This document shows positions 1-64,000 of a stretch of DNA of 64,000 nucleotides, piece by piece. Location of the stretch: positions 21,838 to 85,837 of the forward strand of contig CALHDG010000126.1 of the NCBI GenBank assembly GCA_938023075.1. The letters are read 5' to 3'. Within the stretch, counting starts at the first letter, position 1, and each line of letters starts with the position of its first letter. The stretch comes from an uncultured Chitinophagales bacterium. GTDB lineage: Bacteria; Bacteroidota; Bacteroidia; Chitinophagales; JAHDHT01. The notes beneath the pieces were generated by a model. It made no database searches and had not been told where the DNA came from. It was given only the letters and a program-made list of their open reading frames with translations. A program made the translations under genes and the position numbers.

Positions 1-1776
1 GATGAGCAAAGCGGTGAAATGGAGGCTTATCTAAAATATGTAAAAAGCCGGACCGATGTAGAGCGTCAGCAACAAAAAGAAGTGACCGGTTGTTTTACGG
101 GTAGCTATGCTATTAATCCGTTTACAGAAACTAAGATACCGATTTACATAGCCGAGTATGTTTTAATTGATTATGGAACGGGAGCCATTATGGCAGTACC
201 CAGCGATGACGATCGAGATAATGCGTTTGCCGATAAGTTTGGAATAGAAATTATTGAGGTGATTGACAAAAGTAATTATCCCGGAGCCGGACGGCATGAT
301 AAATTGGGCATAATGATCAACAGCGGCTTTATGGATGGTATGGAAGTGCCTGATGCCATTAAAGCTGCGAATGATAAAATTGAAGCCATGGGCATTGGTA
401 CAGTTAAGGTAAATTATAAATTACGGGATGCCGGTTACAGTCGCCAACGGTATTGGGGTGAGCCATTTCCTATCATACACAAAAACGGCATTGCGACTCC
501 TTTGCCGGAAACTGACTTGCCTTTGGTTTTGCCTGATGTAGATAATTATAAACCAAGCCCAGAGGGGAAAGCTCCATTGAGCAACAATAAAGAATGGACC
601 AATATTACCGAAAATGAAATACGAGAAACCGATGTGATGCCAGGTTATGCCGGGAGTAGTTGGTATTTTTTACGCTATATGGATCCACATAATGAAGATC
701 GTTTTGTGGGTGAAGAAGCCGAACAATATTGGCAAAATGTAGATCATTATGCCGGTGGAGCAGAGCATGCCGTTGGACATTTAATGTATAGCCGCATGTG
801 GCATTTTTTCTTGTATGATATTGGTTTGGTTTCTACCAAAGAACCATATCGTAAATTGTTTAACCAAGGGATGATACAAGGTGTAACCAGTTGGATTTAT
901 CGGAAATCGCCAACTGAATTTGTGTCAGCCGACCTCGCAAAAGCTGAAAATATTACCGATAAGATCCGCGTACCTTTAAACTTAGTAGAAGGAAATAAAG
1001 TAGATACCGAGCAGTTAAAAAGCTGGCGGGAAGATTTGGCACAGGCAACTTTCACTTCAAACAATGGTGTTTTTCTATGTACGCAAGAATCAGAAAAGAT
1101 GTCTAAATCAAAATATAATGTTGTTAACCCGGATGACGTAATTTCCAAATATGGAGCCGATGTTTTTAGAATGTTTGAAATGTTTTTGGGTCCGGTAGAA
1201 CAATCGAAACCTTGGGATATTAAAGGAATTGACGGCGTACGGAAATTTTATGGCAAATTTTTACGCTTGTTTTTTAAAGACGATCAATGGACTGTTAATG
1301 AAGAGGCTGCCAATGAGGAAGAACTAAAAATCGTACACAAAACCATTAAAAAAGTAGGTGAAGATATTGAGCGATACAGTTTCAACACCGGCGTAAGTGC
1401 GATGATGGTCGCCACCAACGAATTAACCGCCTTAAAGTGCCATAAAAAAGAAGCCTTAGCACCCTTGGTTAAACTTATTGCCCCTTTCGCCCCTTTTGTT
1501 GCCGAAGAATTATGGCAGAAATTGGGCAACACTGCATCAGTACATCAAGCGGAATGGCCCCTCTTCGATGCCAGTTTATTAATTGAAGATACCATTGAAT
1601 ACCCCGTTTCCATTAACGGAAAGATGCGGGTAAAAATCAACTTACCTGCCGATATGCAACAAGCCGATGCTCAAGCAGTGGTTTTAGAAAATGAAGTGGT
1701 CCAAAAATGGTTAGACGGTCAACCCTTGAAAAAATTCATTTTTGTGCCTGGGCGGATTGTTAATATTGTGGTGTAA
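1..1776 (+). CDS. leuS: Leucine--tRNA ligase, C-terminal part (5' end outside the window)
   Basis: The frame is open from base 1. The translation carries the class-I KMSKS loop (SEKMSKSKYN) and a LeuRS-type anticodon-binding C-terminus. Confidence 0.9.
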   Translation, partial: DEQSGEMEAYLKYVKSRTDVERQQQKEVTGCFTGSYAINPFTETKIPIYIAEYVLIDYGTGAIMAVPSDDDRDNAFADKFGIEIIEVIDKSNYPGAGRHDKLGIMINSGFMDGMEVPDAIKAANDKIEAMGIGTVKVNYKLRDAGYSRQRYWGEPFPIIHKNGIATPLPETDLPLVLPDVDNYKPSPEGKAPLSNNKEWTNITENEIRETDVMPGYAGSSWYFLRYMDPHNEDRFVGEEAEQYWQNVDHYAGGAEHAVGHLMYSRMWHFFLYDIGLVSTKEPYRKLFNQGMIQGVTSWIYRKSPTEFVSADLAKAENITDKIRVPLNLVEGNKVDTEQLKSWREDLAQATFTSNNGVFLCTQESEKMSKSKYNVVNPDDVISKYGADVFRMFEMFLGPVEQSKPWDIKGIDGVRKFYGKFLRLFFKDDQWTVNEEAANEEELKIVHKTIKKVGEDIERYSFNTGVSAMMVATNELTALKCHKKEALAPLVKLIAPFAPFVAEELWQKLGNTASVHQAEWPLFDASLLIEDTIEYPVSINGKMRVKINLPADMQQADAQAVVLENEVVQKWLDGQPLKKFIFVPGRIVNIVV

Positions 1777-1934
1777 ATGTTTTCAGTTAATTAGCTCAAG
1801 TTTTGCATATTGCTTTTAAGCCCCAATAGAGTTTAATAAATGAAAATGGAAGGGAGTACTATAACCCAGCAACTAAACTGAGCGATTGTACTAAAATGGA
1901 AAAATCCATCAAAGATATTTTTTGAGTAAAGCTT

Positions 1935-3031
1935 TCAACTCCGCTTTATTGGGTAAGTAGAGTTGATATTCTTTCGGATAATTTGTTGGTTATCGATAGG
2001 CAAACTGTATTCTACTACAAAGTCATTTTTCTCTTTGCACAAAATGATGCCTATGGTTGGATTTTCAAAATTGGTTTTTATTTCTCTGTCGAAATAGTTG
2101 ACATACATTTGCATTTGCCCGATATCCTGATGTCTCAGTTTTCCGATTTTTAAATCGAACAAAACGTGCGCTCTTAGTAAGCGATTGTAAAACACTAAAT
2201 CAATTCTATAATGGTCTGCATCAGATGAAATGCGGTATTGACGTGCAACAAATGAGAAGCCTTTGCCTAACTCTAACAAAAACAATTCTAAATTGTTGAT
2301 AATGGTTGTCTCCAAATCACTTTCTGAATAAGCGGCAGATTCTTTTAAATCTAAGAACTCTAAAATGTACGGGTCTTTTAAAAATTCGGTAATGTTTTCG
2401 GTGGTTGCTTTATTTTTTTTGGGTAATTTTTTGCTGCTTAAAAGCTGTCTTTCATATAAAGCACTATTAATTTGTCGGTCTAATTCTCTTACAGACCAGT
2501 TATTTTCTACAGCTTCTTTAGATAGTAAACCCGTTCTTCTTCTGATTTAATACTCAATAATCGAACAAAATGCGACCAAGATAATTGTTGAAATAAATCA
2601 GGGTTTAATGATGTTTCGGATTTGGCAGACGGTGTCTGCCAAATCTTCTCTTTGAATTCTGCAGACGGTGTCTGCAGAATCTCGTCTTTCAATTGTGCAA
2701 ACGGTGACTGCACAATTGGATTTTTAGATTCTGCAATCACTGATTGCAGAATTGGAAAAGTAAGGTAAAATTGTCTAAATAAGTTGATATTTCTGTAAGA
2801 AAAACCTCTACCAAATTTTTTTGTTAAATCTCTGGCAAGGTTTTCAAGTAATTCTTTACCGTATTTGGCTCTTTTCTCACCGGTCTGCTCAAATTCAACA
2901 ATGTATCTGCCAATTTGCCAATAGGTTAAGGTAATGGTTTGATTGACTGAACGGGCAACCTGTTGTTTACTTTGTTGTACTAAAGTAACAATCTGTTCAA
3001 CTAAACCATTGTATTGTTCGACTTTACCCAT
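1935..3031 (-). pseudogene. YhcG/DUF1016 PDDEXK-type nuclease, disrupted by a single frameshift
   Basis: ORF 2507-3031 (start MGKVEQYN) is the DUF1016 N-terminal helical part. ORF 1935-2315 is the PD-(D/E)XK core (ELGKGFSFVARQ...IDLVFYN...FDLKIGKL...GQMQMY). My translation of 2316-2513 in the third frame gives KEAVENNWSVRELDRQINSALYERQ, which bridges both halves. One nt appears to be missing in the short A-run near 2517-2519. Confidence 0.75.
2620..2752. repeat. Four in-frame 36-bp (12-aa) tandem units, each containing a 25-bp palindrome, inside the YhcG-like gene
   Basis: Palindromes lie at 2620-2644, 2656-2680, 2692-2716 and 2728-2752. Examples are atttggcagac-ggt-gtctgccaaat and attctgcagac-ggt-gtctgcagaat. 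The spacing is exactly 36 bp. The encoded units are ILQSVIAESKNP, IVQSPFAQLKDE, ILQTPSAEFKEK and IWQTPSAKSETS. Confidence 0.85.
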
Positions 3032-3184
3032 CTTTAAATTATTGTTTTTTAAGTGGTTGACCAGAAAAACTATAAGGTCTAAAATATAAAAAAACAATGA
3101 GAATAATGTAAGCGGAAAATAAAAAACATTGCCAGTCAAATTTAGCCTCAATACTTACACCCATATTATACCCCTAAAACAACA

Positions 3185-3216
3185 AAAGCCTCGTAATCAA
3201 AAGATTACAAGGCTTT
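3185..3216 (-). terminator. Rho-independent terminator downstream of tRNA-Arg
   Basis: Hairpin aaagcctcgtaatc/gattacaaggcttt, followed on the minus strand by a T-rich run (ttgttgtttt). Confidence 0.5.
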
Positions 3217-3220
3217 AAAG

Positions 3221-3294
3221 TGACCCAGTCAGGACTCGAACCTGAAACCTGCTGCTTAGAAGGCAGCTGCTCTATCCAGTTGAGCTACTAGGCC
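3221..3294 (-). tRNA. tRNA-Arg (anticodon UCU)
   Basis: The 74-nt reverse complement GGCCTAGTAGCTCAACTGGATAGAGCAGCTGCCTTCTAAGCAGCAGGTTTCAGGTTCGAGTCCTGACTGGGTCA folds by hand into a cloverleaf. It has a 7-bp acceptor stem, D arm GCTC/GAGC, anticodon stem GCTGC/GCAGC with loop CTTCTAA, and a T arm with a TTCGAGT loop. Confidence 0.85.
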
Positions 3295-3428
3295 ATTATG
3301 AAAGCAGTGCAAAGATACAACAATTTCAAATCAAAAAAATTCCTTTTGCTACAATTTTCTTAATAATTTGTTTAAAAAAGGAACAATTAAACTTAGGCAA
3401 ATCAACAAACAGTTCCGAAATTGCCAAA

Positions 3429-4136
3429 ATGCAAGCCAATTTAAATTTTGAGGAGCCCAAAACTAGCTTACATGTTAAATTAGAAGCCTCATGGAAAGCG
3501 GTGCTCTTAGATGAATTCAGCAAACCCTATTTTGCTGGCATTAAACAAGCGTTGGTTGAACAAAAACAGCAAGGGATTCAAGTTTATCCTCCAGTACCAT
3601 TCATTTTTAATGCTTTTGAATTGACTCCTTTTCAACAGGTAAAAGTGGTCATATTGGGGCAAGATCCTTATCATGGCAAAGGGCAAGCGCACGGTTTAAG
3701 TTTTTCGGTACCCGAGAGTGTTAAACCGCCGCCATCTTTACTTAATATTTATAAAGAAATTAAAAATAATTACCCCACTTATACTATACCGGCTTCGGGC
3801 AATTTAACCAATTGGGCAGAACAAGGTGTTTTTTTACTAAATGCTATGTTAACCGTTCAGGCAGCTAAACCGGCTTCTCACCAAAAATTGGGTTGGCAAA
3901 ATTTTACCGATGCCGTAATTCAAAAACTTTCTGAACAAAGAGAGGGTTTAATTTTTTTGTTGTGGGGTAAATTTGCACAAAACAAAGCAGCCTTAATTGA
4001 TCAAACAAAACACCATATTCTTACTGCTCCGCATCCTTCCCCGTTTTCTGCACATAATGGTTTTTTTGGTTGTGAGCATTTTATTAAGACTAACAAACTG
4101 TTAGAGCAGCAAAATACACAACCAATTAATTGGTGA
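3429..4136 (+). CDS. ung: Uracil-DNA glycosylase (family 1)
   Basis: Contains the GQDPYHGKGQAHGLSFSV water-activating motif and the C-terminal HPSPFSA motif. Length is 235 aa. Confidence 0.9.
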   Translation: MQANLNFEEPKTSLHVKLEASWKAVLLDEFSKPYFAGIKQALVEQKQQGIQVYPPVPFIFNAFELTPFQQVKVVILGQDPYHGKGQAHGLSFSVPESVKPPPSLLNIYKEIKNNYPTYTIPASGNLTNWAEQGVFLLNAMLTVQAAKPASHQKLGWQNFTDAVIQKLSEQREGLIFLLWGKFAQNKAALIDQTKHHILTAPHPSPFSAHNGFFGCEHFIKTNKLLEQQNTQPINW

Positions 4137-4164
4137 TTAAAATGATGAATTAAAATTACTGGAT

Positions 4165-6459
4165 TTAATTATCAATAACACTTCCATCAATTTTTACACC
4201 CATAGTTTTATTTTTATTATAGGTTATATGCAAATATTTATTGCCGTTAGTGCCTTCTTTTGCAGATAAAGATTGTATATTTTTGATGTTCAATTGAATA
4301 GGATGATTGGTTCGCAGGGTTCCATTTCTACTAAACATATACACCAAACCTTCTTTATTCACAACACATAAATAATCTTTTTTATCACTAATAAAATGTA
4401 AGAGCGGTTGTTCTACTTCACCAACCGATTCATTAAACTTCCACCCTTTTAAGGTAGTGCCATCTTTATTAAAGCCCATCAGTTTTCCTTTCTCTCCAAT
4501 AACAAAATACCTGATCTTATTTAAATCTTTATAATGAACTAAACTCAACGGATTGGATGCATGTTGGTCAAGTTTAACCGGAAAAGTATTTACATCTCTT
4601 CCCTTTCTATCAATTAAATAAATGGAATATGAAGTATTTAATAATATTTGTAATTTATTGTTTTGATAATAATCAATTGCACGAATGCCTCCTAATATAG
4701 GTCCATCTAATTTCTTTTTCCATAAGATGCTATCTTGCGGATCAATTAAATACAAGGTATGGTTGCCATCTTGAACTAGTGATTCATTTACACCCGTATA
4801 ATGATTTAAAAATTGATGAGGCCCATTCATTATTTTTTCGCCAACTAAATTTTGCCATTTGCTTTTTTTCGGTTTTTTATCAAAAAATTTCTTTATAACC
4901 GGTTGTTCAAAATCAAAGTCAATTTTTTGAGCTAGTCCTTTTCCTTTATAAGCTACTGTAGTGTGTAAGTACAAATCTTTTTTTGCCGGATACAACTGCA
5001 CAATTATAGGATGAAAATTTTGTACCTCAGTTTGCTGACTACTGTTAAAATTAGAAAATTGTTGATCTATCCAAGTATCCAAACGATCATTTTTCAGATA
5101 AATAATAGATACCGCATTTGAAATAAGGTTTGATTCAAAGTCGATAAAATGTTGGCTTTGATGAAGGGTTTTTCCAGTTTTTAATTCTGCAATATTGTTT
5201 TCTATAATCTTTTTTGAGTTGGCAATCATTAAATAACCGGCGTGAAAAGTATACCATAAAGAAGCTGCTTTAAGCTGATTAAATTCGGTTTGGCTTGCTA
5301 CAAAATTGATTAAGGCATTTTGTTTTAAAGATTTTATTTTATTGGAGCTTGCTTTGCTAAAACTATCATCAAGGCTATTGCCTACCTTTTCTAAATCAGT
5401 TATCGAAAATAAAAAACTGAGTTCAGTTGCACTAGAGTTATGCCAATTGATCAAGCATTCGTTACCTAAGCCTTCACTTATATTTAACAACCAATTTGCT
5501 TGCTCTACATCAGTTTGTTCTAAGTAGCTTTCTAAAAAAGCATAAAAATTATTAACTCCATACCAACGGAAACCGGTGATCGATTCTGGAATGAAAGCCC
5601 TTAGATCAAATTTACTGCTGCCGGCATTTGCATGTAAAGCCTTCAAAAATAAATTTTGATGTTTAAAAGCACCATTGATGACCAACTTGCCGGATGTAGC
5701 AAACACATCTCCATTAAATAAATTGGTATTTTCTCCTATCCATTTATTAAGGGCAGTAGTTTTATCATTTTGCAATGTTTGTTGAGACTTTGCATATTGT
5801 TCAAAATTAAGGTACAAACTAAACTGAGGTGTTTTGCTACTTAGTTTATGCGGTTTAATTACAATACTTTCTTCATTAACGATATCTGCTTTGAGGGTAC
5901 TGATGCTTTTTTCAATTAACGCAACCGATTTGCTAAACAATATCAGGTCTTCACATTCGGCAAAAACAATATTAGTAAAATTGTTCACATTAGTTTGAGC
6001 TTTATAAATTGTAACCCCTTTAAAGGTTTTCGGTTGTATTTTATCTTTTTCGTTAACAAAAGCTTTTCTAAAAAATTTGAATGGTTTATTACCATATTTT
6101 TCAGCCGGTAAAATATGAAGCAGCTCCACTTTTTTTTGTTGGTTCAAGTGTAATGAACTTATTATTTTTTCAGTATCGCTAAACATAGGCTCATCTTCTG
6201 AAAGCTGATTTAACAAATTGGTCGCATCACATAGTGCCTCCAACCATTCCCATTTTTGCAAGGCGTTAAAGTAGATGGACTTTTCTAAACTACCTATTAC
6301 GTTTGATAAATTTGGTATTTGCAATACCGCAATAGCATCTTTTGGAACCGCTTTGCTTGCAACCGTAGTTTTATTGGGCAACTGTAAAAAGCCTGCCCAT
6401 ATTAAAAAAGTAAATAGTGCAATTAGAATAATTGCGCCCCAAAGTATCGATTTGTTCAT
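4165..6459 (-). CDS. Hypothetical membrane-anchored protein with C-terminal beta-propeller-like repeats
   Basis: Long ORF. I prefer the internal start MNKSILWGAIILIALFTFLIW (ATG at 6457-6459), which gives an N-terminal signal-anchor. The C-terminal third shows repeated strand-like segments. I recognise no family. Confidence 0.6.
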   Translation of the reverse strand: MNKSILWGAIILIALFTFLIWAGFLQLPNKTTVASKAVPKDAIAVLQIPNLSNVIGSLEKSIYFNALQKWEWLEALCDATNLLNQLSEDEPMFSDTEKIISSLHLNQQKKVELLHILPAEKYGNKPFKFFRKAFVNEKDKIQPKTFKGVTIYKAQTNVNNFTNIVFAECEDLILFSKSVALIEKSISTLKADIVNEESIVIKPHKLSSKTPQFSLYLNFEQYAKSQQTLQNDKTTALNKWIGENTNLFNGDVFATSGKLVINGAFKHQNLFLKALHANAGSSKFDLRAFIPESITGFRWYGVNNFYAFLESYLEQTDVEQANWLLNISEGLGNECLINWHNSSATELSFLFSITDLEKVGNSLDDSFSKASSNKIKSLKQNALINFVASQTEFNQLKAASLWYTFHAGYLMIANSKKIIENNIAELKTGKTLHQSQHFIDFESNLISNAVSIIYLKNDRLDTWIDQQFSNFNSSQQTEVQNFHPIIVQLYPAKKDLYLHTTVAYKGKGLAQKIDFDFEQPVIKKFFDKKPKKSKWQNLVGEKIMNGPHQFLNHYTGVNESLVQDGNHTLYLIDPQDSILWKKKLDGPILGGIRAIDYYQNNKLQILLNTSYSIYLIDRKGRDVNTFPVKLDQHASNPLSLVHYKDLNKIRYFVIGEKGKLMGFNKDGTTLKGWKFNESVGEVEQPLLHFISDKKDYLCVVNKEGLVYMFSRNGTLRTNHPIQLNIKNIQSLSAKEGTNGNKYLHITYNKNKTMGVKIDGSVIDN

Positions 6460-6725
6460 TAATGTTAACGTAAAAGTAGTTGGTAAGAAACCAAGTACAA
6501 AGGTAAACACATTCTTGGTATCTGCGAACAAAATTTGGGCTTTAATAGCAAAACCATTAAGTAGAAGCGAATGAATATTATTATGCAATTGCCATAACTT
6601 GACTACAATTTATTATCTGAGTTTGTTTTAAAAATAATAAATTTGTTTTTTTATAAGAAAACTGTTTCGCTTTTTGTAAAAATTCTTTATTTTAAGAAAC
6701 ACATTTGTAGGTTAAAGCAACAAAA

Positions 6726-9700
6726 ATGGAACAATTAAAACCATACGTACCCAAACATAAAATTAGAATGGTAACCGCAGCGTCGTTGTTTGATGGGCAC
6801 GATGCCGCTATTAATATTATGCGGCGCATAATTCAAGGTTCGGGTGCAGAGGTGATTCATTTGGGACATAATCGTTCGGTTAAAGAAATTGTGGATACGG
6901 CTATTCAAGAGGATGTGCAGGGCATAGCGATTACAAGTTATCAAGGCGGGCATAACGAGTTTTTTAAATATATGTTTGATATGTTGAAAGAGCGCGGTGC
7001 GGGTCATATCAAAATTTTTGGTGGCGGCGGCGGCACCATCTTACCAAAAGAAATTGAGGACTTACACAACTATGGTATTGCCCGCTTGTATTCGCCGGAT
7101 GATGGTAGAAAAATGGGCTTGCAAGGCATGATCAATGATCTGTTAGAACAAAGTGATTTTCCGGTTGGGCAGCATTTAAATGGAGAGTTTAAGCTTTTAA
7201 GTGCGGATAACCATGTTGCTATTGCCAGAATGATCTCTGCCGCTGAAAATTTTCCCGAGGATAGTATAGATATTTTGGATTTAGTAAGAGCAAAAGCCCA
7301 AAAAAGTAATACGCCTGTTTTAGGAATTACCGGTACTGGTGGGGCAGGAAAATCTTCGACTGTAGATGAATTTGTACGACGCTTTTTGTTAGATTTTGAT
7401 GAGCAGCAAATTGGAATTATTTCGGTTGATCCATCAAAGCGAAAAACCGGTGGGGCTTTATTAGGTGATCGAATTAGAATGAATGCGATTAACAATAAAC
7501 GGGTGTATATGCGCTCGTTGGCAACACGAAGTGCTAATATGTCGCTATCGAAATATATACAAGATGCTACGGCAATTTTAAAGGCGGCTAATTTCGATTT
7601 AATTATTTTAGAAACGTCGGGTATTGGTCAGTCTGATACTGCTATTGTTGATTTTTGTGATTTGGCGATGTATGTGATGACACCTGAATATGGTGCAGCT
7701 AGTCAGTTAGAAAAAATTGATATGCTTGATTTTGCCGATGTAATTGCACTAAACAAATTTGATAAGCGAGGGGCTTTAGATGCTTTGCGCGACATTAAAA
7801 AACAATACAAGCGCAACCATCAATTATGGGAAGCGAAGGAAGAAGAACTGCCGGTTTTTGGAACTATCGCGAGCCAATTTAATGATCCTGGTATGAACCA
7901 ATTATATATGGGCATCATCAAGGCGATTAATGAAAAAACTGAGGCTGCATTTGACAGTCGATTTAGTAGTTCTAATGAAATTTCTGAAAAGATATACATT
8001 ATTCCACCGAAGCGGGTTCGCTATTTATCAGAAATTTCTGAAAATAACAGAAGTTATGATACTTGGGTAAAAGAGCAAGCAGATATCGCCACACAATTGT
8101 ATCAATTAGATGGTTTAGAAAAGATGGATGATCTATCATTGTCTGATGTCGTCAATCATAAAAAATCGGTTTTAGAACAAAAGCTATCTTACGAAAATAA
8201 AACTTTGTTAACAAATTGGGAAGCTAAAAAACAAGCCTATGGTGAAGATGAGTTTGTCTACAAAGTACGCGATAAAGATATTAAAGTAGTTACTAAAACC
8301 GTTTCTCTGTCGCATTCGAAAATTCCAAAAATTAGTTTGCCTCGTTATAAAGATTGGGGGGATATTTTAACTTGGGTATTGCAAGAAAATGTACCCGGAG
8401 AATTTCCTTTTACCGCCGGTGTATTTCCGTTTAAAAGAAAAGGGGAAGACCCAACCCGTATGTTTGCCGGCGAAGGTGGACCGGAACGTACCAATAAACG
8501 CTTTCATTATTTAAGTGCCGGCATGCCTGCCAAACGGCTTTCTACTGCTTTCGATTCGGTTACGCTGTATGGTGAAGATCCCGATCATCGTCCTGATATT
8601 TACGGTAAGGTTGGCAATTCAGGGGTTTCTATTTGTTGTTTGGATGACGCGAAAAAATTGTACTCCGGTTTTAATTTGGCAGAAAAAACAACTTCTGTTT
8701 CTATGACGATTAATGGACCGGCTTCTATCTTAACCGGTTTTTATATGAATGCGGCTATTGATCAACAATGCGAAATTTATATTAAAGCAAATGGGTTAGA
8801 AGCCGCAGTTAAAGACAAAATCAATGCGCTTTTTACAAAGCATCCGCAACCCAAATATTATGGCGACTTACCAGAAGGTAATGATGGCTTGGGCTTAATG
8901 CTTTTAGGCTTAACCGGTGATAAAGTATTACCAAAAGATGTTTACGAAAAGATAAAAACCGATACCTTAAATAAAGTTCGAGGCACGGTTCAGGCAGATA
9001 TTTTAAAGGAAGATCAGGCACAAAATACGTGTATTTTCTCAACCGAGTTTTCTTTGAAGTTGATGGGTGATATGCAAGCCTATTTTATTGACCATAAGGT
9101 ACGTAATTTTTACTCGGTTTCTATTAGCGGCTATCATATTGCTGAAGCAGGAGCTAACCCCATTACTCAATTGGCTTTTACTTTGGCTAACGGTTTTACC
9201 TATGTGGAATATTATTTAAGCAGAGGTATGCGTATTGATGATTTTGCACCAAACCTGTCGTTCTTTTTTAGCAATGGTGTTGACCCGGAATATGCGGTAA
9301 TTGGAAGAGTTGCCCGGCGAATTTGGGCAAAGGCGATGAAGCTAAAATATAAAGCAAATGCCCGATCGCAAAAATTAAAATATCATATACAAACCAGTGG
9401 ACGGTCTTTACACGCTCAGGAAATTGATTTTAATGATATACGAACTACTTTGCAAGCATTGTATGCCATTTACGATAATTGCAACTCATTACATACCAAT
9501 GCTTACGACGAAGCCATTACTACCCCAACGGAAGAATCGGTGCGGCGGGCAGTTGCTATACAAATGATTATTAATCATGAGTTGGGTTTAGCCAAAAATG
9601 AAAATCCTTTACAAGGTGCTTTTATTATTGATGACTTAACGGATTTGGTAGAAGAAGCTGTGCTCATGGAGTTTGATCGAATTACCGAACGTGGCGGTGT

Positions 9701-10079
9701 TTTAGGGGCAATGGAAACCATGTATCAACGTGGTAAAATTCAGGAAGAAAGTATGCATTATGAAATGTTGAAACACAATGGCGACTATCCTATTATTGGG
9801 GTGAATACTTTTTTATCGTCCAAAGGTTCGCCGACTATTATTCCAGAAGAAGTGATTCGGGCGGATACCCAAGAAAAAGAAGATCAGATTATAACCCTGC
9901 AAGCCTTACAGCATCGCAATGAAGCTATTTCTACAGATCACCTAAAAGCCTTACAGCAAACTGCGGTTCAAAACCAAAACATATTTGAGCATTTGATGGA
10001 GGTTACCAAATATTGTTCGTTGGGGCAAATTACGAATGCTTTGTATAACGTTGGGGGGCAATATAGACGGAGTATGTAG
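6726..10079 (+). CDS. icmF: Fused isobutyryl-CoA mutase-type protein (B12-binding domain, MeaB-like GTPase, mutase barrel)
   Basis: 1117 aa. It has an N-terminal B12-binding-like region ([10 protein letters not shown]), a central P-loop [12 protein letters not shown] with MeaB-like NKFD, and a C-terminal methylmalonyl-CoA-mutase-type substrate domain. Confidence 0.85.
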
Positions 10080-10227
10080 TGTAAGTATGTATATTTTAAT
10101 TATGAGTTATGAAGTTATTTTTGTTTTGTAAATCTTTAATAATTAGCTAATGGGATAAGTACTAAGTTTAACTCGTTACTATTCCACGTAATCCTATTGT
10201 ACAAAGATAATCCCATAGGGATGACAG

Positions 10228-10343
10228 CTTGGTAGCATAAAAGGCTACACATTAGTTAAGCTCCAGAGGAGCGATACCGCCAAAAGTTAATCAAAGTGTC
10301 GCTCCTCTAGAGCTCAATTAAATTGAATTACATAGCTACCAAG
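10228..10343. repeat. Nested inverted repeat (structured element) in the icmF-downstream spacer
   Basis: The outer arms are cttggtagc (10228-10236) and gctaccaag (10335-10343). The inner arms are gctccagaggagcga (10260-10274) and tcgctcctctagagc (10299-10313), with one mismatch. Confidence 0.55.
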
Positions 10344-10737
10344 ATGTAGCACTTCCAGTGCTTTTATTACATAAATAAAAATACATTTTAATGAATATAA
10401 AAATATGCTGGTTTATTTAGTTCTTAAAGCACTATTAATTATATATTTGCAATGTATATTAAAAGTGATGGTGTTGGAAGTTTAGCCCCGATAGCAGTGG
10501 TTATGCTGCTTGAAGCGTTTGCCCTTGTGTAGTGGCGCAGCATTTGAACGGATAGCGGGGAGCGCGTTTCTAAATTGTTTCAGCGTTTCGCTTCAAAAAA
10601 AAGATAGTTATTTAAACACCTTATTAATGTAATGAATTTATTAGTTTGAAGTTTTATATTTTATAATATTTCCATATTTGATAAGTTTATTTTACATTGA
10701 ATGATCAATAATTTTTATCCTCTAAAATTAAAATACC

Positions 10738-11055
10738 ATGATTTGGGTTGATTCTGAAAATATAGACCTTAAAACGACTTTAAATTTACCTTTTATTGGT
10801 CAGTTTTTTCTTTTTATTGTTGCGGGCTTACCTCCATTTGGTGTTACGATTGTTTTAAGTTATTTATTTCAACTGAATGATGAAATCTCAGGCAATTTGC
10901 TTCTAACAACATTATACATTTGGTGTCATATTTTATGGAAATTAGATGTAAAAATATATATCATACTGTTTCCTGCTTGGATATTGTTATTAATTGGGTT
11001 TTTGATTTTAAATTTTGAAATACTTTCAGAATTTTTTAAATCATTTTCTGTTTAA
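10738..11055 (+). CDS. Hypothetical small membrane protein (weak call)
   Basis: 105-aa ORF with 2-3 hydrophobic segments. No recognisable family and very AT-rich, so it could be spurious. Confidence 0.3.
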   Translation: MIWVDSENIDLKTTLNLPFIGQFFLFIVAGLPPFGVTIVLSYLFQLNDEISGNLLLTTLYIWCHILWKLDVKIYIILFPAWILLLIGFLILNFEILSEFFKSFSV

Positions 11056-11618
11056 TCAATTTCATCGCTTATCACCCCAACTACTTTAAAAGCATTACCT
11101 TGCTGACTAATTAAATTTTGCTGTATGTCAATTGAATAGCCTTGCGTAGGTTGATAAAGTAAGAATTCTGTTGATTGAGTAATAAAGTTTTCTTGTCGAT
11201 TGCGAATTTCTATTTTCTCAATCTTGCTTAAATTTGAAGTAGTGTAATGTATGGAAAGTGCTTCTACTTTATTTTTTGTTTTGAGTGATTGGTATTGGAT
11301 AATGTTGACATTGGTATCTACCTGATAGGTTGCATAAAGCGTCGGTTTATTGATGTTACTCGACGAAAAAACTTGTAATTCTTTTTGCCAATCAGGCTTT
11401 TGAATAAAGAGTGTATCGGAAGTATCATTGGCATAAATAATTTTTTTCAGCGTTTTGTTTTGTTTATTTAATTGTTCAATTTCATTTTGTACAAACTGAT
11501 GCATATCAAAATATTGAATACTATCAGTTTGTATTTCATTGGAATCTTGACACGAAAAGGCAATCATCAAAGCTAAAAACCCAAATACTGTACTTAGTCT
11601 ATTGCGCATGTTTTTCAA
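11052..11618 (-). CDS. Hypothetical lipoprotein
   Basis: Signal peptide with a lipobox-like ALMIAFSC. The gene overlaps the gpmI stop, which suggests an operon arrangement. Confidence 0.55.
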   Translation of the reverse strand: MKNMRNRLSTVFGFLALMIAFSCQDSNEIQTDSIQYFDMHQFVQNEIEQLNKQNKTLKKIIYANDTSDTLFIQKPDWQKELQVFSSSNINKPTLYATYQVDTNVNIIQYQSLKTKNKVEALSIHYTTSNLSKIEKIEIRNRQENFITQSTEFLLYQPTQGYSIDIQQNLISQQGNAFKVVGVISDEID

Positions 11619-13131
11619 TTATGATATTTCCATCCATTTCATTTGGAGCCTCTATTTCCATTAAGGATAATATAGATGGTGCGATGTCTGCTAATTTGCC
11701 TGATTCGGCGGTATATGCAGTATCTGCCACAATAATTGGAACCAAGTTGGTGGTATGTGCAGTATTGGGGCTTCCATCTTTATTAATCATAAAGTCAGCA
11801 TTGCCATGATCTGCAATAATAATTGGAATATATTGATTTTGTTGCGCAGCCTTGACTACTTCACCTAAACAAGTATCTACCGTTTCAACAGCTTGTTGGG
11901 CTGCCTCAAATACGCCGGTATGTCCAACCATATCTGCATTTGCATAATTAACGACTATAAAATGCGCTTCATTTTTTTGTATGGCTTCAATTAAACGTTC
12001 CGTAACTTCAGCGGCACTCATTGATGGCTGCAAATCATAAGTTGCCACTTTGGGCGAGTTGATTAAAATTCGTTCTTCGCCTTCAAAAGGAGCTTCTCGC
12101 CCTCCCGAAAAAAAGTAAGTAACGTGTGGATATTTTTCCGTTTCAGCGATTCGTAATTGTTTTAACCCTTGTTGTGCAATTATCTCTCCAATTGTCTTAG
12201 TAATATCTTCTTTTCTTAAAATGACCGATACCTCTTTAAAACTTTCATCATACTCGGTTAAGGTATAATAAGAAAAGGATAGTTTATGCATATTAAATGC
12301 TGGAAAATCTTTTTGGGTAAAGGCTTCAGAAATTTGCCGGCAACGATCTGTTCTAAAATTAAAACAAGCCACTACATCGCCTTCTTTTATTCTGCCTACT
12401 GCTTCTCCGTTTTTTTTGATTTCAAAAATAGGATGCATAAATTCATCGGTAATATCCAAATCATAAAAGCCTTGAATGGTTTCAGTGAAATTTGAAGTAG
12501 GTGAGCCCAACCCTTCAATTAATAATTTATAGGCTTCCCGAATTCGTTCCCAACGCTTGTCTCTATCCATCGCATAATAACGACCAATTACCGAAACTAA
12601 CTTTGCCGGATAATTTTCATTAAATGCCTCTATATCTCTCACAAAATCAATACCTGATTTGGGGTCGGTATCTCTGCCATCTAAAAATGTGTGTAAGTAT
12701 ATTTGAGGAACCCCTAATTGATGAAGGGATTTAATCATCGCTTTTACATGATCAATATGCGAATGTATACCTCCATCGCTCAATAAACCCATTAAATGAA
12801 AAGGCACTTGGCGTTCAATAGCTTGCTGTGCGGCTTCCTGAAATGCTCTATTATTTGAAAATTCACCATGTTTAGCAATCGAGTTAATTCTTGCTAATTC
12901 TTGCTGCACTACCCTGCCGGCACCCAAGTTTAAATGCCCAACCTCCGAATTGCCCATTTGCCCCTTTGGCAAGCCCACTGCTTCTCCAAAAGTAGTTAAA
13001 GTAGCATCGCTATATCCGCTTTTTAAACTATCAAAAACCGGTGTGTTGGCTTTGTTAATGGCATCCGCTTTGGGTATTTTCCCAATTCCCCAACCATCCA
13101 GAATTATTAAAATTACTTTTTTAAATCTCAA
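11599..13131 (-). CDS. gpmI: 2,3-bisphosphoglycerate-independent phosphoglycerate mutase
   Basis: 510 aa. Contains ILDGWG, GNSEVGHLNLGAGR and ADHGNAD metal-site motifs typical of iPGM. Confidence 0.9.
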   Translation of the reverse strand: MRFKKVILIILDGWGIGKIPKADAINKANTPVFDSLKSGYSDATLTTFGEAVGLPKGQMGNSEVGHLNLGAGRVVQQELARINSIAKHGEFSNNRAFQEAAQQAIERQVPFHLMGLLSDGGIHSHIDHVKAMIKSLHQLGVPQIYLHTFLDGRDTDPKSGIDFVRDIEAFNENYPAKLVSVIGRYYAMDRDKRWERIREAYKLLIEGLGSPTSNFTETIQGFYDLDITDEFMHPIFEIKKNGEAVGRIKEGDVVACFNFRTDRCRQISEAFTQKDFPAFNMHKLSFSYYTLTEYDESFKEVSVILRKEDITKTIGEIIAQQGLKQLRIAETEKYPHVTYFFSGGREAPFEGEERILINSPKVATYDLQPSMSAAEVTERLIEAIQKNEAHFIVVNYANADMVGHTGVFEAAQQAVETVDTCLGEVVKAAQQNQYIPIIIADHGNADFMINKDGSPNTAHTTNLVPIIVADTAYTAESGKLADIAPSILSLMEIEAPNEMDGNIIIEKHAQ

Positions 13132-13376
13132 TTTTTTTTAATTAATCTTAAAAAGATGTTTTTGTAAGTCTAATAGTTTACTCTTTTTACAAAAGTGATA
13201 AAATTTAAATGAATATCATCAAATCGGTTGATTATTTATGTTATTTTTAAACTTTAAAAAGAAATATCAGTCTTAAAGGAAAATATTTTTTGTCATTATT
13301 TAACCTAAACACCATATTGGCATAAATTATGTTATTAGTTTTATATCAAACACATCAACCATACTATTTACTAATT

Positions 13377-13766
13377 ATGAGAGCGTTATTAATTCCATTA
13401 TTTTTCATATTTGTAGGTTTTACTACTTCCGTAAATGCAAATGGTATTATAGACAGTATTGGAAAACTTATTATTGCTAATAATACACAAGAACTTTGCA
13501 ATTTTATTAATGAAAATATAGACATTACCATTATTGATGAAGACCAAACCTATAGCAAATATCAAGCTATGCAGGTGTTAAATGAGTTTTTCAAAAAACA
13601 TCAAATATTAAATTTTGAAATTTTGCATAGAGGTAACTCGGGAAACAATTCAGAATTTGCCATTGCGCATATTAATACCGATAAAAACGCTTTTAGAGCT
13701 TATATTCTAATTAATAAGCTTGAAAAGTCTTATCAGTTGATCGAGTTACGTTTTGAAGAAGAATAA
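13377..13766 (+). CDS. Hypothetical secreted protein (possibly DUF4783-like)
   Basis: I prefer the start at MRALLIPLFFIFVGF, which gives a signal peptide. It is a small ~130-aa protein, and the family assignment is from memory only. Confidence 0.45.
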   Translation: MRALLIPLFFIFVGFTTSVNANGIIDSIGKLIIANNTQELCNFINENIDITIIDEDQTYSKYQAMQVLNEFFKKHQILNFEILHRGNSGNNSEFAIAHINTDKNAFRAYILINKLEKSYQLIELRFEEE

Positions 13767-13799
13767 TCAATTTATACCCTTACTACTCCTACAACATTT

Positions 13800-14777
13800 C
13801 TACAATTTAAAATGCTGAAAAGTTTGCGCAATGTTGAAACCATTTTTGTGTATTAGTTCATATTGCTCACTTTCAACATTTAAAGCCGGATTTGTATGAT
13901 TAAAATGAATGAAATAAATCTTTGCTTTTTCTTTTTTACTTAACCCGGCAAATCTTTGCATACTTTCAATAATAAAAGGATGCGGTATTTGACTAATATC
14001 TCTGTTGTTTACTTCTTGAGCGTCATAAAAAGTAGCATCTACAAACGCATAATCTACCTTAGCAATTTCTTTTTCAATCCACTTTTCCCAACGCTCCCAT
14101 TTATCAATATCTGGTATAAACAATGCTTTTTTAGATGGTCCTTGAATTAAATAACCCACCGTTTCAGAATATTCATCCCGATGCGGGACTGTAAAAGGTG
14201 TTACTTTCAAATTTGTAGATAATTCAAGCATTTTCTGATTAGATAATTCAAGTATTTGGATGTTTTGTTGGGTTACTAATTGATCCCAAGGTCCATTGTT
14301 TTCTAAAAAAATTTTCATGCGAGGCATAGCATAAACGGGTATATTTTTCGCTCCCATGGCTTCTTTTCCTAAATACATTAATCCTGTATAATGCCCAATA
14401 TGGGCGTGTGTTAAAAAAATACCATCCGGTGTTTCATTGTCTTCAAATTGAGTTGCCTCCTTCAGCCATTTCATTTGGATTGGTAAGTCGGGTGTCGCTT
14501 CAAATAAATAGGTTTTTTGATGAAGATTGTTTACAATACCTAAAGAAACCACTTTCCGGTTAAGTGAAGGTTGTTCGAACAAATTGCTACAACAAGTTTT
14601 TGTGCAAGCAATATGTGGCGAACCCGCATCTTGTAAAGTACCGAGAACAATTAAGTGAACTCCATCCTCTTTTACCGGTTCCACTTTTTTTTCTATAGTA
14701 ATATGTTTGGTTTGACAAGCCCCTATTGACATCAAAAATATGAATGTCAATATGTTAAATAGTATTTTATTTTTCAT
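13800..14777 (-). CDS. MBL-fold metallo-hydrolase (PqqB-like), secreted
   Basis: Signal peptide followed by the THAHIGHYTG metal-binding motif of the metallo-beta-lactamase fold. Confidence 0.75.
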   Translation of the reverse strand: MKNKILFNILTFIFLMSIGACQTKHITIEKKVEPVKEDGVHLIVLGTLQDAGSPHIACTKTCCSNLFEQPSLNRKVVSLGIVNNLHQKTYLFEATPDLPIQMKWLKEATQFEDNETPDGIFLTHAHIGHYTGLMYLGKEAMGAKNIPVYAMPRMKIFLENNGPWDQLVTQQNIQILELSNQKMLELSTNLKVTPFTVPHRDEYSETVGYLIQGPSKKALFIPDIDKWERWEKWIEKEIAKVDYAFVDATFYDAQEVNNRDISQIPHPFIIESMQRFAGLSKKEKAKIYFIHFNHTNPALNVESEQYELIHKNGFNIAQTFQHFKL

Positions 14778-15451
14778 ATAAAAATTTTCTCTTCTGAAAA
14801 AAGGGCACTTCCAATTCTTAACATAGTGCTTCCTGCTTCAATAGCTAATTCATAATCCCCACTCATACCCATCGATATTTCTTTAAAATGCGTATGGTTT
14901 TTAAAATAATGTGTTTTTAATTCATCAAATACTTCTTTAAGCCTTACAAACTCTTGTTTAACCTTTTTTTTATTATCTGTAAATGTTGCCATACCCATTA
15001 CCCCGCAACATGTAGTATGTTTATTTTTATCTAATTTAAAATATTCAATGAGGTCGGTTATTTTAGATTGATCAAATCCATATTTCGCCGTTTCTTCGGC
15101 AATATGAAATTGCAACAAATAGTTCACTATTTTTTTATGTTTAGATGCATGTTCATTAATCGCTTCTAACAAATTAAAACTATCTACACTATGTATCAGG
15201 CTAACATAAGGTATAATATGTTTGATCTTATTCGTCTGCAAATGCCCAATAAAATGCCACTCCATATCTTCCAATAGCGCTTTAGCTTTGTCTCTCAAAT
15301 CTAAGGCTCTATTCTCTCCATATACTTTTTGTCCTTGCCGGTACAAATCCATAACATCTTCAACTCCTCTTTTTTTGGTAACCGCAACTAATTGACAGTT
15401 GTGCTGAACACTAATTTTTTTAAAATGTTCTACCTTTGCAGCATTAACCAT
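14774..15451 (-). CDS. YggS-family pyridoxal-phosphate homeostasis protein
   Basis: 225 aa. Contains the VAVTKKR PLP-lysine region and a C-terminal SMGMSGDYELAIEAGSTMLRIGSALF signature. Confidence 0.85.
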   Translation of the reverse strand: MVNAAKVEHFKKISVQHNCQLVAVTKKRGVEDVMDLYRQGQKVYGENRALDLRDKAKALLEDMEWHFIGHLQTNKIKHIIPYVSLIHSVDSFNLLEAINEHASKHKKIVNYLLQFHIAEETAKYGFDQSKITDLIEYFKLDKNKHTTCCGVMGMATFTDNKKKVKQEFVRLKEVFDELKTHYFKNHTHFKEISMGMSGDYELAIEAGSTMLRIGSALFSEEKIFI

Positions 15452-15455
15452 AAGT

Positions 15456-15812
15456 ATGAAATATTTAACGTTCGTTTTATCTGCAAGTATACTTATTTTA
15501 TTTTTTATGATGGCTTGTTCATCTTCAGAAAATGATTTGCCACCTATTGATAAAGAGAAAATGCAAGCTATTTTAATGGATATGTATGTTGCCCAAGCTG
15601 CTGCCCAATTTAGGATGGTTAGTCAAGATAGCTTGCTGCGATCTCATAAATCTGAATATTATCCACAAATTTTGGCTACACACCAAATAACCGCATTAGA
15701 ATACGAAACGGCTTATGACTTTTATTTGAACCATCCAGAAACATTACACGAAATATACGATGCTATAATTGAAGAATTGACCAAAATGGAAGTAAAAAAG
15801 CAACCGGAATAG
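15456..15812 (+). CDS. Hypothetical lipoprotein (DUF4296-like)
   Basis: Signal peptide with lipobox (MMACSS). The small helical protein is reminiscent of DUF4296. Confidence 0.5.
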   Translation: MKYLTFVLSASILILFFMMACSSSENDLPPIDKEKMQAILMDMYVAQAAAQFRMVSQDSLLRSHKSEYYPQILATHQITALEYETAYDFYLNHPETLHEIYDAIIEELTKMEVKKQPE

Positions 15813-15877
15813 TTTAAGATAAACTTAACCTGTTTTTTGAATACTATAATCCTTATTTTAATGTTTAAAATCTTACC

Positions 15878-16255
15878 ATGAAAATAACAGCATATTATTT
15901 AAGTTTCATTTTTATCAGTCTAATACTGCTACAAGCTTGCGATAAGAAAGGCGAAACACCCCAAATAGAAATTGAAAAGTGCGGTGTAGAAAAACCTATG
16001 GAAGAGTTGGCGTGGTTAGCGACACAAAAAAACGGTTGTTTTGCCGATGCTAATTGTAAAACCCATTTTTATAAAGCCGTTCATAATTTTAAGGAAGTAT
16101 TTTATAATCAATTAGAAGGCGCACTTTGTACTCCCAATTTTGATATTACCCTTTTTAACTGCGATGGTCAACTAATTAAACGGTATGTTGAAAATGAAAA
16201 AGCACTATTTGAAAATGAAGTGACCGAAATTAAATTTTTAGAAGCTTGCGAATAG
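15878..16255 (+). CDS. Hypothetical lipoprotein
   Basis: Signal peptide with lipobox LLQAC. It is Cys-containing, 125 aa, with no recognised family. Confidence 0.5.
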   Translation: MKITAYYLSFIFISLILLQACDKKGETPQIEIEKCGVEKPMEELAWLATQKNGCFADANCKTHFYKAVHNFKEVFYNQLEGALCTPNFDITLFNCDGQLIKRYVENEKALFENEVTEIKFLEACE

Positions 16256-16552
16256 AGTTAGATAAATTTTATCAATATAGTTGATATACTTTTAATTGAA
16301 CACTGTAGTGGTCGCAAGTCATTTTTAGCCTTGTGGCACTTTTTTCTTCAAGTCTTTCAGACTTGTAGATTCTGCCCTAAACAAAGGCTACACCAATGCT
16401 AAAGATGACACCTTATTAGGAAAGATGTCACCTATTACTCCCGAACCAACTTCTCTACCTCAAGCAACATACCTTTTTCTTTAATCTGCAACACATACAC
16501 CCCGCTTTGCCAATATTAACCAATACTTTTATTAAGTTTACCGCCCAATCCA

Positions 16553-17479
16553 ATGCGATATTCCGTAATTATACCAGTTTTTAACAGTAAAGATACGTTG
16601 TTAGATGTAGCTGAAAGAATTTTCTATGTGTTTGATACCCTTCAAGAAAATGTGGACATTATTGTGGTAGAAGACGGCAGCAGCGATGAAAGTTGGCAAC
16701 AAATTCATATACTCAAACAAAAATATAGTGAACGTTTAACGGCTATTCGGCTATCTAAAAATTTTGGACAGCATCAGGCAATTTATTGTGGCTTGCATTA
16801 TGCCAAAGGCGAGTATCACATCACTATAGATGATGATGGGCAAAACCCGCCTGAAGAAATTCCTAAATTAATACAAGCTATAGCAGTTTCGAAAGTGGAG
16901 GAAAAGCCAGAATTAGTTTATGGGGTGTATGCACAAAAGCAACATCATTTTTTTAGAAATTGGTCAAGCAAGGTGGTGCAAATAGTATTCAGGTCTATCT
17001 TTAAAAATGAAGGACAGGTTACAGCTTTCCGTTGTATACATCATAAGCTTACTCAAAAAATCATCAATCAGCAACATAACAATATTTATTTAGATGGGCT
17101 ATTGCATTGGCATACCAATAAGGTAGCCTACACTTTGGTCAATCACGAAAAACGGCAAGCCGGTCAATCGGGATACAGTGCCCTTAAATTAATTAAGTTA
17201 GCAACTAACTTGATCTTCAACTTTACTACTTTACCCCTTCGGTTTTTGGTTTTTTTTGGAGCCATTAGTTCGGTCATCAGCTTTTTGTTAGGCTTGTATT
17301 ATATTATCAGAAGGTTTATTTGGGATGATGCCCCAATGGGTTTTACTCCCTTAATGGTCTCTATCTTTTTTCTTGCAAGTGCCCTAATGTTTGGCTTAGG
17401 GGTAATAGCTGAATACTTAAGAAGAATTTACAGTAATCAAAATAATGAACCCGCTTATTCAATAGATACCATTTTATAA
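16553..17479 (+). CDS. Family-2 glycosyltransferase (polyprenyl-phosphate sugar transferase type)
   Basis: Contains IIPVFN, VEDGSSDES and TIDDDGQNPPEE motifs, plus two C-terminal TM helices as in the GtrB/ArnC-like enzymes. Confidence 0.85.
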   Translation: MRYSVIIPVFNSKDTLLDVAERIFYVFDTLQENVDIIVVEDGSSDESWQQIHILKQKYSERLTAIRLSKNFGQHQAIYCGLHYAKGEYHITIDDDGQNPPEEIPKLIQAIAVSKVEEKPELVYGVYAQKQHHFFRNWSSKVVQIVFRSIFKNEGQVTAFRCIHHKLTQKIINQQHNNIYLDGLLHWHTNKVAYTLVNHEKRQAGQSGYSALKLIKLATNLIFNFTTLPLRFLVFFGAISSVISFLLGLYYIIRRFIWDDAPMGFTPLMVSIFFLASALMFGLGVIAEYLRRIYSNQNNEPAYSIDTIL

Positions 17480-17481
17480 GG

Positions 17482-18372
17482 ATGATTCAAATTAACATTG
17501 CCGGTCCTACTCATTTTGAAGAAATGGCTGCTTTTATTGCCACTCATAATGCTACACCAAGCCAGCATCATTTACATTGTGGGCAAAGCAAAAAAGAGGT
17601 ATGGGCAGATCTAAAAGACTACCACAGCAGAAACGAAGAACGGTTTTTGCTGGCTTTTAAAAATGATCAATTAATTGGCTTAATTGGGGGAGACAGCGAC
17701 CATAATCCACTAACCGAAATTTGGTTGTGGGGTCCTTTTGTCGATCAATCGGCACCAACTGATTTAAAACAACTATTGTTTAATCAGCTGCGAACTACTT
17801 TTCCAACAATAAAAAAGATGACCGCTTTTTACAATATTGAAAACACCTCAGCACAAAGCTTTTATCAACAACAAGGTTTTAAAGAGGCTAAAGAAGCCAC
17901 GCACGAATATGTCTGTTTGCAAAACAACTATCTTCAATTGACCAATCTCGTTGCTCCAAAAACACATAAAGCAATTAATTACACGCCATCATACCTAAAA
18001 CCTTTACAAAAGCTACACGAAAAAGCATTTCCAAAAACTTACTATACTGTTGATGAAATGATTAAGCTGCAAAGTGAAACCTATAAACTTTGGTTAATTG
18101 TCAGTTCAAACCAACTAATAGCATACATTTTTTGCAATATTACCCCAAGCAATGAAGGTTTTATTCATTTTTTAGCGGTTGATGAACAATACAGAAAACA
18201 AGGCTTGGGTAGTACGCTATTACAAAAGGCTTTGCTTTTCTTTTTTAAAGAAAAAAAACTGAAATCGACCTATTTAACGGTTTCAGATACAAATAATGCT
18301 CGAAACTTATATGAAAAGCATGGCTTTAGTTTAAGATACACTGGTAAAGGTGCTTTTATGACTGTGGACTAA
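17482..18372 (+). CDS. GNAT-family N-acetyltransferase (two acetyltransferase-like halves)
   Basis: The C-terminal half carries the acetyl-CoA motif AVDEQYRKQGLGSTLL. The N-terminal half has FYQQQGF. The gene starts 2 nt after the GT2 stop. Confidence 0.7.
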   Translation: MIQINIAGPTHFEEMAAFIATHNATPSQHHLHCGQSKKEVWADLKDYHSRNEERFLLAFKNDQLIGLIGGDSDHNPLTEIWLWGPFVDQSAPTDLKQLLFNQLRTTFPTIKKMTAFYNIENTSAQSFYQQQGFKEAKEATHEYVCLQNNYLQLTNLVAPKTHKAINYTPSYLKPLQKLHEKAFPKTYYTVDEMIKLQSETYKLWLIVSSNQLIAYIFCNITPSNEGFIHFLAVDEQYRKQGLGSTLLQKALLFFFKEKKLKSTYLTVSDTNNARNLYEKHGFSLRYTGKGAFMTVD

Positions 18373-18442
18373 AATTTGTAATTTTAGTCATTATAATTGC
18401 TTAAATATGTGTTAATTATAACCAATTTGTATCACATTTTTT

Positions 18443-18450
18443 TACTTTTG
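18443..18450 (+). promoter_or_regulatory. Bacteroidota-type -7 promoter box TAnnTTTG
   Basis: tacttttg lies 24 nt upstream of the ATG at 18475. Confidence 0.4.
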
Positions 18451-18474
18451 TGAAAAATAAGCTTTTAAGGAAAA

Positions 18475-19722
18475 ATGAAAAATTTGAAGTACATCATTCT
18501 TTTGTTTTCGTCTATCTTTTTATTTGCCATTTCTTGCGATGTAATGGATACTGCACCAAATCCAAATTTGGTATTAATAAAACCTAACGCACTGCTCAAT
18601 GAAGAAGAATTGGCACTTCATTTAGATGGAGATGCTGTATTTAATAAGTCGTTTACTAAAGAAGAAGGCGTAGGTCCGGTGTTTATCGCTACTACCTGCC
18701 GCAGTTGCCATTTTAATGGGGGTAAAGGTCATCCGTTTAACGAAATAATACGTTTTGGTAACTGGGACGAACACGGGCATTTTACCGAAATGCACGATAA
18801 AAGCGGACCACAACTACAATACCGCTCTATTGACGGTTACCCAGAAGAAGAAGTGCCCGATGAAGCCGATGGTGTGGTTCATTTAAATCCACCAGCACTT
18901 GGTGGTTTAGGCTTGTTAGAAGCGATAAGTGATGAGCAAATTATGAGTTGGGCAGACCCTGAAGATATTGATGGCGATGGTATTTCGGGTAGAGTACCTT
19001 ATGTGGTGCCGCCGGCTTATGCACACAACCGTTTTATACTTCCCAATCCGTTTAAAAGAGAAGATGGACGAATGCTTGGTCGTTTTGGTAAAAAATCGTT
19101 TAGTGTTAACCTGTTTCAGCAAGCAGCCCGTGCTTTAAATGAAGATTTGGGTATGACCACTTCTGCAGAAAATCACGATCCTTTTAACTGGAAAGCACCA
19201 AAAGAAATTCAAGAAATCGGAGACGGCGTTCCTAATCCTGAAGTATCCGATAAGATGTTGGAAGCCTTAACTTTCTTTTTGCGTTCAACTGCACCGCCAC
19301 CTCGCCGTGAAGTAACTAATAACAATGTAGTGGAAGGGGAGAAATTATTTATTGCAACCGGCTGTGTTAAATGTCATCGAGATAGTTTTACAACAGGTGA
19401 AACCGCCTTTGAATTCTTAAGCAATAAAACCTTTCATCCTTATACCGATATGTTGTTACACGATATGGGACCGGGTTTAGATGATGGTTATACCGAAGGA
19501 GATGCCAAAACTTTTGAATGGCGCACACCGCCTTTATGGGGCTTGGGTTTAGCCGAAGAATCGCAAGGTGGAACGGGCTATTATATGCACGATGGCAGAG
19601 CAACTACTTTATACGATGCTATACAGGCGCACGGTGGTGAAGCAGATATCATCAAACAAAATTTTAATGCGCTTACTGGTGTTGAGCAAGATCAAATTAT
19701 TTGTTTTTTAAGATCTTTATAA
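18475..19722 (+). CDS. Di-haem oxidoreductase/peroxidase-like protein (DUF1111 type)
   Basis: Signal peptide with lipobox-like AISC, and two CXXCH haem motifs (CRSCH, CVKCH). The overall layout resembles DUF1111 proteins. Confidence 0.75.
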   Translation: MKNLKYIILLFSSIFLFAISCDVMDTAPNPNLVLIKPNALLNEEELALHLDGDAVFNKSFTKEEGVGPVFIATTCRSCHFNGGKGHPFNEIIRFGNWDEHGHFTEMHDKSGPQLQYRSIDGYPEEEVPDEADGVVHLNPPALGGLGLLEAISDEQIMSWADPEDIDGDGISGRVPYVVPPAYAHNRFILPNPFKREDGRMLGRFGKKSFSVNLFQQAARALNEDLGMTTSAENHDPFNWKAPKEIQEIGDGVPNPEVSDKMLEALTFFLRSTAPPPRREVTNNNVVEGEKLFIATGCVKCHRDSFTTGETAFEFLSNKTFHPYTDMLLHDMGPGLDDGYTEGDAKTFEWRTPPLWGLGLAEESQGGTGYYMHDGRATTLYDAIQAHGGEADIIKQNFNALTGVEQDQIICFLRSL

Positions 19723-19725
19723 ACT

Positions 19726-20934
19726 TTGTTGTATTTCATCAAAACTCACAAAATTAAGGCTATCTCGCTTGGTAGCAAAGTGCTAAGTACGTTTGTTTTT
19801 TGTTTTACGATTAATTGCTTAATTGCTCAAATTGATAAACATCAAATCACAGCGGATTTTGATAGACAATTGTATAAACCTGCTAAGTTTTTATTTATAG
19901 GCGGTTATGCTCACGCTTCACTTGAAGCTTTTCAAAGAGAAGGCGTTACCGATAGTATTAAAGCCAATTTAGATAAAATAGGACTTGCTGCACAACTAAA
20001 TTTGGCAAAGGGTTTACACGTGTTTAGTGAAACCGAATATAATTTTTTAGATAAAAAGGTTCATTTTACGAATCTCTTTTTAAGTTACCAACCGGCTGAA
20101 AGTTGGGGAATTCGGGCTGGTTTTATTAACATACCAATTGGGCATTTTAACCGCTACCACATTATTGCCGATAAAAGTTTTTTAACCGAACCGAAACTAA
20201 CTACTGATTTGCTACCGGTTATTTATAGTGATGCCGGTTTTGGTTTTTTTGGCACCTTAGGTAAAGAGATCGATTGTAAATTCACCTACGAGCTCAATTT
20301 TATTGAGGGCATTGGAGAGCAAATTTTATACACGCCATCGGCAAATACAGAAATGCAATTAAGCAAAAACAATGAATTGCGTTTAAACGATAATAACAAA
20401 AACTTAATGGTCAACGGTCGATTCGCTTTTACCGAACCGGATATTTTTGAGATGGGTGCCTCCTTTTTATCTGGTAGATACAGTAATGAAGCGTCTGACA
20501 CGATAAGAGATATACAAATTTATGCACTCGATTTTATGTTGAAGCAAGGTCAACTAAAAATGCAATCGGAAGTAGCTATGAATGTGGTGGATATTCCAAG
20601 TAATATGATGGAGCTTTATGCAGATCAACAATGGGGTACTTATGTTGATTTAATTTATCGGGCATACAGTTACCAACCCAAAAAATTAAACCAAGCCTTA
20701 ACGTTAGATTTAGCTTTTCGTTTTGACTATGTAGACTTAAGCAATGGTTATTTCAACAAAACCAGAGAAAAGATAACCAACGATTATTACAAAGTAACCG
20801 GCGGCTTAGTATTTCGCCCCATCCCAAAAACAGCCATTATCTTAAATGCAAGCTACCAATGGTTTTCTGACTTATTGGGTAACCCACCTAAGCGTACTTC
20901 TGGGTTTGAGTTTGGGGTGGCTTCTTATTTTTGA
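19726..20934 (+). CDS. Putative outer-membrane beta-barrel protein
   Basis: TTG start 3 nt after the upstream stop. It has an N-terminal hydrophobic segment, alternating amphipathic strands and a C-terminal aromatic residue (GVASYF). Confidence 0.5.
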   Translation: MLYFIKTHKIKAISLGSKVLSTFVFCFTINCLIAQIDKHQITADFDRQLYKPAKFLFIGGYAHASLEAFQREGVTDSIKANLDKIGLAAQLNLAKGLHVFSETEYNFLDKKVHFTNLFLSYQPAESWGIRAGFINIPIGHFNRYHIIADKSFLTEPKLTTDLLPVIYSDAGFGFFGTLGKEIDCKFTYELNFIEGIGEQILYTPSANTEMQLSKNNELRLNDNNKNLMVNGRFAFTEPDIFEMGASFLSGRYSNEASDTIRDIQIYALDFMLKQGQLKMQSEVAMNVVDIPSNMMELYADQQWGTYVDLIYRAYSYQPKKLNQALTLDLAFRFDYVDLSNGYFNKTREKITNDYYKVTGGLVFRPIPKTAIILNASYQWFSDLLGNPPKRTSGFEFGVASYF

Positions 20935-21005
20935 GTTTACCTAACTAATGAATAAATTAAATATTTTTTTTGAATATGATATAAAAATATTTATCAAGCT
21001 GCCTA

Positions 21006-21440
21006 TCAACCTCGGCGAGATTTATAATCTCGCCTCATCTATTAAAAAGTAAAATACCAGCATTTGCAATGCGATACTACTCCCTTGCCAATTTTTAAAA
21101 GACAATTCAAGAAGTCGTTCAATTATCTTCAAGTCATTTTTCTGCTCTAATCCAACCTCGGCGAGATTTACAATCTCGCCGCATCTAGTAAGAAGTAAAT
21201 TACCAGCATTTGTAATGCGATATTATCAACTCTACCGCAAGTTTTTTTTAGACTTGTGGCAATTTTTCTTCAAGTCTTTTAGACTTGTAGATACTGCTCT
21301 AAACAAAGGCTAACCATTACTAAAGATGACACCTTTTTAGGAAAGATGTCACCTTTTACTCCTGAACCAACTTCTTCACTTCAATCCAACCTCGGTGAGA
21401 TTTATAATCTCGCCGCATCTATTAAATTGTAAAATGCCAG
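21006..21440. repeat. Three dispersed copies of a 56-72 bp repeat with a perfect hairpin
   Basis: Copies lie at 21006-21076, 21151-21222 and 21385-21440. The core is tccaacctcggcgagatttataatctcgccgcatct, with a 9-bp stem ggcgagatt/aatctcgcc. Confidence 0.8.
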
Positions 21441-21700
21441 TAAAGATTCGTTATTTGACGTATAAGAAAGAATTTTCTATATGTTTGATACCCTTCAAAA
21501 AAAAGTGGACATCATTGTGGTAGAAGACAGAAGCAGCGATGAGAATTGGTAACAAATTCATATGCTCAAACAAAAATATAGTGTCCGTTTAACTGTAATT
21601 CGGCTATCCAAAAATTTTGGACAATATCAGGCAAATTAATGTGGTTTACATTAAGCGAAAGGCAATTATTTGATTACCATTGATGATGGACAAGTTTAGT
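21441..21700 (+). pseudogene. Decayed fragment of a GT2 glycosyltransferase (paralogue of 16553-17479, N-terminal ~85 codons)
   Basis: Aligns by eye with 16585-16850 (for example gaattttctatatgtttgatacccttcaa... versus gaattttctatgtgtttgatacccttcaa...). It contains in-frame stops (tgg taa caa versus tgg caa caa; cat taa gcg versus cat tat gcc). Confidence 0.75.
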
Positions 21701-21739
21701 CACGTAAAAACCTTAACAACTCAACTCAAACTTTGAAAC

Positions 21740-22831
21740 CTACTTCAAATACCGAAAATCCTGCCCGTTTTTAATGGATTTCAAAGTATAGTAATACAAT
21801 CGAATTACATTATCTATATCTTCTCTACTAATGGTTTCAACGGTAGTATGCATATAGCGTAATGGGGTTGAAATTAAAGCAGAAACAACTCCGGTATTGG
21901 AATATGCCCAAGCATCGGTATCGGTACCAGTACTTCTTGATACCACTTCCAATTGATATGGAATTTTGTTCTTTTCAGCTGCTGCTTTTATTAATTTTAA
22001 AAGATTGTTGTGCACTGCCGGTCCGTAAGTAAGTATGGGTCCCTTGCCACATCTAAATTCTCCAAGCTCTTGTTTTTTAACTAAGGGTGTGCATGTATCG
22101 TGACCTACATCGGTAATAATGGCAACGTCCGGTTGAATACGATTGGCTACCATTTGAGCACCACGCAAACCTACTTCTTCTTGTACGGCATTCACAATAT
22201 ATAAACCATAAGGTAGTTTGTCTTTATTTTCTTTCAGCAAACGAGCCACCTGCGCAATCATAAAGCCCCCTACTCTATTATCAATTGCTCTACCGGCATA
22301 AAATTGACCATTATTCATAGGCATTAAACCGGCATCAAAAGTGGCAATGGTACCTACATCAATGCCCATATCAAGCACTTCTTGCTTGTTTCTTGCCCCT
22401 ACATCTATAAAAATATTATTTGCATTGGGTTGTGTAGTTTTACCCTTTCTTAAGTGAATAGCGGGCCAACCGAAAACTCCTTTTACAAAACCTTTTTCCG
22501 TATGCAAATTTACTCTATGCGAAGGAGCAATTTGTGGATCAGAACCGCCATTTCTTTCAACATACAAAAACCCCTCTTCATCTATATATTTAATATACCA
22601 GCTAATTTCATCGGCATGCGCTTCAATAACTACTTTATATTTTGCTTTCGGATTTATAATACCGTAAGCCGTTCCGTAATTATCAACTTCGTAGGTATCA
22701 ACATAGGGTTTTAAATAATCTAACCATATTTTTTGACCTGAAGATTCGTGTCCGGTTGGGGATGAACTATTTAAATATTTCTCAAGAAAAGTTAGCTCTT
22801 TTTTAGTAAGTATCTGCTTTTTTAAAGCCAT
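21740..22831 (-). CDS. M42-family metallo-aminopeptidase
   Basis: 363 aa. It resembles FrvX/glutamyl aminopeptidase, with HADEI and EEVGLRGA metal-ligand motifs. Confidence 0.85.
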   Translation of the reverse strand: MALKKQILTKKELTFLEKYLNSSSPTGHESSGQKIWLDYLKPYVDTYEVDNYGTAYGIINPKAKYKVVIEAHADEISWYIKYIDEEGFLYVERNGGSDPQIAPSHRVNLHTEKGFVKGVFGWPAIHLRKGKTTQPNANNIFIDVGARNKQEVLDMGIDVGTIATFDAGLMPMNNGQFYAGRAIDNRVGGFMIAQVARLLKENKDKLPYGLYIVNAVQEEVGLRGAQMVANRIQPDVAIITDVGHDTCTPLVKKQELGEFRCGKGPILTYGPAVHNNLLKLIKAAAEKNKIPYQLEVVSRSTGTDTDAWAYSNTGVVSALISTPLRYMHTTVETISREDIDNVIRLYYYTLKSIKNGQDFRYLK

Positions 22832-23027
22832 ATTGTTTCATTAATATTAATATAGTTTACAAAACTACGATATTTATTCTTTTTAAAAACTATTAAATTC
22901 AAATTAAACTAAGTAAACCTCTGTTATACGCGGCACGTAAATTTAAGTTTCTTTAATAACATATTTTTTATACGAAATAAAATAAAAATCAATTACAAAC
23001 ATTTTAAGTTAGTTATAGATAAATAGT

Positions 23028-23035
23028 TAATTTTG
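23028..23035 (+). promoter_or_regulatory. Bacteroidota-type -7 promoter box TAnnTTTG
   Basis: taattttg lies 29 nt upstream of the ATG at 23065. Confidence 0.4.
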
Positions 23036-23064
23036 CGACTCCCAAAATTAAGTAAAAAACAAAT

Positions 23065-26000
23065 ATGTCATTATCTGAATTTAAAAAGTACAATAATATA
23101 GTTGGATGGGTTTTGCTTGCCATTTCAGCTTTAGTATACACCCTAACTATGGAATCTTCTGCTAGTTTTTGGGATTGTGGCGAATTTATTGCCGCCTCTT
23201 ACAAACTACAAGTTGTGCATCCACCGGGTGCGCCCATATTTTTAATGTTAGGGCGTTTATTCACTTTGCTCTCTTTTGGTAGTGTCGAAATGATTTCTGT
23301 CATGGTTAACTTTATGTCGGCTCTCTGCTCGGCATTCGCTATGTTGTTCTTGTTTTGGTCAATCACCCATTTGGCAAGAAGAGCGTATCTAAAAAAACAC
23401 GACGTGTTAGACAGAAGCGCAGCAATTGCCATTTTAGGTAGTGGCTTTGTGGGAGCATTAGCGGGTACATTTTGCGATTCCATTTGGTTTTCAGCAGTAG
23501 AGGCAGAAGTTTATTCGATGTCATTATTTTTTACCGCCTTAGTAGTTTGGCTAACCTTAAAATGGGATGAACACGCCAACGAACCTTATGCCGACCGTTG
23601 GTTACTGCTCATTTTCTTTTTAATGGGTGTTTCTATTGGCGTGCATTGGCTCAATTTGTTAACCCTGCCGGCAATATGCTATATTTATTTTTTTAGAAGA
23701 TATAATTTTAGTTGGAAAGGCTTTTTTCTAACCGGTATTATTTCAGTAGCTATACTTGGTTTTTTTTTGAAAGTGGTCATTACCGGATTGGCAGGTATCG
23801 CCTCAGGCTTTGAAATTACTTTTGTCAACAGTTTCGGCTTGCCGTTTAACAGTGGTGTATTCTTTTTTATTTTCTTACTTATAACCGCCATTATTGTCGG
23901 TTTATATATTTTAAGAAAATTGGGATTGGTAATTGGCTACAATGCTCTGTTAGCTTTTACTATGATTATGATTGGTTTTGCCCCAATTGTAACCACGGTT
24001 ATCAGAGCTAATGCAGATACACCCATTAATATGAACGACCCAAAAGATATGCCCAGCTTAATGTCGTTTTTACACAGAGAACAATATGGTTCTCGCCCCT
24101 TGTTGAGCGGACCATACTATTATACAAAGCCTATCGACACAAAAGTATATGATAAAATTTATCAAAAAGGAAAAGATAAATATGAGGTAGTTGGTGAGAA
24201 ATTTAATTACGAATACGATGATAAAGAAACCATTTTATTTCCGCGTATGCATTCACCAGATGCTTCTCATAAATCATTATATGAACAATGGGTAGGTTTA
24301 CGACCCGGCAAAAAGCCCACTTATGCCGATAATATCGAATTTTTCTGGAAATATCAATTAGGTTGGATGTATTGGCGCTATTTTAATTGGAATTTTGTTG
24401 GCAGGCAAAACGATATACAAGGGGTGCGTGGACCACAAGATGGTAATTGGTTAAGTGGCATTGGTTTTTTAGATAGCCGAAGGTTAGGTCCACAAGCCGA
24501 TTTACCAGATTACAAAAAAAACAATCACTCTCGAAATACTTTCTTTTTCATACCCTTATTAATTGGTTTATTAGGAGCTGTTTTTCATTTTACCAGTGAT
24601 AAATATCGAGCTTTTGCTGTATTGGCTTTATTTGTTTCAATGGGTATTTTATTAATTATCTATGGTAACTCGCCACCCATTGAACCCAGAGAAAGAGACT
24701 ATATTTTTGCCGGCTCCTTTTGGGCATTTTGCATTTGGATTGGTTTGGGCGTAATGGCATTATATGATATTTTAAGAAAACCAATTGGAAAACAGTTTGC
24801 CGCTTATGCCGCCGTTGCCATTGCTTTTATCGCTCCGGCTTTAATGGGTTCTCAAGGTTGGAATGATCATAACCGGGGTGGCAGCACCATTGCCCGCGAT
24901 ATGGCACGCAACTATTTAGAATCGTGCGAACCCAACTCAATTTTGTTTACGCAAGGTGATAACGATACTTACCCATTATGGTATGCACAAGAAGTAGAAG
25001 GGGTCAGAACAGATATACGCATAGTTAACCTGAGTTTATTAGGTGTTGATTGGTACATCAATCAATTGCGTAAAAAGTCCAACGAAGCGGCTCCGGTTAA
25101 ATTTAGTGTAACACCAGATAAATACAGAGGCGATAAACGGAATATGATTCAATTTTTGGAAAACCCGGAAGTAGCACCTAAAGGAAAACATTTTAATTTA
25201 GCCAGTATTGTCGATTTTATGAATCGGGATGATACGCGTTTGCCACTTCAATCGGGTAGAAAGGTCAATTATTATCCAACCAAAAATTTGAGTATTGATG
25301 TAAATAAACAAACTATCATGGATAAACAAATGGTTGCACCGCAAGATTATGATAAAATAGTGGATAAAATGACTTGGAAAATGAACCGTAACAGCTTGTT
25401 GAAAAATGATATTTATTTGTTAGATATCATTGCTGAAAATGCAAAAAATGGATGGGAACGTCCCGTTTATTTTGCAGTTTCCATTAATCCGGATAGTTAT
25501 TTGGGCTTACAAAAATATTTTCAATTAGAAGGTTTAACTTATCGCTTAGTTCCTGTAGAGGCAGTAAGCCAAGGTGGCTATACCGGCAGAATACGATCGG
25601 ATGTGATGTATGAAAATCTAATGAATGACTTTACTTTTGGTAATATTGAAGACCCTAGTGTTTCAACCACCGAAACCATTAGAAGAATGGCAACCAACTT
25701 GCGAAGTAATTTTGCGCGTTTAGCCTTACAATTGGCTGAAGAAGGTGAAACCGAAAAAGCCAAACAAATTTTAGAAAAAGGCTTAACTTATCTAAACAAC
25801 AACAAAATACCTTTTGACTTTTTTACCGTTTTTGCAGTAGAAGCCTATTACAAAGCCAATGCAGCCGATAAAGCCATTGAAGTATCGGATAAAATTGCCT
25901 ATAATTTGTTAGATGATTTGGAATATGTAAGAAGTTTACCAAAAGATATGTTGAAAGCCTACGAGCAAGACGCCCGGATGGCGGAAATTGGCATGGGTGA

Positions 26001-26097
26001 ATTGATTAGAATGGCAGAAGAAAATGAACAAAACGCTTGGATAGATACGGTAAAAGGTAGATATGAAAGTGTGTCGCTAATGGGCGCTGCCAGATAG
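23065..26097 (+). CDS. DUF2723-type polytopic membrane protein (putative glycosyltransferase-fold) with a large C-terminal soluble region
   Basis: 1010 aa. It has an N-terminal SASFWDCGEFIA motif, about 10 TM helices and a TPR-like tail. Confidence 0.8.
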   Translation: MSLSEFKKYNNIVGWVLLAISALVYTLTMESSASFWDCGEFIAASYKLQVVHPPGAPIFLMLGRLFTLLSFGSVEMISVMVNFMSALCSAFAMLFLFWSITHLARRAYLKKHDVLDRSAAIAILGSGFVGALAGTFCDSIWFSAVEAEVYSMSLFFTALVVWLTLKWDEHANEPYADRWLLLIFFLMGVSIGVHWLNLLTLPAICYIYFFRRYNFSWKGFFLTGIISVAILGFFLKVVITGLAGIASGFEITFVNSFGLPFNSGVFFFIFLLITAIIVGLYILRKLGLVIGYNALLAFTMIMIGFAPIVTTVIRANADTPINMNDPKDMPSLMSFLHREQYGSRPLLSGPYYYTKPIDTKVYDKIYQKGKDKYEVVGEKFNYEYDDKETILFPRMHSPDASHKSLYEQWVGLRPGKKPTYADNIEFFWKYQLGWMYWRYFNWNFVGRQNDIQGVRGPQDGNWLSGIGFLDSRRLGPQADLPDYKKNNHSRNTFFFIPLLIGLLGAVFHFTSDKYRAFAVLALFVSMGILLIIYGNSPPIEPRERDYIFAGSFWAFCIWIGLGVMALYDILRKPIGKQFAAYAAVAIAFIAPALMGSQGWNDHNRGGSTIARDMARNYLESCEPNSILFTQGDNDTYPLWYAQEVEGVRTDIRIVNLSLLGVDWYINQLRKKSNEAAPVKFSVTPDKYRGDKRNMIQFLENPEVAPKGKHFNLASIVDFMNRDDTRLPLQSGRKVNYYPTKNLSIDVNKQTIMDKQMVAPQDYDKIVDKMTWKMNRNSLLKNDIYLLDIIAENAKNGWERPVYFAVSINPDSYLGLQKYFQLEGLTYRLVPVEAVSQGGYTGRIRSDVMYENLMNDFTFGNIEDPSVSTTETIRRMATNLRSNFARLALQLAEEGETEKAKQILEKGLTYLNNNKIPFDFFTVFAVEAYYKANAADKAIEVSDKIAYNLLDDLEYVRSLPKDMLKAYEQDARMAEIGMGELIRMAEENEQNAWIDTVKGRYESVSLMGAAR

Positions 26098-26264
26098 CCC
26101 CACCCTTAATAAACTAAACCCGATTGCAATGGAAAGCCCACAGCTGCAGTTTAGCCTTGTGTGTTGGCAGGCGAGGACTTGCAATGGAAAGCGGGACTGC
26201 AATTCGAAAATATAGCTGCTGATTATTTTCTAATTAACAAAAACTGATACTGGCAGATAAATTT

Positions 26265-26272
26265 TATATTTG
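26265..26272 (+). promoter_or_regulatory. Bacteroidota-type -7 promoter box TAnnTTTG
   Basis: tatatttg lies 13 nt upstream of the ATG at 26286. Confidence 0.35.
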
Positions 26273-26285
26273 CCATAAGACTAAT

Positions 26286-28355
26286 ATGGTAAAAGAAGCA
26301 GAAAAAATTGACATCAACATTTTAAGAAAAGCCTATCGCATGATGTCGTTGGCGAAACGGATGGCTGAAATTTATGAGGAGAACCGCGATATCACACAAT
26401 ACGTTCACGGTACTTCACGAGGGCATGAGGCTATTCAATTAGCAGCAGCCTTTCAGTTAACACCGTTTGATTATGCTGCACCGTACTACCGCGACGAATC
26501 GATGATGTTGGGTTTTGGCTACAGCCCTTACGAGTTAATGCTTCAATTACTTTGTAAAAAAGATGATCCTTTTAGTGGAGGAAGATCTTATTATTCGCAT
26601 CCCGCAGCAAAGCATCAAGGCAAGCCGGTTATCTTACACCAATCTGCCGCAACGGGTATGCAAGCTATTCCGGCAACCGGTTTGGCGCAAGCTATTCAGT
26701 ATAAAGAAGAACAAGGTTTATCTGACCAAACAAAAAAGTCTATCGTATTGTGTTCTTTAGGAGATGGTTCGGTTACGGAGGGAGAAGTTGCAGAGGCTTT
26801 TCAATTTGCGGTGTTACATCAATTACCTATTTTATATTTAGTGCAAGATAATGAATGGGGTATTTCAGTTACGGCTGCAGAATCGCGAGCCATGAATGCT
26901 TATGAATATGCTGCAGGTTTTAAAGGCATGGAACGCAGGCAATGCGATGGTAGCTTATTTGAAGAGGCATACCTTTGCATGAAAGAAGCTACACAATATG
27001 TGCGCAATAATAGAGCTCCTATATTAGTACGTGCTTCGGTGCCTTTATTGGGGCATCATACTTCTGGTGTAAGAAAAGAATGGTATAGAGGCGAACATGA
27101 TTTGGCGAAACATTATTTGGATGACCCAAATCCTAAATTTCGTAATTATTTAAAAGAACTCGGCTTTAGTGAAACCGATTTAAGTGAAATTGAGCAGACG
27201 GCGTACCAAGAAGCCAACCTTGCTTTTGAACAAGCCAAAAATGCGCAAGAACCTTTAATTGAAGAAATTTCAACGCATATTTTTGCGGCTACTCCGGTAA
27301 GCAAAGAACAAGGCGAGCGCAACCCAATTAATGGAGAAAAAGTAGTAATGGTAGATGCCGCTTTGCATGCAGTAGAAGAAATTATGCGGCAATATCCAGA
27401 AGCCCTTTTGTATGGACAAGATGTTGGCGGAAGGCTTGGTGGTGTTTTTAGAGAAGCCGCCACTTTAGAACAAAAGTTCGGCAAAAAAAGAGTTTTTAAT
27501 ACTGCGATACAAGAAGCCTATTTGGTTGGTTCAACCAAAGGCATGTCGCTTGGTGGTTGTAAACCCATTGTTGAAATTCAATTTTGTGATTATATGTGGC
27601 CCGGTATTAATCAGTTGGCAACTGAATTGGCAAAATCGAATTATTTGTCTATTGGTCAACATCCAGTACAGTGTGTTATTCGTATACCGGTTGGGGCTTA
27701 TGATAGAGGTGGACCCTATCATAGCGGGACTCATGAATCTTCTTTACTGCCAATAAAAGGAATTAAAATAGTGTACCCTTCCAACGCTGCCGATATGAAA
27801 GGTTTGTTTAAAGCAGCTTTTTTAGATCCTAATCCCGTAGTAATGTTAGAGCATAAAGGTTTATATTGGAGTAAAGTAAAAGGTACAGAGGCGGCTAAAA
27901 CTGTTGAACCAGATGAACACTATATCATTCCGTTGGGTAAAGCTCGGATCGCTTTAGAGTGTTCTACTGAACAAGTAGTAATTGGCAACACGCTTTGTGT
28001 AATTACTTATGGTATGGGTGTTCATTGGGCATTAAATGCTGCTAAACAATTTGAAGGTTGTATAGAAATTATTGATCTTCGAACATTAGCTCCTTTAGAT
28101 GAAGTGACCATTTTTGAAACGGTGAAAAGACATGGTAAGTGTATTGTTTTAACCGAAGAACCCGTACAAGATTCTTTTGCCGAAAGCCTTGCTGGAAGAA
28201 TTAGTAAACATTGTTGGGAATATTTAGATGCTCCAATTGAAGTTGTTGGAGCAATGAATTTACCTGCCGTTCCGTTAAATTATGGTTTAGAAAAAACAAT
28301 GTTGCCGTCTGCTGAAAAGTTGGCGAAAGTTATGGATGAATTGATTAATTATTAA
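26286..28355 (+). CDS. Fused 2-oxoacid dehydrogenase E1 alpha/beta (TPP-dependent)
   Basis: 689 aa. The N-terminal half is E1-alpha-like (GDGSVTEGE TPP motif). The C-terminal half is E1-beta/transketolase-like. Confidence 0.8.
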   Translation: MVKEAEKIDINILRKAYRMMSLAKRMAEIYEENRDITQYVHGTSRGHEAIQLAAAFQLTPFDYAAPYYRDESMMLGFGYSPYELMLQLLCKKDDPFSGGRSYYSHPAAKHQGKPVILHQSAATGMQAIPATGLAQAIQYKEEQGLSDQTKKSIVLCSLGDGSVTEGEVAEAFQFAVLHQLPILYLVQDNEWGISVTAAESRAMNAYEYAAGFKGMERRQCDGSLFEEAYLCMKEATQYVRNNRAPILVRASVPLLGHHTSGVRKEWYRGEHDLAKHYLDDPNPKFRNYLKELGFSETDLSEIEQTAYQEANLAFEQAKNAQEPLIEEISTHIFAATPVSKEQGERNPINGEKVVMVDAALHAVEEIMRQYPEALLYGQDVGGRLGGVFREAATLEQKFGKKRVFNTAIQEAYLVGSTKGMSLGGCKPIVEIQFCDYMWPGINQLATELAKSNYLSIGQHPVQCVIRIPVGAYDRGGPYHSGTHESSLLPIKGIKIVYPSNAADMKGLFKAAFLDPNPVVMLEHKGLYWSKVKGTEAAKTVEPDEHYIIPLGKARIALECSTEQVVIGNTLCVITYGMGVHWALNAAKQFEGCIEIIDLRTLAPLDEVTIFETVKRHGKCIVLTEEPVQDSFAESLAGRISKHCWEYLDAPIEVVGAMNLPAVPLNYGLEKTMLPSAEKLAKVMDELINY

Positions 28356-28359
28356 TTGA

Positions 28360-29532
28360 TTGATTATTCAATTTAAATTATTAGTTGTGTTGAAAATAAA
28401 ATATCCCATATTACTGTTGATTCTGTTTTGGAGTAACGTTAATTTGCTATCTCAAAATTTATCTCCGGCATCATCTACCATATCTTTACTTACTGCTTCA
28501 CCGGGTGAAGAATTATATACTACCTTTGGTCATTCGGCTATAAGAATACAAGATACTTTAAGCGGTAGCGACATTGTTTACAACTATGGAATTTTCAATT
28601 TTCGGACACCTAACTTTTACCAAAAATTCATTCGAGGAAAATTGATGTACCAGCTCGGGCGACAACAATTGAACAGTTTTTTAGATGTTTATACTCGGGA
28701 GAACCGGAAAGTAACCGAGCGGGTGATGAATTTAACCGATAGCCAAAAGGCTGCAGTCATCAACTTTCTGGCGCAAAACTATCTGCCAGAAAACCGGGAA
28801 TATTTGTACGATTTTTTTTATGATAATTGTGCTTCAAGAATTAGAGATGTAGTGGAGATTGAGTTAGGTGCAGGTTTTGAATATAGCGATACCTCAAACC
28901 GTAAAGTAACTTTCAGGCAGTTATTAGATGAATATTTAATTACCATGCCTTGGGCAGATTTTGGTATTGATTTAATATTGGGTTTGAAAGCTGATAAAAG
29001 AGCGAGCTTTCGCCATCAAATGTTTTTGCCCGATTATCTGGAAAGTAACCTCAATAAAGGCAAGGTAAATTATAAGCCGTTATTTTCAGAATCTACAACA
29101 CTCCTACCCTATCAGTTTCAACCCAATACTTCAGTTGGTTTTTTTACCCCACTCGTTGTGATGATACTTCTTTTATTGGGAACTGCTTTATTTACTTTTT
29201 TGGTTCAAAACAAAATCTTACAAAACACCTTTGATGTATTCTTGTTTTTAGTTTTAGGTATGATGGGTTGTGTTTTTCTGTTTATGTGGTTTGGTACAGA
29301 TCATCAGGCATGCCATCAGAACGTAAACATGCTATGGGCTAATCCGCTGTATCTATTTTTAGCACCTTTTGCGCTTATAAAAAACTGGAGATGGTTTTGG
29401 TGGTCTATACTTAGAATATCTGGTGCTTTATTGCTTTTGTTTCCCATATTTCCTCAACAATATCATTTGGCTTTTATTCCTATTTTTTTGTTGATTGGGC
29501 TGCGATGTTGGTACCGGGTTTTTAAACATTAA
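28360..29532 (+). CDS. DUF4105-domain membrane protein (Lnb-like)
   Basis: SLLTASPGEELYTTFGHSAIRI is the DUF4105 N-terminal signature. Several C-terminal TM helices follow. The start is uncertain (TTG at 28360, alternatives GTG 28387 and TTG 28390, no ATG nearby). Confidence 0.7.
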   Translation: MIIQFKLLVVLKIKYPILLLILFWSNVNLLSQNLSPASSTISLLTASPGEELYTTFGHSAIRIQDTLSGSDIVYNYGIFNFRTPNFYQKFIRGKLMYQLGRQQLNSFLDVYTRENRKVTERVMNLTDSQKAAVINFLAQNYLPENREYLYDFFYDNCASRIRDVVEIELGAGFEYSDTSNRKVTFRQLLDEYLITMPWADFGIDLILGLKADKRASFRHQMFLPDYLESNLNKGKVNYKPLFSESTTLLPYQFQPNTSVGFFTPLVVMILLLLGTALFTFLVQNKILQNTFDVFLFLVLGMMGCVFLFMWFGTDHQACHQNVNMLWANPLYLFLAPFALIKNWRWFWWSILRISGALLLLFPIFPQQYHLAFIPIFLLIGLRCWYRVFKH

Positions 29533-30079
29533 TTATATAATTAGAATTCTATAATAATTGTAAAAATAAATGCACCCAATTAACACCTACTACAAAGTAG
29601 TTGAGTTTATAGGAAAACGACTTGAAGTCGTTATGGCAACAAACAATTCACCCTGAAAACCTTATCATTAAATCATTTTGCTGCGAATCCATGTAGTGAA
29701 ACGGATTGGACTGCGCAGTATCTGTGTGCTTTAGACTAATTAACCTATGCTGTATTCGTCTATTTCTAAGCCTAATTGCTTACATAATAATACAGTTATA
29801 CAGTTCAATTAAAGTCAAAAAACCAATTTCAGCTATAATTTTTTTTCAACTATTTGGTAATGTTTTAGTGTTTAGCAGGATATAAAAGCAAAACAAAACA
29901 ACCATGTAAAAAATAATGAACTGAAACCGGCAAACTTATTTCGAGGAAGTAAGTAAGCCAAGCGACCCCGGCTAAACGTGGACTAAAAAATACCCTTTAC
30001 AACAAATGAGCAAAGCGATTTAAAAAAATAAAACAAAACCGCTTTACTCCTTATTATTAATCGATAAACAAAATTAAAC

Positions 30080-30841
30080 ATGATTTTTTTAAAATTTAAA
30101 TCAACAACAATTTTTAGCAGCTTGATAGCTGTAATTTGCTTAAGCTTTTTTTTGACCTCTTGCGAAAAAACTGAACAAGTAATTGATGCCGCTACTACGG
30201 AAGCTATACAAGAGGGAAACAAAAGTACCACCAACAATAACGAAGAACTTTTGATTGATGAAAACACAGAAGTATTAGAACCTGCTTTGCGGATGAGTTT
30301 TAGTGACGATTTGACCCGTGAAGAAGCCGACGCCCAATGGAAAAAAGCAGTGGACAAATACATCAACCAATTAAAATTGGAAGAACCTCAATTAGCTGAA
30401 AGAGGTGTTAGTACGGAACTATTTTTTCGATTAAGAACCAAAACAGGACCGCAAACCAATAACGGTACAGATGCTAATGTGTATGGCAGACTTAATTTTG
30501 CATCTAACAGAGGTAATATTACTACTAAATGGTTTAATTTAGATAATTTTGGAGACGACCGGGAAGAAGGTGATTGGGATTATTATTTGTTAAGAGCACC
30601 GATTAACGGTTCGTCTATTAGCTGGGCACGTGCGCGATGGGGGCAGCTCGCTTTAAAAGGAACCGACGGTTGGTTTCCAACAGATTTTGACATTTATATG
30701 TATCCAAGCTACCAAACGGTTTCGGCAACGGGTAGTTCACATCTCTATAGTCATCCTAATGTATGGTTAGATAATTCGAGTTCAAGTAGTTGGGATTATT
30801 ACAATACTGGCACTATTGGTTATGGTGTTTTAGACTTTTAA
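30080..30841 (+). CDS. Secreted lipoprotein with a PLAT/LH2-like domain
   Basis: Lipobox FFLTSC. NGTDANVYGRLNFASNRGNITTKWFNLDNFGDDREEGDWDYY resembles the PLAT pattern GTDA-V-I-L-G....F.RG..D. Confidence 0.5.
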   Translation: MIFLKFKSTTIFSSLIAVICLSFFLTSCEKTEQVIDAATTEAIQEGNKSTTNNNEELLIDENTEVLEPALRMSFSDDLTREEADAQWKKAVDKYINQLKLEEPQLAERGVSTELFFRLRTKTGPQTNNGTDANVYGRLNFASNRGNITTKWFNLDNFGDDREEGDWDYYLLRAPINGSSISWARARWGQLALKGTDGWFPTDFDIYMYPSYQTVSATGSSHLYSHPNVWLDNSSSSSWDYYNTGTIGYGVLDF

Positions 30842-30863
30842 AATTACAATTAATATAATAAAA

Positions 30864-30898
30864 CTGTCTTGCATATATTTTAGGTAAGGCAGTTTTTT
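30864..30898 (+). terminator. Rho-independent terminator
   Basis: ctgtcttgc (30864-30872) pairs with gtaaggcag (30884-30892) with two G-U pairs, followed by tttttt. Confidence 0.5.
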
Positions 30899-31021
30899 AA
30901 TACTTCTAAAATACTCTTTAATTACATTTTGTATTATATATTATTTAATTTTAACGTATTCGCTTTTCCAATCAATTAACAATCCTTTATTAAACTAAGA
31001 GGGAATTAAACAATTGTCTGG

Positions 31022-32275
31022 TTAAGATCTGTTTTTGTAATTCTTTTTATTACCACTAAAACGCTTTTTACCGCCATAGCCCTTTTTACTTTTACTTGAA
31101 CTGTAGCCTCTGTTTCTTTCGGTTAGGTCAACTTTACTGAAACCTTTGGGTAATTGCATTTTAGGAACTTCTTGTTGAATTAGTTTTTCAATTTTTTTAA
31201 ATTTATAGTTTTCTTCCGGATCGATCAGGGTAATTGCCAAACCTGTATTTTCAGCTCGTGCTGTCCTGCCAACTCTATGTACATAATCTTCGGCTCCGGG
31301 TACATTATAATTGATGATTAACGAGATATCATCAATATCAATACCTCTTGAAACAATATCAGTTGCTACCAACATTTGAATGGTTTTATTTTTAAACTTA
31401 CGTAAAACCTGTTCTCTTTCACTTTGCTCTAAGTCTGATTGAATTTGATCGACTGCAAACTTTTTAGCATTTAAAGCACGCGTAATAGATTTTACATCGG
31501 AGCGGGTTGAGGCAAAAATTAAAATGCTTTTATAGCTTTTTTTGCCATCTAACATGTTTTCGATCAACTTAATTTTTTCGTTGCTCATTACATAATAGGC
31601 GGCTTGCAAAACACCATCGGCAGTTTTACTAATGGCTATATTTACTTCTGCCGGATCGGGCTTTAATATCTTTTTTGCCAACTGTCGTATTTTTGGAGGC
31701 ATAGTAGCAGAAAACAACAAAGTTTGCCGGTCTTTGGGTAAAAAGGAAATGATTTTCATAATATCATCGTGAAAACCCATATCCAACATCCGGTCGGCTT
31801 CATCTAAAATTAAAAATTGTAACTGCTTACTTTTTACATAACCCAAGCGCAAATGCGAGAGCAACTTACCCGGTGTAGCGATAATAATATTGGCTCCTTC
31901 GGTTAAAGCTTTTTTCTGTTGTACAAACTCTACACCATCGGTACCCCCATAAATGGCTAAAGAACTAATGCCGGTAAAATAGCCGAGTGCATCCACTTGT
32001 TGATCTATTTGTAAAGCCAACTCGCGGGTAGGAGCAATTACAATGGCATCAATATGTTTGCCTGAATTTGATTTCCCTATTGTATCAATAATGGGTAATA
32101 AAAAAGCAGCAGTTTTTCCGGTACCGGTTTGCGCACAAGCGATAATGTCGCTACCCTCTTGTATAACGGGTATAGCTTGTTGTTGAATGGGCGTAGGTTT
32201 TGAAAACCCCATAGCAGTTAATCCATCAAAAAGGTCGCTATTAAATTTAAATTGACTAAAGTTTTCTTCTGACAC
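31022..32275 (-). CDS. DEAD-box ATP-dependent RNA helicase with a basic C-terminal tail
   Basis: Carries AQTGTGKT (motif I), LDEAD (II), SAT (III) and HRVGRTAR (VI). Confidence 0.85.
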   Translation of the reverse strand: MSEENFSQFKFNSDLFDGLTAMGFSKPTPIQQQAIPVIQEGSDIIACAQTGTGKTAAFLLPIIDTIGKSNSGKHIDAIVIAPTRELALQIDQQVDALGYFTGISSLAIYGGTDGVEFVQQKKALTEGANIIIATPGKLLSHLRLGYVKSKQLQFLILDEADRMLDMGFHDDIMKIISFLPKDRQTLLFSATMPPKIRQLAKKILKPDPAEVNIAISKTADGVLQAAYYVMSNEKIKLIENMLDGKKSYKSILIFASTRSDVKSITRALNAKKFAVDQIQSDLEQSEREQVLRKFKNKTIQMLVATDIVSRGIDIDDISLIINYNVPGAEDYVHRVGRTARAENTGLAITLIDPEENYKFKKIEKLIQQEVPKMQLPKGFSKVDLTERNRGYSSSKSKKGYGGKKRFSGNKKNYKNRS

Positions 32276-32387
32276 GTTATTATTTCATTTTACTTTGTTT
32301 TCAGATGGTATAATTTAGTTTTGCATCTATATTTTATTAGACGTATTTTTTTTCTGTTGGCAATCTTTATATGATGAATATTAAATA

Positions 32388-33359
32388 TTAATGTTCAAAT
32401 AATTGATTTAAAAGTGTTTGTTTGCCGGCATACTTGTTCAACACATCCAATGCTTCAATCTTATCTTGATGCATCGCTTCGATCATTTTTTCAATACTTA
32501 CAAAATATTGATCTTCCCTTATTTTTTTTATGAAATATATTTTTAAGGTTTCTCCATATAAATCATCTTTAAAATCGAAAATATTAACTTCAATAGAACG
32601 GTTTTTCCCTTGTAAAGTGGGCCTGTTGCCAATATACAACATGCCTTGTTTTAAGGTTTCATTGCGTTTGACCAATACAGCATATATGCCTTCATTGGGT
32701 ATTAATTTAGCAGGCTCTTCAATTTGTAAATTAGCTGTTGGAAAACCAATAGTAGCCCCAATTTGCTCCCCTTTAATTACAATGCCTTTTAGTGTATACG
32801 GATGCCCAAGTAGTTCATTCGCTTTTTCAATTTGACCTTTTGTTAAATATTGACGAATTTTAGTGGAGCTTACTGACATATCTTCTATTTGTTGTTTCGA
32901 TATTTCTTCAACCGAATAAGCATTTGTTTTGGCATATTCGTTTAACAAATTGATATTACCGGCTCTATTTTTGCCAAACTGATGATTATATCCAATTACG
33001 ATAATTTTAGGACTAAAGTTACGTACCAAAAAATCATTAATGTATTTTTCGGGGCTTTGGTTAGAAAAATTCCGGTTAAACGCTACAATTACTAAATTTT
33101 GTACACCGTACTGAGTTAGCAATTCAATTTTTTCGTCAATAGTGTTTAACAATTGTATGTTGGGTTCGGTTTGTACTACAATGCGTGGATGTGGATGAAA
33201 AGTTACGATTAAACTTTCTCCATCTATATCTTTAGCCCGGTTGTTTAAGCGTTGTATCAATTTTTGATGTCCGTGATGTACGCCATCAAAAGTGCCCACT
33301 GTTAGTACGGTGTTTTTTAAAGCAGGTAAATTAATAAGATCTTTAAAAACCCGCATCAT
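32388..33359 (-). CDS. ribF: Bifunctional riboflavin kinase / FAD synthetase
   Basis: Contains the GTFDGVHHGHQ nucleotidyltransferase motif and a C-terminal riboflavin-kinase domain (GFPTANL). It overlaps the truB stop. Confidence 0.85.
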   Translation of the reverse strand: MMRVFKDLINLPALKNTVLTVGTFDGVHHGHQKLIQRLNNRAKDIDGESLIVTFHPHPRIVVQTEPNIQLLNTIDEKIELLTQYGVQNLVIVAFNRNFSNQSPEKYINDFLVRNFSPKIIVIGYNHQFGKNRAGNINLLNEYAKTNAYSVEEISKQQIEDMSVSSTKIRQYLTKGQIEKANELLGHPYTLKGIVIKGEQIGATIGFPTANLQIEEPAKLIPNEGIYAVLVKRNETLKQGMLYIGNRPTLQGKNRSIEVNIFDFKDDLYGETLKIYFIKKIREDQYFVSIEKMIEAMHQDKIEALDVLNKYAGKQTLLNQLFEH

Positions 33360-34071
33360 CTGTTTTTAAAACATTAATTAATTCGTCAATGCGGTGTGCT
33401 CGTTCAACGGAATGATCCCCAATTTTTGTTCTTCTTAATGCACTTAAATGGGCGGCATTATCTAAAAACAAACCAAAGTCATGAGCAATGGTTCTAATAT
33501 AAGTTCCTTTGCCGCAGACGATCTTAAAAAAAACTTCAAGACAGTGTTGGTTGGTTTCGCTAGCTTGCATATTGATATCTATCACTTCAAACTCTTCCAT
33601 ATAAACCCACCTCTTTTTTTCTGGTACGGCTTGTCCTTTTCTAATGCGTTCGTAATTTCTTTTACCTGCTTGTTTTACTGCCGAATATGCTGGGGCTATT
33701 TGTTCTTGCCAACCAATAAAGGCTTTTGTTGCTTCTATAATTTGTTCTTTTTTAATATGATGGGTGTCACAAGTTCTATCAATCTCAGTTTCTGCATCAT
33801 AAGATGGCGTGCTCGCGCCAATGCTAATACAACCGGTATATTCTTTCTTTAAACTTTGAAACTGCTCTATCTGCTTGGTCATTTTACCGGTGCACAAAAT
33901 CAATAATCCGGTGGCTAAGGGATCTAAAGTGCCGGCATGTCCCACTTTTTTTAAGCGTAGTGCCGACCGTAGTTTATTCACCACATCAAAAGAAGTCCAT
34001 TTAGATGGTTTGTCAACCAGCAGCATGGCTCCTTCTTGTAATTCTTCTATTGTCATTTTGTTAATCAACAA
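33343..34071 (-). CDS. truB: tRNA pseudouridine(55) synthase
   Basis: Contains the catalytic [13 protein letters not shown] motif. Length is 242 aa. Confidence 0.85.
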
Positions 34072-34130
34072 TCTTTATAAACACTATACCATTATAAAAC
34101 TAATAGTAAAGATGCCATCATGCTTATTCT

Positions 34131-34397
34131 TTAAGCCTTTTTTTTTAACTCTTCAATTATTTGGCGTTGTTTATCTAAAAGGTCCTCTTTTGTTTTTAAT
34201 TCTCCTTCAAGCCCTTTGTTCTCTTTTTTAAGCGTATCTTTTTGTTGGGCAAGTTCGTCGTTCAGTTTTGTTAAGGCTTCTTTTTCTCTAACGTGTTTAT
34301 CTATTCTATCTTCTACTTCTTCCTCAACAATCATCTGTTTTAATACCTCTTCATCGGTAGCACCTTTTACATCATATATCGGATTAATAATTCGCAT
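34131..34397 (-). CDS. Hypothetical coiled-coil protein
   Basis: 88-aa ORF rich in E/K heptads, with no recognised family. Confidence 0.4.
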
Positions 34398-34463
34398 ACT
34401 GTGTTGGGTAAAAATACACTTTTAATTTGAAAGCAGCTATACTTTTAATGCTACATAGAAATA

Positions 34464-35252
34464 TTATAGTAAGCCAACTAAAATACTAATAGTACCCACT
34501 AAAAAACAATAAAGCGCAAAGTAAAGCAGTTTGCTGTTTTTTACCAACTGAATCATCCATGTACAAGCGAATAAACCGGTTAAAAAGGCTGCTACAAAAC
34601 CAAGTGACATATTAGTAATATCTTGACTTGTATAGTTTGTTGGATTGATGTCTCCAATATCTAAAATACTGGCACCAATTATTGGAGGAATAACCATTAA
34701 AAACGAAAAGCGGGCAATATGATTTCGATTGACCCCTTGTAACAAACCGGTGGCAATAGTAGCACCCGACCTTGATATACCCGGCATTACCGCTATGGCT
34801 TGTGCAATACCGATAATAAATGCGGAAGAATAACCCAATGGCTTGGCGGCTGAATTCATTTTTTCAGAAAGCAATAGTAAAGCCCCGGTAACTAATAGCA
34901 TAGCACCAACCAACACAATGTTGCCGGTAAAAAAGGTTTCCACTTGTTCTTTAAAAAATAAACCAACTATTAGAACGGGCAGCATAGAAATTAGAAGGTA
35001 GCTAACAAAACGGGTTGATTCGTTCCAGCGAAATTGAAACACTTCTTTTATAATATGAAGAATATCTTTTCTAAAAATAACAATGGTACTCAATACGGTA
35101 GCCAAATGAAGAATAAGACTGAACAGCAAATCATCTTTTAAATTGATGTCGAACAGATATTTACCAAGTTCAATATGTCCACTGCTGCTAACGGGTAAAA
35201 ATTCGGTTAAGCCTTGTATAATGCCCAGTAAAATAGCTTCGATGCTGTTCAC
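34464..35252 (-). CDS. uppP: Undecaprenyl-diphosphate phosphatase
   Basis: 262 aa and polytopic. Contains the EFLPVSSSGH and PGISRSGATI signature motifs. Confidence 0.85.
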   Translation of the reverse strand: MNSIEAILLGIIQGLTEFLPVSSSGHIELGKYLFDINLKDDLLFSLILHLATVLSTIVIFRKDILHIIKEVFQFRWNESTRFVSYLLISMLPVLIVGLFFKEQVETFFTGNIVLVGAMLLVTGALLLLSEKMNSAAKPLGYSSAFIIGIAQAIAVMPGISRSGATIATGLLQGVNRNHIARFSFLMVIPPIIGASILDIGDINPTNYTSQDITNMSLGFVAAFLTGLFACTWMIQLVKNSKLLYFALYCFLVGTISILVGLL

Positions 35253-35263
35253 TCAATAAGTTG

Positions 35264-35755
35264 TTAATCGGCTTGTAAAACCCAAGTAACATTTTTACCT
35301 GTTTTTTTACTTTTTGGAAACTTGGTTCCTTTATTTACTTTTATCACTTCTTCAGTACGGGTTTTGCAAAAATAAGTACCGGCAATTTTACACTTTTGCC
35401 CCGTTTGAAAAGTTTTGCTTAAGTGCGTTTGTCCTTCAGTTACTTTTTTGGTTTCGGTTTTTTCATCGGCTTCTTCTATAATTTTTTCTATACTTCTATC
35501 TGCCAAATTGGGTTTTAGTAAAATGGCATAAATCTGCACAATTAATCCGGCAATAATTAAAATTGGTGCCAAAGTGATGCGTCTGAAACTATATAACTCT
35601 TCAGGATTGTACACATTGGGGTCGGTAGTTTTACCACCAATCATAAATAAAAAACCCAGTACCATTAAGCCTAAGCCAATTCCTACATATTTAAAGTTTC
35701 GCTTATCAAACAAAAACTGATGTTTATACGGTCTTCTTTCTTCTTGCATTGCCAT
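35264..35755 (-). CDS. DUF3098-like two-TM protein with an extra C-terminal soluble domain
   Basis: FLFDKRNFKYVGIGLGLMVLGFLFMIGG matches my memory of DUF3098, which usually sits next to uppP in Bacteroidota. The ~60-aa tail (GQKCKIAGTYFC...VNKGTKFP...VTWVL) looks YjzC-like. Confidence 0.55.
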   Translation of the reverse strand: MAMQEERRPYKHQFLFDKRNFKYVGIGLGLMVLGFLFMIGGKTTDPNVYNPEELYSFRRITLAPILIIAGLIVQIYAILLKPNLADRSIEKIIEEADEKTETKKVTEGQTHLSKTFQTGQKCKIAGTYFCKTRTEEVIKVNKGTKFPKSKKTGKNVTWVLQAD

Positions 35756-35858
35756 ATGTGTTTAACGCTTATTCGTGCGCAAAAATATGTTTTATTGGTT
35801 TAGTATTCAAAGATTAACGTTATTTATTATTATCAAGTGGATATTAATGGAAAGCAAT

Positions 35859-38636
35859 CTATTTTACAATCAGTACCTTCCTTCCTAAGGTTAACTCATC
35901 TATTTGAATCTTGAAATAATACATGCCATCTTCTAACGCTTGAAAATTTATGGATAGCTCAAGATTTTCCAATGGAATGGATGGATGGATTTGTTGTCCT
36001 TGCATATTACATAAAACAAAAGATGCTTGCTCAAAGTTTGAGTTTTCGATATGAATTGTAAACAGACCATTGCTTGGATTGGGGTAAATATTAACCATAT
36101 CATTCATACTTTCTTCTGCTTTGCAATGTTCTAAAATTTCTTCAATAGAATTACATCCAGCCGTATTTTGTTTTATAAAGTTGCTAATATTTGGGCTATT
36201 GCAAATAATTGGCAAGTTACATCTGCTTAGTGAGGGGTTGTTAATAAATCTAACCTGTTCACCTATAAAATTTAAGCTATCTAAGTTCTCTAAGCCAAAC
36301 AATAATTTATTATCAAATATATTTAAACTCTCTCCGATAAAATTTAAACGATCTAAACCTTTTAAACTAGTTAATGCTGGCAAGTGAGTAATTTGAAAGG
36401 TGCCACCAACAGATTGTAAGTTATCCAACCCATTAAAATTCCTCAAGTTATCATTACCTTCATAAAAGTACGTAAAAATATCAGAAGTTCCTGTAAAATT
36501 TTCATCTATATATTCTCGTCCAACAACGCCTCCTACTCCAAAATATCCACCAACGCTATTTAAGTTTTCTAAACCAGTAAAATCGATTAAGTTATGATTT
36601 TCGGTTACTTTAAAATAATCTGTAATTGTTTTTAAATTGTTTAAACCTGTTAAACTATTGATATTGTTTGAACGGATAACCAACGTGTTGAGCCTTGTAA
36701 TTTGTTCTATACCTTTTAAAGTTTTTAAGTTTTTGTTTTTTTCAATAACTAAATCGCCAATGGATTTTACATAATATAAAAAATTGAGATTAGAGATGGG
36801 CGTATTAAAAATTGTTACGCCTTTGGGTAATGAGTTGATGTTTGTTAAACCCGGTAAATGATTAATAAGGTTAGAAGCACCCTGTATATGCAAGCCCCCA
36901 ACTTCATTTAGGTTACGCAAAGCAGAAATATCATTTAAGATGGGATTTGACAAACTGAGATAACCTTTTATCGTATCAAGATTTTCCAAACCTGATAGTG
37001 AAGTCAAATTAGTATTTGAACTTATATAAAAATCTCCGTTTACTTGCCTGAGATTTTCTAAGCCAGATAAATCACTTAATGGTGTATTATGAATACTAAA
37101 ATTGTTGACCGTATTAAGGCTCATTAAGCTCGACAAACTGCCTATATTTCCATTAATAGAAAAACTATGACCAACAGAACTAAGACTTTCCAAACCCAAT
37201 ATGGTAGTTGATTCAGAGTTGCCCAATAAAGGAATTGCTATCCTTATACCTCCACCAACAGATTCAAGATTTTTTAATCCTTCTAAACTTTTTAAATTAC
37301 GATTACTAGTCACTTCTAGTCCACCACCAATAGAATCGAGGTTTTCCAGACCAGCAAGAGAGGTTAATGCGGTATTATAATATATTTCAAAGTCATCGGC
37401 AATGTACTTAAGATTAGCTAAACCAAATATATTAGTTAGGGTATAATTGGAATTAAGTGTAAAATTTTGTCCAATTGAACTTAGGTTGTTTAAATCATCA
37501 ATATTACTTAGGGCTTCATTATAAGTTAGAATAAAACTACCACCTACCAAATTAAGATTGTTTATTCCAGACAGATCGGTTAAAGCAAGATTGCGCGAAA
37601 TAGATAAATTAGATTGAATAGTCCGAATATTCTCTAAACCGCTTAGATTTTTTAGTATAGGATTTTTGCTAATACTTAAATACTCAATTGATGGACCTAA
37701 GTTTTCCCAATTTGCTAAATTGATTAATTCATCATTTTCACGAATTAAAATATTTCCTCCAACTGTATCGAGTTTACTTAATGAAGATAAACTGATTAAG
37801 CTTGAATTTTTGTAAATATCCATCTTATCACCAACAAAACTAAGCTTGTTAAAACCATTTAAATTAGTAAGATTGGTGTTTTCTTCTACAACAAAACTTC
37901 CATCAATAGTGCTAAGGTTGTTTAGTCCATTTAGGTTAGATAAAGTGCTGTTTTTAACAATTGTAAAATCTTTATAAATATACTTAAGGTTATTTAATCC
38001 TTTTATGTGAGACAATTTTGGATTATTTTCAAGCATAAAATTACCTTCTATTGAATTGAGATTGTTTAAACCGGTTATGTTTTCTAAAGTATCATTGTAG
38101 ATGATTTCGAGATTTCCTTCAATTAAATCTAAATTTTCAAAACCAGCAATGTTTGATAAATTAGCATTACTATAAAGGTGTAAAGTTCCTTTGATATTAC
38201 TTAGCATATTTAAATCCGATAGTTCCGTTAAACTGGAATTTTCTGAAATTGCCAAATTACCTCCAACAGAAGAAAGATTAGATAAATTGGACAAATCAGT
38301 TAAGCTAGCATTTTCATGAATACTTAAATTACCACCAATAGAATTAAGGTTGTGTAAACCAAACAAATTGTGTAATGCTTCATTGCGAATAATACGAAGT
38401 TGACCATTAACTGCTGTAAGATTCTCTAAGGCGGATAAATTGTTAATAGATGCATTGAGTTCATTAAACTTGCCAATTTCTAAGCTGCCATCAAGCTCTT
38501 TGCAGTCAGGATATTTCAGGGCAAATGAATCCACCTCTTCTTGAGTACTTAGTTGAACACTGCCTGTAGGGCATTGACCACAAACAAGTGAGCATTGTAA
38601 AACTATAGCAGAAAATAAAACCAAAAATTTGTTCAT
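35859..38636 (-). CDS. Leucine-rich-repeat (receptor L-domain-like) surface protein with T9SS C-terminal sorting domain
   Basis: Signal peptide then QCPTG...C.ELDGSLEI cap. About 30 repeats of ~22-24 aa follow (L.nL.siGGnL.I..N..L.nLsGLenL). The C-terminus NIYPNPSNGLFTI...KVLIVK is typical of T9SS CTDs. Confidence 0.8.
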   Translation of the reverse strand: MNKFLVLFSAIVLQCSLVCGQCPTGSVQLSTQEEVDSFALKYPDCKELDGSLEIGKFNELNASINNLSALENLTAVNGQLRIIRNEALHNLFGLHNLNSIGGNLSIHENASLTDLSNLSNLSSVGGNLAISENSSLTELSDLNMLSNIKGTLHLYSNANLSNIAGFENLDLIEGNLEIIYNDTLENITGLNNLNSIEGNFMLENNPKLSHIKGLNNLKYIYKDFTIVKNSTLSNLNGLNNLSTIDGSFVVEENTNLTNLNGFNKLSFVGDKMDIYKNSSLISLSSLSKLDTVGGNILIRENDELINLANWENLGPSIEYLSISKNPILKNLSGLENIRTIQSNLSISRNLALTDLSGINNLNLVGGSFILTYNEALSNIDDLNNLSSIGQNFTLNSNYTLTNIFGLANLKYIADDFEIYYNTALTSLAGLENLDSIGGGLEVTSNRNLKSLEGLKNLESVGGGIRIAIPLLGNSESTTILGLESLSSVGHSFSINGNIGSLSSLMSLNTVNNFSIHNTPLSDLSGLENLRQVNGDFYISSNTNLTSLSGLENLDTIKGYLSLSNPILNDISALRNLNEVGGLHIQGASNLINHLPGLTNINSLPKGVTIFNTPISNLNFLYYVKSIGDLVIEKNKNLKTLKGIEQITRLNTLVIRSNNINSLTGLNNLKTITDYFKVTENHNLIDFTGLENLNSVGGYFGVGGVVGREYIDENFTGTSDIFTYFYEGNDNLRNFNGLDNLQSVGGTFQITHLPALTSLKGLDRLNFIGESLNIFDNKLLFGLENLDSLNFIGEQVRFINNPSLSRCNLPIICNSPNISNFIKQNTAGCNSIEEILEHCKAEESMNDMVNIYPNPSNGLFTIHIENSNFEQASFVLCNMQGQQIHPSIPLENLELSINFQALEDGMYYFKIQIDELTLGRKVLIVK

Positions 38637-38692
38637 AATTAAAGAGTTAACGATAGGTATTTCTATTTAAAATTCAAATAATCAAGCAGCAA

Positions 38693-41686
38693 CTACTTCA
38701 CCACCACCAACTTCTTCCTAAAAATTAAATCATTTACTAGTATCGTCAAATAATAAACACCATTTGTCAATTCAGGATAATCCAACCAATGTTGATTTTG
38801 TTTCAAATTTATAGGTTGACCAACTTGTTGCCCTTGTGCGTTAAACATACTAAGGGTGGCTTGCTTAAAAGTAGCATCTTCTAAATGAATTTTAAAGATG
38901 CCATTAGTTGGGTTAGGGTAAATGTTTACCATATTGTCTAAACTATTATAAAGAACAAAGACTAAATCATCAGGGTCTGAACAATTATCAATAAAACCCT
39001 CGGGTTGCAGGCAACTGTAAAAGCTAATGTTGGGGTTGCCTAATCCATCCTTATCATAATCTTGGCACCAAACGTTTGCCCGACTTGGATTGCAATTGCA
39101 ATCCTCCTCATTTATTTCACTTACCAAAGCTCGTTTTACAGAGGATATGCGAACTGGAACGCTATAGTCGAAATAAACTGATGACGGACCTTGAATAAAT
39201 GTATATTCTGGTATATCCTGTTTTGCTTTAATCGAGTAACTAATATAACCGTATCGATCTTGTTCTGAAATGGGTGAACTAATATTTTCAAATTTAAAAA
39301 TTATTTCATTAAATTCATTTATAGAAATAGTCAAGTTTTCTAAAAAACTACTGTTAACAAACCGAAAGGTTGATAAATCTAAGGTGGAATCTACGTGTTC
39401 TATTACAGTTATTTTAGAAACCAAATCTTCACTGCTGCTTAAAAAGCGAGTTGTATAAATAATAGGTTCATCAAACAAAATAAAACCACAATTTCTGTTT
39501 GGCTGTATTGTTTTGCCAATTGTACCGTTCGCAAATCCGCAGCCATATTTTGTTTGAAAAACTGTGGTATTAGATTGTTGAGACCCATTTTCATCTTCAA
39601 ATTCAATATAACTTTCAAAAGTTGGTAAGGGTTCACGTTGGGCAATTACCAGATTAATTTGTTTTGTAACTAAATGACTGGGTCCTAAATTATTAAAAAA
39701 CCAACCATAGCGATAAGGAGGAATTAGTGTATCTGGCTCATCAACAAACTGGGTAGCTAAGCTAATAGAATCTATTTGAAACCATAAAATACCTTCAACA
39801 GTAGTAGTTCCGTCGTTTTTACCACTTACAAAAAAGGGAATTGTATCTTGACAAAGTACTAAAGGAGCATTTATTGCTGGTTCCGTTTTAGAAATATTTT
39901 GTTTAGGATATAAACCAAAAATCAGCTCTTTGCATTCACCCTCAGTAAGGCTAATGGTATAACTAAGTGTATTGGTAGTTAAATTCCAATTTTCTAAACT
40001 ATTTTCGTTTATGTTAATTACATATTCGCCAGGGGCTATGGAGTTACTGCTACCTCCGGTTAATGGATTTGAGAGAAGAATTTTTTTTCCTGAACTAATA
40101 TTGACTGAACCAAATGAAACAAACGGTTCATCTATTTCAAAAACACCATTCTGATTTTTATCGAAGAAAAATTGTGTTTTTATTGTGGCAGATTCTGTAC
40201 AGTTTCGCAAAATTGCATCTACACTATTACAATTATCTCCATTATTTTCAATCACTCTGCTACCGTATGAAGTTAAAAGTTTGCAGATTGGTTGGATATT
40301 GCAATTATCAAGTATTTTATTGCCACGAATTTCCAAATTTGAACTGATAGAAGTTACGTTGTTTAACGCATTTAAGTCAGCAAGTTTCGTATTATCATCA
40401 ATTATTAAACTTTTTATCAACTTTAGTTGTTCCAATCCAGTTAAATCTGTTAAAGAGGAATTGTTTTCAATTATCAAACTACTAACCGATTTTAGTTTTT
40501 TCAATCCAGAAAAATTTGTCAAACCAGTTAAGTTTTTAAGCCACAATGAACCAACATGTTCAAGTTTTTCTAATCCGATTAAATTGTTTAAAGCAGCTGA
40601 CTTTTCAATCCATAATCTACTAACAGATTTAAGATTAAAAAGCCCACTTAAGCTTGATAAGGAAGGATTGTTACGGATATCTACAATTCTAACTTTACTT
40701 AAATTTTCTAAGCCAGCCAGGTTCGTCAACTTATCGTTGTCAATGATGTTCAAATCAAGCCCAATAGTATTTAAGTTATTCAAACCAGATAGATTGGTTA
40801 AACTATTGCAATTTAATATACTTAAATCACTTAGAACAACCTTAGTCAAGTTTTCTAAACCGGACAGGCTTCCTAAAGACTGGTTATCCTCAATAATTAA
40901 CGCTTTGTTGATTGATGTTAAACTTTGCAATCCATCAAATTCGATTAACGAGGGGTTTTCCTTAATAATAAACGAATTACCAATTGATTGGAGGTTTTGT
41001 AAAGCAGACAGTTTTTGTAAACTATCGTTTTGTGTAATTATTAAACTACCATTAATTAACTGAAGGTTTTGTAAACTATTTATGCTTTTCATGGAAGCAT
41101 GTTCACCTATCTGTAAAGAACCACCAATTGTTAATAAAGCTTCTAAACCTTTTAAACTTTGTAAAGAATTATTACCAATATCAGTATTGTAGTAACTATA
41201 TGAAGCAAAAGGACCAACACCTATATTTACATTGTTAACAACAGACTCGAGGTTTTCTAATCCTTCTAAATCAATTAAGGCATCATTTCTTGTTACAGTA
41301 AATTTTCCTTCAATGGATTGTAATTTTTCTAATCCTTTTAAATTAATTAAAGACGTATTATTATTAATATATAGTGAGCCAGTTTTCTTTAAATTGTTTA
41401 AACCTTCCAAATTGGTTAGTTTAAAATTATCCTCTATATCTAATCTTGCATTTATACTTTCAATATTTTTTAAAGCAGAAAGATTAGTTATGGAATTGCC
41501 TCCATTTATTTTTACAATACCCGTTATTATTTTGCAGTTTGGAAAATTTATTACAAAAGAATCAACTTGTTCTTGTGTTGTTAATTCAAGTTGCAAAAAA
41601 GAATATTCTTCAATCTCTGGGCATTGTGAGAAAGTTAAATGTATCTTAAAAAGATAAACAATTAAAAATAGTGTTGCTTTTTTCAT
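38693..41686 (-). CDS. LRR/L-domain-like surface protein with middle beta-rich region and T9SS CTD (paralogue 2)
   Basis: It has the same N-terminal cap and LRR array as 35859-38636. It adds a ~400-aa region shared with paralogue 3 and has a T9SS CTD (NIYPNPTNGIFKIHLEDATFKQATLSMFNAQGQQV...). Confidence 0.8.
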   Translation of the reverse strand: MKKATLFLIVYLFKIHLTFSQCPEIEEYSFLQLELTTQEQVDSFVINFPNCKIITGIVKINGGNSITNLSALKNIESINARLDIEDNFKLTNLEGLNNLKKTGSLYINNNTSLINLKGLEKLQSIEGKFTVTRNDALIDLEGLENLESVVNNVNIGVGPFASYSYYNTDIGNNSLQSLKGLEALLTIGGSLQIGEHASMKSINSLQNLQLINGSLIITQNDSLQKLSALQNLQSIGNSFIIKENPSLIEFDGLQSLTSINKALIIEDNQSLGSLSGLENLTKVVLSDLSILNCNSLTNLSGLNNLNTIGLDLNIIDNDKLTNLAGLENLSKVRIVDIRNNPSLSSLSGLFNLKSVSRLWIEKSAALNNLIGLEKLEHVGSLWLKNLTGLTNFSGLKKLKSVSSLIIENNSSLTDLTGLEQLKLIKSLIIDDNTKLADLNALNNVTSISSNLEIRGNKILDNCNIQPICKLLTSYGSRVIENNGDNCNSVDAILRNCTESATIKTQFFFDKNQNGVFEIDEPFVSFGSVNISSGKKILLSNPLTGGSSNSIAPGEYVININENSLENWNLTTNTLSYTISLTEGECKELIFGLYPKQNISKTEPAINAPLVLCQDTIPFFVSGKNDGTTTVEGILWFQIDSISLATQFVDEPDTLIPPYRYGWFFNNLGPSHLVTKQINLVIAQREPLPTFESYIEFEDENGSQQSNTTVFQTKYGCGFANGTIGKTIQPNRNCGFILFDEPIIYTTRFLSSSEDLVSKITVIEHVDSTLDLSTFRFVNSSFLENLTISINEFNEIIFKFENISSPISEQDRYGYISYSIKAKQDIPEYTFIQGPSSVYFDYSVPVRISSVKRALVSEINEEDCNCNPSRANVWCQDYDKDGLGNPNISFYSCLQPEGFIDNCSDPDDLVFVLYNSLDNMVNIYPNPTNGIFKIHLEDATFKQATLSMFNAQGQQVGQPINLKQNQHWLDYPELTNGVYYLTILVNDLIFRKKLVVVK

Positions 41687-41755
41687 ATAAAGTTATTTAA
41701 ATCGCTTGACATAAATATACAAAGAATTGTTTCGTATTTAAGAACAAAATCAGCT

Positions 41756-44700
41756 TTACTTCATCTCCATTAACTTCTTCCTAAAAATCAAATCATCCGT
41801 TTGTATGGTCAAATAATACACACCATTTACCAAATCTGGGTAGTTCAACCGATGTTGATTTTGTTTCAAATTTACAGGTTGAACAACTTGTTGCCCTTGC
41901 GCGTTAAACAAACTAAGGGTTGCTTGCTTAAAAGTAGCATCTGCTACATGAATTTTAAAGATGCCGTTTGTTGGGTTAGGATAAATATTAAATAAATGGT
42001 TGATACTTTCTTCTTCTACACTCACCAAGTCGTTCAAATCGCTGCAATCGGTTACATAACCTTCGGGTTGTTCGCAACTTTCAATCATTTCGTTGGGGTT
42101 GCCTAAGCCATTGTTATTCATATCTCTGCACCAAGAGGTGTTAGGCAGCTCGTTCACCAAAATGCTTTCAACCGTATTGGTGATGATGGGCGGATTAAAA
42201 TCAAAATAAATAGCCGAGGTATTTTTGATTACTGTATTTTCAGGTAAACCAGTTTTGGGTTGGATGGAATACATCACATAGCCATTACTTCCTTCTAAGC
42301 TTGTGGTAGAATCGGGTAAATTAATGTTGTTAAACTCAAAAGTAATAGTGCCATCATCAGTAATGCTGGTTTGCAAACTATCTATATGGCTGCTGTTAAT
42401 TAAACTAAAGGTATTTAAATCTAAATTAGCATCTATTTTATCAGTAATAGAAACTTTAAAAGCTACATCGTTGCCGGTGTTTTGAAAACGGATGGTGTAA
42501 GTAAGGTTTTCATCTGTTAAAATATGATTGCATTGCCGGTTGGGGTTTACGAGTTTGTCGTTGGGGTCGTAAGAGCATCTTACCGGAGTTTGATAGTTAA
42601 ATACTGAGGTGGAAAATTGCTGACCATTGGTATCCGTAAATTCTGCAAAGCTTTCGAACGCTAAGTCTTGCCCAACTTCTACCTGCCCTATGCTGGGTAT
42701 GCCAACCTTAAGGTGTTTAGTTAGATATTCACTCGGCATAAGGTCTTCAAAAAACCAACCGTATTGATTAGGTTCAATCAGAGTATCGGGTTCATCAATA
42801 AAACTAAATGATGAAATATTTGCATCGGCTTTAAACCAAAGAATACCCTTGGTGTTGGTTGTGCCCCAATTTTTAGTGAGTAAATCAAATGGTACGGCTG
42901 TATTGCACCGAGCGTTACTTGAATACATAAATGACCGCATTTCGGATATGGGTTGATTGGGATACACGCCAAAATTTAAAACATCACATCCACCTGTGCT
43001 AAGGTTAAGTTGATAGCTTACCGAATCGGTAGTTAAGGTGGAGTTGGCGATGCTGGCTTCATCAATAGTTACCGTATACTTACCCGGCGTGGCAAACCAA
43101 ATACCATAACCGGTTTTAGGGTTTTGAATAATTTTAATATCGTCGGGGTTTAAGATAACTGAACCGAAAGAAGCATAGGGTTCGTTACTATCGTATATTT
43201 TGTTTTGGTTAAGATCATAAAAAAATTGGATACTAATTTTGCCACCTTGGCAATTTTGTTGAATTTCTGAAATGCTATTACATCCGAAGTAATTATTTTC
43301 AATTTTCAACCAACTATCAGGTTTCTCAATATAACTACAAAAAAATTCAGTGTTGCAATTACTTAATGAATTGTTGCCTTTTATTCCTATACCTTTAAAA
43401 CTAATATTGTTTAAAGCAGATATGTTAGTCAAAGCATCGTTATTAGATATTTTTACTGAACTTTCAATAATATTGAGATTCTCTAAACCGGATAATTTGG
43501 TTAAGCTAATATTTTCATCAATCACTAAAGGTCCTTCAACATTAGTAAGACCGTTTAAACCGGAAAGATCTTTTAGTAAAAAATTTTCTTTTATGAGTAA
43601 ACCAAGGAAACTTGTGTTAGGAGCTGCACTATTTGGAACACCAGAACCTATACTTTTTAGGTTTTCTAAACCGGTTAAGCTAGTTAAAGCACTAAGGTGC
43701 GCTATTTTAAAACATCCCCCAATTGATGATAATTTGTTTAAACCCATAAAGCTTTCTAAAGCATGATTTCCTTGATAAAAATAACCTTGATAATAAAAAA
43801 CATAGTTATCATTTCTTGGTATTATTCCTCCACCAACTACAAAATTGCCATCTATTTTAGCTAATTTCTCTAAGCCTGTAAAGTTGACTTGTTTGTGGTT
43901 TTCTGTCACTAAAAAATCACCTCCTATTGATTGGAGATTATCCAAGCCCTTAAAATTTAATATAGAACTATTTCCAATAATTTCTAAATTACCTGTAACT
44001 GTATCAAGGTTTTCTAAACCTGAAACATCGCTTAGATTATTATTATGAAATATTTCAAATTCATCAACCACATTAATATTCCTCAAAAATGATAAATCTT
44101 TCAAAACAGGATTACTTCGAATATTGATTGAACCAACTGAAGAAAGATTGGATAAGCCTGTTAAATCAATAAGGTTAAAGTTTTTTTCTATATTTAATGT
44201 TCCTATAGATACGATATTTTTAGGAAAAGTGAAACTATAAATATCAGTACCTCTAATATCAAAGATACCGTTAATAATTTTAATGTTTTCCAATTGAGCT
44301 AAATATTCAGTAAGATTTTCGTTAGTTGTTTCAAATGATGTAGATTGGGTACCTGAATCTATTGTTTTTGTATAACTCAAAGAGATATGACCTACTTCGG
44401 TTAAATTCATTAATCCAGATAAGTTAGATAATCTTTCGTTGCTATGAATTACCAGCCATCCACCAATTAAATTCAAATTATCTAATCCAGTTACATTTAA
44501 TAGAATCTCGTTTTCAAAAATGGCTAAGTTACCTCCTATTGACTGAATATTATTTAACCCAATAAGATTGACTAAAGCGTCATTATCTGAAATTCGACAA
44601 GTTCCACTTACAAAATTTAGATTTTCTAAACCAGAGAGTGTAGCTAATGAATTATTATCGTCAATAATTAAATTCTCAACTGATTGAATTTGCTTTAAGC

Positions 44701-45244
44701 TTGAAATGTCTTCTAAAATATTATTTTCAGAAATATCCAAATTGCCACTAATTGAGTTTAAATTTTCTAAGCCAGAAAGCGAACTTAAAGCATCATTATT
44801 TTTAATAGTTATAGAGGAAGCAGCAGTAATTTCTTTCAAACTTAATATATCTACTAACAATATATTATTAGCAATAGTTAAAAATGCTATTGAACGAAGA
44901 TTTTGCAAGCCAACTAAATTAGCTATTGCCGTATTTGTTATTCTTAACCTTCCGACCGATTCTAAATTTTCTAAACCAACCAATGAAGGTAAAAAAACTG
45001 CATTTTCAATTGTAAAAGTACCATCAATTGATACAAGATTTTGTAGACCAGTCAAATTAGAAATATAACTATTTCTTCCTTTAACATATATACTACCTTT
45101 CATCTCCGTACAATCCGGATAACTCAACCCAAAAGCATCAATCTCCTCTTGAGTATAAAAAACAACATCTCCCACAGGGCACTGCGAAAACGCCAAGAAA
45201 ACACTACAAACAAAAAGTAAAAAAACTAGTATAAATTTCTTCAT
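41756..45244 (-). CDS. LRR/L-domain-like surface protein with middle beta-rich region and T9SS CTD (paralogue 3)
   Basis: I prefer the start MKKFILVFLLFVCSVFLAFSQCP (ATG at 45242-45244). The architecture matches 38693-41686, and the CTD is nearly identical to that paralogue. Confidence 0.8.
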   Translation of the reverse strand: MKKFILVFLLFVCSVFLAFSQCPVGDVVFYTQEEIDAFGLSYPDCTEMKGSIYVKGRNSYISNLTGLQNLVSIDGTFTIENAVFLPSLVGLENLESVGRLRITNTAIANLVGLQNLRSIAFLTIANNILLVDILSLKEITAASSITIKNNDALSSLSGLENLNSISGNLDISENNILEDISSLKQIQSVENLIIDDNNSLATLSGLENLNFVSGTCRISDNDALVNLIGLNNIQSIGGNLAIFENEILLNVTGLDNLNLIGGWLVIHSNERLSNLSGLMNLTEVGHISLSYTKTIDSGTQSTSFETTNENLTEYLAQLENIKIINGIFDIRGTDIYSFTFPKNIVSIGTLNIEKNFNLIDLTGLSNLSSVGSINIRSNPVLKDLSFLRNINVVDEFEIFHNNNLSDVSGLENLDTVTGNLEIIGNSSILNFKGLDNLQSIGGDFLVTENHKQVNFTGLEKLAKIDGNFVVGGGIIPRNDNYVFYYQGYFYQGNHALESFMGLNKLSSIGGCFKIAHLSALTSLTGLENLKSIGSGVPNSAAPNTSFLGLLIKENFLLKDLSGLNGLTNVEGPLVIDENISLTKLSGLENLNIIESSVKISNNDALTNISALNNISFKGIGIKGNNSLSNCNTEFFCSYIEKPDSWLKIENNYFGCNSISEIQQNCQGGKISIQFFYDLNQNKIYDSNEPYASFGSVILNPDDIKIIQNPKTGYGIWFATPGKYTVTIDEASIANSTLTTDSVSYQLNLSTGGCDVLNFGVYPNQPISEMRSFMYSSNARCNTAVPFDLLTKNWGTTNTKGILWFKADANISSFSFIDEPDTLIEPNQYGWFFEDLMPSEYLTKHLKVGIPSIGQVEVGQDLAFESFAEFTDTNGQQFSTSVFNYQTPVRCSYDPNDKLVNPNRQCNHILTDENLTYTIRFQNTGNDVAFKVSITDKIDANLDLNTFSLINSSHIDSLQTSITDDGTITFEFNNINLPDSTTSLEGSNGYVMYSIQPKTGLPENTVIKNTSAIYFDFNPPIITNTVESILVNELPNTSWCRDMNNNGLGNPNEMIESCEQPEGYVTDCSDLNDLVSVEEESINHLFNIYPNPTNGIFKIHVADATFKQATLSLFNAQGQQVVQPVNLKQNQHRLNYPDLVNGVYYLTIQTDDLIFRKKLMEMK

Positions 45245-45493
45245 AATAACATAATTATTGGTTAACACGAGTTTCTGGTCCAGTAGAATTATATAGAATG
45301 GTGGTGAGGAGTACATATAACTCCAATAGGTAACATTTTAGTATGTGCTGCAAAATTCAATTCATCAAGCAATCACCCAAAAATCAATAAAAAACATCTC
45401 TATTTCTAATAAAAATCAGTACCTTCGCAGCCGAAAATCGTTAACGGTTAGACCGTAAGAACGAATATTTTTTAATGATTAATTCATTTTGTA

Positions 45494-46486
45494 ATGCCAG
45501 TAAAAATTAGACTTGCCCGCAGAGGCAGAAGTAAACGCCCTTTTTATCACATCGTTGTAGCCGATAGCCGTTCTCCCAGAGATGGTAAGTACATTGAAAA
45601 GTTAGGAATTTATGATCCATTAACCGTACCGGCAACTATTGATATTCAACAAGACCGCGCCCTGCATTGGTTAACGCAAGGCGCGCAACCAACCGATACA
45701 GCAAAAGCCATTTTATCGTATACAGGAGTGTTGTACAAAAAACATTTACAACGTGGCGTAAGTAAAGGAGCTTTATCGCAAGAGCAAGCCGATGCTAAAT
45801 TTATGGATTGGTGGGATGCGAAGCGTAAAAAAGTAGAAGATCATAAAAACAAAGTACAAGCCGAAAAAGAGCAAATGGCGGGAGACCGCAAAGCAGCGGA
45901 ATCAAAAATTAGAGCAGAGAAATCTGCCAGTATGCAGGCGGCTTTAGCTCCTGAAGGTGCAAGTGCCGAGGCTTCAGGCGGAGGCGCAACAGCTGAGCCC
46001 ACCGGCGATGCAATTGGTGATGCCTTAAGTACCGCACAAGCCGATAATGAAGCTTTATTAGGTATTAGTAAAGATGCCCCGGCTGAAGAGAAAAAGGTTG
46101 AGGAGCCAGTTGCAGAAACCCCAAAAGCAGAAGAGGCAGCAGCTGCGGTTGCAGAAGAGCTTAAAGTGGAAGAAGCTCCCGCACCAGTTGAAGAGGTAAA
46201 AGAAGAAGCTCCGGCACCAGCAGTGGAGCCGGATGATTTGAAAAAAATTGAAGGCGTTGGTCCAAAATTGGCTGAAGTTTTAAACGGCGGTGGTATTCAT
46301 ACCTTTACAGACTTAGCAGGAAAATCTCCAGAAGAAGTGAAAACCGTTTTAGAAAATGCAGAAGGTAATTTTGCCATGCACGATCCAACTACTTGGCCCA
46401 AACAAGCAAAATTGGCTGCCGACGGCAAATGGGATGAATTGAAAGTTTTACAAGATGAATTAGATGGTGGTAAAGAAACTGCTTAA
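45494..46486 (+). CDS. rpsP: 30S ribosomal protein S16 with ~240-aa C-terminal extension
   Basis: The N-terminus MPVKIRLARRGRSKRPFYHIVVADSRSPRDGKYIEKLGIYDP is canonical S16. It is followed by an A/E/P/K-rich low-complexity linker and a C-terminal helix-hairpin-helix-like module (IEGVGPKLAEVLNGGGIHTFTDLA). Confidence 0.85.
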   Translation: MPVKIRLARRGRSKRPFYHIVVADSRSPRDGKYIEKLGIYDPLTVPATIDIQQDRALHWLTQGAQPTDTAKAILSYTGVLYKKHLQRGVSKGALSQEQADAKFMDWWDAKRKKVEDHKNKVQAEKEQMAGDRKAAESKIRAEKSASMQAALAPEGASAEASGGGATAEPTGDAIGDALSTAQADNEALLGISKDAPAEEKKVEEPVAETPKAEEAAAAVAEELKVEEAPAPVEEVKEEAPAPAVEPDDLKKIEGVGPKLAEVLNGGGIHTFTDLAGKSPEEVKTVLENAEGNFAMHDPTTWPKQAKLAADGKWDELKVLQDELDGGKETA

Positions 46487-46516
46487 TAATTATTTTGTTA
46501 TGAAGATAAATAAAGA

Positions 46517-46546
46517 AAGCCTGCATTTTGTGCGGGCTTTTTTTTC
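46517..46546 (+). terminator. Rho-independent terminator after rpsP
   Basis: aagcctgca/tgcgggctt hairpin (one G-U pair) followed by a run of 8 T. Confidence 0.6.
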
Positions 46547-46651
46547 ATAATTGCTATGGAGCTATTTTTTGAAGAAGTATTAGTGCAAAAGCCTTCGTCA
46601 ACAAGTTTAAAATTTAACCTGACCAAGTATTAACATAGGATTGGTAAAACG

Positions 46652-47200
46652 ATGAAAAAGCTGCAAGAAGTTGGTAAAGTAATTAAATCTCACAAATTGA
46701 ATGGTGCGGTTAAAATCAAGTTGTTAAATTTTGAATTTTTAGGTAACGACTACCCTTCATTTTTGTACATCAATACAGAAGAAAAACCGTTACCCTATTT
46801 TATTAGTTCTTTTGATAAGATCGGTAAAAAAGAATGTATTATCCAGTTTGAAGAATGGGATAATAAAGAAGCGGTAAACACACAATTAAAAGGGAAATTA
46901 ATTTTTATTGATCCCAATGAACCAGTTCACCGTGGATTTCAAGCCTTAAAAGAACAAGGTAAAACAAATTATACCGGTTATCAACTATTTGACCAAAATC
47001 AGCTATACATTGGCACTATTGAAGATGTTTATGAAATCCCAAACAATACCTTATTATCGCTAGATATTAACAATCGTGAAGTGCTGATTCCCTTTCACAA
47101 TAATTTATTAATTGAAGTAAAAAACAATCAACAAGAAATACATCTTCAAATTCCAGAAGGTTTGATCAATTTAGCGGTCGATAGCTCCGAAGAAGAATAA
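46652..47200 (+). CDS. rimM: Ribosome maturation factor RimM
   Basis: 182 aa. The N-terminus VGKVIKSHKLNGAVKIKL resembles the RimM GxxGxxkv beta-barrel. It has a PRC-barrel-like C-terminus and sits downstream of rpsP as in most bacteria. Confidence 0.7.
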   Translation: MKKLQEVGKVIKSHKLNGAVKIKLLNFEFLGNDYPSFLYINTEEKPLPYFISSFDKIGKKECIIQFEEWDNKEAVNTQLKGKLIFIDPNEPVHRGFQALKEQGKTNYTGYQLFDQNQLYIGTIEDVYEIPNNTLLSLDINNREVLIPFHNNLLIEVKNNQQEIHLQIPEGLINLAVDSSEEE

Positions 47201-47444
47201 TTGCCATATTAGCTGTTCAAATATATTTCATTATAAACAAAATATATTTGTATGTTTTTTAATTAATTGTGAATAAAATCTTGATAAGTTCTTTTCATTC
47301 TTAATAAAATCTTTACCAAAACTATAGGTAAATTGTTAATTCCATTCTCTATTTTAGCAACTTATCAAAAAACAAGAGCAATACACAAAGCATTTATCAA
47401 CAAGAAATTTATTTACAAAACAAAATAATACAATTAAAACTAAT

Positions 47445-50400
47445 ATGAATATTTGCAAAACTGTACTAAGTGTAGTGTTCACTTGGCTAATTACAATAAC
47501 TGTAGCGCAAGCCCAATGTGGCAACTTATACATTGCCGGTATTGTTGATGGTCCATTGCCAGGAGGTACGCCAAAGGGTATTCAACTATGTGCTAACGGT
47601 GCTATTGCTGATTTAAGCATTTATGGCATTGAATCAGTAACCAACGGAAACGGTTCTAATGGAACAGAAGAATATACTTTTGAAGCCATTGCTTTGTCTG
47701 CCGGTGATTGTATTTGGTTAACTACGGATATAGCTCAATTTAATGCATTTTTTGGCTTTGATGCCTGTTATGAAGATAATGTAATTGGAGTAAATGGTGA
47801 TGATGCCGTGTTGCTCTATTGTTCTACCGTACTTGAAGACGTTGCCGGTGATCCGGATACAGATGGCTCAGATACCAATTGGGAATATCAAGATGGATGG
47901 ATGTACTCGAGTGATACCGATGCGAATCCGGTTTTTGATGAAACTGAATGGACTTACAGCGGTGCAGATGCTTTAGATGGTGAAACCGATAATGCTTCGG
48001 CGGCTATACCCTACCCCAATACCGATATTAGCTGCCCTGCTTTAATGGTAGATTGCCCGGCTTTGGGCTTAAACATTGGAGCTGCTTGTGATGATGCTAA
48101 TCCAACAACCTCAAACGATACGGTTACCGCGTCTTGCAATTGCGAAGGTACTCAAAGTGGAGAAGCCCTTTGTTTTACCGATACGGCTTGCGACTTTGAA
48201 ATTGTAGCCGTAGCGCTTAACAGCCAGGCAGATGATTGGTCATGCAATGCCGGCACCTACGAAGCAAATGGTTTTGTTGGCAGCGGCACTATGGAAACCA
48301 GCGATCTATGGCTAATATCTGGCGTATACGATTTTTCTGGTTCAAGTAATATTACTCTTCAATTAGATGCTATAGAAGGATTTGACGGTTCAAATATTGA
48401 AATTTTTTATACCACTTCTTATGCAGGTTGCCCGGGTGATGCCTCCAACAATTGGGTTTCGGCAGGCTTAATTGCTACAGGAGCAGGTGGTACTGGTTTG
48501 TCAATTGATTTATCGGGTTCAGCTGGCTCAACAGGGGTCTATATCGGTATTCAATATTTATCGGGCTCCGCTCCTCAAGATGCCAGTAATTGGACGCTTT
48601 CTAACATTTCATTAATTGCCGATGTTTGCCCAACGGTTGCTACTCCGGTAACTTCTAACTGCGATTTAAGTGTGGGTTGTACAGATAATATGGCTTGTAA
48701 TTTTGATTCAACTGCAACGGTAGATGATGGTTCGTGTTTCAGTGTTGGCGATGCTTGTGATGATGGCGACCCAAATACAATTAACGATGTTTATGTAGAT
48801 TGTTCTACTTGTATGGGTGAAGAATTGGGTGGAAATTATTGTAGTGTGCCAGTATGGGAAGCAGTATCCGTTGTCAATAATAGCCAGCTTGATGTTTGGA
48901 CAACCATTACCGATGGTTGGTCTATGAATGGATTCTGTGGTGGCGGATGTCAGGAGCAGGTAGACCAATGGTTAGTATATGGACCATTAGATATGTCTGC
49001 TACATCAGATTTAAGCTTACTTTTTGAAGCAGCAGAAAGCTTCGGTGAAACTCCTTTAAATATTAATTTCACAACTGATTATTCTTCAGGATGTCCTTCA
49101 TCAACAACTTGGACTTTAGCAAGTACCGTTACAGAAGCTGGAACAATTAGTATTGATTTAAGTGGTGCAAGCAGCACAGCACTTTATATTGGTATTGAAT
49201 ATAGTGATGATGGTGATGGTGGATATAGCGATTGGGATTTAACCAACTTCCAATTATTGTCTGAGGCTTGCCCTACCGTTGGAACTCCAATTGTATCCAG
49301 TTGCGATATCGCCAATGCGGGTTGTATTAGTGCTTCTGCTTGTAATTTTGATCCGATGGCTACAGAAGATGACGGCTCTTGCTTATTTGATGGAGATCCT
49401 TGTACAGATAGTAATGGCAATCCCTCTACTTTTGCCGAAGATTGTACTTGCCCGTCAATGGCAGTTACCTGTGCATCATCTGCAAAAATTAATGAATTTC
49501 ATTATGATAATGATGGCGGTGATGTGAATGAATTTGTTGAAATTGCCTTACCTGCAGGCTCCGATCCTACTTCAGTTCGGGTAGATTTATACAATGGTTC
49601 TAATGGAACTACATATGATTCAGTGGTTTTAAGTGCCTCAGAATTTATCAGCAGCGATGGCACTTCCGATTATTATGTATGGGTTGTAGTTCCACAAAAT
49701 GGACCGGACGGTATTGCGGTAAGTTGTGTAGATGGTACGCAATATCAATTTATTTCTTATGAAGGTGATTTTTTGGCTACCGATGGTCCTTTTGCAGATG
49801 TAATGAGTACAGATATTGGTGTTGAAGAAGCAGGAAATTCATCAGAAACATCCTCTATTATGTGTGATGATAATGGAAATTATTTAAGCAATTGTACAGC
49901 CGACCCGGGTGCAGCCAATAATATAAGTTCTTGTATTATTGAATTGTTGGGTTGTACAACTGAAACGGCTTGTAATTACAATCCTGAGGCTACAACAGAT
50001 GATGGTTCCTGTTTTAGCGTAGGCGATTCCTGTGATGATGGTAATCCCGATACTTTAGGAGATGTGTATACCGATTGTTCAACTTGTATGGGAGAAACAC
50101 CTAGCGGACAAATTTGCGACGCTCCAGTTTGGGAAGCCGTATCAGTTATTAATAACAGCCAGCTTGATGTTTGGACTGCCATTACCGATGGATGGTCGAT
50201 GAATGGATTTTGCGGTAGCGGTTGTGCAGAACAAGTAGACCAATGGTTGATCTATGGACCTTTGGATATGTCAGGAGCCAATAACGTAAGTTTACTTTTT
50301 GAAGCAGCTGAAGACTTTACTGAAACCCCATTAAACATCAATTTTACAAGCGATTATTCTGCTGGATGTCCTTCATCAGCATCCTGGACTTTGGCAAGTA

Positions 50401-53090
50401 CAATAGCCGATGCTGCATCAATAAATGTTGATTTAAGTGCAGCAACCGGTTCAGCAGTTTACATTGGTATAGAATATAGTGATGATGGTGCAGATGGTTA
50501 CAGCGATTGGGATTTAACCAACTTCCAGCTATTAGCCGATGCTTGTCCAACCGTTGGTACACCCATTGTTTCCAATTGTGGTATTAGTATTGACGGCTGT
50601 ACCAACGATGCCGCTTGTAATTATAATCCATCAGCTACTAATGATGATGGTTCTTGCGTAGTTGTTGGAGATGCTTGTACAGACACTAATGGTAATCCCT
50701 CAACGATCGGCCTAGATTGCAATTGTACAGCAATCATCAATGTAACCTGCGCTACATCTGCTAAAATCAATGAATTTCATTATGATAATGCGGGTACAGA
50801 TGTAAACGAATTTGTAGAAATTGCTTTGCCTGCCGGTTCTGACCCTGCATCAGTTCAAATCAACTTATATAATGGAAGTGATGGAACTTCTTACGAATCC
50901 ATAATATTAAGTTCGGCAGAGTATACAAGTTCCAATGCAACTAGCGATTTTTATGTTTGGTCTCCAACCAGCATTCAAAACGGTCCAGATGGTATTGCGG
51001 TAAGTTGTGTAGATGGTACTCAATATCAATTCATTACTTACGAAGGTTCGTTTATGGCAACTGATGGTCCATTTGCTGGATCAGAAGGCACAGACATTGG
51101 TGTTGAAGAGCAAGGTGATGCGCCCGAAACTTCCTCAATTATGTGTGATGGTAATGGAAATTTTATGGCAAATTGTGTAGCTGATGCTGGTGCCACGAAC
51201 AATTTATCGACTTGTGTAACCATAGTTGTTGGTTGCACCGATCCTTGTGATCCTAATTACAATGCAGATGCTACCGAAGATGATCCTTCCTCATGTGCAG
51301 GATACTCAACTGACTGTGATGATGGTGATTGTAACACGTCAGATTCTTATGATAATACAATATGTGCTTGTATAAACACACCAATAGACCCACCTAATTG
51401 TGATGATAGCGATTGCAGTACTGAAGATAGTTATGATAGCGCAACTTGTACCTGCCTAAATATTCCGGCAGATATACCAGATTGTGATGACAACGATTGT
51501 AACACCGATGATACTTATGATCAAACTAATTGTGTTTGTGTTAACACACCAATAAGCCCACCAAATTGTGATGATAGCGATTGCAGTACTGCAGATAATT
51601 ATGATAGCACAACCTGTACTTGTGTCAATACGCCAATCGATCCACCAAATTGTGATGATGGTAATTGTTCAAATGGAGTCGAAACTTATGATGAACAAAA
51701 CTGTGTTTGCGTGCCGGGCACACCACTAACCCCATTAGATTGCGATGATAATGATTGCAATACCGAAGATGTTTATGATGAAGCAACTTGTAGTTGTATC
51801 AATACGCCAATCACTCCACCAAATTGCGATGATGGAGATTGCAATACGGAAGATTCTTATGATAGTGTAAATTGTATTTGTGTCAATACTTTAATTGGTG
51901 CACCAGACTGCGATGATGGTGATTGTAACACAATAAATACTTACGACTATGCCACTTGCGAATGTGTTGCCACACCAATCGAACCACTCAATTGTGATGA
52001 CGATATTTGCGGAACGGAAGATAGTTACGATAGCACAACTTGTACGTGTATTAATACCCCAATAGAACCACCGGTTTGTGATGATGGTATATGTTCAAAC
52101 GGAGTAGAAATCTATAATGCCGAAACATGTGAATGTGAGCCGGGTGTGCCAGGTGAAATTCCAACTTGTGATGATGGCGATTGCAATACCGAAGATGTAT
52201 ATGATGAAGATAACTGCATTTGTGTCAATACCCCAATCGATCCACCAAACTGCGATGATAATGATTGCAATACAGAAGATGCTTATGATTTAGCTACATG
52301 TACATGTGTTAATACTTCAATTACTCCGCCAGATTGTGATGACAGTAATTGTAATACTTTGGATAGTTATGATACTACAACTTGCACTTGTGTAAATTCT
52401 CCAATTGATCCACCAAATTGTGATGATGGCATTTGTGGAACTGAAGATAGCTATGATAGCACAACTTGTACTTGTGTAAATATGCCAATTCAACCAGCAG
52501 ATTGCGATAGCGATAATTGTAGTACTAATGTATGGGATCCAGAAATCTGTGAATGTGTACTAGCCGGGATTCCAGAACCATTAGATTGCGATGATAATGA
52601 TTGCAGTACTACTGACATTTTCGATGAAACTTTATGTGATTGTATCTATCAACAAATTTCAGTTGATCCTGATGATGGCTGCGAATTTACAGATGATAGT
52701 TATGATGCTGCTACTTGTACAGTAACCAACACACCAAACTGTCCTGCAGGCGCTACGTTTAACGAAGGTGCTTGCACTTGCGATGATGTTCCTGTGCCAG
52801 GCTGTACAGATCCTTGTGCGCCAAGTTATAATGCAGAGGCTAATACAGATGACGGTTCTTGCGAAGCTTACACCACAGATTGTAATCAGGATTGTACTGC
52901 CGGCTCATTTGGGGGAAATTGGGACACGATGTCTTGTGCTTGTATAAATGAAACCGAACCGGTTAATGGTTGTACAGATTCAAACGCAACAAATTATAAT
53001 CCAGCGGCTAATTGTGATGACGGAAGTTGTACACTACCGGCAGACTGTACAACGCCGCCTGCTATTGGTACTTTTAATTGTGACGAATAA
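47445..53090 (+). CDS. Giant secreted multidomain protein (lamin-tail-like domains, repeated beta-sandwich modules, Cys-rich 28-aa repeat array)
   Basis: 1881 aa with a signal peptide (ITVAQAQC). It has LTD-like segments (AKINEFHYDN.G.DVNEFVEIALPAGSDP, twice, plus an N-terminal LYIAGIVDGPLPGG... variant). It carries 7 copies of the GCTD..ACNYNP.AT.DDGSC motif and 16-17 CDDxDC repeats. No T9SS CTD is recognisable at its C-terminus. Confidence 0.8.
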   Translation: MNICKTVLSVVFTWLITITVAQAQCGNLYIAGIVDGPLPGGTPKGIQLCANGAIADLSIYGIESVTNGNGSNGTEEYTFEAIALSAGDCIWLTTDIAQFNAFFGFDACYEDNVIGVNGDDAVLLYCSTVLEDVAGDPDTDGSDTNWEYQDGWMYSSDTDANPVFDETEWTYSGADALDGETDNASAAIPYPNTDISCPALMVDCPALGLNIGAACDDANPTTSNDTVTASCNCEGTQSGEALCFTDTACDFEIVAVALNSQADDWSCNAGTYEANGFVGSGTMETSDLWLISGVYDFSGSSNITLQLDAIEGFDGSNIEIFYTTSYAGCPGDASNNWVSAGLIATGAGGTGLSIDLSGSAGSTGVYIGIQYLSGSAPQDASNWTLSNISLIADVCPTVATPVTSNCDLSVGCTDNMACNFDSTATVDDGSCFSVGDACDDGDPNTINDVYVDCSTCMGEELGGNYCSVPVWEAVSVVNNSQLDVWTTITDGWSMNGFCGGGCQEQVDQWLVYGPLDMSATSDLSLLFEAAESFGETPLNINFTTDYSSGCPSSTTWTLASTVTEAGTISIDLSGASSTALYIGIEYSDDGDGGYSDWDLTNFQLLSEACPTVGTPIVSSCDIANAGCISASACNFDPMATEDDGSCLFDGDPCTDSNGNPSTFAEDCTCPSMAVTCASSAKINEFHYDNDGGDVNEFVEIALPAGSDPTSVRVDLYNGSNGTTYDSVVLSASEFISSDGTSDYYVWVVVPQNGPDGIAVSCVDGTQYQFISYEGDFLATDGPFADVMSTDIGVEEAGNSSETSSIMCDDNGNYLSNCTADPGAANNISSCIIELLGCTTETACNYNPEATTDDGSCFSVGDSCDDGNPDTLGDVYTDCSTCMGETPSGQICDAPVWEAVSVINNSQLDVWTAITDGWSMNGFCGSGCAEQVDQWLIYGPLDMSGANNVSLLFEAAEDFTETPLNINFTSDYSAGCPSSASWTLASTIADAASINVDLSAATGSAVYIGIEYSDDGADGYSDWDLTNFQLLADACPTVGTPIVSNCGISIDGCTNDAACNYNPSATNDDGSCVVVGDACTDTNGNPSTIGLDCNCTAIINVTCATSAKINEFHYDNAGTDVNEFVEIALPAGSDPASVQINLYNGSDGTSYESIILSSAEYTSSNATSDFYVWSPTSIQNGPDGIAVSCVDGTQYQFITYEGSFMATDGPFAGSEGTDIGVEEQGDAPETSSIMCDGNGNFMANCVADAGATNNLSTCVTIVVGCTDPCDPNYNADATEDDPSSCAGYSTDCDDGDCNTSDSYDNTICACINTPIDPPNCDDSDCSTEDSYDSATCTCLNIPADIPDCDDNDCNTDDTYDQTNCVCVNTPISPPNCDDSDCSTADNYDSTTCTCVNTPIDPPNCDDGNCSNGVETYDEQNCVCVPGTPLTPLDCDDNDCNTEDVYDEATCSCINTPITPPNCDDGDCNTEDSYDSVNCICVNTLIGAPDCDDGDCNTINTYDYATCECVATPIEPLNCDDDICGTEDSYDSTTCTCINTPIEPPVCDDGICSNGVEIYNAETCECEPGVPGEIPTCDDGDCNTEDVYDEDNCICVNTPIDPPNCDDNDCNTEDAYDLATCTCVNTSITPPDCDDSNCNTLDSYDTTTCTCVNSPIDPPNCDDGICGTEDSYDSTTCTCVNMPIQPADCDSDNCSTNVWDPEICECVLAGIPEPLDCDDNDCSTTDIFDETLCDCIYQQISVDPDDGCEFTDDSYDAATCTVTNTPNCPAGATFNEGACTCDDVPVPGCTDPCAPSYNAEANTDDGSCEAYTTDCNQDCTAGSFGGNWDTMSCACINETEPVNGCTDSNATNYNPAANCDDGSCTLPADCTTPPAIGTFNCDE
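48840..51330. repeat. Tandem duplication of a ~1275-bp (425-aa) module within the giant gene
   Basis: Cys466 (nt 48840) and Cys891 (nt 50115) start collinear segments (CSVPVWEAVSVVNNSQLDVW... and CDAPVWEAVSVINNSQLDVW...). These stay alignable for about 420 aa. Confidence 0.85.
51315..52740. repeat. In-frame tandem array of 16-17 units of 84 bp (28 aa; some 30 aa), four Cys per unit
   Basis: The consensus is CDDxDCxTEDSYDSxTCTCVNTPIxPPN. The first Cys codon is at 51315-51317 and the next unit begins at 51399 (84 bp later). Confidence 0.9.
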
Positions 53091-53158
53091 CCACATCTTA
53101 AATAAAAATTTTTAAAGCGAAAAAATCTTATTATATTTAAGCAATAAATAATTATAAC

Positions 53159-55786
53159 ATGTCTGAAAAAGTATTTCTCTTTTTATTAACTGTATTGATT
53201 TCGGTATTAAACATCGATGTTCAAGCACAAGATCCATGTTTAAACGTTTGCCCCACACAAGGTGCCCTTCTTACTGTATCTAATGAAGACCCATCTGCTA
53301 TAAATCGGGTGGTTTGTATTGATAATTTAACCGGAGCCAACTTTGTAATTAGAAATGGTGCAGAATTAGGTGCTCTTCCAGAAGCCATTTATTCTTGTTA
53401 CTCCGTTGCGGTAAGTGATACTAACCCTGATGACAATACCGAATTTGACATTGCTTCGGTAACGTATACCATAGAAAATATAGATGCAGAATTAGATTTA
53501 GCGTTATTAGATACCGGGGAATGCGGGAGTGTAAGTGCTATGGCAAAAACATTTGATATAAATTCTGCCTATTGCGAACCGGAGTTTGGTTGTATGTTAG
53601 ATTTGTGTTTGTGTGATGAAAATGCAGGTACAGATTTTGTTTTCGATTACACGTCAGCCGAAAATACCGGAGAAACAGAAGAAGTGTTTATTGTAGTAGA
53701 TTTAGATGGTAGTGTTGCAGCGGTAGGCACCAATTCTCCAATAAGTGCCGTAGGTTTGGCAACAGGTAGTTATTCAATATACGGAGTCATTTACGATCCT
53801 GCTAAAGCTGGCAATTTAGTTGGTTTGCTCACTATTGGTGCTTCTTTATCAGATATTCAAACTGAATTGGCAAACTCGGCTTGTGGGTCTATTTCAACTA
53901 CACCATTAAAAGCATCGATTAATGAAGATTTTTGTGAGTGTGAAGATGATGGAGATAAAATGTGTGCTACCGATATTTGTCCATGCAATGGGGATGCCAA
54001 CGAAATAAAATTGTCTACCACAGGTTACACCGGAGGTGATAATCAACAATGGTATGTAGTGGTTTCTAGCGGTTCAATTGTTATTACTCAGCAAGCCAAT
54101 GCAGATGGTTCGGTAGCCATTGCCAACTTGCCAGATGGTGCACACGAAGTATATGCAGTCAATTACGATCCGGCTACAAATACAAATATAACATCTGCAT
54201 TAGAAGCTGGAAATGTATGGTCTAATTTTGCGGATGGCGTAAATAGTGGAACTTATTGTGCCGATTTTATTGGTCCGCAAAACATCTCAATTAATGTAAT
54301 GTGCGATTGCGGTGGAATGTCGGCAATATCTCTTGCTACTACCACAGATGTTTCAGATATCACCACACCCGCTGAGCCAGGTCAGGTAATTAATTATAGG
54401 TATACAGTTTGCAATACGGGTGATGATGATTTAACTGATATTAGTGTTAGCAGTGATATCGCTACCGTTTCAGGTGGAGCAATCAGTTTAGCAGCAGGTA
54501 CTTGTGATGAGGCAACTTTTTCTGCTTCTTATACAATAACGACAGAAAATATCACTAATGGTTCGGTTGTTAGTTCTTCAGTTGCTAATGGTATCGCTTC
54601 TGACGGTACAATGATTTCAGATAATGATCTTGCTACCGTTCAATTATCTATGCAACCGCTTGAGTGTAATAATAATGCTGGTGTAATGCCTTCTACTATA
54701 TTGAATATTTGTTTTGGAAACATAGCTAATGCGCCAACAATGGGAGCTGCAATTGATGCCGGTAGTACGTTAACTTATGTATTGCACGATGGCAATGCTA
54801 CAGACTTTGGTTCGATAATAGATTACAACAATACAGGTTTGTTTGTAAACAATGGTGCGTTTCCTACCGGTATTCAATTATATATATGCGCCGTTATAAG
54901 TCCCGATACTGGCAGTTTCCCTAATCTTGAGGCAGATTGTACCTCAATTTCAAATTGTACACCAGTTACATTTTTATCTGAGGTAGAGATAGGGGTAGAA
55001 GTAGATTGTACTAATAGCGGAAACTATTCGGTTATTTTTGAAGTAAGCGGCGGTTTGCCATCCTCGCAGGTTGGCGGTTTGTACAGTGTAAGTGGAGACT
55101 TTACCGGTTTGGTAGCTCCTAATACGCCAACTTCTGCCGGTCCGTTTAATGCGGGTACTTTCTATACCTTAAACGTTATCGATAATAATGGATGCAGTAC
55201 TAGCATGGTCAGCCAAAAAATTCTCTGTGAGAAATTACCTATTGAGTTAATTAGCTTTTCTGGAGAGGTGCTTAAACAAGGGAACTACTTAAAATGGATT
55301 ACCGCCAATGAAATTGAAAACGATTACTTTACGTTGGAGCGTTCTACTGATGGTGTTAATTTTGAATTGATTAGTACACAAAAGGGAGCTGGCACATCCA
55401 GCGAAAATAAACGGTACAATTACTTGGATAGAGAAGCTCCGAGTGGAATCAGCTATTATAAACTATGGCAAACAGATTTTGACGGAACTATTAGTAATTA
55501 TGGCATGATAGAGTTAAGCCGTGGTGAGGCTAATTTAGCAATTAACCAATTATTACCCATACCAGTATTAGATTTCTTAGAGTTGACTTATACCAGTATT
55601 TCAGAAAGTGAAGTGCAATTGCAAATTTACGATGCCTTAGGTAAACAAATGAGTAGCAAAACGATTTCATCTGCTGCTGGTTTAAATACGGAGAATATAG
55701 ATGTCTCGACCTATCCTTCTGGCATGTATTTCTTAACTATTAATCAAGGCAAATCTACTATAACAGAAAAATTCATTAAAGAATAA
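53159..55786 (+). CDS. Secreted protein with DUF11-like repeat domain and T9SS C-terminal sorting domain
   Basis: It has a signal peptide. The segment ISLATTTDVSDITTPAEPGQVINYRYTVCNTGDDDLTDISV resembles the conserved-repeat (DUF11-type) fold. The C-terminal ~90 aa (PIPVLDFLELTY...MYFLTINQGKSTITEKFIKE) is T9SS-CTD-like. Confidence 0.75.
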   Translation: MSEKVFLFLLTVLISVLNIDVQAQDPCLNVCPTQGALLTVSNEDPSAINRVVCIDNLTGANFVIRNGAELGALPEAIYSCYSVAVSDTNPDDNTEFDIASVTYTIENIDAELDLALLDTGECGSVSAMAKTFDINSAYCEPEFGCMLDLCLCDENAGTDFVFDYTSAENTGETEEVFIVVDLDGSVAAVGTNSPISAVGLATGSYSIYGVIYDPAKAGNLVGLLTIGASLSDIQTELANSACGSISTTPLKASINEDFCECEDDGDKMCATDICPCNGDANEIKLSTTGYTGGDNQQWYVVVSSGSIVITQQANADGSVAIANLPDGAHEVYAVNYDPATNTNITSALEAGNVWSNFADGVNSGTYCADFIGPQNISINVMCDCGGMSAISLATTTDVSDITTPAEPGQVINYRYTVCNTGDDDLTDISVSSDIATVSGGAISLAAGTCDEATFSASYTITTENITNGSVVSSSVANGIASDGTMISDNDLATVQLSMQPLECNNNAGVMPSTILNICFGNIANAPTMGAAIDAGSTLTYVLHDGNATDFGSIIDYNNTGLFVNNGAFPTGIQLYICAVISPDTGSFPNLEADCTSISNCTPVTFLSEVEIGVEVDCTNSGNYSVIFEVSGGLPSSQVGGLYSVSGDFTGLVAPNTPTSAGPFNAGTFYTLNVIDNNGCSTSMVSQKILCEKLPIELISFSGEVLKQGNYLKWITANEIENDYFTLERSTDGVNFELISTQKGAGTSSENKRYNYLDREAPSGISYYKLWQTDFDGTISNYGMIELSRGEANLAINQLLPIPVLDFLELTYTSISESEVQLQIYDALGKQMSSKTISSAAGLNTENIDVSTYPSGMYFLTINQGKSTITEKFIKE

Positions 55787-55808
55787 ATAAACTTAAATAC
55801 AAAATAAA

Positions 55809-55837
55809 AGCCTGCATTTTTAATGCAGGCTTTTTTA
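55809..55837 (+). terminator. Rho-independent terminator
   Basis: Perfect 10-bp stem agcctgcatt/aatgcaggct with a 3-nt loop, then tttttt. Confidence 0.7.
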
Positions 55838-55843
55838 TTTTTG
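55836..55843 (+). promoter_or_regulatory. Bacteroidota-type -7 promoter box TAnnTTTG for trmD
   Basis: tatttttg lies 21 nt upstream of the GTG start at 55865. Confidence 0.4.
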
Positions 55844-55864
55844 TACTAAGAAAAAAAAATAGCT

Positions 55865-56536
55865 GTGTTATCTATCGACATTATTACTGTTCTACCAGAG
55901 CTTTTAGAAAGCCCCTTGAATCACTCTATTATGCAACGAGCAAAAGATAGAGGCTTATTGAAAGTCAACCTGATCAATTTGCGCGATTATTCAACCCACA
56001 AACAAAAACAAGTTGACGATTACCAATATGGTGGAGGAGCCGGCATGGTGTTAATGATTGAACCAATCGCTAATTGCATCAATCAACTTAAATCCGAAAA
56101 ATCTTACGATGAAATTATTTATATGTCGCCTGATGGAGAGCTACTCAATCAGCAAAAAGCAAATTATCTCTCACTAAAACAAAATATTTTAATACTTTGC
56201 GGACATTACAAAGGCGTTGACGAACGGGTGCGCGAACATTTTATCACCAAAGAAATTTCGATAGGTGAATACGTTATTTCAGGCGGCGAGTTAGCTGCCG
56301 TTGTATTAGTAGATGCCCTTGGCAGGTTAGTACCCGGCGTTTTAAATGACGAAACTTCTGCATTGTTTGATTCTTTTCAAGATGGGAAAATTGCTCCACC
56401 GGTGTATACACGCCCAGCAAATTACAAGGGTTGGGAAGTACCCGAAATTCTACTATCCGGTCACGCCGCCAAAATTGACGAATGGCGGGAAGCACAAGCT
56501 CAAAAAAGAACCAACGAAAGAACGAAACTTAGTTGA
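55865..56536 (+). CDS. trmD: tRNA (guanine37-N1)-methyltransferase
   Basis: GTG start, 223 aa. Contains [13 protein letters not shown] and [11 protein letters not shown]...[11 protein letters not shown], typical of the TrmD SPOUT knot. Confidence 0.85.
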
Positions 56537-56832
56537 TTGCTTAATTCATCAATCCACGCCTAAATTTAACACCAAAAATATATATTGAAATCTATTGCTG
56601 GATTGTACAAATTAATTGAAAATTCAATACATTAAATTTTTACATCTAAATAATTTTTTGTTTACTTCCGAAATTAATTATTCTAAAATTCCCTAAACTT
56701 AATATACATTCTTTTACATTTTGTTGATATTTCTTGTTCAAAAAAAACAAGAATTGATAGTACAATATATTCTTTCATTTTACGCTTAATTGAATAAATC
56801 AATAATAAGTACGTAACTAAAAATTAGAAAAG

Positions 56833-56997
56833 TCTTAAGGAACGATAAAAAATAAATTTACCATCTGACTTTGCCATTTTCCGATAAACTTCCTTGAAAA
56901 GCCTCATCTTAGACCCATTAAGCCTGCGTTTTTCAACTCGTCTATCAAAAAATGACTTTATCAGAGTTGATAAATTTATTTTCTCATCGTTCCTAAG
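56833..56997. repeat. Imperfect 27-bp terminal inverted repeats flanking 111 bp (MITE-like or long hairpin)
   Basis: cttaaggaacgataaaaaataaattta (56833-56859) pairs with taaatttattttctcatcgttcctaag (56971-56997). Confidence 0.55.
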
Positions 56998-57018
56998 AGC
57001 TAAATGATTTATGTTTAT

Positions 57019-58923
57019 TTACTTAACCAAAGAAAACAGCAATAAACCGGTAGTCGTTTTTACATCAATATGATAATTACCCGAAGCGATATGACCAACT
57101 TCCATTTGTATAGTATTAGCTCCTTCAAACAATTCAGCATTAATCTGTTGAACAATCTTTCCATCAATACTTCTAATAAAAATAGTAACCGGTTCATGAA
57201 CAGGAGATTGTAGTTCAAGATTCAACACTTCATTTAAAGGTACGGGATAAACGTTTTCAATAGACAATATTTCAGATTGACCAACCGGAATTTCTTTAGG
57301 CGAAATTATGCCAAGGTCGTAGTTTACAAAGTTGTAAATAATTGTAAAAACCAACACATCTTGAGAAGTACTCCCTTGACAGCCATTACCATCATCATAA
57401 GTATAGGTAATAGTATGAAAACCAGGACCGGCAATGCCAGGGTTAAAAGCATTAAAAATTACGCCATTACCCGAAAAAGTGCCACCTGCTGGAGAACCGG
57501 TTAAATTAATTGGAGAACTGCTACCGGTACTTGCCGGCAAGCCCGTAAAGCTAGCTGGAGGACAAGCAGTGCCATCATCTAATGCCACATCTAAAGTTAG
57601 AGTTTGACAATCCGTTAGGGTTACATTGGTGGTATAAGTATTGTAACCATTTGCTGTTATGGTTACAGTGTATGTACCTTGATTATTAGCTGTTCCAACA
57701 CCATAATATCCACTAAAATTGGTATTGTCATTATCTAAAGGCGGGTTAAAACTAACCATAGCATTGTATATTGGATTACCCGTTGTCAGGTCGGTAACAA
57801 TACCTTCAATATTCGCAGAACAACCAAAATTATTGTCTATTACAAACAATCCATTAGTTCGGTCAGAAGCTAGGAGTTTGCCAGATGGTAAAAAAGGATA
57901 AACCCCCCAACAACCATTATAATATCCTGCAGTTGGTGCGGAGTAAGTATCAAAAAAACCAACTTCCGTTAATATTTTGGGATTTTGAGCACAAACCACC
58001 GTTATCCCATCTTCGTAATAAGAAGTAATTAAATAATCATTATTTACGTGTACATTATGTGGAATTACTCCGGTTCCAGGACCAGATTGGTAACCCGTAA
58101 TTCGTTGAATATTTGTAGGGTCACTAACATCATATGCTCCAACTTCAGCACCTGATATTTCATCGGTTGTATAAAGATAATTGCCGTCATCACTGGGCCA
58201 TACATTGTGCGTAAAGTTAAAAGTTGTATTAATAGATCCTAATACGGTACTGCTGTTCACGTTTGATTTGTTGCTTACATCCACCAAAGAAAATACTCCT
58301 TGAAACAATTCTGCGGTATACAAAATGTTGTTACGGGCATAACCATCGTGGCAATAGGCTAAGTCATATTCTCCTACAATTACCGGATTGGCAGGATTGG
58401 AAGCAATGTCGATAATGAGTGCTCCACCTCCACCAGGCGCATTGCCACCAAACAGATAGCCATAGCCAAATTCATCAATATAAATATTATGTGCGGTATT
58501 GTGTACAAATAGCGATCCATTATACAAATAACCTTGGGCGGCACCATTCCAAAAAGTATAACTACAAGTGCCCGGCAAACTACTCAAGTCAATTACCATT
58601 AAACCACCACCGGTTTCGTTGGTTATATAAGCGCGGTCATTCCAGGTTTTAATGTCTCGCCAATCTGATAGTACATCTGGAATCAATTGCAACTCTACAG
58701 GATTGGTGGGATTGGTTACATCCACTATGGAAACCCCATCCACTAATCCAACTAAAGCATATTCTTTTCCATTGGCAGCATAACCCCAAATGTCGTTTAA
58801 GCCACTGGAGTAAGAAAGCTGTCCTAATAAATTTAACTGGGTTTGTGCTTTTAAGTGAGTATTTAAAAAGAAAGTGAAGATAAAAGTAGATACTAACAGG
58901 AAAAAATTTCTTAATAATTTCAT
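57019..58923 (-). CDS. Beta-propeller (LVIVD / choice-of-anchor-B-like) secreted protein with T9SS CTD
   Basis: It has a signal peptide. The N-terminus LNLLGQLSYSSGLNDIWGYAANGKEYALVGLVDGVSIVDVTNPTNP is typical of the LVIVD-repeat propeller family. It also has a carboxypeptidase-regulatory-like middle segment and a T9SS-type C-terminus. Confidence 0.7.
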   Translation of the reverse strand: MKLLRNFFLLVSTFIFTFFLNTHLKAQTQLNLLGQLSYSSGLNDIWGYAANGKEYALVGLVDGVSIVDVTNPTNPVELQLIPDVLSDWRDIKTWNDRAYITNETGGGLMVIDLSSLPGTCSYTFWNGAAQGYLYNGSLFVHNTAHNIYIDEFGYGYLFGGNAPGGGGALIIDIASNPANPVIVGEYDLAYCHDGYARNNILYTAELFQGVFSLVDVSNKSNVNSSTVLGSINTTFNFTHNVWPSDDGNYLYTTDEISGAEVGAYDVSDPTNIQRITGYQSGPGTGVIPHNVHVNNDYLITSYYEDGITVVCAQNPKILTEVGFFDTYSAPTAGYYNGCWGVYPFLPSGKLLASDRTNGLFVIDNNFGCSANIEGIVTDLTTGNPIYNAMVSFNPPLDNDNTNFSGYYGVGTANNQGTYTVTITANGYNTYTTNVTLTDCQTLTLDVALDDGTACPPASFTGLPASTGSSSPINLTGSPAGGTFSGNGVIFNAFNPGIAGPGFHTITYTYDDGNGCQGSTSQDVLVFTIIYNFVNYDLGIISPKEIPVGQSEILSIENVYPVPLNEVLNLELQSPVHEPVTIFIRSIDGKIVQQINAELFEGANTIQMEVGHIASGNYHIDVKTTTGLLLFSLVK

Positions 58924-59118
58924 TACAAAATGTTTTTTTGTTTAAACAAATATAATTTAATTCTTAAGAATAAAAATCTTAATTAAAAAATTAACAGGCA
59001 TTTAGCCTTTTTTAACCATTTATGTGAAGAAGTATTTGAGTTTTCTATTCACTACAAACCAAACTATTAAAAATTCTAAATAGCTCAAATAATAAAGCAA
59101 CATTTAGGTGAATCCCAT

Positions 59119-59126
59119 TATCTTTG
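59119..59126 (+). promoter_or_regulatory. Bacteroidota-type -7 promoter box TAnnTTTG for trxB
   Basis: tatctttg lies 23 nt upstream of the ATG at 59150. Confidence 0.45.
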
Positions 59127-59149
59127 CACATCAAAATTAAATAAAAAGA

Positions 59150-60115
59150 ATGTCAGAAAACAAACATAAGGTTGTCATTATAGGTTCAGGACCTGCGGGT
59201 TATACGGCTGCAATTTATGCGGCAAGAGCTAACCTTAAACCATTTATGGTCACGGGTATTAAAATGGGCGGTCAATTAATGGACACAACCGATGTAGAAA
59301 ATTATCCTGGTTATCCCGATGGAATTATGGGACCTCAAATGATGGATGATTTTAGAAAACAAGCCGAACGGATGGGAACTACTATAGAATTTGGTCATGT
59401 TACCAAGGTTGATTTTTCTGAGCCGCTCAATCATAAAATTACCATTGATGAAGAACGCACTATTGAAAGCGAAACTACCATTATAGCAACTGGTGCAACC
59501 GCCAAATGGCTCGGCTTGGAAAGCGAACAACGCTTAAACGGAGGGGGTGTTTCGGCTTGTGCAGTTTGTGATGGTTTCTTTTACAAAGGTCAGGAAGTTG
59601 CCGTTGTAGGCGGAGGCGATACGGCTGCTGAAGAAGCATTGTATCTCGCTAATTTATGTCCAAAAGTTCATTTGTTAATACGACGTGATGAGATGCGTGC
59701 CTCTAAAGTAATGCAGCAACGGGTGTTTGATAACCCCAATATTAAAATATACTGGAACACGGAAACCGATGAAGTGTTAGGTGACAAAACGGTGGAAGGC
59801 GTTCGGGTATTCAACAACAAAACCAACGAAAAAACGGAAATACCCGTCACTGGTTTTTTTGTGGCTATCGGGCATAAACCCAATACCGAACTTTTTGTTA
59901 ATATGATTGATATGGATGAAGAGGGATATATAACTGCAAAACCCGATTCGAGCGAGGTAAATATAGAAGGTGTTTTTGCCTGCGGTGATGTACGCGATAA
60001 AATTTACAGACAAGCTGTGACTGCGGCAGGTACTGGTTGCATGGCTGCTTTAGATGCCGAACGATATATTAGTGCCAAAGAATTTGAAATGAAGCAAAAA
60101 AAGGTGTTGGTATAA
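59150..60115 (+). CDS. trxB: Thioredoxin-disulfide reductase
   Basis: Contains GSGPAG FAD motif, the redox-active CAVCDG and the GGGDTAAEEA NADPH motif. Confidence 0.9.
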   Translation: MSENKHKVVIIGSGPAGYTAAIYAARANLKPFMVTGIKMGGQLMDTTDVENYPGYPDGIMGPQMMDDFRKQAERMGTTIEFGHVTKVDFSEPLNHKITIDEERTIESETTIIATGATAKWLGLESEQRLNGGGVSACAVCDGFFYKGQEVAVVGGGDTAAEEALYLANLCPKVHLLIRRDEMRASKVMQQRVFDNPNIKIYWNTETDEVLGDKTVEGVRVFNNKTNEKTEIPVTGFFVAIGHKPNTELFVNMIDMDEEGYITAKPDSSEVNIEGVFACGDVRDKIYRQAVTAAGTGCMAALDAERYISAKEFEMKQKKVLV

Positions 60116-60613
60116 ATGAGTGCAACCTCTATTCATCAATATAATTTTACCGGCTTGGATGGTAAGCCGGTAAACTTTGCCGATTTTGAAGGTAAGGTGC
60201 TACTGATTGTGAATACCGCCAGTAAATGTGGATTTACTCCACAGTTAGAAGGTTTAGAAAAGCTATATCAGCAATATAAAACACAAGGTTTTGAAGTAAT
60301 TGCATTTCCCTCTAATCAATTTGCCGGGCAAGAACCGCTTAATGAAGCGGGAATTGGGGAGTTTTGTCAAAAGAACTATGGAGTTAGTTTTCCGATGATG
60401 CAAAAATCGGATGTTAAAGGGCAAACAGCCAATCCGGTCTATCAATTTTTGAGTAATAAAAAACTGAATGGTGCCCTTAACTCAAAACCTAAATGGAATT
60501 TTCATAAATATGTAGTGGATAAGCAAGGTAAGGTTAGAGATTATTTTTATTCCATTACTGCACCTCAATCAAAAAAAATTGTTCGACTTATTGAAAAATT
60601 GTTGGTGGAATGA
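60116..60613 (+). CDS. Glutathione peroxidase-family protein
   Basis: Contains the NTASKCGFT active-site region, FPSNQF and WNFHKY motifs. The ATG immediately follows the trxB stop. Confidence 0.85.
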   Translation: MSATSIHQYNFTGLDGKPVNFADFEGKVLLIVNTASKCGFTPQLEGLEKLYQQYKTQGFEVIAFPSNQFAGQEPLNEAGIGEFCQKNYGVSFPMMQKSDVKGQTANPVYQFLSNKKLNGALNSKPKWNFHKYVVDKQGKVRDYFYSITAPQSKKIVRLIEKLLVE

Positions 60614-60707
60614 GTATCGGAATCTGATTAAATAATAGTTGGAAATAAATTCTAATTTGCTTTAAAAATATTATTTTCTTATCTTTAAATATCAAAAAAT
60701 ACAAATT

Positions 60708-61466
60708 ATGAGCAATCTGAAAGTATTTATTTCTTACGCCAAAGAAGACAGAGGATATGTGAATGAGTTAAGTATGCATTTAACTGGACTAATAAGAACT
60801 GGATTAATTGAAACGTGGAGTGATTTAGCTGTTTTGCCGGGTACTGAACCAGATAAAGAAATAAGAGCGCGATTGAAAGTTGCAGATATTATTATTTTTA
60901 TGATAAGTTCAAGTTTTATAGCTTCCGATTATTTTAGTGATTTAGAAATTCGTAAAGCAATTGAACGCTATCATAAAGGGGAAGCCGTAATAGTACCCAT
61001 TATCGTTAGCCCTTGTGATATTAGCTCATTACCTATTAATAAATTTCAAGTATTACCCAAAAATACGAAACCCATTTCTATCTGGGAAGACAAAGATTTG
61101 GCTTGGTTAGATATTATTACCGATATAAAAAAAGTGATTAGTAGATTTAATGAGAAAAATAAACTAAATCGGTCTTTAAAACCTGTCCAAATAAAAGAAA
61201 GTTCATCTACACATTTTATAGATAGTTTAAAATCTGAAATTGCCAAAGATAATATTGAAAAGGCAATTAAAGAATTGTTGGCTTTTACCAAGAAAAGCAA
61301 TAATGATTTATATAATTCATTGATAATCCTCTTGAGCAGATCTATCAGCTATAAACGAAACTGGGCGGCTGGCTTAATTTCAGATGAACAGGCAGATATT
61401 ACAAAGACACAAATTAAAGATACTTTATTGTCAATAATTAACACTTCCCACGCCTATGCTAACTGA
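60708..61466 (+). CDS. TIR-domain protein with C-terminal helical domain of unknown function
   Basis: The N-terminal ~140 aa read KVFISYAKEDRGYVNEL...VADIIIFMISSSFIASDYFSDLEIRKAI...VIVPIIVSPCD, which is bacterial TIR_2-like. The FISY start, the SxxFxxSxxxxxE block and Glu80 (60945-60947) are in the position of the catalytic Glu. The C-terminal ~110 aa are predicted helical. Confidence 0.8.
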   Translation: MSNLKVFISYAKEDRGYVNELSMHLTGLIRTGLIETWSDLAVLPGTEPDKEIRARLKVADIIIFMISSSFIASDYFSDLEIRKAIERYHKGEAVIVPIIVSPCDISSLPINKFQVLPKNTKPISIWEDKDLAWLDIITDIKKVISRFNEKNKLNRSLKPVQIKESSSTHFIDSLKSEIAKDNIEKAIKELLAFTKKSNNDLYNSLIILLSRSISYKRNWAAGLISDEQADITKTQIKDTLLSIINTSHAYAN

Positions 61467-62376
61467 ATATACCAATTTGGATGAGAAAAAAGCATATTTT
61501 GAAAATGGAGATAAACTCATTAACACCAAGAAAGAATTTGATGAGCAATTTGAAATGTTAAAAGACTCCAAAAGTAATAGTAATCAAATTTTTAGAGGTT
61601 GTGGTGAAGCTAAATATAAATTATTTACTTCTTCTCAGAGATATTGGATTGATAATCAATTAGAAAAGCAGAACATTACTTATCATACTTTTATTAAAAA
61701 ACTCATTAAAAATTGCAAAGATTGGAATTACAATACGCTTAAGAATTTTTTTGTAAGAAATGGAATTAGTTCTACCAACACCTTAGCTTATTTAAGTTAT
61801 ATGCAGCATCATGGAGTACTGACTCCATTAATAGATTTTACAGACAACCCATTTATTGGTTTGTTTTTTGCCGTTGAAAAAGAAAATCCTATAGTTGCAA
61901 AAAATGAAATAGATTATTATTGTTCATTGTACATAGTTAACATCACTAACAAATATTTTAGTACAACCGTAAAACAATTTCATAACGGAATTAAACTCAA
62001 TCAACTTAGTTACGAAAAAGACTTGGCTAGCTATCCTATTTTATTAATAACTGAAAAAAATGAATCATACAGAATAATTAACAACGCAAATATATCTAAC
62101 CAAGAAGGATTGTTTTTTTACAACAACGATCCTCAAAGTCCTATTGAAGAAGTTTATTCTGAAGAATTAAATAGTATTAAAAACGTAATCGGAATAGATA
62201 TAGTAAATGAAAACAACTATGAAGAAAAATTTGCTTATTGCTTAAATATCCATAAAAACCTGAGAAGTTATGTATTACACAAATTATCCAATCATAACGC
62301 AACAGATAAATTTGTTTACCCTAATAACAATCAGTTGAGAAGAGATATTATAAATGAGACTTTAAAGGAAGTTTAA
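61456..62376 (+). CDS. FRG-domain protein
   Basis: Contains NQIFRGCGEAKYKLFTSSQR, LSYMQHHGVLTPLIDFTDNPFIGLFFAVE and NISNQEGLFF. These match the FRG...QHyG.pT.lLD.T..p..A..FA...Ri..Q.G.F pattern of the FRG family. The ATG overlaps the TIR gene by 11 nt. Confidence 0.75.
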   Translation: MLTEYTNLDEKKAYFENGDKLINTKKEFDEQFEMLKDSKSNSNQIFRGCGEAKYKLFTSSQRYWIDNQLEKQNITYHTFIKKLIKNCKDWNYNTLKNFFVRNGISSTNTLAYLSYMQHHGVLTPLIDFTDNPFIGLFFAVEKENPIVAKNEIDYYCSLYIVNITNKYFSTTVKQFHNGIKLNQLSYEKDLASYPILLITEKNESYRIINNANISNQEGLFFYNNDPQSPIEEVYSEELNSIKNVIGIDIVNENNYEEKFAYCLNIHKNLRSYVLHKLSNHNATDKFVYPNNNQLRRDIINETLKEV

Positions 62377-62396
62377 TCAAAAATGATAACCATCAA

Positions 62397-63131
62397 ATGA
62401 AATTAGACATTTTAGCCTTTAGCGCACACCCCGATGATTGCGAACTTTCTTGCGGAGGAACCATTATTAACCAAGTAAAAAAAGGCAGACAGGTTGGTAT
62501 TGTCGATTTAACCAAAGGTGAACTTGGAACTAGAGGAACACCAGCATCTCGCGCAGTAGAAGCAGCCAACGCCGCTAAAATATTAGGCATATCGGTTAGA
62601 GAAAATTTAGATTTAGGAGATGGTTTTTTCGAAAACAGCAAAAAAGAACAATTGGCAGTAATTAGTATGTTGCGTAAATATCAACCCGATATAGTTTTTG
62701 CCAATGCTTTGACAGATCGTCATCCTGACCACGGCAAAGGAGCCCAATTGTTAAAAGATGCATTCTTTTTATCTGGTTTAGAAAAAGTTGAAACTGAATT
62801 GAATGGCAAAACCCAATTGAAATGGAAACCTCGTTTGTTATTATACTATGTTCAAAGTCAATATATACAACCTGATATTGTAGTGGATATAAGCAATAGT
62901 TTTGAACAAAAGATGCAAGCGATCTATGCCTATACCTCTCAGTTTTATAATCCTCAATATAAAGAATCTGGCAAGCGGCAAGCAGCCGAAACCTTCATAT
63001 CTTCCCCACATTTTATAAAACTTTTAGAAGCCCGGGCAATTGAATATGGCAATTTGCATGGGTTTCAATACGCCGAAGGATTTAATATGAGCTACACTCC
63101 TGGTGTAAAAGATATCACTCAAATATTTTGA
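62397..63131 (+). CDS. bshB1: PIG-L family deacetylase, bacillithiol biosynthesis BshB1-like
   Basis: Contains LDILAFSAHPDDCELSCGGT and DRHPDHG zinc-site motifs. Length is 244 aa. Confidence 0.75.
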   Translation: MKLDILAFSAHPDDCELSCGGTIINQVKKGRQVGIVDLTKGELGTRGTPASRAVEAANAAKILGISVRENLDLGDGFFENSKKEQLAVISMLRKYQPDIVFANALTDRHPDHGKGAQLLKDAFFLSGLEKVETELNGKTQLKWKPRLLLYYVQSQYIQPDIVVDISNSFEQKMQAIYAYTSQFYNPQYKESGKRQAAETFISSPHFIKLLEARAIEYGNLHGFQYAEGFNMSYTPGVKDITQIF

Positions 63132-63192
63132 CATAAGTAGATTATCTAACTATAAAATTATTAATTACAATATGAACATATTATAATTGTGT

Positions 63193-63696
63193 TCAGATTT
63201 CAATTAATTCAATGGTCAACTCAATACGCTGTTTTTCTTCTACTTCAAAGTTGCAATCTTCAAATTTTGGGGGACCAAAACTTGGCACTACATTGTTCGA
63301 AAATCCGTAGGGCTCTTGTGGCAATAAATTTAAGATATCATCTCTGTTTAACACACCGTTATTATCTAAATCTTGATATAAAGATATGCCATAAATTCCA
63401 GCCGGCACACCTTCAAACACCACATCTTGCTCACGGGTTTTCGCTTCTTCGCGCTTTAGTATAAATTCATTGCCTCCATCACTGTTTACGGCAACGTCCT
63501 CATCCCAATCTGCTTCATTATTATATAATCCAACTTGTAAAACACCTTCTAAAGTTTCAATTTTAGTAATTTTTACTGTTATGGTAGTAACCGTATCTAT
63601 ATCGATTACCAGACTCGGCTTATCTTTATCTTTGCAAGAGGTGCTTGTTAAAGCCCAACACAGCATAACGGCTAAATAATAAAGAATTTTTTTCAT
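63193..63696 (-). CDS. DUF2141-like secreted lipoprotein
   Basis: I prefer the start MKKILYYLAVMLCWALTSTSC (ATG at 63694-63696). GIYGISLYQDLDNNGVLNRD...PQEPYGFSNN matches the DUF2141 pattern. Confidence 0.7.
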   Translation of the reverse strand: MKKILYYLAVMLCWALTSTSCKDKDKPSLVIDIDTVTTITVKITKIETLEGVLQVGLYNNEADWDEDVAVNSDGGNEFILKREEAKTREQDVVFEGVPAGIYGISLYQDLDNNGVLNRDDILNLLPQEPYGFSNNVVPSFGPPKFEDCNFEVEEKQRIELTIELIEI

Positions 63697-63873
63697 GGCA
63701 ATACTAAACTTGGTTAATGTAAATATAAAACAATATTGGTATCCGTTAAAGAAAAAGTGAAATTTTGACATGAAAATTAGCAACATTAAATTAACATTAT
63801 ATTAATATAATTCTTTAAATTTTTAAGTCATCTTATTTTTTTTGACTAATTTTGTTTTGTTAAATGTAACTTT

Positions 63874-64000
63874 ATGAGATTATTTATATTTTCATTAATT
63901 CCATTGTTCTTAAGCAGTGCATCGAATTTAAAAGCGCAAAGCTCAACCTTCGAAAAAATGCACACTATTTTTAAAGCCAATTGCACAACCGGTTGCCATA
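63874..64000 (+). CDS. 5' end of a secreted protein, possibly haem-binding (truncated by the window end)
   Basis: MRLFIFSLIPLFLSSASNLKAQ is a signal peptide, followed by FKANCTTGCH, a Cys...CH motif at the window edge. Confidence 0.35.
   Translation, partial: MRLFIFSLIPLFLSSASNLKAQSSTFEKMHTIFKANCTTGCH

Follow-up and report, generated by a model that had tools for sequence, protein, structure and literature searches.

A bacterial four-cysteine tandem repeat as a cysteine-rewired homologue of the Dicty_CTDC repeat

The window considered here, the whole stretch of 64,000 nucleotides that was analysed, comes from an uncultured Chitinophagales bacterium and carries a gene for a large secreted protein in which a short cysteine-rich unit is repeated many times over. 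The locus raises two questions: to what is this unit related, and what might so long an array of it do? A first-pass annotation of the DNA had recorded 16-17 copies at 51315-52740, each with four cysteines, an acidic core and a proline-rich joint, and translation finds the array at exactly that place with all of these elements present. The features are as follows.

47445..53090, + strand: gene for an 1881-aa secreted multidomain protein, signal peptide MNICKTVLSVVFTWLITITVAQA (ORF list, translation)
47514..51314, + strand: N-terminal modules with small Cys modules between them (NCBIfam, homologues, motif scan)
51315..51650, + strand: units 1-4, canonical 28-aa four-Cys units, CDDxDCxTxDxYDxxxCxCxNxPIxPPx (translation)
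51651..51740, + strand: unit 5, 30-aa variant subtype, CDDGNCSNGVETYDEQNCVCVPGTPLTPLD (translation)
51741..52076, + strand: units 6-9, canonical, 28 aa (translation)
52077..52166, + strand: unit 10, 30-aa variant subtype, CDDGICSNGVEIYNAETCECEPGVPGEIPT (translation)
52167..52502, + strand: units 11-14, canonical, 28 aa (translation)
52503..52586, + strand: unit 15, variant subtype at 28 aa, CDSDNCSTNVWDPEICECVLAGIPEPLD (translation)
52587..52670, + strand: unit 16, four-Cys, degenerate, CDDNDCSTTDIFDETLCDCIYQQISVDP (translation)
52671..52739, + strand: unit 17, two-Cys variant lacking Cys1 and Cys19, DDGCEFTDDSYDAATCTVTNTPN (translation)
52740..53087, + strand: C-terminal tail with small Cys modules (translation, domain scans)

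The array and the protein that carries it

The array begins at nt 51315 with 16 four-cysteine units that share the start motif CD[DS] (units 1-8 at 51315, 51399, 51483, 51567, 51651, 51741, 51825 and 51909; units 9-16 at 51993, 52077, 52167, 52251, 52335, 52419, 52503 and 52587), and it closes with a 17th, two-cysteine unit ending at 52739. Variants of 30 aa had been noted at units 5, 10 and 15; this length holds for units 5 and 10, whose subtype (CDDGxCSNGVExY..CxCxPGxP) has members in other proteins too, but not for unit 15, which is of the same subtype at 28 aa. Across its 475 aa the array contains 66 Cys, 24% Asp+Glu and zero Lys, Arg or His.

The composition of the whole protein, which is identical to P0001 in public data, is similarly extreme, with 147 Cys, 17% Asp+Glu and only 5 Lys+Arg in 1881 aa. 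Its N-terminal region comprises one ExeM-N-terminal-like module, three choice-of-anchor-J-like beta-sandwiches and two lamin-tail-like (KINEFHYDN) modules, and the motif scan places spacing modules of the forms CN[YF][ND]..A..DDGSC and CDDG.P.T.ND....C.C in this part of the protein. Over the protein as a whole the NCBIfam model NF038128 reaches 44.9 bits, with weak matches by segment, and PF00932 is present in homologues retrieved via the N-terminal modules. The tail consists of CPAGATFNEGACTC together with a pair of C..YN..A..DDGSC modules and a single CNQDC..G..W...CAC unit.

Pfam and NCBIfam scans of the 1881-aa protein found no T9SS C-terminal sorting domain of type A (PF18962) or type B (PF13585), and neither a lipobox nor a transmembrane segment was recognised in it. 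A frameshift that splits a C-terminal domain into the downstream ORF was ruled out: the array gene ends in a TAA stop followed by a 68-nt AT-rich spacer, and ORF 53159-55786 opens with a start codon of its own and encodes both a signal peptide and a C-terminal domain. T9SS C-terminal domains are encoded by the neighbouring genes at 53159-55786, 57019-58923 and 35859-45316.

Relation to Dicty_CTDC and the predicted disulfides

Pfam and NCBIfam searches with the whole protein, the array and sub-fragments returned no model that covers the unit, and to this extent the earlier impression that it belongs to no named domain stands. The unit is nevertheless a cysteine-rewired homologue of a named family, Dicty_CTDC (PF00526), the ecmA/ecmB matrix repeat, as a profile-profile match, hybrid proteins and a common AlphaFold hairpin together indicate. 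In hhalign, the unit profile matches PF00526 with 94.9% probability (E 4.7e-8, 25 ungapped columns), at a score of 29.6 against a column-shuffled null with a mean of 9.3, sd of 2.2 and maximum of 17.4 (n=150). A joint MAFFT alignment of the two is in register, with C1, D3, T8, D10 and C19 invariant, and hybrid or transitional units occur inside single proteins, P0159 and P0178. The family model itself does not reach the array: PF00526, which has a gathering threshold of 27 bits, gave no match even at E<=10 when the protein and the array were scanned whole and the array also in 5-unit fragments, whereas the positive controls P0159, P0178, P0181 and P0182 scored 34-218 bits.

The two repeats are alike in length class and register and have C1, D2, D3, T8, D10, C19, [NH]21, P23 and [IV]24 in common, so that array units carry the non-Cys signature of PF00526, CDD..(C)T.D......C.[NH].P[IV], in the same register. 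Both unit types form long tandem arrays in secreted proteins. They differ in their cysteines: the PF00526 pattern C1-x5-C7-x4-C12-x6-C19 (~24 aa) is replaced in the array by cysteines at 1, 6, 17 and 19, with Tyr, Phe or Trp for Cys12 and a newly created CxC. The array unit has also gained a 3-residue proline-rich linker, giving 28 aa rather than 24-25 aa, and array-type units are found only in Bacteroidota. It had been allowed that the unit might map to a well-described Cys-rich family; it does map to PF00526, but this family is poorly described in structure and function and is among those without known structure (PMC8078820).

Other comparisons yielded one close relative and several distant resemblances. 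Unnamed two-Cys repeats of the form DDGC.LT.DSFD...C.IVNTP, which P0072 and P0208 carry in arrays, are evidently this same unit, sharing T8, D10, aromatic 12, Cys17 and NTP; they lack the C1-C19 pair, retaining only the C5/6-C17 pair, and unit 17 is of this type. CXCXC (PF03128) scored 20.7 bits (cut-off 15) only on the fragment of units 6-10, where CECEPG of unit 10 is the best stretch; it was rejected as a 13-residue partial-unit model that is not reported on the whole array or protein, and the units carry CxC, not CxCxC. Galaxin_repeat (PF24748), at 11-18 bits on 5-unit fragments, was set aside as falling below its cut-off of 28. Both likenesses are at the level of composition. Thrombospondin type-3 repeats, cbEGF and LDL-receptor class A modules are disulfide-stapled, Ca2+-binding tandem mini-repeats of eukaryotic matrix proteins. 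By analogy, the array shares with them short Asp-rich, Cys-stapled tandem units in an extended extracellular rod; it differs in having no detected sequence or fold similarity to them, and Ca2+ binding by the array is a prediction.

AlphaFold2 models units 1-5, from a 19-row alignment, with a mean pLDDT of 92.6 and one hairpin per unit (strands 8-13 and 18-23). In each modelled unit strand 1 runs from T8 to D13 and strand 2 from x18 to P23, the acidic loop C1-D-D-x-D-C6 lies upstream of the hairpin, and 5-residue proline-rich linkers (I-x-P-P-x) form the joints. The hybrid P0159 (pLDDT 93.7) contains three array-type units and one PF00526 unit, all modelled as the same hairpin, a likeness of secondary structure and topology. 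The array is thus modelled as 16-17 independently folded beta-hairpin mini-domains of ~23 residues each, and because the pTM of the models is only 0.57-0.62, inter-unit rigidity is not established. PDB sequence and profile searches gave no match, and Foldseek against PDB and BFVD gave nothing below E 1e-3; its best match, the Cys-rich region of the Entamoeba Gal/GalNAc lectin heavy chain, was rejected as non-significant (E 0.11). A reading of the 'TCT' motifs as ice-binding (cf. Tenebrio antifreeze protein) was dropped because position 18 is unconserved, varying between T, E, V, I, A and S.

The pairing of the cysteines can be read from their co-occurrence among 796 unique units, the counts being phylogenetically non-independent. 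The array pattern (1,6,17,19) accounts for 463 units of the family and (1,7,12,19) for 90. Cys12 and Cys17 never occur in one unit, and a loop Cys at position 5, 6 or 7 tends to be accompanied by one or the other of these two (odds ratio 16.6, p 1e-11). In the two-Cys register, C1 and C19 are both missing from 70 units and both present in 20, and no unit has just one of them. Such strict pairwise gain and loss is a signature of disulfides, not of metal clusters, and this co-occurrence, rather than model geometry, implies the predicted disulfides C1-C19 and C6-C17.

Super-period, DNA divergence and family distribution

Tandem Repeats Finder (TRF) returned the 84-bp periodicity noted earlier (7.2 and 3.2 copies), along with a 168-bp period. 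The suggested 5-unit super-period of 426 bp fared less clearly. In its favour are a 4+1 block and the statistics: ungapped self-comparison of the DNA has peaks of 62% identity at offset 426 and 56% at 852, versus 53% at offset 84; units five apart average 69.5% identity and units ten apart 70%, versus 63-64% at other lags; and permutation yields p~3e-4 when all 15 units are used and p~0.03 when the test is restricted to the 12 canonical ones. Yet the pattern is blurred, with a clear positional match only in units 5/10/15, 4/9/14 and 6/11, and a 426 period is absent from the TRF output (maximum period 500).

Between canonical units, identity is 75-79% at codon positions 1+2 and only 57-59% at position 3, and therefore conservation acts on the protein sequence, not the DNA. 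The expectation that the array DNA is a hotspot for copy-number change finds little support: neighbouring units share only ~60% identity, no exact direct repeat exceeds 28 nt (the longest), and because of this divergence the array is not an obvious present-day slippage hotspot. Unit number does change among relatives, as had been anticipated, but in a separate set of collinear orthologues, L013, L005 and L089, with 20, 21 and 25 units between constant flanks. Genome and metagenome collections held no near-identical allele of the array gene, the nearest being ~57-68%, so polymorphism is shown in the orthologue set only.

The array-type family is rare, at about 225 clusters (50% identity) among 1.84 billion, and is confined to Saprospiraceae, Chitinophagales and Sphingobacteriales. 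Its arrays range from 1 to 63 units and stand next to varied other domains. The closest full-length relatives of the protein, P0002 and P0003, share its N-terminal modules and lack the array. Of 69 array-bearing homologues, 45 have a T9SS C-terminal domain, and the array adjoins this domain in 16 of 35 such proteins (array end <=140 aa from the C-terminus). In L005, L013 and L089 the array is internal, with the C-terminus ~885 aa away, so membrane proximity is not universal in the family.

A probable spacer and its alternatives

We think it probable that the array consists of CTDC-derived, disulfide-stapled hairpin mini-domains acting as a semi-rigid acidic spacer. In this proposal the unit would descend from a Dicty_CTDC-type repeat (C1, C7, C12, C19) that retained its C1-C19 staple while the second staple shifted from C7-C12 to C6-C17, with Tyr standing in for Cys12 and a PPx linker being gained. 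The N-terminal loop would fold back on the hairpin, pinned by the two disulfides. Conservation of D2, D3, T8 and D10, together with the extreme acidity, suggests that the units are possibly stabilised by Ca2+; this invariant cluster would probably bind one ion per unit and stiffen it. A 4+1-unit block may then have been amplified, the copies diverging while purifying selection maintained the protein sequence. The result would be a protease-resistant, strongly anionic spacer that keeps the lamin-tail-like and choice-of-anchor-J-like modules of a Saprospiraceae-like exported protein away from C-terminal contacts. On generic geometry, with about 2 nm for each 6-residue strand and roughly 1.5 nm for each PPII linker, an extended 16-unit array would be expected to span some tens of nanometres. 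The earlier suggestion of a cell-surface stalk is retained in part: a spacer or stalk fits the T9SS association of the family, but surface anchoring of the 1881-aa protein itself is unproven because it lacks a T9SS C-terminal domain.

Alternatively, the array may be no passive spacer but a multivalent, lectin-like or matrix-binding surface that presents the aromatic residue 12 with Thr and Asp and gains avidity through repetition. Dictyostelium EcmA and EcmB are integrated in a cellulose-containing matrix, which offers a parallel. Consistent with binding, position 12 is Tyr in >=90% of 49 canonical units and Phe in the rest, and the variant subtype has Trp there; T8 and D10 do not vary across units; the top Foldseek match, non-significant as it is, is the Entamoeba lectin; and the nearest named family, PF00526, sits in slime-mold matrix proteins (PMC4931340 Table 4; PMC4406040). 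However, the column of residue 12 holds a half-cystine in the ancestral repeat, which suggests that the aromatic side chain is a structural substitute buried in the fold and not an exposed ligand contact, and free variation in unit number (1-63) with absence of the array from P0002 and P0003 is more typical of a spacer. As Pfam, Foldseek and PDB searches also revealed no similarity to carbohydrate-binding modules, we regard a binding surface as unlikely.

The same acidity, the lack of basic residues and the 66 cysteines of the array could instead mark it as mainly a Ca2+ or metal-ion sponge, or a mineral-interacting polyanion, with Cys partly serving as metal ligands, and Galaxin_repeat belongs to a coral skeletal-matrix family. 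That match is sub-threshold (15-18 bits against 28), though, the cysteines come and go strictly in pairs, and the Sec signal peptide and T9SS-cargo relatives indicate an oxidising extracellular setting; a sponge thus seems quite improbable. Least plausible of all, to the point of being hardly credible, is a contingency locus whose fast 84-bp expansion and contraction would vary the length or antigenicity of a surface protein. The orthologues with 20, 21 and 25 units fit it, as do several relatives whose units are almost identical, with exact repeats of 84-119 nt (almost identical units in P0121 and P0122), but the low identity of neighbouring units in this array, its 28-nt limit on exact direct repeats and its diverged third codon positions count against it.

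The probable spacer reading can be extended to a joint claim that we consider less likely than not: a structurally new two-disulfide, predicted-Ca2+ mini-domain, a disulfide migration with (1,7,17,19) intermediates and a ruler of 1-63 units. If true, it would provide the first structural handle on the entire Dicty_CTDC superfamily and document natural disulfide migration, in which Tyr back-fills the vacated half-cystine and the (1,7,17,19) intermediates are still living, and a Lys/Arg-free calibrated ruler would let Saprospiraceae adjust how far their surface or secreted binding modules extend. The series of Cys patterns amounts to a predicted disulfide map drawn from sequence only, and would exemplify a disulfide relocated with the fold unchanged. 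Being small (~23 residues plus linker), confidently modelled, free of Lys, Arg and His and tolerated in up to 63 copies, the unit could also be a rigid linker of use in protein engineering. What is known of marine Saprospiraceae biology gains little beyond another modular surface or secreted protein; the Dicty_CTDC superfamily gains an unannotated repeat family, one that merits a Pfam/InterPro entry or a clan link.

Setting and structure of the array

The array lies in a 1881-aa protein that begins with a signal peptide and is encoded by the open reading frame at 47445-53090 (+). Its small cysteine-rich units start at residue 1291 (nt 51315). Sixteen units stand back to back, each opening with CD[DS]; 14 are 28 aa long and the other two (units 5 and 10) 30 aa, and a two-Cys unit 17 follows. 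Tandem Repeats Finder (TRF) calls periods of 84 bp and 168 bp. The extent proposed in the first-pass annotation is borne out, down to its end coordinate, with which the end of unit 17 agrees. Its placing of 30-aa variants at units 5, 10 and 15 holds for the first two, whereas unit 15 is of the variant subtype yet 28 aa long. These three units form a second subtype, CDDGxCSNGxE[x][YW]...CxC..G.P, which is also present in the proteins P0126, P0147, P0154 and P0190. A classical four-Cys form corresponds to this subtype, for example in the protein P0244.

Unit 17, two-Cys, ending at nt 52739, + strand: DDGCEFTDDSYDAATCTVTNTPN
Classical four-Cys counterpart of the second subtype, P0244: CDDGKFCNGIETCDATLGCKPGTPP

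The surroundings offer further observations. Two large secreted-protein genes break the conserved rpsP-rimM-trmD order (45494-56536), and a second small Cys module, GC(T)D..ACN[YF][ND]..A..DDGSC, lies ahead of each beta-sandwich module of the array protein, usually followed by a 'CDDGDPxTxNDxY..C.C' unit. This module has no Pfam or NCBIfam coverage and recurs in the proteins P0004, P0072, P0126 and P0190.

35859-45316 (-): three tandem paralogous T9SS cargo genes (925, 997 and 1186 aa) with Receptor-L / EndoS-LRR-like repeats; Por_Secre_tail in 3/3, DUF7619 in 2/3
45494-46486: ribosomal protein S16 ORF, 330 aa; S16 domain limited to residues 9-67, then a long acidic/basic C-terminal extension with a helix-hairpin-helix (HHH_5) match at residues 247-285
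46652-47200: rimM
47445-53090 (+): array gene, intruding
53159-55786: intruding gene, secreted protein with DUF7507 and a T9SS C-terminal domain
55865-56536: trmD
48696-48737, 49341-49382, 49971-50012, 50616-50657, and aa 1261-1290 and 1779-1881: second small Cys module

A 5-unit (~426-bp) super-repeat had also been proposed, and the statistics favor it: compared with itself without gaps, the DNA is 53% identical at offset 84, 62% at 426 and 56% at 852, units five apart are on average 69.5% identical and units ten apart 70%, with 63-64% at every other lag, and a unit-order permutation test gives p~3e-4 (p~0.03 without the three variant units). However, TRF called no 426-bp period on the array, and clear positional matches occur only among units 5/10/15, 4/9/14 and 6/11. 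Block 1 has a local 2-unit period as well (units 1~3, 2~4). Most likely, the array originated from a 4+1 block that later diverged. Between-unit codon identity is 75-79% at positions 1+2 and 57-59% at position 3, which argues for selection on the peptide.

Kinship with Dicty_CTDC and proposed relocation of a disulfide

No Pfam or NCBIfam model recognises the unit, just as the first reading had found no named domain for it, but it is not an orphan: profile alignment, hybrid proteins and an AlphaFold2 hairpin relate it to Dicty_CTDC (PF00526), the Cys-rich repeat of the Dictyostelium matrix proteins EcmA and EcmB (PMC4931340, PMC4406040). Among the search matches, PF00526 is carried by P0159, P0178, P0181 and P0182, the weakest from the 69-cluster search. 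Aligning 49 window-type with 18 Dicty-type units in hhalign gave a probability of 94.9% (E 4.7e-8, 25 ungapped columns) and a score of 29.6, compared with 9.3±2.2 (max 17.4) for 150 column-shuffled controls. A joint MAFFT alignment places both unit types in register, with C1, D3, T8, D10 and C19 invariant and the PPx linker of the window's units as an insertion. In P0159, three window-type units are immediately followed by one bona fide PF00526 unit, and P0178 contains one transitional unit. AlphaFold2 places strands at 8-13 and 18-23 in window units 1-5 (pLDDT 92.6); in P0159 (pLDDT 93.7), the strands of the PF00526 unit begin at the corresponding Thr and near the corresponding Cys19, and the two unit types are the same predicted beta-hairpin. 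PDB and Foldseek searches found no solved structure of either, and PF00526 is listed among the families that lack one (PMC8078820). By formal membership the window's unit lies outside Dicty_CTDC, falling below the family HMM threshold and differing in Cys pattern, but it probably descends from, and would work like, that repeat.

Cysteine patterns among 796 unique units, all aligned to one HMM (counts are not phylogenetically independent)
1, 6, 17, 19: 463 units
1, 5, 17, 19: 103 units
1, 7, 12, 19: 90 units
1, 7, 17, 19: 50 units
1, 17, 19: 38 units
1, 19: 17 units
1, 12, 19: 11 units

Cys12 and Cys17 never occur together (0/796 units), and a loop Cys (5, 6 or 7) is associated with Cys12 or Cys17 (odds ratio 16.6, p 1e-11). 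In two-Cys-register units, C1 and C19 are both absent in 70, both present in 20, and found singly in 0. The simplest reading of these patterns is that the window's units would have the disulfides C1-C19 and C6-C17, and Dicty_CTDC would have C1-C19 and C7-C12. The second staple would then have moved between the two, with Tyr12 in place of the lost half-cystine. Separately, residues 139-350 of P0181 form a Dicty_CTDC array with a 3-unit super-repeat of 4, 3 and 3 Cys, in which Cys7 is missing from one unit and Cys12 from the next; in some arrays of the classical kind, a disulfide might thus run between units.

Family range and role of the array

A word-indexed search with the array returned 69 protein clusters; when 1.84 billion representatives were searched exhaustively in HMMER with a 5-unit profile, no more than 225 matched at E<=1e-3. 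The number of units per array runs from 1 to 63. Array-bearing genome matches are all MAGs from Saprospiraceae, Chitinophagales, Sphingobacteriales or unclassified Bacteroidetes. The window most likely comes from an organism of this kind: it has a GC content of 35%, the array gene's neighbors carry T9SS C-terminal domains, and the best relatives are Saprospiraceae proteins, 54% identical. P0159, an array-bearing protein with a partial, sub-threshold Por_Secre_tail (T9SS sorting) match (14 bits vs cut-off 27), is listed under the brown alga Discosporangium mesarthrocarpum and may therefore lie on a contig from a Bacteroidota contaminant or symbiont within the algal assembly.

Family context favors a spacer or stalk role. 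A T9SS C-terminal sorting domain occurs in 45/69 homologues, the array ends <=140 aa from the C-terminus, directly ahead of that domain, in 16 of 35 T9SS-domain homologues, and partner domains are diverse. Unit number varies among relatives, as the first-pass annotation had anticipated: 20, 21 and 25 units lie between constant flanks in three collinear orthologues that share 55-57% identity over their full length. The closest full-length relatives (P0002, P0003, L093 and others) have the N-terminal modules in common and lack the array, and the KINEFHYDN lamin-tail-like motif is missing from relatives with an array. Because array and N-terminal modules occur apart, the window protein is a chimera, with the array gained as an accessory part. 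The earlier idea of a stalk projecting modules from the cell surface stands in part: Pfam and NCBIfam scans detect neither a T9SS C-terminal domain nor any other anchor in the window protein, so surface projection is unproven for it. The two-Cys-variant array protein P0072 ends in VPTVGEWGLIILALILLNLGVLYIRQ, which looks more like a sorting signal of the IPTL-CTERM type than like a T9SS C-terminal domain; if so, the repeat would serve more than one anchoring system.

Alternatively, the array may be a multivalent binding surface, given the conserved aromatic residue at position 12 and the presence of the nearest named family in matrix proteins. This is possible but less likely, because residue 12 falls in the former half-cystine column and unit number, even array presence, is dispensable among relatives. 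The cysteines are unlikely to serve in a metal cluster or as thiols, since they are gained and lost in pairs and their setting is extracellular. It is also unlikely that the window allele is a contingency locus, or the copy-number hotspot suggested at first: the DNA of neighboring units agrees at ~60% of positions, and exact repeats reach at most 28 nt, compared with 84-119 nt in some relatives.

The array contains 66 Cys, 24% Asp+Glu and zero Lys/Arg/His among its 475 residues. The composition of the protein as a whole is extreme: just 5 of its 1881 residues are Lys or Arg (0.3%), Cys makes up 7.8% and Asp+Glu 17%, whereas Lys+Arg is 10-11% in cytoplasmic neighbors and 3-7% in other secreted neighbors and other T9SS cargo in the window. 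Protease resistance, cation binding or something else are candidate causes, and the invariant D2/D3/T8/D10 cluster suggests one putative Ca2+ site per unit.

The array involves no surprising biological mechanism, and its unit is a candidate engineering linker. The unit belongs to a rare, Bacteroidota-restricted, disulfide-rewired and linker-extended subfamily that current domain databases miss, and it would offer a tidy case of disulfide relocation.
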